Translations under genes and position numbers: made by a program | Assembly: GCF_006345805.1 (NCBI RefSeq) | Contig: NC_043000.1 | Span: 161,634,001 to 161,698,000 of the forward strand | Direction of reading: 5' to 3' | Length of the DNA stretch: 64,000 bases | Source: Octopus sinensis | Taxonomy: Eukaryota | Shown: one piece after another, positions 1-64,000 of the stretch | How positions within the stretch are numbered: the first letter of the stretch is position 1 | Layout: every line of letters begins with the position of its first letter | The notes under the pieces: generated by a model | Told to the model about the DNA's origin: nothing | Seen by the model: only the letters and a program-made list of their open reading frames with translations | Database searches by the model: none

Positions 1-94
1 AAAAACTTTTTCAATTCCTGAGCGTTATACTAATACACATGTTTGCTACACCACCTGTCTTCGTCTTTTGTTGGGTTTTTTTCGTGAATTCTCC

Positions 95-97
<3 letters not shown>
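1..97 (+). mobile_element. 3' part of a Penelope-like short repeat (same family as 3755-3960 and 9420-9678), followed by (TA)n
   Basis: ttcctgagcgttatactaatac...ccacctgtcttcgtcttttgtt...ttttcgt matches the reverse complement of 3760-3835; ends at the (TA)n tract 98-147. Confidence 0.6.
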
Positions 98-139
<42 letters not shown>

Positions 140-313
140 ATATATATTACCCTCATAGACAGATCTGTACATATAAGCCTATCGTGATCATCTTTTAACG
201 TTCGTATTCTATGCTGACATGGGACAATAAAGAGACAGTAAAAGATGTCTTGCTACAGAGAATATACATGGCTGGGGCAACTGGAGGGGACAGAGGATGG
301 AGAAGATGCAATA

Positions 314-375
314 TCAAGGCATACTGTCAAGGTATACTGTCAAGGCATACTGGCAAAGAATACTTTCAAGGTATA
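314..375. repeat. 13-bp minisatellite, ~5 degenerate units
   Basis: tcaaggcatactg / tcaaggtatactg / tcaaggcatactg / gcaaagaatactt / tcaaggtata. Confidence 0.85.
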
Positions 376-1726
376 AGATGGATAAAGAGAAAATAGGAAC
401 AGAAGACCGAGAAGTGTAGATGCGTAAGTCTATGAAAGTGCAAAAGGAGAGTGATTGGTGGCTAGCGATGGGGACGAGAATGAGAGGTGAACACGGGTGG
501 AAGAGTGATCACTGGTGAATCTCACTATAAAGAGGAAGGTCAAAGAAAATAGTCGTGGGTCAGGGAGGAGGAGTGATACGTGACTGTACTAATAGGGGTT
601 GATAACAGCAGTATCAAAAAACCGTAAATAGATGAGACCCGTGGAGATACTGTGAAGTGTGTGGTAAGAGAGAGGGATGTCAGAGGTTCGTATCGTGGGT
701 GACAAAAGTTGGAAGCAGTTGGTGGCAGATATAAGAGCATGTTCAGGAAATAGGTGTGATCGGTATATGTTATATAACACACCTAAAAGAATATGAATTT
801 GATACCTCCAAATGAGAAAGTGCTTCCAGCTTTTCTATATTTCTTATAATTAATGGTGAAACATTATGATGTAATAACGAAAATAAATTGATTGATGGTG
901 TGAAATGGCTATATTCATTTTCACTTAATTCTTAAAAGTGCAGTCCTTCATGAAGTCCCAAAACGTTTCTTCGTGAGTCTGCTACTAACGCTTGACACAG
1001 TTTCGCTGTATTTCTTCCATTATTAAGTTTTAACAAAATTGACTATATTGCTTGTAATTTAAAGTCTTCCTCGCCTATTATGCTAGCTAATTCTGCACTA
1101 GGGACATATATCTCAATCTAGCTATCTTTTTGGTGATTTCTATTTAGACGGCACCTTTTGCTCTTGCGCAAACTCAACTAGAAAATTTTCGTCATGGCGG
1201 CCAAATCAAAGGTAATTCTAGTTTGTATCCCAATCTACTTATTTTGCTAACAAGCAAATTACCCAATCTTAAGTTGTGTTGCACCTCTAATCAAATCTTA
1301 AGTCTTTTTGCACCGCTAATCACTACTCAGCCATTCACATTTCAACTCAGTCTATTTCTAGCAGATCAAATGACGAAATTGATGGGGTTTCCCTCTGACT
1401 ATCAACGGCAATTAAAGACAGCATAATCAATTCCTACCTGCAATTTATAAAAGGAAGCGGTGTTCAATCGTGGGCTGAAGTATACTAAATTCAAATCTTA
1501 ACAACTTAAAGGTGATACAACTATCTTCATATGTGAGGTATTCTTAAATATGGCAGGGAATCACATCTACAGTTAAGGGTACTGAGCTATTCATTGATAG
1601 TTAATTCAAAATTTTTCTAATCTGTATGTATGTGTCCAAATGTGTTATATATGCCTTGTACTTCATGATATGGCCCCATGTTTGGGGGCTTTTTTGCAGA
1701 TATTGATATATTTAAATAATTTAAAA

Positions 1727-2764
1727 TGCGTGACCTACTGGTTTCCAAACATAACAAGTTTTTGAACGTAGATGGCTGGAGCGTCAATCACTAAAACCGA
1801 TGGATTATTTAATGTTTCGAGAGTAACACTCTCTAAAATCAAGTTAGATTCCTAAAACCAAGGTAAAACGATCTCTAGCAAGATCGTTTCTGGACAGAAG
1901 GCAAAGCTCACAGTGAGTGACGCAGAATAGTTAAATGTATTGCGTCTAAAAGCCATCAAACCACAGCAGACCTAAACCGCCACCTTGCCAATCTTGTGCC
2001 AACAAAAATCATTCGTTGTGACCTCTATAAATCTGGTTACCATAGGATGGTTGCAATTGCTCAATCTTTCCTGTACTACTCCCCATCCCACAGCTTCAAC
2101 ATGGTTAAGTAGATTGTGTCTAGACAATCAGAATTGGTCAGTGGTTCATTGAAACAATATAATCTTCTCTGAAGAAACTGCATTCTCCCTTTTGTGACTT
2201 CGGAACGAGTTTATGCCTGGAGACAGCCCAAAGAAGGCTCCAACTCTGAATTTCTCGCCCCCTACCGTGAAGTATAGAGATCGATCTGCTATCATTTGGG
2301 CAGTCATATCACAGAATTTTCTAAGCCCTTTAGCTATTCTACATGTCAGAGTTAGCGTCAATGTTTATGAGTATTTCGACTGTTCATGTCCATTCTATGG
2401 TGCAAACGTTGTTCATTGATACAAATGCAATCTTCCAGGATGGTAGCGCATCGATTCGTGGGATTAATGCTATTCAAAACTGGAGCGAAAAGCACAAAAG
2501 GGAAAATACTTTGGATTGGTCTCCACAATCATTGAACCTCAAAATAATTCAATAGTTATGGCAGATTTTCAAGCAACAAAGGAAGAGCCACGCCACTGCG
2601 CCATCATTCTAAGAGAGCTAAAGAAGGTTTTATTTGAATAATAGCTCAAAATTCACCTAACTCTATAGAACCTGTACGAGTAAATCTCTCGGTGTATTTA
2701 AACTGCCCATATTAGGGAAGAAAACTTCCATTTAACAAGCTATTACCTATTTTGTCCAACCCTA
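1727..2764 (+). pseudogene. Decayed Tc1-like DDE transposase with right-end TIR remnant
   Basis: Frameshifted peptides MAGASITKTDGLFNVSRVTLSKI (HTH), IIFSEETAF, PTVKYRDRSAIIWAVIS, HSMVQTLF...IFQDGSA, DWSPQSLNLKIIQ (cf. Tc1 WPxQSPDLNxIE); ends attttgtccaaccc next to a TA tract. Confidence 0.85.
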
Positions 2765-2794
2765 ATATATTATATATATATGCGTGTGTTTTTA

Positions 2795-2840
<46 letters not shown>

Positions 2841-2883
2841 CGAGCAAACGCCCCCCCCCCATCCAATGGATGGTGCTGAGTTG

Positions 2884-2923
<40 letters not shown>

Positions 2924-2927
<4 letters not shown>

Positions 2928-3363
2928 GTAAATAATTAATAGTTTAAAAACAACAATTGTTTACGGGTAGATTTTGGTATGTAAATATAACCATTATCGG
3001 TAGGAACTTTTTTTTAAAAGTTCTATATATATTTTTGTATATAAATAAAAAGGGGCAGGCAACAGGTTGCTTAGCCACATACCGAAAAAAATCAGAAATA
3101 TCAGTCAAAGACTATTTATTTCTACTTTCTACAAATAAGACCCACTTATGTAAAACGGAAGAAAAAATAACGAAGGCAAAGTCTAGGGTCCGTAAATAAC
3201 CCTAGACTTTGTTTTCGTTATTTTTTCTTCTGTTTTACATATGTGAATTACATGAATTTGTTATATGTAGAGTCTTATTTGTAGAAAGTGGAAATAAACA
3301 CTCTTTGACGGCTATTTCTGATTTTTTCGGTATGTGGCTAAGCAACCTGTTGCCTGCCCCTTT
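2924..3363. repeat. (TA)n-flanked element containing a ~315-bp imperfect palindrome (3048-3363)
   Basis: aaaggggcaggcaacaggttgcttagccacataccg...gtctagggt is the reverse complement of accctagac...cggtatgtggctaagcaacctgttgcctgccccttt; 2924-3054 recurs directly at 4019-4155. Confidence 0.9.
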
Positions 3364-3584
3364 ATATATATATTTAATATATGTATATATATATATTATA
3401 TAATTAGGGCTTAGTAAAATAAATTACTTTGCCACATACTGAACTTAGTAGAAATAGCAGCCAAAAAAAATTTTTTTAGCCATTTCTACTACTTAAAGAA
3501 AATTTCTCTCAGATAATGTTTACTCCAGACAGCTCACGAAGGTTTGGAGGTAAATACAGAAAAATATCACAAGTACATAGATCG

Positions 3585-3647
3585 TTTGAGTACGTCAACG
3601 TTTCAAGATTAGCCAAATAAAATCAACATTTCTATCGTCAGCTCAAA
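3585..3647 (-). ncRNA. Type I hammerhead ribozyme motif, canonical core, in a TA-flanked Penelope-like repeat (3404-3680)
   Basis: Minus strand: UUUGAG CUGACGA uAGA...UCUu GAAAC GUUGAC GUA CUCAAA; 6-bp helix I, helix III ACGU-ug-ACGU, GUA site. Confidence 0.8.
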
Positions 3648-3675
3648 ATTTCTTAATTTGGATTTGGAAACACTA

Positions 3676-3736
<61 letters not shown>

Positions 3737-3754
3737 ATATATATATATATATAT

Positions 3755-3960
3755 AACGGAAGGTTTACGAAAATAACAAAAGACAAAGGCAGGTGGAGTA
3801 CAAACAAACAATTGTATTAGTATGGCGCTCAGGAATAGAAATAAAAGAACTCTTTTACGTTTCGAGCCTACGCTCTTCGACAGAAAGATACACAGAAAAG
3901 AAACAAGGAGAGAAACAAGGAGAGAAAAAAATTGCGTGTAGGGGCTAACGATCCAACATG
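3755..3960 (-). mobile_element. Penelope-like short repeat carrying a hammerhead-like motif
   Basis: Homologous to 1-97 and 9540-9678; lies between (TA)n tracts. Confidence 0.65.
3851..3888 (-). ncRNA. Minimal hammerhead-like motif with A6U core (CUGUCGA)
   Basis: UCUUU CUGUCGA a GAGC guag GCUC GAAAC GUA AAAGA; perfect helices I and II, loopless ACGU helix III. Confidence 0.6.
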
Positions 3961-4018
3961 GGGTTCTGATTTCAGAAGTCAGAGGTCGGAGGTCAAGTGT
4001 ATATATATATATATATAT

Positions 4019-4155
4019 AAGGGTAAATAATTAATAGTTTTAAAAAAACAACAATTATTTACGGGTAGATTTTGGTATGTAAATAGAACCATTATCGGTA
4101 GGAACTTTTTTTAAAAAAGTTCTAGATATATTTTTGTATATAAATTAAAAGGGGT
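4019..4155 (+). repeat. Direct copy of 2924-3054
   Basis: taagggtaaataattaatagttt...acgggtagattttggtatgtaaata...aaaagggg, again directly after (TA)n. Confidence 0.9.
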
Positions 4156-4159
4156 AGGA

Positions 4160-5597
4160 TGCGCAAGCAAAGTTAGCGATGATTGCCCAGTGGATTGGAC
4201 AATGCAAATCAAAGGCAGTCATCTATGAGGCTGAGTGGTACCCGGCAGTAACCGCAGCAACGACAACGATAGCACTAGCACTGACGATATCTGCAGTGGC
4301 GGCAACACTAGCAGCACGTCTGGCAGCATCATCTGCAACAACAACGGCTGCAGCATCACCGGCACGGGGGTATAGACACGGGAATATGTTGGGACTGCGG
4401 GGCGTTCCTTCAAGCAACGTCTTGACAATCATAGGTCCTCCTTTAGGAACCCAGAGAGGCGCAACATTGCATCCTTGGCCAGCAACTTAATTAAACGGAA
4501 GTTCCTAGAACAACCTGGACCATACGTTAACGGGAGCAAACGATAAAAAAATTGTTTGTCTGAGGCATGAAGGATCCTGAACAACTGGCTTGACCTGCTT
4601 ACCTTCTTAAACTCCAAGAAAATTGACATGGGTGGGGCCTGGAAATGGCTATCAAGGCCGCCCCGGAGGGCATAGAAAAAGTGGTAGTGGCCGTATCGGT
4701 CAACGGTGAAGTAATACTTAGGGTTAGAGTGGAGGGTAGGGCCCCTTGCTGTGACCAAAAAAGCCACATTAGAGCGGATGCCTTCCGCCGCTCGTAAAGA
4801 CACCGGTGTTACCGGAAAACGAAAAAAAAAAAACTGCACCTCCACCTCCTGCAGGAACCAGTGGGGGAGAGCCCAGCATCGAGGAAGAAAAAGAAAAACA
4901 AAGCAGAGGGGAGAGCCAAGGATGGATGGGAAACGGCAGGAAGGAAAAAGAGAATGAGGAGAAAGGGGCACAAACACTTAATGACAACCACCATCCCACA
5001 GCCACCCGACCCCTCACCAAGCCCCACTCTGCCCCACCCTTCCTCTGCAGACACCATCACTCACTCTAACCCGCCAGACACTGATAAATTATCTACAAAC
5101 ACACAGATTTCCCAACCCTACATTGTGAAAAAAGTATTGTTTTTTTACAATGAGTCACTCGATAAGATTTGTGAGGAAATAAAACAATCCGGACGATCTG
5201 ATAAAAGTAAATATGGAAGAATGTGAGAGAATACCCCCGCAAGTGAAATGTGTTATCACACATAGTAGGAACGCACAAAGACGAAGTGATGAATATGGGA
5301 GGGGTATCTCGACCTAGCAAAAGGATATTGATGCCAGAGGAGTGTCGTCAACAGTATGTTACCCTGAACTTTAAGAGACTTTAACATGGATATATTATTT
5401 GATTAATTGACTTTAAAGGTCTCAATGAGGTCACTTGGATTGTGGGGTCCGAGTGACATTCACTTCATCCATTTGTTAATTAATTATTTTCATACCATCC
5501 TTCTCATTCGTTTTATTTTCCCCCACTTCTGTTTTTTTTTATTGACTGTCCTTGTACTCCCTTTATGTTTAGCCCCTTGTCGGCAATAAAGAAAACA
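4160..5597 (+). mobile_element. ORF1-only (gag-like zinc knuckle) non-LTR element, decayed copy 1
   Basis: GLEMAIKAAPEGIEKVVVAVSVNGEVILRVRVEGRAPCC, GWETAGRKKR, Pro-rich tract, then 3' tail ctgtccttgtac...gccccttgtcggcaataaagaaa; no RT between ORF1 and tail. Confidence 0.7.
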
Positions 5598-5599
5598 CT

Positions 5600-6495
5600 A
5601 TGAACGTTTGTTCAATGACATAGAATAGTTTGTCAGTAAGTCACATGTTTTGTTGATTGTTGCTACGTTTATTTGTTTCGTGTTTTATAAACACTTTGCT
5701 TTGCTGCCTTGTGGCAGTTTTGTGGGCGTTTCCCCCTTATTTGAAGTGGAAGCGCAGTATAATTTGTTAAAAAAAAAAAAAAAGAAAATACGAAAATCTG
5801 AGATCGGGACTCTGGAGGTGCGGTTTCGGACCGAGGCAATTGCCAGGCAGCATTCGGCAATCTCCTTGAGGACCGACAAGATAGTACTTCTACTCATTTA
5901 CCTTGGAAGGCGTGCTTCCAGGGTAAGGGGGGAAAGCAACCCCCTCCCGGAGGTGGATGTGATCTGACTGGTGGCAGCAATACTGCTAGGCCTCGAAGAT
6001 AAGATTGTGGTCCTCTAAGCCACTAGAATAGCGCATAAAAATTGGCATGGGATGGGCCTGGAAATGGCTATCTAGGCCGCACCAGAGGACCTAGAAAAAA
6101 TGGTAGTGGCCATAACGGTCAACGAAGAAGTGATACTTACGCTTAGAGTGGAGGGCAGGACCCCTCGCTGTTACAAGTGTGACCAAAAAAGGCAACATTA
6201 AACCGGTATGTCCTCCACCGCCCGTAAAGTCACCGGTGTTACCTGAAAACGAAAAAGAAACTGCACCTTCACCTCCTGCGAGAACCAATGGGCTAGAGCC
6301 CTGCTTTGGGGAAGAAAAAAAAACAAAGCAGAGGAGAAAGCCAAGGGTGGATGGGAAGCGGCAGGAAGGGAAAAGAGAATAAGAAGGGCACAAACTATTA
6401 ATGATAAGTCCAACCTCCGCCCCACCCAGTCCCCAACCTGTCCCACCCTACCCTACAGACACCAGCCCTCATCCTACACCACCAAACACGAACAG
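5600..6495 (+). mobile_element. ORF1-only element copy 2, head-to-tail with copy 1, 3' end lost at a SINE
   Basis: RFRTEAIARQHSAISLRTDKIVLLLIYLGRRASRVRG..PEVDV, KNWHGMGLEMAI, ILTLRVEGRTPRCYKCDQKRQH; 6040-6440 closely parallels 4620-5040. Confidence 0.7.
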
Positions 6496-6496
6496 G

Positions 6497-6680
6497 AGTG
6501 TTGCGGCGTGGGACTATTTGATTACATTCACCTCAGTGTTTCAGTAGTACTTAATTTAACTACCCCGAAAGGATGAAAGGCAAAGTCAATCTCGGCGGAA
6601 TTTGAACTCAGAACGTAAAGACGAACGAAATACCATTAAGCATTTCTCTCGGTATGCTAACGATTCTGAAAGGTCGCCGC
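6497..6680 (-). mobile_element. tRNA-derived SINE (Nin-domain-like family)
   Basis: Reverse complement has B-box gttcaaattcc and gcctttcatcctttcgggg; the family recurs at 8485-8670, 16485-16880, 22578-22765, 55080-55190, 56640-56830, 62945-63830. Confidence 0.8.
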
Positions 6681-6738
6681 TTTAATAATAATAATAATAA
6701 TAATAATATAATAATAATAATAAATAATAATAATAATA

Positions 6739-6769
<31 letters not shown>

Positions 6770-7700
6770 GGACCAAAATTGATATAAAGAAGCTTCACAG
6801 AAAATCTAGAAAGTTGTTGTTAATTTATGGAGGCTACCATCTGAAAGCTGATACCAAACGGCTGCACTTGAGGAGAGACCAGGGTGGAAGAGGTTTAATA
6901 GTAGTAGAGGAATGTGTACAGAGGGAAAGAAAATGTCTAATAGTGTATTTACAGAGCAGCACAGAAAAACTATAAACTGAAGACTCTATATAGAGAACTG
7001 GTGGCCAAGCGCGTGATAGGAGAAAAGGATAAGAACGAAATAAGAGAGCACGTGAGATTGAAGAGAAACTATTGCATGACCAATTTTGGAGAGACGCTGA
7101 AGACGCATGTGGAACAAAATCCTGGGCTTGGTTAAAAAGGGGGAAATTAAAAAAAGAAACTGGGAGTTTAATTGTAGCAGGCCAAGAACAAGCGATGAAA
7201 ACAAACAATTCGAGAAAAAATATATGGAAAGAATGTGCCAGAAAAATGTAGATCCTGTGGAAGTTGGAAGGAGACAGTGGCACACATAATGGAAGAATGC
7301 CCCAAGCTGGCGCAGGAAGAATACAAGAAATGGAGGTAAGACCAGGTTGTAAAAGTTTTGCACTGGAAACTTTGCCAGAAATGGGTATATAAAGCTGGAA
7401 ACATGGTAAAATCATTGAATCGAAAGAGTTCTGGAGGCGGAGAAACGTAAGATTTTGTGGAATTTTTCTGTTCAAACTGATAAGAAGTTAGAAAGTAATA
7501 GACTAAACATAACAATTATAGATAAGGAAAAGCGAAGTTGCTTACTGATCGACCCATCATGCCCGGTTGATTCCAGGATCGTAAAGAAAGAGGACGAAAA
7601 ACCAAAAACCATACAATCTCTTAAAATTTGTAACGGGAATAATTTAGAGCATCAGAACAGTAAAGTTCATGACTTTTCAGACGGGTAGTCATGATGGGTA
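6770..7700 (+). mobile_element. Dong/R4-clade LINE 3' fragment (CCHC + restriction-like endonuclease), decayed
   Basis: HLKADTKRLHLRRDQGGRGL, KCRSCGSWKETVAHIMEECPKLAQEEY, LWNFSVQTDKKLESNRLNITIIDK...LIDPSCP; bounded by (TAA)n 6682-6768 and 7733-7792. Confidence 0.85.
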
Positions 7701-7732
7701 TACTGGGCTTTGTATATTTTACCCTCTCACTC

Positions 7733-7792
<60 letters not shown>

Positions 7793-7793
<1 letters not shown>

Positions 7794-8462
7794 GACAACA
7801 TATCATAAAGTGATAAGTGCAGAATCTGTGGACAAAACGGTGAAACCGTATGACATATTACCAGCCAATGTACGCCACTAGCCCAGAAGGAATATAAGAG
7901 ACGCCACGACAATATAGCTAGCCGTGTCCATTGGACACTTTGCAAGAAGTATGGACTTGACACAGCAAAAAAATTGTACGACCACAAGCCTGAAGGCATC
8001 GTCGAAAATAAAAATACAAAGACTCTATGGGATTTTATGATTCAGTGCGACCATGAGATTGAGAATAGGAAGCCGGACATAGTCTTAATTGGGAAAGAAA
8101 TCAAACTATGCTGGATCATAGATATAGCATGCCCAGCTGACAACAAGGGATGCGATAAGGAAGAAAGAAAAGTCGAAAGATATGACCGGTTAGCTTGGAA
8201 ATTTAAGCAGTTGTGGTGGATGAAAAAGGTAGCAGTAATACCAATAATTGTCGGAGCCCTGGGAACAGTGAGCAAAAATCTCGAGAAGTACGTGAAACAA
8301 ATAGGGGCTGCAATAAGGGTGGAGCACTTGCAGAAAAACAGCACTGCTTGGAACCGCTCGAATACTCCGGAAGGTGCTCGAAAAATAAGAGTTGTTACAT
8401 TAGTTCACTGGTAGTTAACAGTGACACTGTAGTACATCCCCAGCGTTTGAAGCTGTGCAAAG
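7793..8462 (+). mobile_element. Second Dong/R4-clade LINE 3' fragment
   Basis: CRICGQNGETV*HITSQC, YDHKPEGIVEN...LWDFMIQCDHEIENRKPDIVL...IIDIACP...IPIIVGALG (REL endonuclease); TAA-like tail. Confidence 0.9.
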
Positions 8463-8484
8463 GCAATAATAATGATAACAATAA

Positions 8485-8670
8485 GAGGCACAAAGCCTGA
8501 CATTTGTGGAGAGGGAGCTTGTTGTTACATCCATACCAGTGTTTCTCTGGTATCTAATTTATTGACCACGAAAGGATGAAAGGCAATGTCACGGCAGAAT
8601 TTGAACTCAGAACGTAAAGTCAGACGAAATACCGCCAAGCATTTCGCATAAGGTGCTAACTATTCTGCCT
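8485..8670 (-). mobile_element. tRNA-derived SINE (Nin-like family)
   Basis: gaaaggatgaaaggcaa...gaatttgaactcagaacgtaaag matches 6560-6620. Confidence 0.8.
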
Positions 8671-9016
8671 TTGACAGTGAATTCGAAGTTTTGGCCAGTT
8701 ATATATAAAGACAGAGAGAGAGTTATTAATAAGGGATGATCAACCCGGGCAAAATACAATTTAAACTCTCTGATAATACAAATATACGAGGCTAACTAAA
8801 GGGTTTCTGATTGGTATACAACCCCAAATAGTGCTACGGCAAGAGCCGAAGTTGAAGCCTTCACCAGCCGACTTCATAAATCCATTGTTGCATTACCAAG
8901 TTAGTATTTCAGTGAGTGTTATGCAAGGAAAGACATTAACAGTGGGATATACGGACACACACACACATACACGTACGCGCTCATGCACGCATATGTACAT
9001 ACATACACACACACAC

Positions 9017-9063
<47 letters not shown>

Positions 9064-9220
9064 AACCGTCCCACATCCACACACCAGCTGAAAACTAGAT
9101 ACATACATACTCGCTCATATACATACACACGCATAAACACACTCACACTCACCTAAAAACTGCACAAGAATTCACGCACGTACACACAAACACACACACA
9201 CACATGCATACACACGCATC

Positions 9221-9300
<80 letters not shown>

Positions 9301-9542
9301 GTATATATATGTATACACATGCTCATTTAATTTTCATACTTACACACATGCTTACAACACACACGCGCGCACTCGCTCATACACACTTTTACAAATGTAA
9401 TCATCTTTAGCCAGGTAACTGTTATCTCCCTAGCCACCACGTCTCCAAGCACTTCCTTACAGTCAATTCAGTATGAGCAGCTGTTACTATAGACAAGTTC
9501 TTTTCTTCTACCCATTGTCTTCTTTCTCCAACTGCTTTCTCT

Positions 9543-9580
9543 CCTTCCTGTAGAAGAGCGTAAACTCGAAACGTCAAAGG
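9543..9580 (+). ncRNA. Minimal hammerhead-like motif with A6U core (CUGUAGA) in Penelope-like repeat 9420-9678
   Basis: CCUUc CUGUAGA a GAG cguaaa CUC GAAAC GUC aAAGG. Confidence 0.55.
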
Positions 9581-9778
9581 CTTCTTATATTTTTCAAGAG
9601 CGTCAAACTAATGCACGTTATTTGTTGTTCCCTTACATGTCTCTGTTTTTTTTTTCGTTTCTGTACCATTTTGAACCTTATACATACATATACACACACA
9701 CACACAAACACACACAAACACACGCATATATATGTGGCCACGTATATGTGTGTATGTGTGGGTGTAAGCACGCACATA

Positions 9779-9826
<48 letters not shown>

Positions 9827-10128
9827 AACACACACACACAAACACACATATGAATATATCACACTTCAAAGAATTAATGATTCGCAAGTTTTAAAGCAAT
9901 AAATTTTTTTCAATACAATTTAATGTAATCAAAAATTTGTGTTACTTAATGAACATCTGGTGCGCATGCAAAGCAGGTGTTTCCTATTTAAGACATAATT
10001 AGCCAGCCTGTTAGCTAACTAACTTAAAAGAGGGATAGACCGCCAGACAGATAGATAGATAGATAGATAGGCATATTCATATGTATATATTTTTCGTATG
10101 TATATATGTATATATATATATGAATGTA

Positions 10129-10164
<36 letters not shown>

Positions 10165-11639
10165 TGTATGTATGTATGTATGTATGTATGTATATGTATG
10201 TCAGGTCACTTTCGAGTGCTACTGGTAACATGTAACCCAGTACAACCTGTTGCATGGCCGGGAAGTGCCTTTTCGGTAAACAAAAAAAACAACAAATTGT
10301 TAATATTTTCAGAGGGAAAAGTGAGTGATTTAAGGGTGATTTAGTTGTTGTTTCTTGCACATCCAAAGACAACCACCCTCGCATGTATTGCTGTTTTTCA
10401 ATATTTTCCCCTATAAATACATTTATATTCTATAAAAAAAGAAAATTTGAGAAATTACAAACTTTTTGAAACGCCGCTCCTTGTCCTCAATTGTTTCCGT
10501 TTAGAAATTAGAATATGGCAGAACCTGAGATGGTCATTGTTGGCATTTATCCACAGGGATATAAAAATCGAGTTACGTAAACGATAATTCATTTCAATAG
10601 CATACTTTTCTGTTAGGAAATGTTTTTTTCTTACGCACACACACACGGCTTCGCTTGATTGAAGTGAGGGTAAAAATTTAAATTACAATTTTTTTTTTCT
10701 TTGCTTGTATTCCACCAATGGACCTCGCGTGTGCTTCTTTGGCATCATCGTTCCATAAAATGTGTTTAATAGGAGAAAAATAGTGAATAAACATCAATAC
10801 ATGTGAGAGTGAAAAGGGAGGGTGGTTTGGTTTGTGCAAGAAACAACAGCAAAACCTCCTTTGAATTCTTCACCTTTTCCTCTGAAAATATTTACATTTT
10901 TTTTTTTTTACTGAGTAGGCTCCTACCATGGTTTTTAAGTTTAAAAACAAAATGGCCAAAATGTGTCCGGACAGATATTATTGTAAAGCTTATAGCGTTA
11001 CAAACTGTCATAAAATTACTTCTTAATTTCTTTTTACAAAATTTATACCGGTATATTAAAAAAGATTTCATTCAATAAATAATGTTTTTACATTACATAT
11101 ACATCAATAAAATAAACTGTCGGTTTTCCAAATAGCGAATTAAAACTTGAAATAAAAACATTGGAATAGACAGGAAGAGGCTTTGCAAATGAAAATGGAA
11201 TACTCGGCAGTGAATGCAACGAATATTCAAATTCGTGAAAAATTGGAGTTCAAAAATTCATCTAAGTTCAAAAATCGAAATTATAGGAAATTTCTTGGAA
11301 CATGAATTTAAAAAAAAAAAATTCCGGACAATCAACCCTTTAATAATTGCTTTCTTTTAGTACTTTTAGTAATTGTTACATACCTTAATAAGCAGCTTTC
11401 TCTATTTAATATAGAAGATAGAAGAGTCTTTGCAATGCAGTGCGAATAGCACAAGACTTAATTCCCGGCAGGCGCTTCTGACATCATTGTTAATACTCTG
11501 TGTTGTCTTCATTGCTGTCTTATTGTCCTTTTATGCTTTTTTGTAATTTTTTTATGTCCTTTTGTGTTTTTGTGTCACAGGGTCTGTGGAGATGGGGAGG
11601 TGGTTTCGGGTACAGACCTGACGGGCTGGAGGTATTTAA

Positions 11640-12950
11640 TCACCAACCAACCTTGCACGCAGGAGGCGTTTTGATAGGTGTAAAGTTGCTTCCTCGTAAA
11701 ACTCGAGGTAATGGTAGGTTTTGGAATGTCTGTTAGGTATCTGAGCAGCCCTTTTTAGGGACAGTACTCCTCACCGATGTATTTGGAAGAGTTTAGAAAA
11801 GTTAGTCCAAAATATGCTCACCTCATAAAATCTGGTCAGTTTTTAGTGGTTGGCCGATATCCATACAACGCTGGAAACAATAGAATTAATAATGCTAGTG
11901 CTAGCCACCAACACAAGTTAAGATTTCTTGTTCAAATATTCGAAAGTTTGCTGATAACGCTGGAGCTCATCCTGAGCTTAAAACTGCCGTTCTTGCTAAA
12001 TAACTTCATACAAATTCTGCAGATATTGCAGCATTCTCAGAGATCCGCTTATTGGGTGATGGTTAGAGTACATAACTAGATGTAGAGTGTACAATACTCT
12101 GGAAGGGGTGGGGATGACAACGTATTGAAGTGGGTGTAGGAATTGTCATCAAAGATAAGCTACTTACCAAATGGTATTAATGAGAGAACGCGTCTCTGCG
12201 CATGAAATTTAATGCACGTGCTATCTATACATAGCAGTAAAGAAGCAAAAGTTAAATTCTATGAAGCTTTAAAAGATTTTTTGCATAGTATAGCTGATTC
12301 AGATAAAATTATTTCACCGGGTGGCTTTAATGCTAATGTTGGCATAGAGTGCAACACACGAAGATGCCTTGCCTTGGAAGGTATGGGTTGGGAAAATGAT
12401 GAATAATGGTTCTTTCTTTTACAAATTTGCATGATGTACTTTTTATATCAAGTACCAAGTTTAAACGTAAAGAATGCACCCTTGATCCAAACGTTGGCAT
12501 CTAATATAACTTGTAATTGCAAGTAAAGAGACAAAGTGTGCGAATGTGTGTTCTTTAACAGGAGAGTACAGATGACGTACTTGTTAGAGCAAAAATCCAA
12601 AATGACACTACATCGTAGGCAGAGACGATCTTACAATAAAATCATACCAAAACATATCAATGTAGGGAAACTTACAGACCCTGATGCGCAGGTTGTTATC
12701 CTGGGAGATCTTTCATAAATTCAGGATTCGGCTTCATGGAGTTAAGTACAAAATAAGTCATATGCTATCTCTCCTGAATTGTGTGATTTTCAGAAAGCTG
12801 ATATTCGTGATTGGTCTTGCGAAAGTAATACTAAGAATTTTTTTTAAGTAAGAGGCATAAAAGTAAGAGGAAAATAAAACATACCGAATTCCTGAAAATA
12901 GACGCCAAGTGCAAAAAATATTAAATTGTACGAAAAAACTCAGAGGAGGT
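11640..12950 (+). mobile_element. RTE-clade LINE 5' region (UTR + AP endonuclease), highly decayed
   Basis: ADIAAFSEIR, GVGIVIKDK, PNGINER, KVKFYEALKDFLHSIADSDKIISPGGFNANVG (GDFNAxVG), HP*SKRWHLI. Confidence 0.75.
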
Positions 12951-13094
12951 GGAGTGAATAAAAACATATTGCTAAATAAGATGACACTTCCCAAGAAAAA
13001 CTTAGAAGGGGAGATGTTGTAGGTAATTAGAAAGAATGGTACACCCCTTCCACGTAATGAATAGAATAACTTAGTCACTATAAGTAAAGAGAAT

Positions 13095-13800
13095 TACGTG
13101 AAATACCAGGCTCTGGCCTGGTTGTATTACCGATCAGCTTTACTTGTTCGAGAAAGGCTATCGAGGTACAGTAGTGCCATCTCACCGACATGCCCGAAGT
13201 GCAAGCGGGACAGTGAAACTGTCCTGCACGCACTCGTGGAGTGCGCGGGGTCAAAGGGACTGATAGCATATGTCGAACAACTGTTGTCAACAAGATGAGT
13301 ACAGCTATCAGCTGAATCAATTATCAAGATTGATCCACCCTCTTCCCGTAAGAGAGAGAGAGGAGAGAGTTTTTTCTGCATTATAGCTATACTGACAGAA
13401 ACAGTATGGAAGCCACGCGCGAAAGGGATTGCGACAGGTACTTTTATTTCCAGCCAAGATCTAGTTAGTTACTTAATCACCTTAAAAGTAAGATGAGGCT
13501 GGGAAAGAGATACCTGACGCATAGCACGTTTCGTAAAAGATGGCAGACTGTGGAGAGAAAGTCGAGGATGAATGCCATCGAACCGGAATAAAAGGAAACG
13601 TCAGTCAACGGCGGTAACTTTCACGTGATATGTGTGAATATTTATTTATAATTTTATTAATTTTAAATCGAAATTTTTAAAATCGAAATTAAATTTTTAA
13701 TCGGAATTTTTAAAAAATGAAAAACGCGAACTCTCTCTGTTTTGTCTGTCCTTGTACTGTTCCCTCTTCGTTATGCCCTGTGTGGCAAATAAAGAAAAAG
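13095..13800 (+). mobile_element. Tx1/L1-clade LINE ORF2 3' end (zf-RVT) plus 3' UTR
   Basis: LAWLYYRSALLVRERLSRY...CPKCKRDSETVLHALVEC; tail ctgtccttgtac...gccctgtgtggcaaataaagaaa. Confidence 0.8.
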
Positions 13801-13810
13801 TACGTAGTAG

Positions 13811-15465
13811 TCGGGCGTCGTCTTGTTGATAGCTGTTAAACTGCTTTGTGTTGAACGTGAGTTTTGCCGTCTTACGGAGGTATTGTTCGACGTCTTCCTT
13901 CTTGTTTGATGGAGGAACGTCGTAGGTTCGTGCCTTCGTAATGGAATGCGAATGTTTGAGATCTTCTTTACGTCGTCTGAAGAAGAACTGGTCAAAAGTC
14001 TGAAGAGAATAGACGAAGCAATGGAGGTGAAGAATTATGCACAGGCAATGAAAGAGAAAAGTGAAGACGTGTGTCTGGAGGAGTTGAGTAGATTCAAAGA
14101 AATGCTTAAACAGAAGGCGAACGACGTAAAAGTGCATCCCCCACAAAGAATTTTTAAAAGAAAAAAATTATTTACAGGATGTACTCAGCAACAAAAAGGA
14201 AAATTGAAATCATGTCGGCCTCTCAATTCGAAACGGCATTAAAACCAATCAGGCAAGGAATTTCTTGCCTTGCTAAAGGATGAAAATTTGGAATGGTGGC
14301 GGTACAATTCCGAGAGGTAGCTAGCGCTAGGCTGCGCTCGGCAACACCCTTAAAAACTGATGAAGTAGTGCGTCTATACATTAAGAGGCGTGCTTCCAGG
14401 ATAGAGTAGAAGGTATACCCTCAGAAATTGATGTAGACTGGCTAGCAGCTGCCATACCGCTGGGCACGGAAGAGAAAGTAGTAGTCCTCCACGCCACCAG
14501 AACTCCCTGTAAGAACTGGCAAGGGCAGATCTCAGATATCATAATCCAGGCGGCCCCGTAAGACCATGAAAACATGGTCGAGACCACACGGTCGAAGAGA
14601 TGACACTCAGAGTCAGAGTAGAAGGCAGGATCCCGCAATGCTATAAATGTGGCCTTTCCTCCGCTCCCGTGAAGACTAAAGAGAAACCCGAGAGCAGGAA
14701 GGAAATTGCGATTTCATCGACGACAAAAACCAGTACCAACCAGTATTAACGCCGAGGAAGAGGAGGTGAACGAGGAAAAGAACGGATGGGAAACGGTTGG
14801 AAAAAAAAGAAAGAGAAGGAAAAAAGCACACTTTGTATATGATTACCCCATCCCACACCGACGCGACTCCCACCCACACCCACTCCACCCCAACCTCCCC
14901 CTACAGACACCAACCCTCTCCATGCCCACGCTTGACACAAAGACAAGCACAAACACACAGGAACCCCAAATTTTCCCACCCTTCCCCTGTGAGAAAAAAT
15001 ATGTTATACTGTACAACGGACAAAAGGAAAAGCTTTATAAAGAGATAGAGTCGTGGGACAGAGCGATAAAGGTGAATACAACAGAAGTTAGGGGATTGCC
15101 CGAGTACTTTCATTGTGTGGTGGTGGACCCAGGGTATCTTTCGAGAGTAAAGGATTAGGAGAAGGACTTTGAGCGGTGGTTCAAGAAAACAGACATCAGC
15201 TCAGTACCAGAACAGGTAAGCTATCTTGAACTTTTAAAATAATATAACATTGATATTCTTCAGAAAGATGAAAGTTAACCTTTACAAATAATGTTTTAAA
15301 AAAGACGTTTTAAAAAACAGGTTCAATGAAGTCGCTCGGAGGTGGGGCCAAACGGCTTCATTTCATTTATCATTTTATCCAATTCATCCTTTCCAGCTCT
15401 TTTATTCTGTCCCCACCATGTGCTGCCTCCTCTGTGTAAGGCCCTGTGTGACCAATAAAAGAAAG
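13811..15465 (+). mobile_element. ORF1-only element copy 3, apparently full length with TSD
   Basis: SEEELVKSLKRID, RVEGIPSEIDVDWL, KNWQGQISDIIIQ, LRVRVEGRIPQCYKCG, GWETVGKKRKRR, tail gccctgtgtgaccaataaaagaaag; agtacgtag(t/c)ag at 13799-13810 and 15466-15477. Confidence 0.75.
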
Positions 15466-15569
15466 AGTACGTAGCAGGTGGTCAGAGATAGTCGTATCTT
15501 TATTGGTTTACTAAATATGCTGTATACCGAAGTAAGCGTTATACTAATCCAACATTTTATGGATTATAA

Positions 15570-15700
15570 CATCTACTCATAAGGTTTTTATCGGTCCCAG
15601 GCTATAGTAGAAATTATTTTTCCAACGCAGCGGGATTGAACCCGGAACTATATGTTTGGGAAGCAACTACCTTACAACACAGCCAACGCCTGCGCCTATA
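15570..15700 (-). mobile_element. tRNA-derived CORE-like SINE, 5' part
   Basis: Reverse complement of aggcgcagg..tggctgtgt.gtaag..gcttcccaa.c..atagttccgggttcaatccc; family as 42804-43435. Confidence 0.7.
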
Positions 15701-15742
15701 GCCACGTATTCATACGTGTACATTTACACATAAATTCATATA

Positions 15743-15787
<45 letters not shown>

Positions 15788-15821
15788 TATATAATATATA
15801 TATATAAATGCATATATATGC

Positions 15822-16215
15822 ATACCCTCCATCAGACACCTACCATATTCTGAGCGCCTTGTTTCCCTGGACATGGATTCACTGAAGCTCCGGCGTCTGG
15901 CGACGGACTTGGTAAACACCCACAAAGTTATCAACCATCTCACCAACAACAACACTGAACACCTTTTTGATCTCCATGTGTCTAACACACGTGGACATGC
16001 CTACAAAGTCAGAAAACAACACAGCTCCCATGATTTTCGGAAACATTTCTTCACGCTCAGAGTTGCTGAAGCATGGAATAAACTGCCTGCGTCAGTTGTT
16101 GACTGCCATGACACTGCATCCTTTAAGGCCCTCGTGCTTTCCGAAATCCGCCGAAACTACACCTGATTATATATACACTTTAGATGAGTTGTAGTGCACC
16201 TGAGCACTGTACACA
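15822..16215 (+). mobile_element. CR1-group LINE 3' end
   Basis: YSERL..LDMDSLKLRRLATDL...TRGHAYKVRKQ...RKHFFTLRVAEAWNKLPASVV...FK. Confidence 0.9.
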
Positions 16216-16231
16216 ATTATTATTATATATA

Positions 16232-16320
<89 letters not shown>

Positions 16321-16606
16321 AGACAGACAGATAGATAGATAGACAGATAGATAGATTACATATATGAGGGGCCCTACTTTCAATTCTACTTCTTTCTTCT
16401 GTTGTTGTGGAGAAAATATTTGAGATATAAAATATATATATATTATATATTTTATATCTCAAATATTTATAAAATTTATCAAGAAGGTGAGTTACGAAAA
16501 ATGCTCTGAGATGTTTTTTTCTGACACGTTACGTCCCAAGTTCAAATCCAGGTGAGGTAAACTTAGTTTTTCATCCCTCTAAGGTCAATAAAATAACGTA
16601 CCAATA

Positions 16607-16800
16607 CAATGGTAAGGATCGATGCGATGTAGATGCGGAACTTCGTCTTCCAGGAGATAGAGTAGTGGCGCCAGAAGGAATTCCAGAATTCCTTAAGGTG
16701 TACATGACCCCAGCGGCCAGACTACACCTGCACTTGATCGCCGGGATCAGGTCTCCATTGTTGGTGACTGTAGAACTCAGGTAGATGAAGGAGTTGAGTA
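16607..16800 (-). mobile_element. Internal RTE ORF2 fragment interrupting a SINE (16485-16880)
   Basis: SFIYLSSTVTNNGDL...FWRHYSISWKTKFRIY on minus strand; SINE sequence resumes at ~16810. Confidence 0.65.
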
Positions 16801-18133
16801 ACTAAGCCAAAATAATACTGGAGTCGATATAATCGATTAGTGCCCTCTTTTCGTTGGGCTTGCGCCTAAGTCAGAAATTATTTATAAAAATAACATTCCC
16901 AAGCGATACTTAAACAACATTCCTATATAAATAATCTCAATAAACAATATTAGAGTAGAGCCCTTCTCTTACTGACACTCTATAAACGCTTTAACTTTTT
17001 TTCTTAGGAAGAGGGTGAAAGTAAAATACAGAACCAAAGGTGTGTGACTTCTATACATCCATACCACTTATATGCATCTGATCATCTCTATCCCATATTC
17101 ATATCAATGTTTTACTCTTCCCTAACACTCTTGCAACATTGCCTACCTCTGCCGATTCGCCTGTTTTTAAGCTCTCCTCTACTAATTGGGCATATTAACT
17201 TGGAGGTATTTTCTACTGGGCATATTAACTTAGAGGTATTTTCTCACACCTCATCATCGCCATATTTACCTGTCTTCGTGGTATAACACTAGCTCACCCA
17301 CCCATGTAAATTTAAAATATTCAGTAATCTCCCCCACGGCACACCTATCCATATTCTTCCCATCATACATTAACTTCTCAACACCTTGCGTAAAGCGGCC
17401 GCTCTGTCTCCAATTTTCCTTCCCAGGTGAGAGAGCTCTTTAGTTTTGCGAGTTATAGTTTTGCAATCTCACTAGTGCAAAGGTCCCGAAAATGTTCCAA
17501 GTGCTTTCTATAAAATTACTGACGTTATGGATGGCATCCAGACGTAGAACTAAGGCCATAACTAAGATATTGAATCAAGACGTGGTCCTCCACGTGTTGC
17601 ATTCTGCCTTACCGTCCAACCCATACCATTATGGGAAGCGGACGTGAAAATAAGATACACTAGACTACCCAAGCTGTCAATAATAATAGCGGGTGTTTTT
17701 ACTAAATTTTGTGATAATTACAATATTTTGATTTGCATGCATGAATATTCGAGTATTCCATTTGGAGATTTTGTATTAAAAAAATGTACATGACAAATTT
17801 TGTTAATGGGAGTATGAGGACACAAATGAAAATGCCAAAATTCACAAAAATAAGAAAATTATATTTATCATTCTCCAATATAATACAGGTTTTATTAGCT
17901 TTAATAAATGCAATATGTTGTAGGCAATGATTCACTCGTTATTCTACATTGTATCATTTCTACAATAAACTCTCTACCTAATTTACACTTAGGTATATGA
18001 TCTTAGAAACAGGTTGTATACGCTTTCTAAAGGTTTTCAAAGAACAGCAGGTTTAGATTATGCAAAATCTCAGCATTTACAATATGTTTGACTCATTTCG
18101 GACAAAAGCATTTATGTGCACTTGTAAAGCGTG

Positions 18134-20405
18134 TGTAATATGTATTATTATTCGCGTTAATCGCAAACATTCCTGCAGAAAAAGTATTTCCTGTATAGAT
18201 GTTGTGATAGAGTTACGACGCCCCCTTGCGAGAGATAGACTGGTCTGAGTAAAGTATAAACAGTTACGATCCGAGTGAGCTCAAGATTCGGAGTTCGTGT
18301 TAGATCGATGTTTATTTTGAACCAGTCTTTCAGTGTTGGCATCGTTTGTTTTGTGCTGGTGTTTTTAAGAGATACTTTGTTAATTGTTTTGTGCCGCTTT
18401 GCAGCAATTTGTTTGTGCTTTCTCTCATCGTTTGAGGAGAGGTAGCTATGGATGGAAGGAAGAATTCGTTTTACTCAGACCTTAGTCGGTCTGAATTGTG
18501 TTCTCAGAAGAGGAACTCGTGCGAGCGATGAAAAGGGCGGATGATCAATTAAAGAAGAAAAGTTTTGCAGAAGTGGAGGAAGTGGCGGACGTTGCGAACA
18601 AGGAGGTGGATCTGTCAATGTTGAAAAGTTATGAGAAGATGGTATACATGGTGGTGCCGACGTAAAGTTGTCTGCACCCCAGGAAGTATTAAAAGATATG
18701 CAGGAAAGGACCATTGTGTACATAGCATATTCTGTAGAAGATAAGAGAACTGAAAATGTATCAGCGAAGAAAACTGAAAGAGCCTTGAAGTTTTAGTCTG
18801 GCAAGATTTAGCATACCTTGCCAGAGGAAGCCGATACGGAACAGCAAAATTTCACTTTAAAAAATCAGCAAAGGCAAAGCAACATTCGGTAACCCCGTTA
18901 AGGACGGTAAGTGTGCTCCGCCTACCCATATACATTGAAAGAAGAATTTCCAGGGTTAGGGTAGAGGGGATCCCACCCGAAATAGATGTGACTTGGCAGC
19001 GGTGACTATACTTCTAGGAAACGAAGATGAAATAGCCGTTCCCCAAGTCATGAAAAGAGAAACAACCAATTGGAAAGGACAAACATTGGATATAATTATA
19101 CAAAGTTCAATGGAAAACCTTGAAAAAATGGCGGAAACAGTAACAATTGGAGATGTGGTTTTAAGAGTCAGGGTGGAGGGCAGAATACCTCGATGTTTCA
19201 AATGTGGCCAAAAGGGCCACATTAGAGTGGACTGCCCTTCACAGACTGAGAAAAATCAGGAGGAAGTCAAGAAGGTATCAGAGAAAGTGCAGGAGGAAAT
19301 AGAAATAAACGACGACGAACCGTGGAAAGTGGCAGAATAGAAAAACCAGAGGAAGAGAAAGAAAGCAAGTCAGACTGAATGGGAACCCCAACCCACCGCA
19401 TCCCCACCCATACCTTCTCAACCCCACTCTCACCCCGCAGACAACAAACCCACCCATTTCCCTCCGACACAAAACAACAAAAGGCACTGACACACTGGGA
19501 CATAAAACTTGTTTTGCATGGAAGCCACAAAGTTGTTTTGCATGTATGATGTTTGAAGGTGTAGATATGGAACTGATAACCAAAACAACGAGATGGAAAA
19601 ACACAAGGTTTATTATGGTGGAAAGAAAGACAAATATTAAGGGGTGGCATACATGTGTTTTAGTATCAGAAAAACTGAAGAATGAAATAGAAATGTATAA
19701 AGGTGGGTACAAATGTTGCGAAGTGAACTATGACATGAAAGGGTTGTCGAATAATATAGAGTATGAAGAACTTATAAAAAAATATGGACTGGATATTTTG
19801 GAAGGTACGGAATTTAAAGCATAAAGGAAGTGATACTACTGGGAGGTGGGGTAAGTAGCTTCATTTTCATTTTTTCATTTTCATTTATCATTCATCTTGT
19901 ATCATACGTTTTATATTTGTTTCGTTTGTTCGATGTCCCCACATATCTTTGTATCTTCCCCTCTTCGTTGACCCCTTGTGGGCTATAAAGGAACATATTC
20001 GGAGTTCGTATTAGTTCGCAGTGAAGTCGTAAGAGTCGTTGTGTTAGTTTGCATTGAACTCGCGCCGAACACGGTGTGTTAGTGCGAACTGAACTCGTAT
20101 CGAACCCGTAAGTTGCTGCAATGGTAGTTGTTCAAATTACTGTGCGTTGGTCCCGTTGCTAGAATGTGGTAGGCGTTCGATTCCCCTACTCACAATATAT
20201 TGGATGCAGCTGTGAGTGTTAACTAGCTAGAGGAGATGTCTTCTTGGAGTTAAAAAATTGCAGTAAAGTCCGTTCGAACGAAAAACAAGCGTGCTTAGTA
20301 AAACGGAAAACAAGAATGCTAACAAGAGTGCTTAGTACACGGAAAATTAAGAGTGCTGTGTGCAACGAACAATACTAAGAGTCGGTAACAAATTACGTAA
20401 CAACA
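18134..20405 (+). mobile_element. Gypsy-type 5' LTR, split by the insertion at 18304-19996
   Basis: TG start (approximate) and ...aaca end immediately before the PBS-like tggcgacgagg and a gag ORF. Confidence 0.6.
18304..19996 (+). mobile_element. ORF1-only element copy 4, full length (~1.69 kb) with 18-bp TSD
   Basis: Intact knuckle RCFKCGQKGHIRVDCP, YLARGSRYGT, VRVEGIPPEIDV; tail accccttgtgggctataaagg; attcggagttcgt(g/a)ttag at 18286-18303 and 19997-20014. Confidence 0.8.
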
Positions 20406-20407
20406 TC

Positions 20408-20418
20408 TGGCGACGAGG
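20408..20418 (+). promoter_or_regulatory. Primer-binding site of a Gypsy-like LTR element
   Basis: TGGCGACGAGG two bases after the LTR-terminal CA. Confidence 0.7.
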
Positions 20419-20475
20419 GTTTCGAAGCACAAGTAGGTTATTTAACAATTTGTTAGTGATACAACTTGTTAAATA

Positions 20476-20700
20476 ATGGAAGAGCCATTAGCTTCCATAG
20501 TACAGTTGCAAAAGCAACAACAAGAGCAGCAACAGGAGTTGCAGAAGCAACTATTACAGCAACAACTACAACAACAACAATTATTGGAGCTGTATTCAAA
20601 GAACCCAAAAAATGAGGTGAGTTCATTTTCGCCAGACGGCGTTTCGAACTCGATTAATGATTTCAGTTATAACCCAATGGAGGCTATAACTTTTGCATCG
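20476..20700 (+). pseudogene. Gypsy (Mag-like) gag N-terminus, truncated
   Basis: Q-rich N-terminus then SNSINDFSYNPMEAITF; breaks at the pogo-like end at ~20703. Confidence 0.65.
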
Positions 20701-20702
20701 CA

Positions 20703-21355
20703 GAGGAGACCGGGTCTACTTGTTACACGGGTAAGTTGTTACATGCCCTTTGTTTCCAACTTCAAGTAATAGGTGGCATTCGGGTCTCCACCTTGTGAAG
20801 AACAACACCAGGAAAGGTATGTCTCAAAAAACAATTTTTTACTCCAAAAGTGAAATTTTGCCACAAAATTATTTCCTTAACTATTAAAGTACAAGTGGTG
20901 TTACTGAAGTAGTTTGTAGTTCATTAGGAGGTGTTGGAAGTTGCCTTCGATACATGAAGGTGTATCCTGAATGTCATGCATTGCTAGTTGTGTACGAGGT
21001 AATCCTCAGAAATCCATGGTCGGGGCTAATTGTTACAGTGCGTCAACTTACCCAAAGCATGTAACAACTTATCCCTTCTATTTCAGTTTAACACGCCATG
21101 CCTAGAAGATACAAAAGGAAGACTACAAGGGAGAATACCCCCTCCTGATGTCATGGAAAGGGCCGCCAGAAAAGTTGTGAATGAAAAGAAATCATTACGG
21201 GATGTTGCCAAAGATTTCGAGGTTGGTTTCAGGCTCATTAGAGGTGAAGTTACCGGTATCCCTTACACTAACCTTTTAAGATGTTAACAGAACCTCAGCT
21301 GTACCAAAAAAATAAACTTTCAGCTTCTTTATATTTTCAGGTGAATTTCATGACG
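20703..21355 (+). mobile_element. pogo-like DNA transposon left end with psq-type HTH exon(s), truncated
   Basis: End motif gaggagaccggg..ttgttaca repeats; ATG 21098 MPRRYKRKTTR (1-nt shift) PDVMERAARKVVNEKKSLRDVAKDFE; GT-AG 21222-21340 then VNFMT. Confidence 0.65.
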
Positions 21356-22464
21356 TAGCACGTTGACTTTTTGCCCTCTATTTGTATTTTGAGGACAATG
21401 TCCTCGCCCAAGAGCACTTTATCTGAAAGAATTTCAATATCTCCCTGAGACCCCTGAATAATGGCAGAGATGTTCTACCCGAACCAATTTTGTTGGACAG
21501 AGCATGTAATCTGAAGGAAGTTGATTTTATCCGTCCTATTATACAACAGGGTGGCCATCACCTCCGTTGCATCAATTTCAGGTGGTACCTCTGTCGTCCT
21601 TATACGGGCAGTACGTCTCCCCATGTAGGTTGGCAGAAGTACCACCTCCTTCATTTTCAGGGGCTTCACTGAGTACTCTTGGCTCTTTTCTCTGATTCGA
21701 ACCTAGCCTCATTGTGCCATACATCCGGCCTCTTGCTATATATATTTCAAGTCCTTCCATATTGGAGTCAGACATTTCTCGATCGTGTTTTGTTCAAAGT
21801 GCTTGAACTTCGTTTCCGGACAGTACGTTTTAAAAACGACTGTCAGTTTCCTCAACTCTTCGATGTTGGAGGTGGGTGATATACTTACATCACCACCTTC
21901 CTCTTTTATTCTTCCAAAAAGCTCACCGAGCTTTTCTATCGATATGACGGTGTTTTCTGTTGCCACCGCGGCAACGGCAGCAAATTTCTTCAAAGGCTAA
22001 CCCGTGTTCACAACTCTCTTCGAGAGTACATTTTTCTCGAATTATTTCGACCGACATACTCGGCCGAAATTAATTCCACACACAAAAAAAAACAGTAAAA
22101 TATAATTATAATAAGTAATTTTCTTCGAAAAGGGAAACCTATAATCAGTTTTTCCTCTTAAAGAGGACATTTCAAATCCCGCCCCCGCTGGGGGCGGGGC
22201 GCAACAATAAAGCCTACAAAGGCTTTACAAAGTTCAATTTTTTAATAACAAAAATTCAAAAATAAAACTGTCAAGATGACTTCACAAACAAACAATTCCC
22301 ATTTCCCGGCACCGGGAAATAACACAATTCATTAAATGTTCGCAGTTCAGCAACAGTATAACAGTTAACAAATCCAACGGCAATTCAACAATTAAAGGCT
22401 TCAACAAAATATCATTATTCCTCACCAGCAAAGCAAGCAAAAACACGTCCGACGACAAGACGTG
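21355..22464 (-). mobile_element. ORF1-only element copy 5, 5' half
   Basis: YIARGRMYGT, KPLKMKEVVLLPTYMGRRTARIRTTEVPPEID, QNWFG, VLKIQIEGKKSTCY (cut at the start of the knuckle). Confidence 0.7.
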
Positions 22465-22577
22465 TAAGCAAGCTACTTACCACACTGCCACTCTTGCATC
22501 TATAGCCACTCCTGCGCTACAGTTGTGGAATAAATATATATCCAAATGCATATAGCATATTAGATATATACATATTC

Positions 22578-22765
22578 TTTTCTACTCTAGGAACAAGGCC
22601 CGAAATTAGATCGACCCCAGTACGCAACTGATACTTAATTTATCGACCCCGAAAGGATCAAAGGCAAAGTCGACCTCAGCGGAATTTGAAGTTAGAGCGT
22701 AAAGACAGACGAAATACTGCTAAGCATTTCGCCGGACGTGCTAACGTTTCTGCCAGCTCGCCGAA
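22578..22765 (-). mobile_element. tRNA-derived SINE (Nin-like) with 21-bp TSD
   Basis: atattagatatatacatattc at 22557-22577 and 22766-22786. Confidence 0.9.
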
Positions 22766-22960
22766 ATATTAGATATATACATATTCATGATGCATAGCAT
22801 ATTGTATGAATTGATTATATTTACCAATGAGAAAAAAGGAGAGTATTAATTAGCACCTCAGAATTTATGAACATAAAGATATTAGTTGAAACAAGAACAC
22901 GGTAGAATTAACTTTTCGAATACAAAAAATAAGCAAAACAACTCCGGCTCCTGTAGAAAA

Positions 22961-23004
22961 ATTTACTTTCTAAATCATTCTACAGAATGATTTAGAAAGT
23001 AAAT
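22961..23004. repeat. Perfect 21-bp hairpin, 2-nt loop
   Basis: atttactttctaaatcattct ac agaatgatttagaaagtaaat. Confidence 0.95.
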
Positions 23005-23583
23005 CGCATAAAATGGAACAAAATACAACACCTTCTAATCGTTGAATGTTACAAAACTGTGTGTGTGTGTGTCTGTGTGTACGTGCATACAAAATGCACA
23101 CACGTCCACGCACACAAGAATGAAAGAATGGGACTTACAAGGGTGAGATACTATAGATGAATCAATAAATTAATTATATCAACCATGATAATAATAAAAA
23201 AAGCTAAAGGTCGTTGTTTTTAAAAATTAAAATAAACTTCGTAAAGAACTTTCTTTTAAACACTCCACTTTAGATCCCAAACTAGCACAATTGAAAATTA
23301 CTTAACAGCTCGCTCCTTAAAATAGTCCATAATTTTCTATGCTTGTTCACTGTTTGCGTATCTGAGCGTATAATAGTTTGTGTTCGGTTATGATTGATTG
23401 ATTGATTGATTCTAGTTTCAGCTTATGAGCGGTGGCCATGCTGGGGCACCGTATCTGTTTATGCGATATTTTTAGTATAATAGGTGCATGAGTGTGAGGT
23501 TTAATGCTTACAAAATGAGTGCCTATTCGTTATTTGTACGTGTTTTTCTATTTCCCGTATGTATATAACTTCACATCTGAGGT

Positions 23584-23636
23584 GCTTTTGAAACATTTGT
23601 AGTACTCGACTACGTCTTCCATCCCTTCGTTCAGTG

Positions 23637-23668
<32 letters not shown>

Positions 23669-23726
23669 ATATCAGTAAACAAAAGGACTGGAAGACGTAG
23701 TCGACTACTACAAATGTTTCAAGAGC
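23584..23726. repeat. ~38-bp inverted repeats enclosing a (TG)n tract
   Basis: gcttttgaaacatttgtagtactcgactacgtcttcca ... tggaagacgtagtcgactactacaaatgtttcaagagc. Confidence 0.85.
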
Positions 23727-25169
23727 GCATCGAATGCACATGACGTAACAGTATGAATGCCTTGAAGCCGTTCAGTGTAGTTGTTCATCAGGTTCATATG
23801 ACAGTTTAGTTATAAATAGTCCACCCTAATGGAAAATGGAAAAGAAAGTAGGGCTAGTAGAAAGAGTGAAAAAAAAGTGGGAGTAGAGATTGGAATTGGT
23901 GAAGAACCGACGAGATAGACAGGGGTGTGGTTTCACCTAATTATCTGCATACTCAAAATATTGTAAAGGCCTAACTCATCGTAACGCAAATGCGACCATA
24001 AGTGGTATCCAAACTACAGTGGAAAAGGCAAGCCACTGGATTTGTTTAAGAAGAGACGATGAGCAATGGCTAGAAGAATATTGAGAGAAACCTTGATAAC
24101 CAGTTGATCTAGCAAAGAGGACCTCAATTCAGTGCGGGGGCAGGTGCGCAATGATGCCGTCAAGAGGTAGGCCCCGAATCAGCGCGTATTCTCTCCTGAT
24201 GACCCCATATATATTTTTTTTTTGAGATATACACAGCCAAATATACGAACATATAACTACATAACCTTTACACATATATAATAAAAAAAACAATTACGCA
24301 ATAGTATACAGGTACAGGTGCATAACACACTTCGACGTAAATCTTACGAACGAATACCATTGTACGTTATTAAAATAAAGGTATAATATCAAGTGTACAT
24401 GTAAATCCATGCAGATGCACGCTAGAAGTCAATTAACGGTATTGGGAGAAAAAATAATGCGACAAAAAAAGCTGAAATGCGACAGGTGAACAAAGTTACA
24501 TGCACAGTTATAGAGGCATAAATTCATAGGCACAAAAAAATACACAGGCACATGTACGATTGAGGTGGTTGGGCATGTAGAAAGACGAAACATGAAAGCA
24601 TCTAAGTATAGGATACAACATAACACTTAGGAGAAATGGACAGTAACCGAAGTAATATGTTAGCAGTCAAGAGCGAAAGGTGTGGGAAGTGTACTAATTC
24701 TTGTCAGATACCTACATCACCATGAAATAATAACATTGATGAGTAATGTAGAATTCAGAGTTTGGAATAATAGTAAATAAAATTAGGTGAAATGTTAACA
24801 AGAGAGCATCATAATTATACTAAATATTGTTAATAATGTTAACCGGTTAAATTACGGATCTAGAGGTGAGGAAAGGTGAAGTTCCTTATGAAATTTTCAA
24901 AGAGTGTCAAGATTTGGTTAACAGGAATTAGGACTTGTAGCTGAGAAAGTATTGCATAGTCTGTTTATACATCGAATGAGTTATATGGCGTCAAAAAGTG
25001 AAGTTCTTCAATAAGTTATCATTAATAAGAAATGAGGTGGGATGAACTAGTAATGTTAAATGGGAATTAGAATTTTAGCGGGGAAAATGTGTGATTTACA
25101 TCTCCTAAGCTCATCAAATCTATTAATAATGTTGTCTTTACTGCACATGATGAGCATACACTCAGCAAT

Positions 25170-25543
25170 TTGAGGCGCAATGGCCCAGTGGTTAGGGCAG
25201 CGGACTCGCGGTCGTAGGATCGCGGTTTCGATTCCCAGACCGGGCGTTGTAAGTGTTTATTGAGCGAAAACACCTAAAACCTCCACGTGGCTCCGGCAGG
25301 GGTTGGTGGTGATCCCTGCTGTACTCTTTCTCTCACTCTTATTTCCTGTTTCTGTTTTACCTGTATTTCAAAGGGCCGACCTTGTCACTCTCTGTGTCAC
25401 GCTGAATATTCCCGAGAACTACGTTAAGGGTGCACGTGTCTGTGGAGTGCTCAGCCACTTACACGTTAATTTCACGAGCAGGCTGTTCCGTTGATTCGGA
25501 TCAACCGGAACCCTCGTCGTCGTAACCGACGGAGTGCTTCCCC
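25170..25543 (+). mobile_element. Full-length tRNA-derived SINE with 12-bp TSD
   Basis: A box tggcccagtgg, B box gtttcgattcc; acactcagcaat at 25158-25169 and 25544-25555. Confidence 0.9.
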
Positions 25544-26219
25544 ACACTCAGCAATGCATAACGAACACCTATTATAACCACCACAAGATTTCTCAAGCTG
25601 AATGAGCGACTATTTGATACTGTAGTCAACTAAATTCTTTTAATTTCGAAATTATTTTGGATAAAGACGTGCTAGTAGCTTTAGCTTCAGACCTAAAGAT
25701 TAGATCTCCAAATTCTTTCCTCTTCCCTATATTTACTCCGTATGGGCTTTTATTACTCATATTTCCCTATGCTAAGCAATGAATATCCCTGCTTTCGGCT
25801 GCCGGCTGCCCATTGTTGACGCCAAAATATATATTAATGAGGTTATAATCTACTACAGCCACTACAATATTTTGAGTAGGCTGATAACGAAAGGAAGCCA
25901 CACCTTTATCTATCTCGATAAGGTACTGTACTGATACTTATCTCCATTCTAACCTTTTTTTATTCTTTTAGCTAGCCCTACTTTCTTTTGCATTTTCCAT
26001 TAGGGTGGACTATTTTCAAATAAGTAGTCTTATGTACCCGATGAACAACTACAAAACATTCGTAATGTTACGTAAGATGCACCCAATAGTACTCGATTAC
26101 ATCTTCCATCCCATCATTTACAGATTTGATTATCGCTTTGTTTGATGCTTTCGAAATGGAGTTGTATAACACCTGTTATCTTATGTATAACTGTGAAGAT
26201 CTCACTCTCCAGATTCGTT

Positions 26220-27020
26220 TTTCACTCTCAAGATCGGTGTGTGATATACTAACTGTACATATAAGACAACTCAATATAGTTGTAGATACTACTTATCGCC
26301 TACCAGTTGCTTCAGATCACACAGGCTTGTTTGACGACTGCCTTTCAAGATTAGAAGGTTTAACCAATGTACTTTTCATGGGAAACTTCAACTTTCGCAA
26401 CGTAGAATAGCCTAAAAGTCTTTTCCTCACAGGAATGACACTATGTGAACAAAGGCAGATGGAATCCCTGCCCAAACGCACTAACAAGTTATACATGGAG
26501 CAAAGAATACTTCAACCAACCAGGGCACACAATATACTTGATCTCTACTTTACAAACAATATGGATCTCATCTATAATGTGAAAGTAACACTGAGGCTAG
26601 ACTCGGATCACAATATAATGGATCTAACCATGTATGGACCAAAGAAATCCACAGACTTGCAGCCTATGAGAAACACCTAAAATCTACCCTAGCTGAACTT
26701 CCATAAAGCAGACTGGAAATCAATTGAGAAAGAGATCATCAAACAGAATTGGCCCCAATGTCTCTCTACACGTGACACAACGAGGATCAAAGAATTTATG
26801 TCTGAAATGCAAGCCATATGCTACAAGATTTCCCAGAGACAAAAAACCATTGTACATAAGAACAAAATTCACAAGGAGAATATATAAGATGGCGTACATA
26901 GAGAGTAAACTGCCTCAACAGAGAACTCAATGGCAGCGAAAAATTCCGCCTGGGAACAACACTACTGGAGACTGAGAAACATCTGAAATGACTCACATGA
27001 AAAAGAAAGGGAAAAGAAGC
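26220..27020 (+). mobile_element. CR1/Jockey-group LINE AP-endonuclease remnant
   Basis: TYRLP, VLFMGNFNF, QPTRAHNILDLYFTN, SDHNIM, NFHKADW. Confidence 0.8.
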
Positions 27021-27639
27021 CTTAGTTATGTATGTATGTATGTATGTATGTATGTATGTATGTATGTATGTGTGTATGTATGTATGTATGTATGTATGTG
27101 TGTATGTATGTATGTATGTATGTATGTATGTATGTATGTATGTATGTATGTATCGTGTACTGTTCGCTTGTTGATAGGATCAGTAAAACCATACTTAATC
27201 AGGTGAGAGATATCATTTAATGAATACAGGAGTTGTACGCGAACTGCTTTAAATCTTATACTTGGGTAGTGCTATAATCGGATGGTCTTGTATAGCTTAC
27301 CGTGTATCATCGAATAATTATTCAGGCTGCTCCTTGAGGAAATGCGAAAAAAAACGTACAAGAGAAAAAAATGAAAAGAAAAGGGCCCAAAACGTTTTGG
27401 GAGAAGGGCATAACGATAATGTCCGTTTAATCCATTAATTGAAGCATCATTTTATGTTGAAAGTTTACATTTATAAAATCTACACCTAGTGGAGGTAGTC
27501 ATATGGCGTATCTGTCAAACTGTATCTAATCCAGTGAAAGGTGCGTCTTCCAAATCGTTAAGAGAAACTTGTCGTGACTCACACATTCAAAAATCTCTGA
27601 TCTCTTTTTATTTGGGAACAATGTCTTACTACTATATAG

Positions 27640-27835
27640 CAGTGGTTCCCAAACTATGAGTCGCGACCCACAGGTGAGTCGCGAACTGAATCTTAGTGGG
27701 TCGCAAAAAGTTATAAAATTACGCATTAGCTTTCATTAACTGCTGTCTACTGTTAACTCAGTAGAGTTAAGTGGGTCGCCATAAACTGGTGTGATAAATA
27801 GTGGGTCGCGACTCTAAAAAGTTTGGGAACCGCTG
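27640..27835. mobile_element. hAT (Charlie-like) MITE, 196 bp
   Basis: TIRs CAGTGGTTCCCAAACT / AGTTTGGGAACCGCTG, internal gggtcgc repeats, perfect 8-bp TSD ctatatag (27632-39, 27836-43). Confidence 0.95.
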
Positions 27836-29099
27836 CTATATAGTATCGCAGTTTGTAGACAAGTCTCATTCAGTTAACTTTTCACTGTGAAAGGGAAACC
27901 ATTTGTTCAACCTGCTCTTTCTCTGGCTACCATAGTTTTGGAACATCCTTCGCCACTAATTAGATCATCAATATGTCAAAAGATATCTACTACCTCAATG
28001 AATCCTCCTGGACGTTCAGGAAACTCTAATTCTCCTGGGGTCTATTTCCTTGCTCCTATGCGTTAGCCAAATACAAAGTCTACTTCCTCTATTTACTTTC
28101 TTGTGATCACATGACACATTTTGTGAGCCTATAGTTTGCATTAAGTACATGAATGGAATTACTACCAACATCTTTTCTATATCTCGAGCAGGGCCATTTT
28201 CCTGAAGAAAGCAGTGTTCTGTCTGTTTACCTTTGGTTTTTGTTAAGTTGATTCTAGTCTTTACTTCCAGACCTGCAATTTCATTTCTAAGTCTATTAAA
28301 GTTTTTGGGTCCTCTCATATGAATTCAACCAAAATTTTAAAAATTTGCACATGACCAACTCAGGTTTGGCTCAATTTTTTGGTTTTCTTTTGGTAATATC
28401 TCTATATACCTAAGGAACACATGCATAAATTTAGGGTAAAACTCCAAAGAGTTTCAAATATATGCACCTCCAAAATTTGAGGACCACGCCCCTCGCAGAG
28501 GGCGAGTGTCAATTTCTACAGATTATGGTGTTGAATATCTTTAAATTGGCTACCCTGGTTAATCTAAACCCCGCTTGCCAGAATTTTCCATCAGAATTGT
28601 TCTGTCTCCCTTTATTTTTAAGTTATTTGTCTTTCAAATATGAATCTTTTCCTAGGCAGAAATTTAAAAAATCAGCATGCAAGGACTCTCCATGAGGTCA
28701 AAATATCTATTTTTATATCCTTCTATACGTTGGATATACAAATTTCACGAGGCGGAGATAGACACAACTGTCTTCACACGACGTGCTTCAAATTACTCCA
28801 CTAAACATGATACTCCAATAGATACAAACTCTCAATGATTTTAACGACTTCCTACGACCTCCACAAACTCTCAACGACTCCTACGATTTCCCTCGTCTCA
28901 ACCAATACGCTACTCCTTCGGTTAGTCCATTCTTCCAATTCCACAGGGTTGTCAATGACTCTCGCTACATCACTAATACAAGCAAACTATTGCTGAGTTT
29001 CTTCAATTGAGGACCGATTTGTCCATATAAATATTGACAACGCACAAAGCATTATATAATATTTACAAGCCTTTGAAAATGGTTCGGGGTGACAAAAAT

Positions 29100-32010
29100 T
29101 ACCTTATAATACATAATAACAAATAGTATTAACCTGGCCGTCACAGAACTAATAGCCACAGAAACAAATGTGAATATGACCAGGCCAAATAATATATATG
29201 CAGCAGCCTCTGTGGCCCCAGAAAAAGCTGGATACCCCACAAAACCCATCCAGACAGAAGTATCACCACCTAAACAAACCCTGTGGATAAACTATATCGA
29301 GAAAGAGTTGTAGACAATCAACACTACTAAGCAACAAGAAGAGAAGAAAAATACTACGTAAATACAAAATTACAGAACAAGGTATACCTGAGGTAAATGA
29401 ATAGCTAAAGCAAGATCTCGCCAAACCACAAAGAATCCGCCGGTATGAGAAATGCTAACATTCCTTTGAACAAAACAAATGGTTCGACTCCAACTCCAAA
29501 AGATCCTGCCAAGAACTTGGCAAAAATAAAGTAGAGATCAAGGCAGCACCAACAGCAGCAGAAGTGGAGGAATTTTGGAAAGAAATATGGTCGGCGAAGG
29601 AACAACCTCAGAAAAGGTGTATCAAAACAACGATTACAGCCCCTGAGCAACTCTGGAACCCTATAACATTTGAAGAGGTCTCCAAAATACTGCAAAAACT
29701 AAGCAACTGGAAGTCACCTAGACGCGGCAATAGTACCAACTTCTGGTTAAAATACCTAACAGGAACACATAAAAAGCTGGCTGAGAGATTTAATGAAATA
29801 CTAGCAGAGCCAGAGACAATACTTAAATGGCACACAAAAGGGAAAACTATCCTAATTCCCAAATCCACTGAAACAGCAAACCCACAAAATTATAAAGCGA
29901 TAACTTGTCTCCCTTCACTTCACAAAGCTTTTACTGCAATAATATCGCTGAGAACGAGCAAGCATCTGGAAGAAAACAACCTGTTTCCAGAAGAGCAGAA
30001 AAGACGCTGCCAGAGCTCATACGGCAGTAAAGATTAGCTACTAATCAATAAACCCATAACTGAAGACAGCCACAAAAAGAAGGGTCTAAGTATGGCATGG
30101 ATCGATTATCGAAAGGCTTTTGATGGTATTCCCCACACATGGATCATAGAAACACTAGCCATTAACAAAGTAGCACTAATAATCATAAAATATATCAAAA
30201 CATTCCGTGAATAAATGGCAGACAGTGCTACAGCTGCAGACAAAAGAGGAATTCATAAGAGCCAAAGCCATCCCCATTAGAAGAGGAATATTCCAGGGAG
30301 ACACACTCTCTCCAATCCCTTTATGCGTGGTGGCTCTGACACCTTTATCTGACATGCTAAAGAGAACTGGATGTGGATACAACTGTTACGGCAAAACAAT
30401 CAGCCACCTCTTATATGTGGATGATCAAAAACTGTACGCTACAAATGATAAACAGCTGGAAACATTGCAACAGACAGTACACGGATTTACCAAGGAAATA
30501 AACATGAAATTTGGCTTAGAAAAATGTGCCTAGTAGCCTTGAAAAGAGGAAAACTAGCTAAGAGTAGCAACATCACACTAGATAAAACAAATGAAATAAA
30601 AGAATTAGACCGAAGCCAGATATAGAAATCCTTAGAAATCAATGACATAGATACAACACGCACAAATGAAAGAGAAGATAAAAGAATACTGTAGACGAGT
30701 TAGATCAATACTAAAAACAGAGCTCAATGTGAAAAACAAGATAATAGGTGCCAACACTCTAGCAATCCCAGTTATAAGTTGCAGCTACAATATTCTTAAC
30801 TGGACTCTAAATGAACTAATCAAAATTGAGACGAAAACAAGAAAAATAATGACAGGATTTAGGATGCACCACCCAATATCTGACATAGAAAGGTTATATA
30901 ATCAACGTATGGAAGGCGGTAGAGGCCTTATACAGCTAGGAAAATATTACAAAATAACCACCATAGGACTACAGAAGTACCTACTTCAGAAGCTAGGAAA
31001 ACTAATTCACAAAACGCGAACAAAACAAAGAACTGTTTTCAGTCTTTAAGGAAGCTGACAAATACGAAAAAGAAGTCATAGTACCTAACACCTATAAAGA
31101 AAAAGAAGAAACAACAAAAGCTGTAAAACAACTGAAATCCAAACTAAAACTGGAGCAGCAACAGATCATGATAAAACGATGGCAAGAAAAGCCCCTTCAT
31201 GGCAAATACTGGACTAAACTAAACGCAAAAGAGACAAAGTAAAATCACAACAATGGCTGAGGAACTTAGGACTCACAGCACAAGACCAAAGCCTCCCCAC
31301 CAGAAATTACCAAAAACATGTAATGAAGAAAAAAATACGGCCAGCAACTGCAGAATATGTGAAGATGGCAAGAAAATAAATCATACTATCTCTGGCTGCT
31401 CAGTCCTGGCTAAGAAAGAATATATTTACAGACATGATAGAGTTGGGATCTATATACACTGGAAGTTATGCCAACACTACGGCATAACAACAAAAAAATA
31501 AAGATGGTACAGGCACACGCCAAAAGAGGTCACAGAAAGTGAGAAAGCAACCATACTACGGGAGATGCTAATACACACAGATAGAGAAATTAAGGCCAAT
31601 AAGCCGGATACAGTTGTCAGAGATCATCAAGAAAAATATGCTCTCTAATCACGGTATCAATACCTACAGCGGACAATGTTATTCTAAAAGAAACGGAGAA
31701 ACTCTCAAAATACAAAGACCTGGCAATAGTGATAACTCGAATGTAAAGTCTAAAAGCAGAAAAATTCCTATCATAGTGGGCGCATTAGGTATGATTGAAA
31801 AATATTCAGAAATATACATAGCAAAAACACCAGAATTAACAAGTATATATAACATACAGAAAATAGCACCACTAGGAACCGCACACATTCTAAGTAAAAC
31901 ACTTTCAATACAGTAAAAATAAGAGAATCACAACAAACCACAGCACATACTCAAGGTACACAGTGCTGCGCTCGGTTGTGCAGTGAAAGGACGTGATAAA
32001 AATAAGACTA

Positions 32011-32013
<3 letters not shown>
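29100..32013 (+). mobile_element. Dong/R4-clade LINE, long decayed copy (RT + CCHC + REL)
   Basis: NWKSP..NFWLK, GKTILIPK, NYKAITCL, WIDYRKAFD, RRGIFQGDTLSP, HLLYVDDQKLY, CRIC..HTISGC, PIIVGALG; ends at (TAA)n. Confidence 0.95.
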
Positions 32014-32079
<66 letters not shown>

Positions 32080-32080
<1 letters not shown>

Positions 32081-34121
32081 GGCTGAACAAGCACCTGGAC
32101 GAAAACAAACTGTTCCCAGAAGAGCAGAAAGGATGCCGCAAAGGCTCATATGGCTGTAAAGATCAACTAATGATTAATAAAGCCGTAACTGAAGACAGCC
32201 ACAGAAAGAAGAAAGGCCTCAGTATGGCCTGGATTGACTACAAAAAGGCGTTTGATAGCATCCCCCACACATGGATCCTCGAAACACTAGCCATTAACAA
32301 AGTAGCACCAACAATCATAAAATTCATAGAGCACTCTATGATAAATGGCAAACAGTCCTACACCTCCAAACAAAAGAGGGACTCATGAAAACCAAAGACA
32401 TCGCCATTAGAAGAGGAATATTCCAGGAGACACGCTCTCTCCACTCCTTTTCTGCTTCGCACTGTCACCTCTATCTGATATGCTAAATAGAACTGGATGC
32501 GGATATAAATGTTACGGCAAAACGATCAGCCACCTTTTATATATGGATGACCTAAAACTATACGCTGCAAATGACAAACAGCTGGAAACACTATTAAAGA
32601 CAGTTCATGGATTTACCAAAGAAATAGATATGAATTTGGATTAGAAAAATGCGCCAAAGTAACCATGAAAAGAGGAAAACTAGTTAAGAGTAACAACATC
32701 ACACTAGATAAAACCAATGAAATAAAAGAATTAGACCAAAGCCAAACTTACAAATACTTAGGAATCCATGAACTAGATAAGACACAACACACACAAATGA
32801 AAGAGAAAAAAAAGAAGAATATTATAGACGAGTTAGATCAATACTAAACACAGAGCTCAATGCTAAAAACAAGATAATAGGTATCAACACTTTAGCTGTC
32901 CCAGTTATAAGTTACAGCTACAATATCCTTAACTGGACACGAAATGAACTGTCCAAAATAGATAGGAAAACAAGAAAAATACTGACAGGATCTAGGATGC
33001 ATCACCCAAAATCTGACATAGAAAGACTATATATACAACGTATAGAAGGTGGTAGAGACCTTATACAGCTGGAAAACTACTATAAAATAACCACCATAGG
33101 ACTGCAAAAATACCTACTTCAGAAGGAAGGAAAACTGATCCAGATAGCAGCAAAACACGAGCAAAACAAAAAACTGTTCTCAGTATTTAAGGAAGCTGAC
33201 AAATACAAACAAGAAATCATACCACCTAATAAACACGAAGAAGAAGAAGATGATGAAGAAACAACAAAAGCTATAAAACAAATGAAATCCAAACTAAAAA
33301 TAGAACAGCAACGAACCATGATAAAACGATGGCAAGAAAAGCCCCTTCATGGTAAATACTGGACTAAACTAAACGTAAAAGAAATAGACAAAGAAAAATC
33401 CCAGCAATGGTTGAGAAGCTCAGGACTCAAAGCAGAAACAGATGTTGTGATGCTCTGATGGTTATTGTATGGAAAGTGTTCTGCGTAGGATGTGTGCAGT
33501 GCCTAGTAGTGTATGTTATATGTGTTTGTAAGTCCTGGTGTTTTTGTTATGTATTTGTCTGAATATTTTTTTATCATGCCTAATGCACCTACTATGATAT
33601 GAATTGTTTCTGTTTTCAGATTCCACATTCTAGTTACCTCTATTTCCAGGTCTTTGTATTTTGAGAGTTTCTCCATTTCTTTTAGAGACACGTTGTCATC
33701 AGCCGGTATTGATACATCAATTAGAAAGCATTTTTTTCTTCATGATCTCTGACAACTATATCTGGTCTGTTGGCCTTAATTTCTCTATCTGTGTGTATCG
33801 GCATATCCCAGAGTATGGTTGCTTCCTCGTTTTCTGTGATCTTTTCTGGTATAGGCACACACCAGAAACAATTCCTATCATAGTAGGTGCATTAGTCATG
33901 ATAAAAAAATATTCAGACAAATACATAACAAAAACACCAGGACTTACAAACACATATAACATACAGAAAATTGCACTACTAGGCACTGCACACATCCTAC
34001 GCAGAACACTTTCCATACAATAACCATCAGAGCATCACAACAAATCACACCACATACCCAAGGCACACAGAGCTGCGCTCGGTAGTGAAGTGAAAGCACG
34101 CTATAAAAATAAAACTACTGA
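32080..34121 (+). mobile_element. Dong/R4-clade LINE, 5'-truncated second copy with internal inversion/duplication (33443-33850)
   Basis: EEQKGCRKGSYGCKDQLMIN, WIDYKKAFDSIPH, LYMDDLKLY; same 3' UTR as 31920-32013; begins and ends in TAA repeats. Confidence 0.95.
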
Positions 34122-34137
34122 ATAATACTAATAATAA

Positions 34138-35128
34138 TCGTTTAACGTCCGCTTTCCATGCTAGCATGGGTTGGACGATTTGACTGAGGACTGGTGAACC
34201 AGATGGCTGCACCAGTCTCCAATCTGATCTGGAAAATTTCTACAGCTTGATGCCCTTCCTAACGCCAACCACTCCGAGAGTGTAGTGGGTGCTTTTACTT
34301 GCCACCGGCACGAAGGTCAGTCAGGCGGTACTGGCAACAGCCACGCTCAAATGCTGTTTTTTACGTGCCACCTGCACAGGAGCCAGTCCAGCGGCACTGG
34401 CAACGACCTCGCTCGGATGTTTTTTCACGTGCCAGTAAGGCGCTGCTGGTAACGATCACGCTCGAATGGTTCTTTTTACGTGCCACCAGCACAGAAGCCA
34501 GTCAGCAGTTCTGGCAACGATCACGCTCGGATGTTGCTCTTAGCGCTCCACTAGCACGGATGTCAGTCATCGATTTTTATTTCGATTTCACTTGTCTCAA
34601 CAGGTCTTCACAAGCAGAGTTTAGTGTCCAACGAAGGAAATGTACACATAAGTGGGCTGGTTACGCCCCTGGCATAGGCCACGAGGTTATGGTCCAACTA
34701 GGCTTGCCGGATCTTCTCAAGCACAGCATATTTCCAAAAGTCTCGGTCACTAGTCATTGCCTCGGTGAGGCCTAATGTTCGAAGGTCGTGCTTCACCACC
34801 TCATCCCAGGTCTTCCTGGGTCTACCTCTTCCACAGGTTCCCTCAACCGCTAGGGTATGGTACTTTTTCACACAGCTATCCTCATCCATTCTCGCCACAT
34901 GACCATACCAGCGCAGTCGTCTCTCTTGCACACCACATCTGATGCTTCTGAGGTCCAACTTTTCTCTCAATGTATTTACCCTCTGTCGAGTATGCACACT
35001 GATATTACACATCCATCGGATCATACTGGCTTCATTCCTTTCGATCTTACGCATGACCTCAGCAGTCACGGCCCATGTTTCACTACCATGTAGCATGGCT
35101 GTTCGTACACATGTGTCATACAGTCTAC
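34138..35128 (-). mobile_element. RTE-clade LINE 3' end with tandem repeats in the 3' UTR
   Basis: VRTAMLHGSETW...RRLRWYGHVARM...GRGRPRKTW; ~55-bp units (ttttacgtgccac...) at 34290-34560; same tail at 47170-47325, 52050-52105, 54705-54952, 59580-59898. Confidence 0.95.
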
Positions 35129-35136
35129 TTATATAT

Positions 35137-36030
35137 ATACATATAAGTGGGTTGACCACTAAGTGGACATCCATTATGATAGAAGTCCATCCCCTGTGGT
35201 CTGATTTGTGATTAATCTGTATAGTTTGTATCTTTCATTTGTCTTGCTCACTTACGTTCTGGCGTTTGCTAAATTTTCTTGAGAACATTCCTTTCTTAGT
35301 GGTAAGACCATAGGGGTCGTTTTCTAGCACAGTGGATGTCCACTTAGTGGTCATCCCCCTTATATGTATGTAATATAATTTTTATGAATTTTCAGATTTT
35401 TCTATATGCTAGACCACTGGTTTTAAATTGATATCAATCAAATTAATATTCAATTTTAAACCCTTATTATTTTAAATTTAGATTTAAATAACTATGTTCT
35501 CTAACCGGCAAAATTCACTGCAGAGAATTATTTTCTGCAGAATTATTTCCGGTATTTTGGCGCGCCAAAACGAAGACTTTTGAAATATAACCCCAAACGA
35601 AGACTTTTGAAACATAACCCCTATAATTGGTAGAACACTATACATGTTTAATCTCATGCGGACGTCTCGTATATAGTTCTGCAAATTATATTTTGCTATG
35701 ACGATCACACTGACGAGTTGCGGACATCTACGTAAATGATTACGTAAGTAGTAACAACGAAACTGGTTTGTGATTAATCTGTATATTTTGTACCTTTTCA
35801 TTTGTTTTGCTTGCTTACGTTTTGGGGTTCGCTATATTTTCTTGAGAACATTCCTTTCTTAGTGGTAAGACCATAGGGGGTCGTCTTCTAGTTAATGGAT
35901 GTCCACTTAGTGGTCATCCCTCTTATATGTATGTAATATAAGCTTTCCGAATCTTCAGATTTTTCTATATGCTAGACCACTGATTTTAAATTGATATTAA
36001 TCAAATTAATGTTCATTATTTTAAATTTAT
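35137..36030 (+). mobile_element. Penelope-like/retrozyme-like element: ~1.5 direct units (562-nt period) plus a short inverted 5' arm
   Basis: 35201-35470 repeats at 35763-36030; 35137-35173 is the reverse complement of 35333-35369 and ~35896-35932; contains a hammerhead. Confidence 0.75.
35703..35775 (+). ncRNA. Type I hammerhead ribozyme motif, canonical core
   Basis: GAUCACA CUGACGA GUUG...(uacguaa-auga-uuacgua)...CAAC GAAAC ug GUU UGUGAUU. Confidence 0.85.
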
Positions 36031-36057
36031 GTGTGTGCGTGTGTGTGTATGTGTATG

Positions 36058-36167
<110 letters not shown>

Positions 36168-36366
36168 CAGACACAACGAGCTTCTATCAGATACTATCAA
36201 CTCACTAGGCTTTGGTCAGCTGGAGCTATAGAAGAAGGCATGGGCCAAGGTGCCACTCAGTGAGACTGAAGCTGGAACCATGTATTGGAGGGCGAACTTT
36301 TTACCATGTGGCCACACTTATACTGATAGGTACATATGTGTGTGTCTGTATATATATATATATATA

Positions 36367-36760
36367 TACTCTTTTACTTGTTTCAGTCATTTGACTGCGG
36401 CCATACTGGAGCACCGCCTTTAATCGAGCAACTCGACCCCGGGACTTATTGTTTTGTAAGCCCAGTACTTATTGTATCGGTCTCTTTTGCCGAACCGCTA
36501 AGTGACGGGGACATAAGCACACCAGCATCGGTTGTCAAGCAATGCTAGGGGGACAAACACAGACACACAAACACACACACGCATATATATACATATATAC
36601 GACGGGCTTCTTTCAGTTTCCGTCTACCAAATCCACTCACAAGGCTTTGCTGGGCCCGAGGCTATAGTAGAAGACACTTGCCCAAGGTGTCACGCAGTGG
36701 GACTGAACCTGGAACCATGTGGTTGGTAAACAAGCTACTTACCACACAACCACTCCTGTG
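36367..36760 (-). mobile_element. Full tRNA-derived CORE-like SINE (partial copies at 36170-36330, 38050-38405, 44270-44675, 45170-45315, 46950-47165)
   Basis: Reverse complement of the 42804-43435 sequence. Confidence 0.9.
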
Positions 36761-36784
36761 CATATATATATATATGAAATCACC

Positions 36785-38030
36785 TATTTACATCCATTTT
36801 CCATACTGGCATGGATTGATTGGATAGTTCAACAGAAGGTGGTGAGTCAGAACACTGCACAAAGCTTCAATAGTTCAATATCTGCTTTAGCATAGTTTTT
36901 ACTAACCACTTTACAATGTGTACTGGGTGCTTTTTTATGCAGCACTGGCACTAGTGTGGTCATCAAGTAATTTTAAAGGCAAGATCTCCGAGGCAGTTGT
37001 AGGACTGAGAGAAGTGGCTTGAGATGTCAAAGTATGATAGAAGGACAGGGCTGGTTGTCTTCTTCTAGAGGAGATACATGGCAACCCCAATGATGGGGCA
37101 TATCCTCAAGTTACAGGAAAGTGAATATTAAAGCATGTGAGAATAAGTTTGTGAGAGTGAAAAGAGAATAGCAGATGGAGAGAGATGGAGGCAGAAGTGA
37201 ATGCAGTGAAAGGTGAGAACCACTGGAGGCCTCTTCTGTCGTAAATATCAGTTCCAGATAAGGGAGGAAATTGGAGTGAGTAAGGGACGTAAGGGGAGGA
37301 AATATGAGTGGGTAAGGGAAATAATAGGTAACAGCATAGAAGATGTGAAATGTGTGAGGGTGAGGTGTGAAATAGATGCACAGTGTCAGAGTGTCAGGGA
37401 CGGGGTCAGAGAAACATAGGTGAGGATATAATGGGAGATGAAGAGAAGTAGTAGTGGGATGCAGATTAAAAAGGGGTGGGGATGAAGGAAGCATTGAGTG
37501 GAAAAATAAGATGATAGGTAATGATACTGAGAATATGGGAAAAAAGAAAATAATTCCATAGAGGGAGAATGGTAAGGAGCAGCATCTGAGTAGATAGATC
37601 CATAATCAGAAGAGTGGTGTTGGGATGCTGAAGATGAGTTGTGGAGAAGAGGTACATCAGAGACAGACTGAGTGCAAGGGTAGGGAGATAAATAATATGC
37701 TTGTAGGACCTTAATTCTAATTAGATGTGCATGTCTTCTTGAGTACAGCAAATTGCCAATCACCTTCTCCTTTATCATCTTCTCTTTGAGATTCAGCATT
37801 TGGAGGTCATTCTTCATCCCACATCTTCCTGGGTTTTCCACTTCCACAAGTTCCATCCACATCCACCAACTGGCTCTTCTTTGAGCAGTTGTCCTCATCC
37901 TTACACATCATAGGACCATACTAACATAGTCTTCTCTCTTGCACACTACATCTCATACCACTTATGCCCAGTTTTTCTCTTGGCAATTTTGCACTTTTCA
38001 TACATGCACACTAAAGCTTCACACCCATGT
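36785..38030 (-). mobile_element. Old RTE 3' remnant
   Basis: 37750-38000 resembles 34750-35010 (aagtgcaaaattg..gagaaaaactgggcataag..tgtgcaagagagaagact); tail ttccatactggcatgg at ~36800. Confidence 0.65.
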
Positions 38031-38514
38031 TTTTGTCTCTAGCTTATCTCAGTCATTAGGCTATAGTCATGCTGGGACATGACCTAGATGAATTTTTCTC
38101 AAATGAAACTAGCCCAGGACTAATTTTTGAAGCCTGCTAGATTTTGTCTAGTCTCTTTTGCCAAACTAAGTACCAGATATGTAAACACATTAATACCTGT
38201 TGTCAAGCAGTGGTGGGTGACAGATACAGCTACAAAGACATATACACATAAAGCTTCTTTCAGTATCCGTTTACCAGATCTACTCAAGGATTTGGTAAGT
38301 CCAAAGCTATAATAGAAGACACTTGCCCAAGGTGTCATGCAGTGGAACTGAACGTGGGACCATGTGGTTGGGAAGTAACCTTCTTACTACACAGCCATGC
38401 CAACAGCTACATAGATTTATCTATTTATTTGCTCTTGTAATAAATTTTTGAAAGTGTAAAAAGATTCTGTGGACACTGTATGTATATATATATATATATA
38501 TATATATACGTATT

Positions 38515-38574
<60 letters not shown>

Positions 38575-38583
38575 ATATGTATG

Positions 38584-38636
<53 letters not shown>

Positions 38637-38847
38637 TTATTAAATCTCAGAGCGAGATGTAAACAGTAACCGCTCGACAATGTAAAGTATAAAAGCCATC
38701 ACAATATGGCTAACCACAAAGTGGGGGTGTTACTGTAGCGTTTTAGCCCCAGGAGATCATCATCTCCAGCTGGTTTTAGACACACTTTCTGTGCCCTTGA
38801 AGTATTTGCAAAGGTAGGCCATCCCTTCCTCGTAAGCCTGAGTGATA

Positions 38848-38889
38848 CGCATTACAGGTTTCAAGATTATTGTCTCTTATCAACGGGCG
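38848..38889 (-). ncRNA. Hammerhead motif, U3-A8 core (left arm)
   Basis: cgcccg UUGAUAA GAGA caauaa UCUU GAAAC cu GUA augcg. Confidence 0.6.
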
Positions 38890-39001
38890 GTAGCCACCAG
38901 GTCACAATGAAAGACAAGGCCTGCTTTGCAAATATATAACAGTTTTTCGAGTGACGTCTGCCACAAGCAGGCCTTCACTTTCATCGCTACCTGGTGGTTA
39001 C

Positions 39002-39044
39002 CGCCCATTGATAAGAGACAATAATCTTGAAACCTGTCCGTGCG
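39002..39044 (+). ncRNA. Hammerhead motif, U3-A8 core (right arm)
   Basis: cgccca UUGAUAA GAGA caauaa UCUU GAAAC cu GUC cgugcg. Confidence 0.65.
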
Positions 39045-39217
39045 TATCACTCAGGCTTACAAGGAAGGGATGGCCTACCTTTGCAAATACTTCAAGGGCA
39101 CAGAAAGTGTGTCTAAAACCAGCTGGAGACGATGATCTCCTGGGGCTAAAAAGCTACAGTAACACCCATACTTTGTGGTTAGCCATATTGAGATGGCTTT
39201 TATACTTTACATTATAT

Positions 39218-39249
<32 letters not shown>

Positions 39250-39259
39250 CACACACATA

Positions 39260-40511
39260 TTGGGTCATCCCATAAATAATGCGTTTTTTATACTTTTATT
39301 TTTCAAAATTAAGATAAACAAAGTTTTTTTTTAATCTAAAATAAACTCTCCTTCATTTTCTACAATGCTTTTCCATCTGTCTGGTAGACTTGCAAGGCCC
39401 TTCTTCTAAATTTCACTTGTGTGTGATGTAAAGTACTCCTTCAGTACTGTTCTCACCTCATCTATAGAATTCATATTTTTTCCATCCAAACGATTTTGAA
39501 GACTGTGGAAGAAATGAGAATCAGATGGGATAATGTCCAGCAAATATGGTGGGTGGGACATCATTTCCCATTCAAACTGCTCCAGCATTTGGAATGTTTA
39601 CCTCGCAGTATGTAGCCAAGCATTATCCTGATAGAACACCTGTCATCTTGAAACCAAAGATGGTCAGTCTTTTTTTTCTAGCACTGACTTAAGCCACTCA
39701 AGCTGCTCACAGTAGATCGTCTTTGTTATTGTTTGGTTTGGGTATAAAAGTTCAAAGTGGACTAAACCTTTCATATCCACCAAACAGACAACAACTCCTT
39801 ATGTGAATGAAGATCTTCTTGGAGTACTGGTGTTGTTCCTTTCCCTACACACTGTATTCAGCACTTGACATTTTTAGAGAACCCATTTCTCATCACCAGT
39901 TACTATTCGGTTCTAAAAAAGGTTCATTCATAAGATGTGACAGCAAAGAAGAACATAAATTCACTCTCTGCATGCAAGTAGACTCAGAAAGTTTGTGAGG
40001 AATCCACTGACCCAATTTGCTAACATTTTTGATGGCATAGAGTTGTCGATGAATGGTTGAATGACAAAATCCAAGCTTCTCTGCTAGTTCCTCAATGGTT
40101 ACAATAAGATTTTGTTCCACCAGGGTTTGCAGGACATCCTCATCGAGCTCTACAGATCTTCTAGGACAAGGCTTATCTTCTAGGCTGCAGTTTTCAGCTC
40201 TGAATTTCTGGGACTATTGTCCGATCCCCATATACTACATTAATATTCCTTGCGCTTTCTGTTGCATTGTTACCTTTATTGAACTCATAAAGCAAAATAT
40301 TCCAAATATGCTCCTTTGTCATTTCCCTAATTGCTTTGAAAAAACAACTGTTAAAATCGAATTGCACTCTTCAAAACTTGCACTAAGAATAAGCTCAAGG
40401 TAAAATTACTACCTGCTTTTACAGCAAGTTGATGCAGGTAGTTTATCTCATCCCACCCTGACTTTTAGTTCATGCAATTGAAGCAACTGCATTATTTATG
40501 GGATGATCCCA
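39260..40511 (-). mobile_element. Full-length decayed mariner (D,D34D) element
   Basis: TIRs ttgggtcatcccataaataatgc / gcattatttatgggatgatccca with TA flanks; GQWIPHKLS, IVTGDEKW, HPPYLLDIIPSDSHFF; stops and frameshifts. Confidence 0.95.
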
Positions 40512-41384
40512 TATGTATCTATATATATCTAATGTAAATAAATGCAAAAGCTAATTTCTGTGTGTCAGTGTGTCACACTTTGACTCCCTCTCTCACTATT
40601 CAATGAGACTTCTACTAATGCTCATGTTGGAGTGAGAATAATAGTAGGTGTAGAGACAGTGAAGGCGGTGGCAAAGACAGACAGAGTGAGAGAGAGAGAG
40701 AAAGGAAAAGAGAGGGAGAGAAAGAGAGACAAATTTAGGGAAAATTGATGATGTTTTATTAAAAGTAGTATAGTTGATGGTGGCAGTGGGAGCAATAATA
40801 AGTGAGAGAGAGAGAGAGAAAGAGAGAGAGAGTGGGTATGTGAAAGAAAGAGGGACTGAATACTGAACTAACATACTGAACGAACACACACATTTAGCTT
40901 TTTTGTGATGGTAATGGAGTGATAGTAAGAGTATGAGCTGTAGTTCTGATAGAGGCAGAGGCAGCGGTGATGATGGTGATGGTGGTAATAGCCAAGGCAG
41001 TCAGGGAGGATGCTGAGAGTAAGCGATATGAAAGACAGTGGTGATGGTGGTGGAGGGGAAGGTGGCGAAGTGAAAGGTATTGATGGTGGTGGCATCAGAT
41101 GTCTGAATGGTGTGTGTATGGTGGATGTTTTGGCGATGGTAGTAGTTCTGTTGTTTATCATGCAGTTTTGAAATAAGTTCCAAGTCAACAAATTATATCA
41201 TTGTTTTGATGAAAATTGCTCTTTGCCTGGAAAATTTTGTTCAAGTTTAATAAAGTTTAATATGTACTCAATGCATGAAGTGTCATTGTTGGACCCAAGG
41301 CCTAATGGAGAGCTCTTCACAGGGGCCAGCTTAAAGGCCACCCTATCAGGCGACTTTTAAGCTGGTATATAACGATAAATGTCG

Positions 41385-41663
41385 CCCTTTTCAATCCTAG
41401 CCAGGCTCATGGTCCCAGTTTCTGTGGTGTATGTTTTCCTGCCAGCTGGATGGGACGCCAGTCCATCACAGTGTTACCCAAGAAACAGGAAGAGAGAGTG
41501 AGAGAAAGTTGTGGCGAAAGAGTACAACAGGGGTCGCCACGACCCCCTGCCAGAGACTCGTAGAGCTTTAGCAGTTTTCACTCAATAAACACAGTCTGAG
41601 AATCGAAACCGTGATCCTCCGACCGTGTGTCCGCTGCCTACCCACTGGACCATTGTGCATCCA
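41385..41663 (-). mobile_element. tRNA-derived SINE (head as 25170, different tail); second copy 57890-58190
   Basis: Head gatgc.caatgg.ccagtgg..aggcagcggac...ggtttcgatt; tail gtgatggactggcgtccc.tccagctgg...gaaa. Confidence 0.85.
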
Positions 41664-41910
41664 AGCTAGTATATACATACATATATATATACACACAGGC
41701 ACATGTATACACTCGTATACACACACACACATACATATGTACTCATATAAATGAACATATGTATATATGCTTGTATGACTTCATTCACAGATAGACAGTC
41801 AGGCAGACAGGCCCAGAAGCAGTCAGATAGTCAGATAGAAAAATATAGATAGATAGATGGGTAGATAGATAGGTAGAGAGATAGGTAGAGAGATAGAGAG
41901 AGAGAGAGAG

Positions 41911-42008
<98 letters not shown>

Positions 42009-42803
42009 TCAATTAAATTTTTGAAAGAGGGAGTGGAAAAAGCAAAAGACAGGAAAGTGAGTTTTGAAGATAGAAAATGTGAACGAAATAATGTGAAAGA
42101 ATGAGAAAGAATATATATGGCCCTACATGGCCTTGCTTTTTGCTTTTTGAGCCAAAAAATTAACTTAACTAACTATATATATATATATATATAATATATA
42201 TATATATATAATATATATACATATATACATATATATGGTAAGTGGAATTTGTGTTTTTTTAATAGATGTAAGAAAGAGAGAGAAAAAGTGACCAAAAGAT
42301 GAAATATAAAAAAGGAGAGAAAAGATATATTAGAAAAAGAGGAAGAGAAGCGGAGAGTGAGGAATGAGGAGAGGGAAAAAATGAAAGAGTGCAAAGCAAA
42401 GCAGTAGCTATAATGGGAAAATAAAGGAAATAAAGAGAAGAGAGAGTGAGAGAGGCTGAAAGAAGGTGAGAAAAAGTGGTAGAAAGAATGAAATAATGTG
42501 TAAGAAGGAGAGGAAAGAAAAGAAGAGAGATGGAGGAGAGAAAAGAAGAGGTAGAGGAGTAATGAAGGTAAAAAAGAAGTTTAGAATGAGACTGGACAAA
42601 GAATAACTGCAAGGAAAGAAGGAGAAAAGCAGACTAAGTGAAACAGAGAAAGAGTGAGAGAAAGAGAAGATGAAAGAAGGTGAACGAAAAGTGATGGTGA
42701 AAATGAGAAATAGTGAGTTGGAAAGAGAGCAAGGGAAAGAGAAAAAGAAAAGAATAAAAGAACAGAGAGAAAGAAAAAAGGAAAAAAATCAAGGAAAGAG
42801 ATA

Positions 42804-43435
42804 TAGGCGCAGGAGTGGCTGTGTGGTAAGTAGCTTGCTCACCAACCACATGGTTCTGGGTTCAGTCCCACTTGTTTGACACTTTGGGCAAGTGTCTTCT
42901 ACTATAGCCTCAGGCTGACCAAAGCCTTGTGAGTGGATTTGGTAGATGGAAACTAGAAAGAAGCTCCTCGTATATATATGTACGTGTGTGTGTGTGTGTG
43001 TGTGTTTGTGTGTCTGTGTTTTGTCCCCCCACCACTAACATCACTTGACAACCGATGGTGGTTTGTTTAACCCTTTAGCATTTAAACTGGCCATATCCGG
43101 CCAAAAGTATTCTGCCTGTTTTATGTTCAGACTGGCCAGATCTGGTCTCTCACACCAACCCTACAATATCGTTTTAAAAATGAACAGCTACCTCATCAAA
43201 ATCTCATAGCTACAAGATAATGCATGATCAGTTCAAAACAATTTGGATAAAAAAGGATTAATTTTGGCAGAATAATGCGAACACTAAAGGGTTAAGTCCC
43301 TGTTACTTAGCGGTTCAGCAAAAAAGACTGATAGAATAAGTACTAGGCTTCCAAAGAATAAGCTCTGGGGTCAATTTGCTTGACTAAAGACGGTGCTCCA
43401 GCATGGCCACAGTCAAATGACTGAAACAAGTTAAA
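42804..43435 (+). mobile_element. tRNA-derived CORE-like SINE interrupted by a MITE
   Basis: aggcgcaggagtggctgtgtggtaag...gggttcagtccc...ttgggcaagtgtcttctactatagcc...tgactgaaacaag. Confidence 0.9.
43071..43291. mobile_element. piggyBac-type MITE
   Basis: TTAA|CCCTTTAG ... CTAAAGGG|TTAA; SINE sequence is continuous across the insertion. Confidence 0.9.
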
Positions 43436-44687
43436 AATAAAAAATAAAGAAAGATAAAGAAAAATTAGAGTGAAAACAGCTTTAAAAAGAGTGAGTTAAA
43501 AAGAGAGAGTGAGAGAGAGAGAAGGAGAGAGGGAAAGAGAGATAAGATAAGGGGTAAAAAGGGAAGAATGAGAGAAATGTGATTGAAAGTGAGATGGGAG
43601 AAGTATAAGAAAAAGAGTGAAGGAGGAGAATAACAAAAGAGAAGTAAATGTAGCGAAAGGGAGAATGAATAAAAAGAGTGAAAGCTCAAAGAAAGTAGAG
43701 AAAGAGAACCAAAAAAACAGACTAAGGAAGAAAGAGAGAGAGAGAGAGAATATGAGAGTAGCAAAATATGAATGGAGTAAAAGTTGAAGACGGGGGTGGG
43801 GATGGAAATAAGTAGTCATTTACAACTTAGTGATTAGTCTGTATCCATGCTAGGGAATCGGCCTTCAGAGATTTTAATTGAACACCTTGACCCTGGTACT
43901 TAAATCACTTTGGTACTTCTTTTTTAGCAATCTTTATATAAGTTACAGGTCTTAAAAGAGTGTTACATAAACAACAGCGATGGCTTTCAGGCGAGTGTAA
44001 ACAAACACAGACACACATACACATGCATATATATAACTTGTAGAGCGATGCAATATCATCAGTTGAGGAATTATCTGATGAAGAACTAAATACAAATCAT
44101 AAACTTAAGTATTTACATTTTATACATTACAAAAACAAAGACAAAAAAAAACTTGGGCGACTTATTGATAAAGTTTCACCAAGGGTGGCCTTCTTCAAGG
44201 TATTTTAACGAACTACTCTTAGCAAAATTTATTACTCACTGATAATTAATCTCTGTTCATTTCAAAAACATGTGGCTTTTAGTTGTAGTCCCACTGTACA
44301 GCACATTAGGTTTGTGCCTCTAATTAAAGGCCCGAGCCAACTGACCCCTCCTGAATGAATTTGGTAGACAAAATCTGTGTTGAGGCCCAATATAGATGTG
44401 TGTATGGGTATGCTTGTGTGTAGGTGTGCATGTGTGTCTGTGTGAGTGCATGTGTGTGTGTGTGTACATGTGTGTGTATTTGTGTTTGTACTTCATACTA
44501 CTTAACAACTGATAATCATACAACACTGTGACTTAGTAGTTCAGCAAAAAGAAACTGACAGAATGTGTACCAGAACTGAAAACAAATATTGGGGTCAGTT
44601 TGAGTGACTAAACCCTTCAAGGCAGTTTTTCAGTAAGGCTGCACTCTAATGACTGATACATGTAAAAGTGTAAGAGTATATCTATAA

Positions 44688-44730
<43 letters not shown>

Positions 44731-44773
44731 TATATATATACATATATATACATATATATGTATATATATGTAT

Positions 44774-44804
<31 letters not shown>

Positions 44805-44807
44805 GTA

Positions 44808-44864
<57 letters not shown>

Positions 44865-45657
44865 ACATATATATATACATATATATAAATACATACATAT
44901 ATATCATACTTTTATACATATATATATATACATACATATATATACATATATATATATGTATATATATATGTGTGTATATAAATATATATACATATATATA
45001 CAGACATACACATGCACACACACACACATATATATACATACAAATATACATATACATAAATACATATGTATATATGTGTATATAAGTGTACGTATATATG
45101 TATATACATGTGTGTGTATGTATATAAGTATATATAGAAACATACACACACACACCACACACATACACACATACAATGGGCTTCAACACAGTTCCTGTCT
45201 ACTAAATTTCACTGACAACATGCAGGTCAAGATGACATGAGAGTAGAAGATACTTGCCCAACTGCTGTACAATGAGATCAAACCCAGAACCACATGGTTG
45301 CAAACAAACTTCATATCCAGGAAACAATATTTGAAAATGGAAAAAAAGTGCGACGGGAAAAATATGAAATTACAAAGAGAAAAGGGATAAAGGAGGGAGA
45401 GGGTGGAGATTGAGAAGGAAAATGAAGAAAGGAAAAGAAATCTGAAAGTATAAGGGGGATAAAAGAGAGGAAAGAAATGGAATGAGATGGGGGATGTGAA
45501 AAAGAGAAAGGGAAAATTCTGTAGAGAAACGGTAGGGAAGAAAGACAGAAATATAATGTAAGGAAGGGAGAGAATGAGAAAAGAAAGAGAAGGGAAAAGA
45601 GATCTTGCATGTAAGAGGAAAAGGAAGGAAGGAAAGAAAGAAAGAAGAAGAAAGAAA

Positions 45658-45699
<42 letters not shown>

Positions 45700-46434
45700 G
45701 GGAAAAGGTGGTAATTGAAGAGAGAGAGAGATGGAGTGAGAGAGAGAATGAGAGAGAGATGGAGAGAGAGAGATGGAAAGAGAGAATGAGAGAGAGAATG
45801 AGAGAGAGATGGTGAGAGGGAATGAGAGAGAGATGGTGAGAGAGAGAATGAGAGAATGGAGTAATGAGAAAAAGAATCAAATTTAAGATAGAGCTAAGAA
45901 GAAATAGTGATGAGATAGAGGAAAATGAAAGAAAGAAAGAAATAGAAGGAATAGAGTAAAAGCAACAGATAGAGGCTGGAATGGTGGGAAGAGAGGGAGA
46001 GAGAGGAGGCGAGAGAGACTGAGAAGATGGAGATTAAAGAGGGAGGAATGATGGAGGAAAGAGATGGTGTGAGAGGGAAGATAGAGAGAAATAGAAGGAT
46101 AAAAATAGAAGGAGACACAAAACTGAGGAAGAAAGAAAAGGAAGGAATTGAAAGAAAGAAGAAGGGAGAATGTAGGAGAAGGATTTTGAAGGAAAAGTGT
46201 TTTGAAGAATGAAAGAAATAAAAACAAAGAAAAAATAAAATGGAAAGAAGGAAAAAACTAAGAAAGAATATGAAAAGAAGTGTTAGAAAGAGAGTGAAAA
46301 GAAGTGAGAGAAAAATGAAAGAAAAAATTAGAGATGAAGCAGGGGGGAAAGAGAGAAGTAAAATGGAAGGAAAATGAAATCAGGAAGGAAGAATGAAGGA
46401 TGAATGAAGAAGCAAAAAGAAACTGAGGATTAAA

Positions 46435-46534
46435 NNNNNNNNNNNNNNNNNNNNNNNNNNNNNNNNNNNNNNNNNNNNNNNNNNNNNNNNNNNNNNNNNN
46501 NNNNNNNNNNNNNNNNNNNNNNNNNNNNNNNNNN
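46435..46534. other. Assembly gap (100 N)
   Basis: Run of N. Confidence 1.
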
Positions 46535-46731
46535 TTTAAAATCTCAAAACAAATGCGCAGCAAGCTTTCGAACAAAACGCTCCTAGGAGCCCATATATAT
46601 TAGATATTATATATATATATATATATATATAGTACATATGTATATGTATATATATATAATATTACAATATATATAATATTATATATAATTATATAATATA
46701 TATATATATATGTACATTATGTATATATATA

Positions 46732-46772
<41 letters not shown>

Positions 46773-46904
46773 TTATATATATATGATATGTACATATGTA
46801 TATGTATATATAATACATATATATACACATAATATACATATATATATATATATATATATAATATGTACATATGTATATGTATATATATATACATATATAT
46901 ACAA

Positions 46905-46944
<40 letters not shown>

Positions 46945-47447
46945 GTGTGTAGTTTGGTCTACTGTGTTGTCACCCCTAGCATTGCTTGACAACCGATGCT
47001 GGTGTGTTTACGTACCCATCACTTGCGGTTCGGAAAAGAGACTGATAGAATAAGTACTTACAATGAATAAGTCCCGGGGTCAATTTGCTTGACAAAAGGC
47101 GGTGCTCCAGCATGGCCACAGTCAAACGAGTGAAACAAGTAAAAGAGTATAAGAGAGTAAAGAGTATATCATAATCATCATTTAACGTGTCATTTCCATG
47201 ATGACATGGGTCGGACGGTTTGACTGAGCACTGTTGAGCAGAAGGCTGCACCAGGCTCAATTTGATCTGGCAGAGTTTCTACACCTGGATGCCCTTCCTG
47301 ATGCCAACCACTCTGAGAGTGTACAAATATACATATTTATATATATACATATATATATATGTAGATATTTACATATATACATTAATATATATATACATAT
47401 ATATTTATGTAGATAGATACATATATAAATGCATATTTATATAATTC

Positions 47448-47486
<39 letters not shown>

Positions 47487-47589
47487 GGAGTAAACACATA
47501 AATGTGAAACAAGTTGGAAAAAAAGAGTACTCAAATACCAGTGGTGGAGTAATATGCTTTATTTAAAGCAGCAGAAAATTCTACAAAAC

Positions 47590-47627
47590 CTGTTACTCTG
47601 AGTTTCACATTGCTGTTCATCGGACAG
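47590..47627 (-). ncRNA. Hammerhead motif with U4C core, forming the loop of palindrome 47552-47664
   Basis: CUGU CCGAUGA ACA gcaa UGU GAAAC UC a GA GUA ACAG. Confidence 0.65.
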
Positions 47628-50381
47628 TTTTGTAGGATTTTGTGCTGCTTTAAATAAAGTATATATATATATATATATATATACTTATATATACTTAAAG
47701 TAAAGATATATTTATATATATATATATATAATATATATGTAGATATTTACATATATACATATATATATATATACATATTTAATATATATACATATATATA
47801 CATATTATATATATATATATATATATAATATATATAGACATACATATATATACATATTTATATATAGACATATATATTTGCATACATACATATATATATA
47901 TATAATATATATATATATATATAATATATTAATATATATATATATACAAATATATATATACATACATATATATACAGTATACATATATATATATACATAT
48001 ATATACAGTGTACATATATACACATACCTATATATATATAGATATACATACACACATATATACATTACATATATATACAGGTACATATATATATACATAT
48101 CCATGTATACATAATTTACATATCCATTATTGTTGCTTTTGTCCTATATATTACATATATATAAATATATATTTGGGCATTATAAACATATATACACACA
48201 TATATATACATATGTATATATACAAATATATATAGAGATATACATACATATATATACATATATATACATATATATATACAAACATATATATATATCTATA
48301 TATACAATTCATATATATATACATATACATATATATATAAATATATACATATACACAAATATATATATACCTATATATACACATATACATTATACTGATT
48401 ATTATACATACATATATACATATTTATATACATGTACATATATATATATATATATACACATATATATATACTCTTATATATATATATATATATATACATA
48501 CATATACATATATATACATATGCATATACTTATATATATGTGTGTGTATGTATGTACATATACACACACATACAGATGTTTATCTATGTGTGCGTGTGTG
48601 TGTGTGTGTTTTGTGCATGCAAGTAAGTATATATCTACATACTCACAACTGTGTATACATATGTATTCATATATACACAAAGAAAAGTATGTTTTTGTTA
48701 AAGAATTCTTCTAAAATTAGATGTAACATAGTTACTTTATACATTCATACACACACAAAAAGACACACAGACACACACATAAAGAAAGATATGCACATAC
48801 ACATTTACACAGACAATCACACATACACACCCAAACAAGCACATGATATTCCTCTTTACACATATTGACAAGTTAGAAACACGCACAGACGCACATACCC
48901 ACGCACACACACACTCAATCATTCACTCACGCAATTATGCAACCACACACGCTTACTTTCATAAGAATTTACCAACCTACATAGCACAACACCTACTTAC
49001 TTATTACACTAATGCACAGTGCTGTATGTGTAAAAATATACATTGCTGGGTGCACACTGCTTGCATCTCACTACCATACTTAGAAATATTTGTGCACCAC
49101 ATTACATACACACCCTTACATTTGACTATGCAGCACAGTGTCTAGCTGCATAGCAATAAATATTTGCATGAGCCAACTATTTATATTCACAAACAGATAT
49201 ATACACACATTCGTATATGCAGAATAATCAGACATTCACACACTAATATATACTCACGCATATAATCCAAAACAGTCACTGACCTATTTATATATATACA
49301 TGTATTTATTTGAATGTATATTTGTCTCTATGTACTTGTTTGTGTTTTTGTGTATCTGTGTGGGAGAGGGTTTGTCTAACTGCAACTGTCTGCATACAAA
49401 TGCACACTTATACACTTATAACACACAGCAGAACAGACACATGGCAAAGTGCTGGGATTTCTGTCTGTGCAATGCAATCTAAGTTGTGGAAAGTAAATTC
49501 GGTAGTTTGAGTACATAGAATTGCAGCTAGGTAGTGTTGTGTGCACATTGTATGAAAGTGAGCAGCCGAAACATAAATAAGAATAAATAGATAAATCTGA
49601 AGGAAGATAGGTTGGTGAATGATAAAAGTTAGAATCTAGGGTGGGGTTAAGGTTAGGGTAACAGGAGTTGTTTTGAGGAAAGATGGAAAGAAAGTGAAAA
49701 TGAGCGACAGAGAGAAAATTAAATAATGAGAGATATTTGAAGGGAGAGAGAGAAAGAGAGAGAAAGAGACAAAGTCAGGGAGTAAAAGAGAATGATACTT
49801 ATGTTTGTGTCTATGTATATATGTGTATATATATATATGTGTGTGTGTGTATGTATATATATATGTATATATACACACGCACACATTCTTGTGTGTGTAT
49901 GTGAGTACCAGAGAAAATGTGTAAATATGCATTTATGAGGAGACAGACAGAGAGAAAGAATGGAGACATGAAGAATGAAAGAGTTATAGGAGAGTTAAAT
50001 AATAAATAGGAAGAAGAAATGAACAGATGTAAGTTAATGTAATGGAGAGAAAGTTAGAAAGTATAAAGGGCATAAATATAAAGAAAAAATCTCAATGCAT
50101 ACACACAGACTAAGAGAGAGAGAGAGTGAGAGGGCTAGAGAGAGGAAGGGAGAGAGGAAGGGAGAGAGAGGGGAAGAGAGGAAGTGAGAGAGATAAAGGA
50201 AGAAATGAAAGGAGAGAGAGAGAAAGGAAGAGAGGAAGGGAGAGAGAGAGAGAAAGGAGAGAGAGAGAGAGAGAAAGGAAGAGAGATAGAGAAAGGAAAA
50301 GAGGATGGAAGAGTGAGAGAAAGAAAGATAGAAAGGGGGAGAGAGAGAAGGTGCATAAAAAACTGCAAAGTTAAATGCAAA

Positions 50382-50426
<45 letters not shown>

Positions 50427-50864
50427 CAGACAGACAAAAAGTCAGTGATAAGAGACAGTTAAAAAACTGAGTCAAGAGAAAGTGTGAGAAAGAGAAAGCC
50501 AAATACGAAATGAATTTAAGTGGGAGAAAGAGGAGAAAGGAAAGAAATTGAGAGGGAGTGATGCAGAGTAGTGAAATGAGAGAGAGACAGAGAGAGGGAA
50601 AGAAAGAGAGAGGGAAAGAAAGAGATAGGAAGGAATCAGCCGATAAAAGAGGCATCCAAATACATATATGCATATGTGAATAAATGTACAGTGACAATTG
50701 TGCATATTAACGCAACCAGTGCAGACTTATAGACAACAGCGGGTGAGTTGAAACTCCATACATACGTACATATCTATATATATATATATACACGTATGTA
50801 TATCTACACAAATAGTACATGAGTGCATATAGGCATATATGTGTAGATAGATAGATAGATAGAT

Positions 50865-50909
<45 letters not shown>

Positions 50910-51309
50910 TGTATTAATGGATGTGTAAGTTTCTCTTTCTCTCTCTCTCTTTGTATATGCGTGTGTATATATGTGTGTGTGTGTGTGTATCTAGACATAC
51001 ACACATACACACTCACATACATACATACATACATAGCCCAACAGTGAGATTCATAAACATTCAACACCGTTCATACTACGTGCTAACTTAAACACACACA
51101 CATACGCATATATGCAATGGGTGATATATATATATATATATATATATATACTTGTGATTATAAGCAAGTGGTGCTAGTCACTAACTCAACTCACTTTAGC
51201 TTACTAATCAGAAAGCACAGGAAAGTGTGTTACCAGAAAGACATAGCTTAGTACCACTGCTCTTGTCAATGGACACAAAAGGTTAAAGGAAATTCATGAG
51301 CAAGTGGAA

Positions 51310-51556
51310 ATTAGTGGGGTCTCAGTCTAATGGAGCAAGTTATGATTATGAATGTGGTAGATCAAGTCGTAAACAAAACGTGCCCAGCATGAAGTAATGT
51401 GAAGTATTAGATGACATGCAGTTTTGGTAGTGTGCCAGGTCACGGAATCATAAATGCTGGATTTGTTGTAGAAGCAATGGCATGAAAAGTTCTTGATAAA
51501 GAACAAACAAGTTTATCCTGCAGTTCTTGACCCTAAAGGAAACCTTCGACAGTGTT
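51310..51556 (+). mobile_element. RTE reverse transcriptase remnant
   Basis: LDDMQF..VPGHGIINAGFV..WHEKFLIKNKQVYPAVLD..ETFDSV (cf. QFGFxPGRGTxDAIF...AFVDLEKAFDRV). Confidence 0.7.
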
Positions 51557-52206
51557 GAGTGTCCGGTGTCTAGTGACTTGCTTCTCACAAAGAACAATAG
51601 AAATAGATGTTGAATAATAGGGTTCATCAGAAGTTATTTCTAATAGCTAGAATAGCAGATTTAGCTATATTTCAAACTATTATTACTTTTAAGTGGTGGC
51701 AAATTTTGTCTTTATTTCTTTATTGTATTTTTGGTTCTGTTTGGGATCGTTTTTTTTTTGTTTCTTATTGTTCTTGTTTATATTACTATTTGTAATGTAG
51801 TGGTGTGATTTTGATGATGGTGATTTGGGGAGTGTTTTTTTTAGTTAATGATGCTGTTGTTGCCTGAGCTAATTAATTGTTTTATATATTTTGTTTTGTT
51901 TTGTTTTTTTTCTAATTGTTAGATTTCTTATTCTACTGCTTGCATACATATATGCACACACATGAATATGGAGAGATATATCTATACATATTTAAGGGCA
52001 TATATATTGTGGTAATATATAGACACGTATAAAATTATAAATATGTGTTTCATCATCATCATCATCATCATCATTTAACATCCGCTTTCCATGCTAGCAT
52101 GGGTTGTGAATATATATATATATATATATATATATAATGAAAATAGTAATGCAATACGAGAGTATTGCTTTCCAGTAAAGGATAGCCCGTGAGGGTAAAA
52201 TTATAC

Positions 52207-52261
52207 ATATAAAAGTAAATAAATGGCACAAATATTGGTGCTTCGTTGTGCCATTTATTTA

Positions 52262-52270
<9 letters not shown>
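52207..52270. repeat. Perfect 25-bp inverted repeat ending at (TA)n
   Basis: atataaaagtaaataaatggcacaa-14 nt-ttgtgccatttatttacttttatat. Confidence 0.9.
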
Positions 52271-52304
<34 letters not shown>

Positions 52305-52731
52305 GTGTACAATTAAATGCAAGAGAAAACTACCTTTAACAGGTAATTTTTACATGCTAGAAGAAGCAGTCAAAATGACCAAAACCACATTTACGAGCAA
52401 TTTTCGAAGGGAATGAAAATAAAAACTTTTACTGTGTTATTTTTTGTGGTAAGTATATACATATATAGACAGATAGATAGTTAGATATATAAAAATGTAA
52501 GATCCAGGGATTGAGGTGTAGGGAGAAAGTAGCTTCTAGCAATCCATAGTAAATATAAAAAACAACTTTCAGGGATTTATTTGTGATTTATTGAGACAGA
52601 AGGTTGTGGATATTTTTCATATTGAAGTACGATAAACTGAGAAAAGTTCTTTTTATATTTCATGGTAGGCAACCAGGGTTGCTAAGGTGTGCGAATAAGA
52701 ATGCAAGAGTTACAGAATGGAGAGGATTAGA

Positions 52732-52822
52732 TCCGGGCTATATATGTTTCATAGCGAACAGAACCACAGAAGTGATAAATATTCAAGCAAGGTGTAAACC
52801 ACAGGCTACTCTTCAGGCCAGA
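52732..52822 (-). ncRNA. Type I hammerhead motif with long helix II insert; one helix III mismatch
   Basis: UCUGGC CUGAAGA GUAGC...GCUAU GAAAC AUAU AUA GCCCGGA; abuts palindrome 52819-52919. Confidence 0.6.
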
Positions 52823-53383
52823 CAAGAAAGGAAAAAGTATCAGTGAACAATAATAATGTCTTACCTCAAATGGGCAAGACATTATTATTGTTCACTGATA
52901 TTTTTTCCTATCTTGTCTGAAATAGATTTGTGACTTCTCAGTGGTACAGAAGTATTTTTTGACTTCTATCATGAGCGATATAGGTACTCATTTAGTACCC
53001 TTATGTATGTATGTACATATCTAATATTGTATGTATATATTTTATTAATTTGCCTGTACGGCTAATAATTCGCTTACCACTTGTGATGGTATTTTAATAA
53101 TACCATCCCTATATTTATTATATATATATATGTGTGTATATATATATATATACATGTGTATATATTGAATATTTTGTTAATTTGAAACACTTGGGGTGGA
53201 AGATGTTTCAGATTTTAGATTTCCTCAAATTTTGAAATGATTTTATATTTGTTCTGTTAAAAGGAGACAGATTAATGATGAAACTTCATAAATTATTTCT
53301 GAAAGTTTCCATTTGTGATCCCTCTCTCACTTGGATTTTGGATTTCAGAATTTCAGTTAAAGACATACATATGCACATACGTG

Positions 53384-53416
<33 letters not shown>

Positions 53417-53795
53417 ATATATTTATGTATATTTGCATGAATACATAGATAAATATAAATATAATTCACACATATGTTGCTGTTCCAAATAATTCATAAT
53501 TTATATAGACTGAGAACTATTGAATAACACCTTCCTAAGCCTAATTATGAATAACCCTGCAAATCATGTGTCTTACTATCAAGCATGAATACATGCAAGC
53601 ATGTGTGTGTGATTGTGTAGACATTCACACACATGCATACTCATATATATATATATAGGGAGATGTACTCGCATAGCAAGTGATTTGATCTGAGATCGTG
53701 TGCTGAAACGAAAACAATTGCAGCGTGGAAGGTGTTTGTAAGCCATTTAAGAAACACACAAAAGCCGTTCGATTCACTTCAACATTTAAGTTTAA

Positions 53796-53845
53796 TTTGT
53801 CAAAATATTTTCGTCACCAAAATCCGCGACCTGTTCACTGACAAA
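53796..53845 (-). ncRNA. Minimal hammerhead motif, G3-C8 core (left arm)
   Basis: UUUGUCA GUGAACA g GUCGC ggauuuug GUGAC GAAA AUAU UU UGACAAA; 7-bp helix I, palindromic helix III AAUAUU. Confidence 0.7.
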
Positions 53846-53855
53846 AATACGGATT

Positions 53856-53905
53856 TTTGTCAGTGGACAGGTCGCGGATTTTAGCGACGAAAATATTTTG
53901 ACAAA
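53856..53905 (+). ncRNA. Minimal hammerhead motif, G3-C8 core (right arm, A6G)
   Basis: UUUGUCA GUGGACA g GUCGC ggauuuua GCGAC GAAA AUAU UU UGACAAA. Confidence 0.6.
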
Positions 53906-54107
53906 TTAAACTTAAATGTTGAAGTGAATTGAACGGCTTTTGTGTGTTTCTTAAATGGCTTACAAACACCTTCCATGCTGCAATTGTATATATATATATA
54001 TATATATTTAGTAAATCCAAACATGAAAACACAAAGAGAAAACACAACAACGCGAGGATGTGGAACAAGTATAGTGGACGCTCAGCAAAGGAAAGAAAGA
54101 AGGAGGA

Positions 54108-54140
54108 TTTAACGTTTCAAGTGGAGCTCTTCATCAGAAA
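54108..54140 (-). ncRNA. Minimal hammerhead motif, canonical core, in TA-flanked repeat 54010-54215
   Basis: UUU CUGAUGA a GAG cucca CUU GAAAC GUU AAA. Confidence 0.65.
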
Positions 54141-55391
54141 CATAGAAAAAGGAAAGGTCCAAGGAAGGGAAGATAGAGAAAGAAATCGTCAACGATATAC
54201 ACGCGATCACATATTGAATATATATATATATTTAGGTACAGATACTACATATATGTATATATATGTATAACAGATATGTATTTACAAGTATATTTAACAT
54301 GCTTAAATGTGCTCAAATGGGGGAAGACCTTTTGCCACAGAAATTGTTTTGGGAGAAATTACTCCTCTTAGACAATGTGTGGAAACATAACGAGCTATGA
54401 CTTCTGCCTGTCAGTGTTACTATACATTCTCAGTGATGAATACTAAATTCATCCTTTATTGCCAAATCAGAACAATAGTTCTGGTATACAAGAATAGCAA
54501 ACAATAAATTTGCTGGCATAAGTAAAGCTTAAAGATCCACAAAGCAATATTGGATAAAATATATGCATGTACAATGCTATTTGTCACATTCGTGTGAACT
54601 TGATAATGGGAAGACCTTTCACTGCGGAAATAGTATCAGAAAATTTTTTTGCTCGTGGGCAACATTTTTGAAAACACATTGTTCATTATTGGATCATCAT
54701 CATAAGCATCATCGTTTAACGTCCGCTTTCCATGCTAGCATGGGTTGGACGATTTGACTGAGGGCTGGCAAACCAGATGGCTGCATCAGGCTCCAATCTG
54801 ATCTGGCAGAGTTTCTACAGCTGGATGCTCTTCCTAACGCCAACCACTCCAAGAGTGTAATGGATGCTTTTACGTGCCACTGGCACAAGGGCCAGTCTGG
54901 CAGTACTGGCAATGGCCACGCTCAAATGTTTCTTTTTACATGCCACCTGCACAGTGTATATATATGTATATATATATATATATGTGTATATATATATGTA
55001 TATTTTTGAAAACACATTTTTGAAAAAACATAGGACATGATTGGATGATGAACATAGATACAGAAAATTATATGTTTTTCCATTACCTTCTCCATGTAGG
55101 TGGAATTTGAACTCAGAATGTAGAGAGTCAAAAGATACACAATAAAGCATCTCCAATAATATGCCAATGGTTCTGGTATTCTTCCACCCACTAGAACAAT
55201 GGAAAATAAAATGTTTTGCTCCAGAACACAATACGTCAGCCAATCCAGGAATCAAACACATGATCTAGCAATTTTGGGGGCAATACCCTAACCACTAGGC
55301 CACGTACCTTCACATTATATACACCCATATATATGTGTGTGTGTGTGTATATATATGTATACATACATATACGTACAAACATGAATATGTA

Positions 55392-55434
<43 letters not shown>

Positions 55435-55516
55435 ATGTGTATAAATATATATATATAGTAGTAGTAACAGAAAAGAGGAATTTTGGTTGTCCCCACGTGG
55501 TGGATTGTAATGTATG

Positions 55517-55598
55517 TAAGAAATTAAAAACAGAAAATACGCACACTTAAAAATTATACTATAACCATGTAAGTGTGCGTATTTTCCATTTTTAATTT

Positions 55599-55602
<4 letters not shown>
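55517..55602. repeat. 33-bp inverted repeat ending at (TA)n
   Basis: taagaaattaaaaacagaaaatacgcacactta ... taagtgtgcgtattttccatttttaatttctta. Confidence 0.85.
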
Positions 55603-55638
<36 letters not shown>

Positions 55639-55644
55639 CATATA

Positions 55645-55832
55645 TTCTTCTTCTTAGGGCCTCTGTCAGTCATGGCTGACCATGGATGATGTCATCCGTC
55701 AGTTGAGTTGTCTATTCAGGTTTTGCAACGCCTCCTGTGGTTGTAGAGACTGATGCGAGAGTGGCAGTCTTGTTTGCAGAGGTCACATCTATACATTGAA
55801 TCCAGTCTGTTGGCTGTCATTTCTTTTCTGCG
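55645..55832 (-). mobile_element. RTE (BovB-like) extreme 3' end
   Basis: YRCDLCKQDCHSRISLYNHRRRC* then a (GAA)n tail. Confidence 0.8.
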
Positions 55833-55856
55833 GACTACATATGTATGCTGCCATAC

Positions 55857-55892
<36 letters not shown>

Positions 55893-56979
55893 GTGTGTAT
55901 GTATGTGTGTATGTATGTAGGTATGTATCAGAGATGTGCCACCTAGGTAGGCAAGGTAGGCAGTGCCTACCTTGAATAAAATAGATCAATAGAATCATTT
56001 TCCTCGCATGGCAAAATATGCACCTAATTCAATAAATTTATGAAGGTTAGTCTAATTACTATGCATAAAATGCAATTTTTTTTTTTTTTTGTAGATTAGG
56101 TAGGCATAATTCGCCCCTGCTTTTCAATCTCAGCATTTAAGCCATGCATAGTACTACTGTAGTACACGTGCTGCATACATTTCTACAATGCCGTTTTCTA
56201 TCTAAATGCTATAAAGGCAGAAATAGATCTGCCTTCCATTCATTTGTGCCCCTGTGTTTCACTTATTTTTTGTTTTACTACATAAAGGTTATTTCATTTT
56301 TGGATTTGATTTGCAAGATTCTTTATGTGAGTTCGTGTGTTGAAGCATATTCTGTTGTGTCTGGGGAGAGTCATTTTCTTTTTGTGCCCTATATTTTAAC
56401 ACATTCACTGGTAAAATTTCCACTTATTTCTTATTGTTATTTTCCAAAAATTTTCGTTGCGTCTTTGCCAGCTGCCTACCCTGAGTATATGTTAGGTATA
56501 CCCATACATATAATTTTACCTTGCTATATCCCTTCCATATTAAAACCCTGAGGCATTTTCTTTCTTGTCTCTGTAATATCCCCTTATTCATCATCTTTAT
56601 CACAATAATAATGAAATCATAATTAAGCAGTAGATTTTCATTATTGTCAGAGCATCGGAGAAAATGCTTTGCACATTTGTTCTACTTCACTACTCTGAGT
56701 CCAAACCCTGTTACGGTCAATTTTGCCTCTCATCCTTCTAGGATCAATAAGATAATGTAGGAATCAAGTACAGGGGACAATTTAACCAGTTCACTTTTCC
56801 CCTAAATTTCAGACATTGTGCCTGTTTTAGAAACAATTAACATTCCACCACTTTTTTCTGTGTTACAAAGTTCTGCAAATATCTACACTGACAAGATTGC
56901 TATTTTCTATATATCATATATCTGTACAATTCCTCTCATATATTTTTATGTAATTCTTTTTTTTTATCATTCCCAAAGC

Positions 56980-57830
56980 AATTATTATTATGGGGACTGT
57001 TTCTGTTTTCAATGCCTACATTCTCTATTTCTGGGGTTTATATCTGGATTATTTTTCTATTTCTTCCAACTTATACGCAGATTTCTATAGAAATTGATAC
57101 ATCATTTCCTTTCCCCTGATGGCCTTTGACAATATTGTTGAGGTGATTTACCTTTGACTTACCTTAATCTCCTTGTCTCAGTGAATTGGCATATTCCACA
57201 GTAAGGTCACTTTGCCATTTTCTGAGGTCTTTTGTAGTATGTTTATGTCACTTCACTTCTGCAGATATTACATAACTCTGACATAGTTTGCTGTGCATGG
57301 AACTGCCAACCCTGTTGCTTCTGTTTATATATTCTGTTTTGGTTAGAACTGGACAGCTGGAAATTATGTGATTGATTATTTCTTTTCAGTTTCTACATAT
57401 ATTCTCCAGTTAATTTATGTACATTACTTCATTAAGTTTTTGGAGATTGCTGGTGAAAAGGCTGTGCTCTTGAATTACAATCAAAACTCTGAGTCCTGAG
57501 TTTTTTTTTTGTTTTTTTTTTAATCAATGCTGTAATCTTCCTTTAGCCTGTTCTGACTCAGTAATGGCCATGTTGGAGCTTTTCTTACACTAATTTAGCA
57601 TGACATTTCATAGTTTTGTTTTTATCAATTTATCTTTTCTTAATTGTTGTTATTGTTTCTTCCTCTTTCTCTTAGATTTCTTATACTTCAATCTCATTTT
57701 ATATTTGTTAGATTCCCTTAAGACAGAAAATTACTTTTTCTCTTTTGTTCATATTTTGTAACTATTTCTCTCCATTATTTTTTACAAAATAATTTTGTAC
57801 TTCTACAGAAGATATTTTACAATAGATTTC
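56980..57830 (-). mobile_element. Very decayed Dong/R4 3' fragment
   Basis: SSCPVL, SENGKVTLLWNMPIH*DKEIK on minus strand. Confidence 0.6.
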
Positions 57831-58269
57831 TAATTGCAGATGTTGCTCTAGTTATTGTTTCTGTTTTTATTTTTCGTTTTTTTTTCACCCTTTTCAAGCC
57901 TAACCAGGCTCATGGGCCCAGTTTCCCGGTTTCTGTGGCGCATGTGTTCCCCCCAGCTGGACGGGACGCCAGTCCATCACAGTGTTACTCAAGAAACAGG
58001 AAGAGAGAGTGAGAGAAAGTTGTGGCAAAAGAATACAACAGGGGTCACCACCACTCCCTACCGGAGCCTCATCGAGCTTTTAGGTGTTTTTGCTCAATAA
58101 ACACACACACAACACCCGGTCTGGGAATCGAAACTGCAATCCTCCGACTGCGAGTCCACTGCCCTAACCACTGGGCCATTGCGCATCCACTATTGTTTCT
58201 GTTAGTAGGTTTTTATTATGTTATCACTACCATATTGTTGCTTTTATAGTTGTTTAGCCAGAGGTTTGT

Positions 58270-58592
58270 GAAGGCACGTGGCTTAGTGGTTTGGGCATTC
58301 GGGTCACGATTGTAAGGTCGTAAGTTCAATTCCCGGTGACGCGTTGTGTCCTTGAGCAAGACACTTTATTTCACTTTGCTCCAGTCCACTCAGCTGGCAA
58401 AAATGAGTTGCACCTCTATTTCAAAGGGCCGGCCTTGTCCCACTCTGTGTCATGCTGAATCTCCCTGAGAACTACATTAGGTGTACACATGTCTATGGAT
58501 TGCTCAGTCACTTGCACATTAATTTCACAAGCAAGCTGTTCCATTGATCGTATCAGCTGGGACCCTCATCATCGTAACCAACAGAGTGCTCC
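58270..58592 (+). mobile_element. tRNA-derived SINE with CORE-like middle and the same tail as 25170-25543
   Basis: gtggcttagtgg / gttcaattcc boxes, ttgtgtccttgagcaagacact, tail atttcaaagggcc...catcgtaacc. Confidence 0.85.
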
Positions 58593-58779
58593 TATACCTA
58601 TAGCCAGAGGTTTCCTAAACATATAAAGAAAGGTATTCTAACCATGACTATATTTAGTTATTTTCCAAAGTCCATGACCTTACAACTTTGTTTTATTTTA
58701 TCCCCTATAATTATACCTGATCTGGCTTCAATAGTATGGTCAGTCTTTAAGGAAAAGTCCCATAAGATTCTGTAATCCT

Positions 58780-60420
58780 CATTTTCAGTTACTGTCTTTG
58801 GTTTGCGTTCATGCTACTTTTTTGTTATTTCAAAGCCACACACTCGGCTAACATCCCAATGCACTCATTGACCTACACATCCCAATGCACTCATTGACCT
58901 ACACAGCCATACCTGCACTCATGCTTACTTTGTGCTAGCTTAATGCACTCACTCAAGAGATGATTGATACTTTTGAATCTTTTCTGACAGATTCTACATT
59001 TGCAGTCTGACTGACTTTCTTGATCTTTGCCTTTACCAAATTCATCTTAATGGCTTGTTCCTGAGTGATTATAATTAGAACTTCAGTCTCTTGTTTCAAG
59101 TTCCCTCCATCAGCCATAGCTTTACTTCCAGCATCTTTGGTCTGTTATATGAATTAGCCATGTAATTCCATTTCTGTCCATCTGCTTACTGTCTTATTCT
59201 TCCTTCAATTCTTAAATTCTTCCACCGACTCAGTAACTTTTTGGGCATTCCTTGCTGCCAATAGTATTCTTTCTTCACTCTACACAACATAATCTTTCAA
59301 CCCCAATATCAGAGTACTTCCTTTCTTGGTAAATAGAATCTGCTGTTATTACTTTAATGGTGATGTGCATTGTGCATTGTGAGCAGCTCTCTAGTTTTAT
59401 CTTAGTTCTTTAACTTGACCTTTATCTATTTCAGAAAGAGAGCAGTGTACCTTAATACTGGCATGACTCATATATTTATTGCTTTAATGAAAATTTCAAC
59501 ATTTAATTTGTTTCAAGCACCTTCCTAATTCTCCTCTTGTACTCTTGTATTCTTTAGAGATATTCACTCTCATTTCTCCTCCACTGGAATGTAAAAAGCA
59601 CCCTCTGCACATGGCTGATGCCAGTGCCCCCTGACTGGTTCCTGTGCCAGTGGCACATAAAAAGCACTATCCGAACATGATCGATGCCAGTGCCCCTGAC
59701 TGGCTCCTGTGCCAGTGGCACATAAAAAGCACCCACTACACTCTCAGAGTGGTTGGCATTAGGAAAAGCATCCAGCTGTAGAAACATTGCCAGATTAGAT
59801 TGGAGCCTGGTGCAGCTTCTGGCTTTCCAGTCCTCAATCAAACCATCCAACCCATGCCAGCATGGAAAACAGACGTTAAATGATGATGATGATGATGATT
59901 TCTCCTTCTATTATCCTATCTTACAGCACTCCTAGGTATTTGTATTCCTCATTATTCCACATTGACCTAATGATGTTGACTTGCGGTAATTTCATGTCAT
60001 CTGAGTTTTTCTTCCAGCCACCTCCATAATTAATGCTGTACATTTATTGACTCCAAATTGCATCCCAGTAGCCTTGCAGAACACACTATTTGGATCAGAG
60101 AATCCAAGTCCTTCTTACTTTCTGTATATAGTTTGAGGTCATCCATAAAAAGTGGGCGATTTATTTTCACCTTGATTTTGATAAAATCATTGGCAGGCCA
60201 GGATTTTCTCAGTACACCTGTCAGAGCAAGTCGCCCTATAAAATTCCCCTGTGTATTTCTACATTTCCTAGTGACTCATTTGCTTATGACAGTTCTACTT
60301 CCCACACTCTCTTTGCTTTTTTGAAAAGCTATTTGTCTTATTGACTCCAAGAATTTTCAGGCACTCAAAGAGCTAGCAGTGTGGGATGTTGTTGTAAGTC
60401 TTCCTGTAATTCATCTAGCC
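58780..60420 (-). mobile_element. Decayed Dong/R4-like RT region, interrupted by an RTE tail (59580-59898, +)
   Basis: IHRGIL*GD, LFMDDLKLY, MQFGVNKC, LLTMHNAHH..RFYLPRK. Confidence 0.7.
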
Positions 60421-60519
60421 AACAGCTAAACTCTTCTTTTTTACTTGTATTTCATCCAGTATCCTACTATCTATATACAGCAGATCAGCAATTATTATCA
60501 TTATCACCCCATGATGTCC

Positions 60520-61480
60520 AGATGGAGGTAAAACAAGAATAAAGCCTTGCCCCTGTACTGTTTAACAATTACCTGGTGGCTGTAACCCTTCTTTCTAGTT
60601 CACTGAAGAAGACATAATTCAAATAATGGCAGCATCTTAAACACTCACTGCCTGAAAGCCATATCAAAAGTTCCTCTCAACCAAAGCGTACAGGATCATT
60701 TTGCTGATGATCCAACAACACCAGTTCATATCTCCACTTCTTTTCAGCAAATACTGATTTCAATGAAGACTTCCTATTCTCAGCTTAGTCTGCAAGTAAA
60801 TCATCCAAAAAATGATGTACTCCAATCATCTACCCCCTATTCTTCCCTCCCCACTCAGCCTGTCCTTATTAATGATGATCCTCTACTGCATGCAGAATCA
60901 AACTTCTACCTTGGAAGCACAATCTCTAACACTGAACTCCTTGATGGGGGGATACTTTGTCAGATCAACTTGAACACTGCATCTTTCAAAAGATTCAGCA
61001 TTGATGCTTTTAGAACCTTAGAGTAAGTACAAAAATCTCCATTTATTGAGCTATCTGTGTATCCACCCTCTTTTGTGAGTCAGAGTGCTAAACCCTTTAC
61101 AGGTGCCAGAAGCATTCCATATTAGATCCCTCATCGATTTTACATGACCACATACTGAAATACTCCTGAGGGCTGGGACCTACAGCATTGAAGCCTGCAT
61201 CCTACATCATCTTCTCCACTGGGTTAGTCATGTGATTCAGATGCTTGGTAACCAGTACTCAAAGATGGTTCTCTTCAGCTTGATTGAGACCAGAAGTAGG
61301 TCTCTCGTTTTATGCGGTGTCCCTGCTTTGAAGCCTGTGTGTGATGCTGGAATGGAGCACTTTCAAACTCAAGGCAGGAGACTCTATAAAGAGAGGAGGA
61401 GACTTCATCATCAGCTTCCTGCTGCTATTGTTTGGGTCACTTTCAGTGCACTCAGTGACACAGGATGAGAAACAATATGC
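60520..61480 (+). mobile_element. Decayed RTE (BovB-like) RT/C-terminal region
   Basis: LAPVLFN, HFADD, FYLGSTISN, TKISIY*AICVSTL. Confidence 0.7.
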
Positions 61481-61639
61481 TGGAGGTGAAGGAGGATCAA
61501 TGTTTTGGATCAATATTGTCATTACCTTTGATGGGCTGTCATGAGTAAGTAAGCAAGCAAGCATCAATATCATCATCATCATCATCATCATCATTACTAT
61601 TATTATTCATGGTTTCTTTTCATTATAACTTTATTTCAG

Positions 61640-62880
61640 CTCCTTAGTACCGGGCATCCTCCGGAGGCCAAGAGTAGCAAGGCCACTTTTGTTTTGCCAT
61701 GCATACTAAAACTATCACCACATTTATTCCATTTTAGATGGAGAATGCTTTCCATAGTATATGGGCTGTACCCATCGAGGGTATCTTTTATAGTTCACAG
61801 ATACTGGAGTTACCAGGGAGTTACTTAATATACTTCTCAGCTCCCTTCTTTATCATTCCCAATGCACCAGTGACTACTGGTATTATCATAGTAGTAAGAT
61901 ACCACATTTTTGTGATTTCAGTTTTCAAGTCTTTATAGTGAGAAAGCTTTCTGTATCCCTCTCTTGAGACATTTTGATCTTGTGGGACAGACATATCTAT
62001 TAACAGACAAGTTCCTCTGTAGTAGTCCTTGATCACAATGTCTGGTCAATTGGAGCCAATTTTTCTGTCTATTTGTATTGGAAAGTTCCAAAGGGTGGTG
62101 ACTCATTCGCCATTTACTACATCCTATGGATGGTGCCTGTATCACTTAACATGGGATTTAATTTTGTAGTATTTACAAGCATTCCAGTGGATTACTGCCC
62201 TAGTCTATAATGTCTTATGAGGTACTCCTTTGCAGTGAGGATTGGGCAGCCAAAAACAATATGATCAATTTTCTTTGTGAATTTTCCGAAAATTCTACAT
62301 GAGGGGTCAGATCCACCTTTAAGGACATTTGCATGGTAGTTTCCGGTAGGTAAGCACTGATCTTGTGCTGCAATAACAAAACCTTGTTTCCCCTTTCAGA
62401 CCTATCACTTGTAGCCATTAGTGTATTAGATTTTGATTGATATGTCTTGGGCAGGTGGTTAGAGTATTTTCCATGCAGAAGTTTACGTTTCCACTTGTCT
62501 TCGATATTATTCATGCAAGCCTTCTATGCTTTTTATTTGAGGTTTTTGCATCAGTGATAGGTTTGTCACCATCTGGATCTCTCTGATTTTCCTAATTATT
62601 AATTTCTAAATCAGGAAAAGTAATGGCTGGTCTGTCAGTTTTTGGGTGTCTTTGATCATTGTTATTATTAACTTCTAGGTCAAGAGACTTCTTGAATTTC
62701 TGACAAAGCTTCATGACTGAAGCTTGCTTGGAATCTTCATACTTCAGTGCAATTCATAAGATCACATCACTTGTTGTATTAAGGTACATTTTCAGGCCTA
62801 TTATTGCTGATTTGAAGGATTGTTTGAGCTGTATCAGGCCCCTTCCACCTATTTTTCTTGGAAGATAAATCCTGTTTACA
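61640..62880 (-). mobile_element. Dong/R4 3' fragment
   Basis: WKRKLLHGKY, CLLIDMSVPQDQNVS...YKDLKTEITKMW..IIPVVTGALG; TAA-type repeats at both ends. Confidence 0.85.
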
Positions 62881-62944
62881 TCTGATTTTATTATTATTAT
62901 TATTATTATCATTAGTAGCAGTAGTAGTAGTAGTAGTAAAGTGA

Positions 62945-63830
62945 AGATAGTGAGCTGGTAGAATTGTTAACATGCTGAGTAAAATGCTTAGTAGCATTTC
63001 ATCGATCTTTACAATCCAAGTTCAAATTCCTCTAAGGTCAACTTTGCCTTTGATGCTTTCAGGGTTTATGAAATATGTACCAGTAGAGCACTGGGGTCAA
63101 TGTAATTGACTTACCCCTCCCCTAAAACTGCTGGCCTTGTGACAAAATTTGAAACCATTCTTAGCATTATTAAAGGCAGTGAGCAGGTAGAATAGTTACC
63201 ATATATGGTAACTATAAGGCAGCAAGCTGGCAGAAATGTTAGCACACCGGGCGAAATGCTTCGCAGTATTTCGTCTGCTGCTACATTCTGAATTCAAATT
63301 CCGCCGAGGTCAACTTTGCCTTTCATCCTTTTGGGGTCGATTAAATAAGTACCAGTTACACACTGGGGTTGATATAATTGACTTAATACATTTGTCTGTC
63401 CTTGTTTGTCCCCTCTGTGTGTAGCCCCTGTGTGTAAAGAAATAAGAATAGTTACCATATATGGCAAAATGCTTAGTGGCATTTTGTCTGAATTCCTGTG
63501 CCTCTGGGGTCGACTTTGTCTTCTATCCCTTTTGGATTGTTGATAAAACAGGAAACAGATGAGCACTGTTGTCAACATAATCGATTTATCAACCACCCTG
63601 AAATGGCTGGCCTTGTGCCAAAATTTGAAATCATTATTATTAAGGAGGTGAGCAGGCAGAATCATTAGCTCAACAAACAAAATGCAGCCTGAACTCAGAT
63701 TTTGCTGAGATCAACTTTGCCTTTCATCTTTCATAGTCAATGAAATAAGTACCAGTCAAGCACTGGGACCAATGTAATCAACTAACCATACTCCCTCAAA
63801 TTTCAGGCTTTGGGTCTATAGCAGAAAATA
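62945..63830 (+). mobile_element. Tandem/nested cluster of four Nin-like SINE units
   Basis: Repeated g.gagc.gg.agaat / actttg.ctt / gtaccag..gcactggg / aaatttgaaa; inner copy 63209-63444 has a 20-bp TSD. Confidence 0.85.
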
Positions 63831-63859
63831 TTATTTAGGGCCAAACCACCACCATAAAT

Positions 63860-64000
63860 ATTAACAACAACAATAATAATACTCCGCATGGAATTACATG
63901 GTCAGTTCTACCATGAAACTAACAACTTAAAAGACCAGAAAGCATCATGGAGGTGGCTCAGCAAGGGTCACCTAAAAAAGAAAACCGAAAGGCTAATCAT
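63860..64000 (+). mobile_element. Start of another Dong/R4 fragment, running off the window
   Basis: After aat repeats: ELHGQFY...SWRWLSKGHLKKKTERLI. Confidence 0.6.

Follow-up and report, generated by a model that had tools for sequence, protein, structure and literature searches.

A probable long-lived half-LINE lineage of L1/Tx1 type in octopus, with a terminal tail common to a LINE and a SINE

The window analysed here is a 64,000-nt stretch of the Octopus sinensis genome (NC_043000.1, positions 161,634,001 to 161,698,000; all positions below are those of the window, and features lie on the forward strand unless stated otherwise). It contains a unit of 1,693 bp at 18304-19996 (copy A), which is nested in an LTR and flanked by two 18-bp duplications (18286-18303 and 19997-20014) identical at 17 of 18 positions, as the earlier note on this DNA had described it. 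The right-hand duplication begins 1 bp past the end of the family tail (the tail match stops at 19995), an end that was defined from three copies, independently of the target-site duplications (TSDs). Of 300 randomly drawn zone pairs (100 bp per zone, spaced by 1.5-1.9 kb), one reached a match of at least 17 bp with at most one mismatch (mean match 8.8). The host LTR split by copy A spans 18200-20405, with 5-bp inverted termini at 18200 and 20405; behind it lie a motif resembling a PBS (20408) and a gag-like start rich in Q (20476). We take this LTR element to be Ty3/Gypsy; no Pfam match supporting this identity was found, nor was a second copy of the LTR in the window (the search reached 20386). 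The LTR contains short imperfect internal repeats, and the flanking duplications could in principle have been such pre-existing repeats, a possibility already raised in the earlier note. We reject it, so far as one window allows, as the 18-mer has no third match with up to four mismatches on either strand of the whole 64-kb window and abuts the family tail.

Copy A opens with a T/G-rich 5'UTR (18304-18447), the presumed internal promoter, which aligns with the 5' ends of two further copies (B and D, see below); in shuffling tests, homology of the 5'UTRs reaches the 0/1000 level in only one of six copy pairs (B-D 0/1000, A-D 25/1000, A-B 638/1000). The decayed ORF1 that follows (18448-19824) was traced through translations, tblastn of relatives and the predicted fold of the relative P0081, and comprises, in this order, an N-terminal helix, two RRM-like domains, a CCHC knuckle, a disordered linker with acidic/basic and Pro-rich parts, and a C-terminal domain. 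It is broken by frameshifts and stops: at least four segments in different frames and one in-frame stop are needed to trace the relatives up to the linker. The ORF1 motifs listed previously were indeed found, in shifting frames, and the single zinc knuckle (19191-19241) matches Pfam PF00098 (zf-CCHC) with E=8.6e-7. The Pro-rich tract had been thought to run straight into the tail, but this is wrong; a C-terminal domain of ~90 aa (19530-19821 in copy A) intervenes in copies A, B and C and is homologous among them (A-B and B-C 0/500 shuffles, A-C 2/500). The ORF1 stop (19822-19824) is followed by 172 bp up to the 3' end, and the longest stop-free stretch in any frame measures 53 codons; copy A thus contains no endonuclease or RT, as had been proposed.

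Four more copies lie in the window, and a deep profile search found no sixth one within the 64 kb. Copy B (13808-15457, or 13791-15474 with its TSD) is a full-length ORF1-only unit that is collinear with copy A over ~1.6 kb at 61% identity and has the same order of parts; its 17-bp duplication (13791-13807 and 15458-15474, 16/17 identical) agrees with the second unit with TSD placed earlier near 13811-15465. Both full-length copies (2/2) therefore carry a TSD. Copy C (4619-5597) is 5'-truncated, starts in the second RRM-like domain and keeps the C-terminal domain, the 3'UTR and the tail. The same architecture had been ascribed to the whole of 4160-5597; this does not hold for 4160-4615, as homology to the family begins near 4619. 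We rejected 4160-4612 as the 5' half of copy C, since comparison with the 5' parts of A, B and D revealed no similarity (56-159 of 200 shuffles score equally well). The motifs in 4160-4615 presumably represent a Penelope-type GIY-YIG end; the Pfam GIY-YIG match in the 4160-4612 region has an E-value of only 0.096. Copy D (5620-6495) lies head-to-tail behind C, retains the 5'UTR and a core in which the N-terminal part of ORF1 is internally deleted, has lost its 3' end at a SINE, and is 78-84% identical to copy C over ~470 bp. Copy E (21355-22466, reverse strand) is the most divergent lineage and extends from the 5'UTR to the start of the knuckle; its 3' end is lost and its 5' flank is a SINE head. 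The partial copies reported before at 5600-6495 and 21355-22464 are real. Searches for TSDs were negative for C, D and C+D; around E they gave no more than an A-rich match of 10 bp. All five copies in the window are broken.

None of the five copies (0/5) continues into an ORF2. In those that retain a 3' end, A, B and C, ORF2 is absent in 3/3, with 172, 179 and 192 bp after the stop; D and E are uninformative in this respect because their 3' ends are lost, so that the ORF2 test rests on 3/5 copies. The upstream 3'UTR (19825-19944 in copy A), which contains a G-rich hairpin-forming segment and a pyrimidine tract, is common to A, B and C, and its homology from stop to tail stands out clearly in shuffling (A-B 0/1000, B-C 0/1000, A-C 1/1000). 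The hairpin folds well in each of the three copies (z -2.6 to -3.6, for regions chosen after inspection), and we treat it as a lead only, because double changes occur in just 2/14 pairs of its consensus. Beyond it lies a terminal tail of ~55 nt (19945-19996 in copy A); all three copies end in a short A-rich motif and have no poly(A) run.

This tail is common to a LINE fragment and one SINE copy. A profile built from A, B and C alone detects it with E=3.4e-8 at 13744-13799, at the end of a 5'-truncated L1/Tx1-type LINE (13000-13799, 5' boundary approximate) consisting of the ORF2 C-terminal zinc finger, a 3'UTR and the shared tail, and with E=2.8e-4 at 63394-63442, at the end of a SINE copy (63225-63442; 17.2 bits vs 8.4 bits for the best match in 20 shuffled windows). 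The next match in the window has E=2.4. Among ten blast rows of this SINE repeat in the window one carries the terminal tail, i.e. alternative tails occur on one body. The LINE fragment matches Pfam zf-RVT with E=1e-8 at about 13086-13250, a family that is not clade-specific, because a different element in the window also matches it weakly (E=0.026). What the copies have in common with the LINE fragment is confined to the final ~55 nt and does not include the rest of its 3'UTR; the upstream 3'UTRs of A, B and C show no homology to it (59-719/1000 shuffles). Judged by this tail, the LINE at 13000-13799 may be regarded as a candidate for the type of partner used by the ORF1-only elements; of such a partner ORF2, the window holds only the C-terminal ~200 aa, for which PDB sequence searches returned no match. 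With RNAalifold the shared tail yielded no consensus hairpin (0 pairs in the 5 sequences compared); of the single folds, 4/5 were no better than those of shuffles.

The AlphaFold check suggested in the earlier note was run on the relative P0081, and the model contains two beta-alpha-beta-beta-alpha-beta domains (block pLDDT 85-97) plus the knuckle, i.e. tandem RRM folds in the layout of a type I ORF1. Foldseek placed tandem-RRM proteins on top (probability 0.99, E 1.2e-3 to 1.8e-3), none of them at E<=0.001. VIA gave its highest Z, 8.2, for an ACT-type domain, and Pfam detected no RRM family among 149 relatives. In PDB sequence searches all matches were to the knuckle or to low-complexity sequence. 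Clusters of ZCCHC3-type RBD and of DUF4283 are among the Atlas leads; together with the fold layout, and without a match to a named LINE ORF1, they suggest that the protein is a LINE ORF1. The combination of RRM and CCHC expected of the Tx1 clade is present, and is described as type I ORF1, consistent with Tx1, in PMC5203782. The C-terminal domain of copy B, which that of copy A matches, is modelled as a ferredoxin-like (RRM/ACT-like) fold (pLDDT 81.6, pTM 0.71); the model is not an independent homology test, because its input alignment contained rows of library proteins. Fold searches with this domain gave no match at E<=0.001 (best VIA Z 5.7) and show neither a new fold nor a family. HMM searches in either direction did not detect similarity between the C-terminal domains of the window copies and those of the library proteins; hhalign gave E=0.025 and a score of 16.1 against a maximum of 15.4 in 100 column shuffles, with two copy C rows in poorly chosen frames.

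Relatives of the protein are numerous: 588 library proteins (50% identity clusters) match at E<=0.001. Most of the 150 relatives among the matches listed are short fragments, and long intact relatives of 527-623 aa exist. The tree groups A, B and D in a clade that comprises 24 of its 105 tips (support 0.95); the underlying profile was seeded with window copies and therefore favours their grouping. The same clade holds UniRef A0A0L8G4Z0 (P0001), a CCHC-type domain-containing protein of Octopus bimaculoides that is 51% identical over 75% of a 126-aa query (E=7.7e-23); unlike the window copies it is annotated as an uncharacterised gene product rather than as a transposon protein, has another linker, and can be aligned only marginally with A and B in the C-terminal domain. 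Word-index protein searches gave one match among 290 candidates and, among 336, the query alone. A word-index search with a 48-row alignment found no longer or fused forms with this ORF1 among 8000 longer proteins, a blank that is weak evidence.

Between lineages, nine pairs of copies have pS of 0.70-0.94 vs pN of 0.21-0.51. The dN/dS comparison proposed earlier, run here between copies, gives 0.13-0.21 in the three between-lineage pairs with finite dS, and 0.61 on 44 codons for the C-D pair. ORF1 has thus diverged under purifying selection, with synonymous sites saturated and the protein conserved between lineages. Because of this, the loss of ORF2 is probably older than several of the lineages, and most likely occurred once, before the A, B and C/D lineages split. 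This selection may date from a time when the lineages still had autonomy; its signal, together with the common ORF2-less 3'UTR, would also fit an order of events in which ORF1 stayed under selection after ORF2 had been lost.

Taken together, we consider it probable (about 0.7) that these copies belong to a long-lived, protein-coding, non-autonomous 'half-LINE' lineage in octopus, which arose from an L1/Tx1-type LINE by loss of ORF2 and is mobilised in trans via the shared tail. Its unit has the architecture 5'UTR - ORF1 - 3'UTR of 170-190 bp and integrates with TSDs of 17-18 bp. The idea of an old, diversified L1/Tx1-type ORF1-only lineage moved in trans was already put forward in the earlier note and is supported by the fold, the 3' ends, dN/dS and the LINE-shared tail, with three informative copies from one window as its basis. 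The half-LINE would be transcribed from its internal promoter, and its own ORF1p (two RRMs and the knuckle) would coat the RNA in cis, which might be why ORF1 stays under selection. The ORF2p of an autonomous LINE would then recognise the shared 3' tail (recognition of the stringent type, without poly(A)) and perform target-primed reverse transcription in trans. The tail is also used by a SINE subfamily, so that LINE, half-LINE and SINE would all depend on a single ORF2p. This ORF1 is linked only indirectly to the LINE with the tail, because neither the window nor the search for longer or fused protein forms revealed an autonomous element with an ORF1 of this family.

It is unlikely that A, B and C/D are instead recurrent by-products, each with an autonomous L1/Tx1 subfamily of its own as parent and generated by a conserved deletion, a splice or a template jump, in which case there would be no self-sustaining lineage and the selection would be that on the parents. 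Repeated loss of ORF2 is documented for telomeric elements of Drosophila in PMC13534243, the long intact relatives (527-623 aa) were seen without their DNA context, and dN/dS between copies cannot date the loss of ORF2. However, 3/3 complete 3' ends have the same short homologous segment from stop to tail without an ORF2 remnant, no copy (0/5) runs into ORF2, and in the only 3' end of the window that bears ORF2 the upstream 3'UTR is a different one. This last difference, with only the last ~55 nt in common, could also point to a chimera, whose ORF1 and upstream 3'UTR come from another LINE lineage or clade and whose 55-nt tail was gained by tail swapping as in SINEs; the element would still be trans-mobilised, and would not be an internal deletion of the partner LINE. 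The alternative tails on one SINE body fit such swapping, and RRM+CCHC ORF1s occur in more than one LINE clade. We nevertheless regard it as quite improbable, as a type I ORF1 with one knuckle, like the leads resembling ZCCHC3 and DUF4283, is in line with L1/Tx1, matching the zf-RVT partner, and as 3'UTRs diverge fast between LINE subfamilies, so that another subfamily could share more than ~55 nt.

Very improbable, in our view, is a segmented LINE, in which the ORF2 partner has itself lost ORF1 and ORF1-only and ORF2-only elements form an obligate two-component retrotransposon. The ORF1 family is very diverse (588 clusters) and was long selected without ORF2, the partner fragment is 5'-truncated, and B lies directly behind the ORF2 fragment. 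On the other hand, nothing observed speaks positively for an ORF2-only element, B is flanked by a TSD of its own and was inserted separately, and O. vulgaris has active L1/Tx1 families of normal length (13 of them recently active, with 421 insertions covering 2.29 Mb, as given in PMC13282606). In the doubtful event that an ancient, large octopus radiation of ORF1-only LINEs has outlived or replaced the partner's ORF1, the tail-bearing LINEs would consist of ORF2 alone and the halves would complement each other in trans; this would be a two-component non-LTR retrotransposon with the SINE as third tail user and the C-terminal RRM-like domain of ORF1p as a candidate coupling module. That the copies are processed pseudogenes of a host ZCCHC3-like RNA-binding gene family is scarcely tenable: one relative is a UniRef gene model (a CCHC-type domain-containing protein) and the Atlas leads include ZCCHC3-like clusters, but the copies end in a tail of LINE/SINE type that lacks poly(A), 18 kb contain at least four lineages that diverged deeply, and the short fragments that prevail among the 150 relatives listed are what is expected of decayed repeats.

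In keeping with the half-LINE reading, what is found matches an ORF1-present non-autonomous LINE: an ORF1p homologue, no ORF2, a LINE 3' end (~55 nt), TSDs and multiple copies. Such ORF1-only LINEs are listed from three clades in PMC5786205, namely Jockey (HeT-A of Drosophila), L1 (HAL1 of mammals) and CR1 (Ag-Sponge of Anopheles). The octopus element works like these, but is not a mammalian HAL1 in the strict sense. Both are non-autonomous L1-clade derivatives that encode ORF1p only; the half-LINE differs in its invertebrate host and independent origin, in its type I ORF1 (two RRM-like domains and CCHC, with an extra C-terminal ferredoxin-like domain) as opposed to the Transposase_22 type of HAL1, and in ending in a specific tail common to a LINE and a SINE, without a poly(A) run. 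HAL1 ends in poly(A). No Transposase_22 match was found by Pfam in the window pieces or the 150 relatives listed. HAL1 arose several times in mammals (PMC5753468; PMC5786205). Like the half-LINE, HeT-A and the other ORF1-only telomeric elements of Drosophila need the ORF2 of another family and have head-to-tail neighbours; HeT-A belongs to the Jockey clade, is telomere-specialised, lies in TSD-free head-to-tail arrays at chromosome ends and has a long 3'UTR, unlike the half-LINE with its interstitial copies with TSDs, a 3'UTR below 200 bp and no tandem TTAGGG in the window. ORF1-only lineages can give rise to new ORF1-only families, and multi-family monophyletic ORF1-only clades are reported from Drosophila in PMC13534243. 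Ag-Sponge, likened here by description and not by sequence, is a bipartite non-autonomous LINE with ORF1 that was made by internal deletion, but belongs to the CR1 clade and has an insect host. The type I L1/Tx1-clade LINEs with stringent 3' recognition (maize LINE1-1_ZM, Chlamydomonas L1-1_CR, crocodilian Tx1/SINEU) have an RRM+CCHC ORF1 as well; the half-LINE differs from them in lacking ORF2, in that no single target sequence was seen, and in that no conserved stem-loop is predicted in its tail. A 3' end common to LINE and SINE is rare in the L1 clade, with 3/58 SINEs in the survey of Ohshima 2012 (PMC3472496).

Full-text searches of openly accessible literature found no paper on an ORF1-only L1/Tx1 element in octopus or other molluscs, which does not establish absence from print. 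If a mollusc has an L1/Tx1-type case of its own that is deeply diversified and of independent origin, the strategy would prove to be general, and lasting enough to saturate synonymous sites. With a tail common to LINE, half-LINE and SINE, a single genome would allow two questions to be tested: for what reason a non-autonomous element retains an ORF1p of its own, and by what means the ORF2p of an L1-clade element selects its RNA without poly(A). We regard this as a solid result for transposon specialists, not as a new class of system. In octopus annotations, half-LINEs without RT are likely to be filed as unknown repeats or CCHC-type genes.

As to where the elements insert, the earlier note had explained the number of copies by high abundance or targeting. 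High abundance would be in line with the 588 library clusters; targeting is not supported, as the two TSDs (A and B, the only two complete sites) share no sequence and clustering in the window is weak (P about 0.024 for five copies, 0.069 with C+D as one event). Sequence-specific targets are common in Tx1, though not universal. Targeting of snRNA genes, tRNA genes or telomeric repeats is likewise unsupported: no Rfam family, tRNA gene or tandem TTAGGG was found in the window. Copy B sits within the A-rich terminus of the tail that belongs to the LINE fragment. The head-to-tail placements (B behind the LINE tail, D behind C) are most plausibly explained by integration into A-rich tail ends that is favoured by complementarity to the 3' end of the incoming element, and not by true site specificity; tandem insertions sandwiching a TSD are described for SINEU-3 in PMC4494074.

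The window contains five copies of the family, all of them broken and drawn from at least four diverged lineages, and a deep profile search revealed no further copy in it. Copy A (18304-19996, + strand; 1,693 bp) is enclosed by target-site duplication (TSD) arms at 18286-18303 and 19997-20014 that are identical at 17/18 positions, and copy B (13808-15457, + strand), collinear with A at 61% identity, carries a duplication identical at 16/17; the earlier note's proposal of an ORF1-only non-LTR retroelement family with TSDs is borne out. The refuting condition it named, flanking duplications that are pre-existing repeats of the host LTR, is not borne out within this window: the 18-mer of copy A has no third site at ≤4 mismatches in the 64 kb; repeats of ≥17 bp arose by chance in 1 of 300 random zone pairs, and the tail match of copy A ends 1 bp before the right duplication starts. 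Copy C (+ strand) begins near 4619, not at 4160 as described before: the 450 bp upstream have no similarity to the family, which rules out 4160 to ~4615 as the 5' part of copy C. The two partial copies reported earlier are present as D (+ strand, head-to-tail behind C and 78-84% identical to it) and E (- strand, a diverged lineage), both without their 3' ends. The stretch at 4160-4615 (+ strand) gives a weak Pfam GIY-YIG match (E = 0.096), and we take its motifs to be the end of a Penelope-type GIY-YIG endonuclease, which has a low-complexity insert and is truncated by copy C; a 159-bp direct repeat (2905-3059 and 4000-4158, 94% identical) has its second unit ending where this fragment starts.

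The ORF1 of copy A runs from ~18448 to a stop at 19822-19824, with frameshifts and stops inside, and Pfam matches its knuckle alone. Using a profile of eight rows (seven window pieces and part of P0001) against 1.84 billion representative proteins, we obtained 588 relatives at E ≤ 0.001 (206 at E ≤ 1e-10). The sole relative with a name is P0001, a CCHC-type protein of Octopus bimaculoides (UniRef A0A0L8G4Z0), which makes an octopus the probable host. The best 150 of the 588 are mostly short fragments (the longest has 623 aa); 9 of 149 relatives match a CCHC family, and none of the best 150 has an EN or RT Pfam match, an uninformative absence, since normal L1/Tx1 LINEs encode ORF1 and ORF2 as separate proteins. 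The AlphaFold model of the library relative P0081, built on 132 family sequences, comprises two ferredoxin-like domains (block pLDDT 85-97) and the region of the knuckle; a C-terminal domain, also folded, follows after a disordered linker. Foldseek placed tandem-RRM proteins at the top (probability 0.99; none at E ≤ 0.001), VIA-align matched RRM, ACT and S6-like domains to both halves (Z 6.2-8.2), and the Atlas gave, as leads only, unnamed eukaryotic CCHC clusters, ZCCHC3-type RBD clusters (0.87-0.89) and one DUF4283 cluster. As modelled, the ORF1 layout is type I, which Ivancevic et al. tie to Tx1 in non-mammalian animals (PMC5203782). Copies A, B and C have an additional ~90-aa domain in common after the Pro-rich tract, predicted for B (8 rows, pLDDT 81.6) to have a ferredoxin-like arrangement without specific fold match; by eye, the library proteins plausibly end in a homologous domain, but by test the relation is borderline. 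Another library protein, P0060, brings together LDL-receptor class A repeats, a piece of this ORF1 and a stretch with matches to window repeats (25210-25494); it is probably a chimeric gene model, possibly an exonisation.

Only 172 bp (A), 179 bp (B) and 192 bp (C) separate the ORF1 stop from the 3' end, leaving no room for an ORF2, as previously maintained. The 3'UTR upstream of the tail is homologous within A, B and C (0, 0 and 1 of 1000 shuffles), and no homology to it was found in the LINE fragment described below (59, 59 and 719 of 1000). We compared codons in in-frame core pieces (15-129 codons per pair; segment pairs scoring <45 were dropped): the nine between-lineage pairs have pS of 0.70-0.94 and pN of 0.21-0.51, with dN/dS of 0.13-0.21 where dS is finite, and the C-D pair (0.61 on 44 codons) appears nearer to what neutral decay within a single subfamily would give. 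A tree of the RRM2-knuckle region, computed with FastTree from 105 rows retained out of 156 aligned segments (anything <50 residues was dropped, C included), groups A, B, D and P0001 within one 24-tip clade (support 0.95) and leaves E outside it; the profile had been seeded with window copies. The excess of synonymous change between lineages and the shared ORF2-less 3'UTR support the view of an old, diversified ORF1-only lineage. On these comparisons, the simplest reading is that ORF2 was probably lost once, followed by diversification under selection; it may instead have been lost repeatedly, from autonomous parents.

A candidate partner is the 3' end of a different element at 13000-13799 (+ strand), whose frame matches zf-RVT (E = 1e-8); the residues beyond this finger are similar to those at L1/Tx1 ORF2 ends. 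A nucleotide profile made only from the ~55-nt tails of A, B and C matches the end of this LINE fragment (13744-13799; E = 3.4e-8, 29.5 bits) and that of a SINE copy (63394-63442; E = 2.8e-4, 17.2 bits), against a next match at E = 2.4 and ≤8.4 bits in 20 locally shuffled windows; all 10 pairwise tail alignments outscore 1000 of 1000 shuffles. No tail end of A, B, C, the LINE fragment or the SINE copy carries poly(A). No common fold of the shared tail is predicted, which counts against a structural signal; in 3/3 copies a G-rich segment that directly follows the ORF1 stop has a folding z of -2.6 to -3.6, with little covariation. The LINE/half-LINE tail was found on one of ten SINE blast rows, several others having a different common tail. 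According to Ohshima, L1-clade tails occur in only 3 SINEs among 58 SINE/LINE pairs, and such tail sharing reflects stringent 3' recognition (PMC3472496). The SINE-like body, present at 63225-63442, 22604-22758, 6521-6668, 8525-8669, 62953-63113 and 63487-63767, ends in different 3' tails (at least two), with the LINE/half-LINE tail only on the 63.2-kb copy; this is an example of tail swapping.

Our best explanation, to which we assign a probability of roughly 70%, is a long-lived ORF1-only lineage mobilised in trans by the ORF2p of the tail-sharing LINE; the overall reading of the earlier note holds, with corrections. The tail of this ORF1-only family is common to an ORF2-bearing LINE fragment and a SINE copy. 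The unit structure, the TSDs, selection on ORF1 and the shared tail are established here; the promoter, ORF1p and ORF2p steps we infer from established LINE biology. The unit would be transcribed from an internal promoter, ORF1p would bind its own RNA in cis, ORF2p would come in trans with the tail as guide, and target-primed reverse transcription would yield the 17-18-bp duplications. Kojima proposed that the ORF1p of ORF1-present non-autonomous LINEs, of which the paper gives HAL1, HeT-A and Ag-Sponge as the three types, multimerises with the proteins of the autonomous partner (PMC5786205). The family resembles these three in its mode of operation, but its other ORF1 type and ends without poly(A) set it apart from mammalian HAL1, and it stands outside the telomeric HeT-A group. 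A segmented LINE, with ORF1-only and ORF2-only elements complementing each other, we consider very improbable. Full-text literature searches turned up no account of a comparable mollusc family; Repbase, Dfam and the Zenodo O. vulgaris library could contain the unit. The O. vulgaris repeat annotation (2026) has 80 L1-Tx1 families, with no mention of HAL1 or ORF1 in its supplement (PMC13282606).

Copy A interrupts an LTR (+ strand) that has 5-bp inverted repeats at its two ends, 18200 and 20405; behind the LTR come a PBS-like motif and the truncated start of a gag-like, Q-rich frame, the whole spanning 18200-20740. We take this LTR to be Ty3/Gypsy; no second copy was found in the window (LTR end taken as 20386 in the search). 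The TSD of copy B starts inside the LINE tail, at its A-rich end, and overlaps the copy's own 3' end, a placement that fits nicking at an A-rich site and annealing of the incoming 3' end; copy D may have arrived behind C by the same process. The targeting suggested earlier is not supported: the copy A site is not A-rich and is unrelated to that of copy B, so no fixed target is established. The concentration of the copies within 18 kb of the 64-kb window has marginal significance (P 0.024-0.069), the region being generally rich in nested elements. The TSD arms of A and B together differ at 2/35 positions, which, if the host is Octopus and the rate applied to it holds (0.0036 per million years; PMC13282606), suggests that the insertions date back some 8-16 million years, a very rough figure with a wide margin of error.

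By impression, most recognisable retroelement fragments at 4160-20740 (A-D, the LINE fragment, Penelope-like, RTE-like, LTR) lie on the + strand, which could be the orientation bias of an intron or piRNA cluster. The 5' flank of copy E (22464-22520, - strand) consists of the head part of a common SINE and matches 42802-42842, so that E is either an insertion into a SINE or a SINE-head chimera; the common repeats of the window are presumably octopus SINEs. Next to copy E, at the side where it has lost its 3' end, a short frame (21098-21350, + strand), with no Pfam match for the stretch submitted, looks to us like the N-terminus of a pogo/Tigger-type transposase. A decayed endonuclease-like frame at 11900-12990 (+ strand), which has no Pfam match and which we assume to resemble RTE-clade LINEs, is broken by the L1/Tx1-type fragment at ~13000. 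An assembly gap of 100 N lies at about 46435-46534. Long decayed non-LTR fragments with AAT repeats at their ends occur at 29400-34100 and 6770-8450; their motifs look like those of R4/Dong-type elements, and 29956-31283 and 32085-33437 are 83% identical.

Follow-up and report, generated by a model that had tools for sequence, protein, structure and literature searches.

Does a 562-nt repeat period next to a predicted hammerhead ribozyme in the genome of Octopus sinensis record a self-cleaved, possibly circular RNA that was reverse transcribed about one and a half times, as an earlier note on this DNA proposed, or another form of insertion by a Penelope-type element (PLE)? The window, that is, the whole stretch of DNA analysed, comprises 64,000 nt (RefSeq assembly GCF_006345805.1, NC_043000.1, positions 161,634,001 to 161,698,000, forward strand). 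Positions within the repeat unit are counted from the predicted hammerhead cut, so that +1 corresponds to 35769 (downstream copy) and to 35207 (upstream copy). The insertion and its flanks contain the following features:

34698..35127, minus strand: left flank, outside the element; 3' part of a LINE-like ORF, broken at 35128
35128..36030, plus strand: whole insertion, 903 nt, non-coding; inverted arm and ~1.5 units of the 562-nt repeat
35128..35202, minus strand: inverted 5' arm, ~75 nt, reverse complement of unit +99 to +173 (BLAST, alignment and mapping)
35201..35480, plus strand: upstream direct copy, -6 to +274 (BLAST and alignment)
35481..35702, plus strand: unrepeated middle of the unit, variable among family members
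35703..35775, plus strand: type I hammerhead motif (descriptor search with shuffle control)
35763..36030, plus strand: downstream direct copy, -6 to +274 (alignment)
36031..36166, no strand assigned: right flank; (TG)n followed by (TAGA)n simple repeats

The insertion reads, in order, arm, -6 to +274, middle, ribozyme and +1 to +274, with a period of 562 nt at the repeat start, as first described. BLAST aligns 35201-35460 with 35763-36025 at 89% identity (E 4e-94); the full direct repeat, to 35480/36030 (+274), has 234 identical positions, 32 different positions and 15 gap columns, and the downstream copy carries a 14-nt gap relative to the upstream one. The recurrence of ~260 nt that had been placed at 35207-35470 is real, although it runs on to +274. 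The same holds for the inverted piece at the 5' end: the 37 bp given in the earlier note are the best-matching core of an arm of ~75 nt, which matches the direct repeat at 84-86% over 75-76 nt (BLAST, E 1e-15 to 1e-17). At its outer end (35128) the arm grades into a (TA)n run, and at its inner end it overlaps the direct part by 2 nt of microhomology (35201-35202). The upstream direct copy (35201-35480) retains only the last 6 nt of the 5' side of the ribozyme, and the 3' end of the downstream copy (36030) is the likely start point of reverse transcription. The 562-nt unit is 33% G+C and contains no ORF. In six frames of the insertion, the longest stop-free stretch on the ribozyme strand spans 42 codons, a 115-codon stretch on the opposite strand runs into the flanking LINE-like frame, and the reverse transcriptase (RT)/GIY-YIG ORF of an autonomous PLE is absent. 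No pair of 30-40-nt tails and no target duplication could be read in the insertion.

The middle (35481-35702) harbours a perfect palindrome of 16 nt, TTTTGGCGCGCCAAAA, at 35555-35570, which looks like a double E2F site and could belong to an internal promoter. Also in the middle, 27 nt are duplicated in tandem (35565-35618). Further along, 35659-35673 and 35719-35734 form a 15-nt near-direct repeat, by which the start of the hammerhead's loop 2 is copied 60 nt upstream.

The surroundings are rich in other repeats. The broken LINE-like ORF on the left (34698-35127), which we take from its motifs to be of RTE type, has a single named homologue among 96 matches; it comes from Octopus vulgaris and is 90% identical across 51% of the query. 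Other copies of this flank continue differently past 35128 (71-102 contigs in each of three sequencing runs), and the expected continuation of the ORF is absent from the 64-kb window. The simple repeats on the right are the likely insertion target. Pfam assigned no family to any of six neighbouring ORF fragments (0 of 6). LINE-like fragments at 29459-34100, presumably of R4/Dong type by their motifs, contain a near-perfect internal inversion (33443-33612 against 33863-34042, 98-100%). A long, near-perfect, MITE-like palindrome lies at about 53715-53985, and the segment that holds it folds at z -28.7; the segment 22001-22562, used as folding background, has a z of -5.5. At 52202-52310, an inverted repeat of ~74 nt beside a (TA)n run is possibly another short inverted insertion.

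The hammerhead motif at 35703-35775 is more than chance. Its helix I has 7 bp (35703-09/35769-75), followed by the core CUGACGA (35710-16), a helix II of 4 bp (35717-20/35755-58), GAAA at 35759-62 and a helix III of 2 bp with a GUU triplet, which places the predicted cut between 35768 and 35769; the descriptor match thus yields the same position as the earlier prediction. With helix I set to at least 7 bp and helix II to at least 4 bp, the 64-kb window contains one match, as against none in any of 100 dinucleotide shuffles; looser helix limits give two matches in the window against a shuffle mean of 0.03. In a search with 141 nt, the Rfam model Hammerhead_1 (RF00163) aligned over its whole length at 18.3 bits (gathering score 34; E 0.037) with 38 nt inserted around helix II, and Rfam searches of the 64-kb and 5-kb sequences returned no hammerhead match. 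The helix lengths of 7, 4 and 2 bp fit the canonical metazoan type I, for which PMC4209133 gives about 6 bp in helix I, 4 bp in helix II and 1-2 bp in helix III. The description of the motif as canonical therefore stands for the core and the short helix III as set out in that paper, and fails for the 34-nt loop 2, for loop 3, which is not truly palindromic, and for the GUU triplet.

Loop 3 consists of 2 nt (UG) and cannot close alone, so that helix III, with its 2 bp, could form only in a dimer. The loop is no true palindrome, and self-pairing in a dimer needs two G-U pairs (-3.2 kcal/mol). A GUU triplet is expected to cleave more slowly than GUC. The ribozyme appears weak and reliant on a dimer. 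Loop 2 contains a 7-bp hairpin (35729-35746). Many family contigs have G at 35736 (6487 of 10693 in summed depth in run X1, 800 of 907 in X14), which turns the hairpin loop into GUGA, a loop that we take to be a GNRA tetraloop. Loop 2 is also complementary to conserved sequence around +130, at a predicted -13.9 kcal/mol, a pairing that was not used as evidence.

Two additional hammerhead-like repeats lie within 20 kb of the main element. One is a minimal motif on the minus strand (54010-54230, core at 54137) with an extra A before helix II and GAAAC-GUU; it sits in an element of ~220 nt with (TA)n on both sides and no similarity to the main element beyond TA runs, and this small element is likely the solo terminal repeat of a different Penelope-type family. 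The other is decayed (52730-52919, minus strand, core at 52816), has a long helix II insert and directly follows a 102-nt palindrome (52819-52919, 90%), an arrangement like that of PLEs joined head to head.

The element is an aged copy from a high-copy, non-coding, hammerhead-bearing repeat family. Relatives were collected by aligning contigs of four out of 24 listed public runs, from three organisms, to 35060-36040 at 80% likeness; the runs are all contig sets, and none is recorded as RNA. Such contigs are unable to show RNA ends, strand or circles, which leaves an empty list of sites with many molecule starts or ends uninformative, and depth derived from them is no copy number; the nucleic acid of one run, X10, is only guessed at (RNA, maybe DNA), and X10 served solely as a source of other copies. 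The four runs yielded 8656, 9353, 748 and 4893 aligned contigs, many of which sit on the flanking LINE-like part, and every run covers the bins of the element without exception up to 36016. Diverged contigs cross every unit junction in the same order, with examples from X1 carrying 13-31 other letters each. They run over +274 into the middle (X1 records 3-4, X10 records 9-10, X14 record 21), across the middle (35482-35713; X1 record 5, with 21 other letters and 25 gaps) and from the ribozyme into the repeat (X1 records 6-7, X2 record 30, X10 record 13). Among the contigs listed for the four runs, none spans the whole insertion. The idea of a retro-copied unit of Penelope or retrozyme type, read about 1.5 times, is supported, and a local duplication is opposed by these diverged copies, which cross the same unit junctions as the window copy.

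The 3' end is shared as well: among the 24 of 1445 loose-end rows listed, three X10 contigs end at the same base as 36030 and continue into (TA)n. At sites 35271-35304, 35402, 35781 and 35976, the minor base in X1 and X2 (4-62%) is the majority base in X14 (77-99%), a shift that suggests turnover of subfamilies from one species to another. Three runs have loose ends before 35233 (46, 8 and 33 contigs); these were considered as clustered 5' ends and set aside, as mismatches private to the window copy could cause them. A possible intron (GT 35302/AG 35396, noted by eye) was likewise dropped; no such joint occurs among the rows listed, and a donor-adjacent variant dominates X14. In other sequence collections, a scan with a 19-nt motif found four metagenome loci, one prokaryote-genome locus and no viral locus, all five of them dismissed as chance matches with similarity only over 19-29 nt around the motif, and two further motifs found no match; these scans brought up no autonomous PLE with the terminal sequence of the element, whose unit has no ORF with which to search.

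The position of the ends relative to the cut separates the window copy from a simple product of cleavage. The direct repeat already sets in 4-6 nt before the cut site, with five of six bases matching (rough chance about 0.008). The homology does begin about 6 nt before the cut equivalent, as the earlier note had it, and for that very reason the insertion does not start at the cleavage site itself: the 5' end of the window copy is not a ribozyme-made RNA end. A cut linear RNA would lack those 4-6 nt, so that either the template ran unbroken through the cut site or the enzyme switched to the 3' end of a cut RNA.

Junctions in other copies come from the rows listed, which were 15 out of 113 for joints and 12 out of 66 for letters between the aligned parts. 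Nine distinct strand-inversion junctions were kept (four opposite-strand rows, three arm-to-direct rows and two from the table with intervening letters). Rows were dropped where they merely continued the minus strand from the arm (two), likely came from the same locus as another (one) or had no stated orientation (three, one with an end at +24), as were direct-copy switches and local indels. The 18 ends of these junctions do not cluster at the cut, which was the check that the earlier note proposed: none of them lies within 20 nt of it, and all are downstream, from +27 to +196. The +27 end could be nearer the cut, since mismatches in the reference may clip it. The nearer end falls at +27 to +70 in seven of the nine junctions (about 0.014 under a uniform model, for an interval picked afterwards).

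Contig depth changes sharply at the cut. The median summed depth, with the two copies added, is 10, 14, 35 and 15 times higher over +19 to +249 (seven bins) than over the middle and ribozyme (eight bins) in the four runs, a median that leaves out the cut-spanning, flank, arm, 35456-35488 and last bins. In all four runs every one of these downstream bins is deeper than any of the upstream bins, and depth drops after 35488; the bin across the cut (-14 to +18) belongs with the low ones. As a hypothesis, this 10-35-fold step would fit a ribozyme-cut RNA that limits most cDNAs, contig depth being weak evidence; ordinary 5' truncation or a structural stall could be the source of part of the pattern. 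A literature search found no account of PLE ends at the cut.

Taken together, the window copy is a member of a high-copy, non-coding hammerhead repeat family and was probably inserted in trans by a PLE enzyme from a longer-than-unit RNA that was likely intact across the cut. What is observed is the layout, the lack of an ORF and the many diverged relatives; the enzymatic steps are all modelled on PAc, the PLE from the anole, and on published PLE structures. A PLE endonuclease would nick the (TG)n/(TA)n target, and reverse transcription would start within the RNA at a fixed position (+274, counted from the cut), in the manner of the anole PLE in vitro. The cDNA would then cross one intact ribozyme junction, copy a full 562-nt unit and stop 4-6 nt past the next cut site. 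A short second cDNA, primed from the other target strand at the AT-rich stretch near +173 and possibly copied from a second RNA molecule, would form the arm and be joined through the 2-nt microhomology. PMC11167929 shows that PAc begins reverse transcription internally and takes mainly uncut RNA as its substrate. At the 3' end of the octopus element, a stem-loop comparable to the start site of PAc was sought and rejected, the local hairpin being no more stable than shuffles (z +0.45).

A circle and an uncut tandem transcript would give identical DNA. The layout is not diagnostic of a circle because it is the published PLE layout (PMC8557442, PMC3846280), which PMC8557442 describes as a partial tandem with an adjacent inverted, 5'-truncated copy at microsatellite targets. 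An uncut transcript that reads through tandem units appears more likely than a ligated circle, given how weak and dependent on a dimer the ribozyme seems. The depth step points elsewhere for the family at large: it suggests that cut RNA is a common template, which is hard to square with uncut RNA as the general template and would speak for circles or template jumps as the source of full-unit copies. A possible long-range helix that joins +46 to +64 with 35556-35575 was also considered and is not distinctive (-21.2 against -19.3 kcal/mol at another site).

The origin of the arm can be read from its differences. Over 75 columns there are 17 differences between the arm and the upstream copy, 11 between the arm and the downstream copy and 14 between the two copies. 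Two sites have non-majority bases common to the arm and both direct copies (by the loose-end majority, agreement 0.68-0.71); at two further sites, read by eye, the direct copies alone depart and the arm keeps the majority base. Because of these latter two sites, the arm appears, weakly, to come from a second, closely related template rather than from fold-back; the same two-template signal would result if the direct copies had later undergone gene conversion with each other. The fold-back finish proposed in the earlier note is thus possible and weakly contradicted. Strand inversions recur at other places in other copies, as the nine junctions attest. For PLE inversions, PMC3846280 favours self-priming, and PMC11167929 demonstrates extension of both target strands.

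Three other histories would leave a similar structure. The one closest to the original proposal is a true non-LTR retrozyme, in which a two-hammerhead locus frees a 562-nt monomer that becomes a circle, either ligated or nicked and held by helix I, and a PLE RT copies it from +274 for 1.5 rounds before fold-back. The unit is indeed circularly permuted, with the cut crossed seamlessly, and non-coding at 33% G+C, and both direct copies share non-majority bases, as a single template would give. Retrozyme circles are known from coral, mussel and axolotl, with PLEs as the proposed mobilisers (PMC7229834), and a circular template for PLE tandems was proposed in PMC4209133. Yet the locus has one hammerhead, and no two-hammerhead locus was seen among the contigs listed, none of which spans the insertion; the 562-nt unit exceeds the circles of ~170-400 nt in PMC7229834; and eight of nine Xenopus dimers tested failed to cleave, as reported in 10.64898/2026.07.22.740005. 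The two diagnostic sites at which the arm differs from both direct copies speak against fold-back. Folding stability was rejected as support for a circle, being unspecific to that form (z -4.7 circular, -5.9 linear, -6.6 for the minus strand, with three of 17 background segments below z -3.6). On balance this history is unlikely, if still the strongest of the three. Clearly less probable is that the short unit is no mobile family of its own but a terminal repeat plus the deleted remnant of a long coding PLE, with the 562-nt period confined to one or a few loci. The middle does vary between copies around 35534-35665, as seen in joints and partly aligned contigs, and this zone may mark the loss of a coding parent. 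In all four runs depth is lowered at 35588-35653, joints whose middles are unknown occur at 35534-35624 and 35591-35665, X10 records 11-12 diverge after 35596-35597 with 97 and 39 letters unaligned there, and X1 record 6 has 89 letters unaligned before 35571. PLE insertions are, moreover, mostly 5'-truncated, which would also account for the excess of the 3' module (PMC8557442; 10.64898/2026.07.22.740005). Such a remnant is nonetheless hard to reconcile with X1 record 5, which bridges 35482-35713 and thereby places the short form in at least one diverged copy, with the fraction of only 0.01 of aligned records that continue into unlike sequence, and with the lack of any evident ORF remnant in six frames.

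The last alternative is that a solo repeat, once inserted, was duplicated in tandem and inverted locally, which would build the 1.5-unit structure without an RNA step. Small local duplications (35565-35618) do occur in this repeat-rich region, and an inversion also occurs in the neighbouring LINE-like element (33443-34042). A local event would not, however, put family sequence (35481-35762) between the copies in the order found in other members, and inversion junctions recur across the family at differing positions. The diverged contigs that cross +274 and those that pass from the ribozyme into the repeat largely refute this explanation, which the earlier note had named as a refuting alternative, and leave it very improbable. 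Trans-insertion by a PLE enzyme from an RNA longer than the unit remains the preferred reading.

As a single locus the insertion is ordinary: PLE-type insertions with hammerheads have already been described, and this one adds a cephalopod example. Its value lies in the family, which is short and abundant and has its predicted cut and its apparently fixed 3' end 274 nt apart, so that the ends of family copies bear on the part that hammerhead cleavage or circles may play in vivo in shaping insertions of Penelope type. It is conceivable, as a tentative proposal, that the family records ribozyme action in living cells, with the 5' end of the cut RNA stopping the cDNA and triggering inversion tens of bases short of it. 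Most copies would then be the 274 nt between the cut and the fixed RT start, and rare full-unit copies like the one in the window would come from circular or uncut RNA. If true, thousands of copies in several octopus species would amount to a genome-scale test of the role of the PLE hammerhead. That role is called unclear in PMC8557442, and the work on PAc in PMC11167929 reports no need for the hammerhead in vitro and no RNA ends at the cut. Penelope repeats are reported to be abundant in coleoids (PMC8967140). A literature search found no paper on an octopus or cephalopod retrozyme; Repbase, Dfam or the supplements of papers may already hold the family.

Among known systems, the insertion is closest in layout to endonuclease-bearing PLEs and the sequences that they mobilise. 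Examples are Pen2a_Av and the Pen3a-mobilised insert of Adineta vaga (PMC3846280), with two direct terminal repeats and a shorter inverted one that overlaps the first; PMC3846280 describes these as pseudo-LTRs (pLTRs), which alone moved unrelated sequence in trans, and carriage in trans of non-PLE content between the repeats is known. Also shared with PLE insertions (PMC3846280; scheme in PMC8557442) are a type I hammerhead next to the repeat and simple-repeat flanks. The octopus insertion has these features of a non-autonomous PLE: pseudo-LTRs formed by a partial tandem, an inverted 5'-truncated copy and a type I hammerhead at the terminal repeat. Unlike the endonuclease-bearing elements, it has no RT/GIY-YIG ORF, holds only about 280 nt between the repeats and has no hammerhead in its upstream repeat. 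Poseidon PAc of Anolis carolinensis (Frangieh et al. 2024; PMC11167929) resembles it in having internal 3' ends downstream of the hammerhead, AT-rich targets and both target strands extendable. PAc is autonomous, with an ORF that starts inside the hammerhead and a start site in a stem-loop, whereas the octopus element lacks an ORF, ends 274 nt past the cut and has a local hairpin that is not significant.

The metazoan non-LTR retrozymes (Cervera and de la Pena 2020; PMC7229834) share with the octopus family a short, AT-rich, non-coding unit, one type I hammerhead per unit and high copy number. They are known from another mollusc, Mytilus, at 350-390 bp (PMC7229834), and the 562-nt octopus unit falls inside the 51-972 bp range given for retrozymes in 10.64898/2026.07.22.740005. 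In contrast to retrozyme dimers and arrays, the window copy comprises 1.5 units with one hammerhead, not the two expected of a retrozyme locus, and has an inverted arm, a 34-nt loop 2 and a GUU triplet. The two kinds of element may themselves be related by descent, as Li, Clavereau and Pollet (2026; 10.64898/2026.07.22.740005) argue that PLE terminal repeats are a source of retrozymes.
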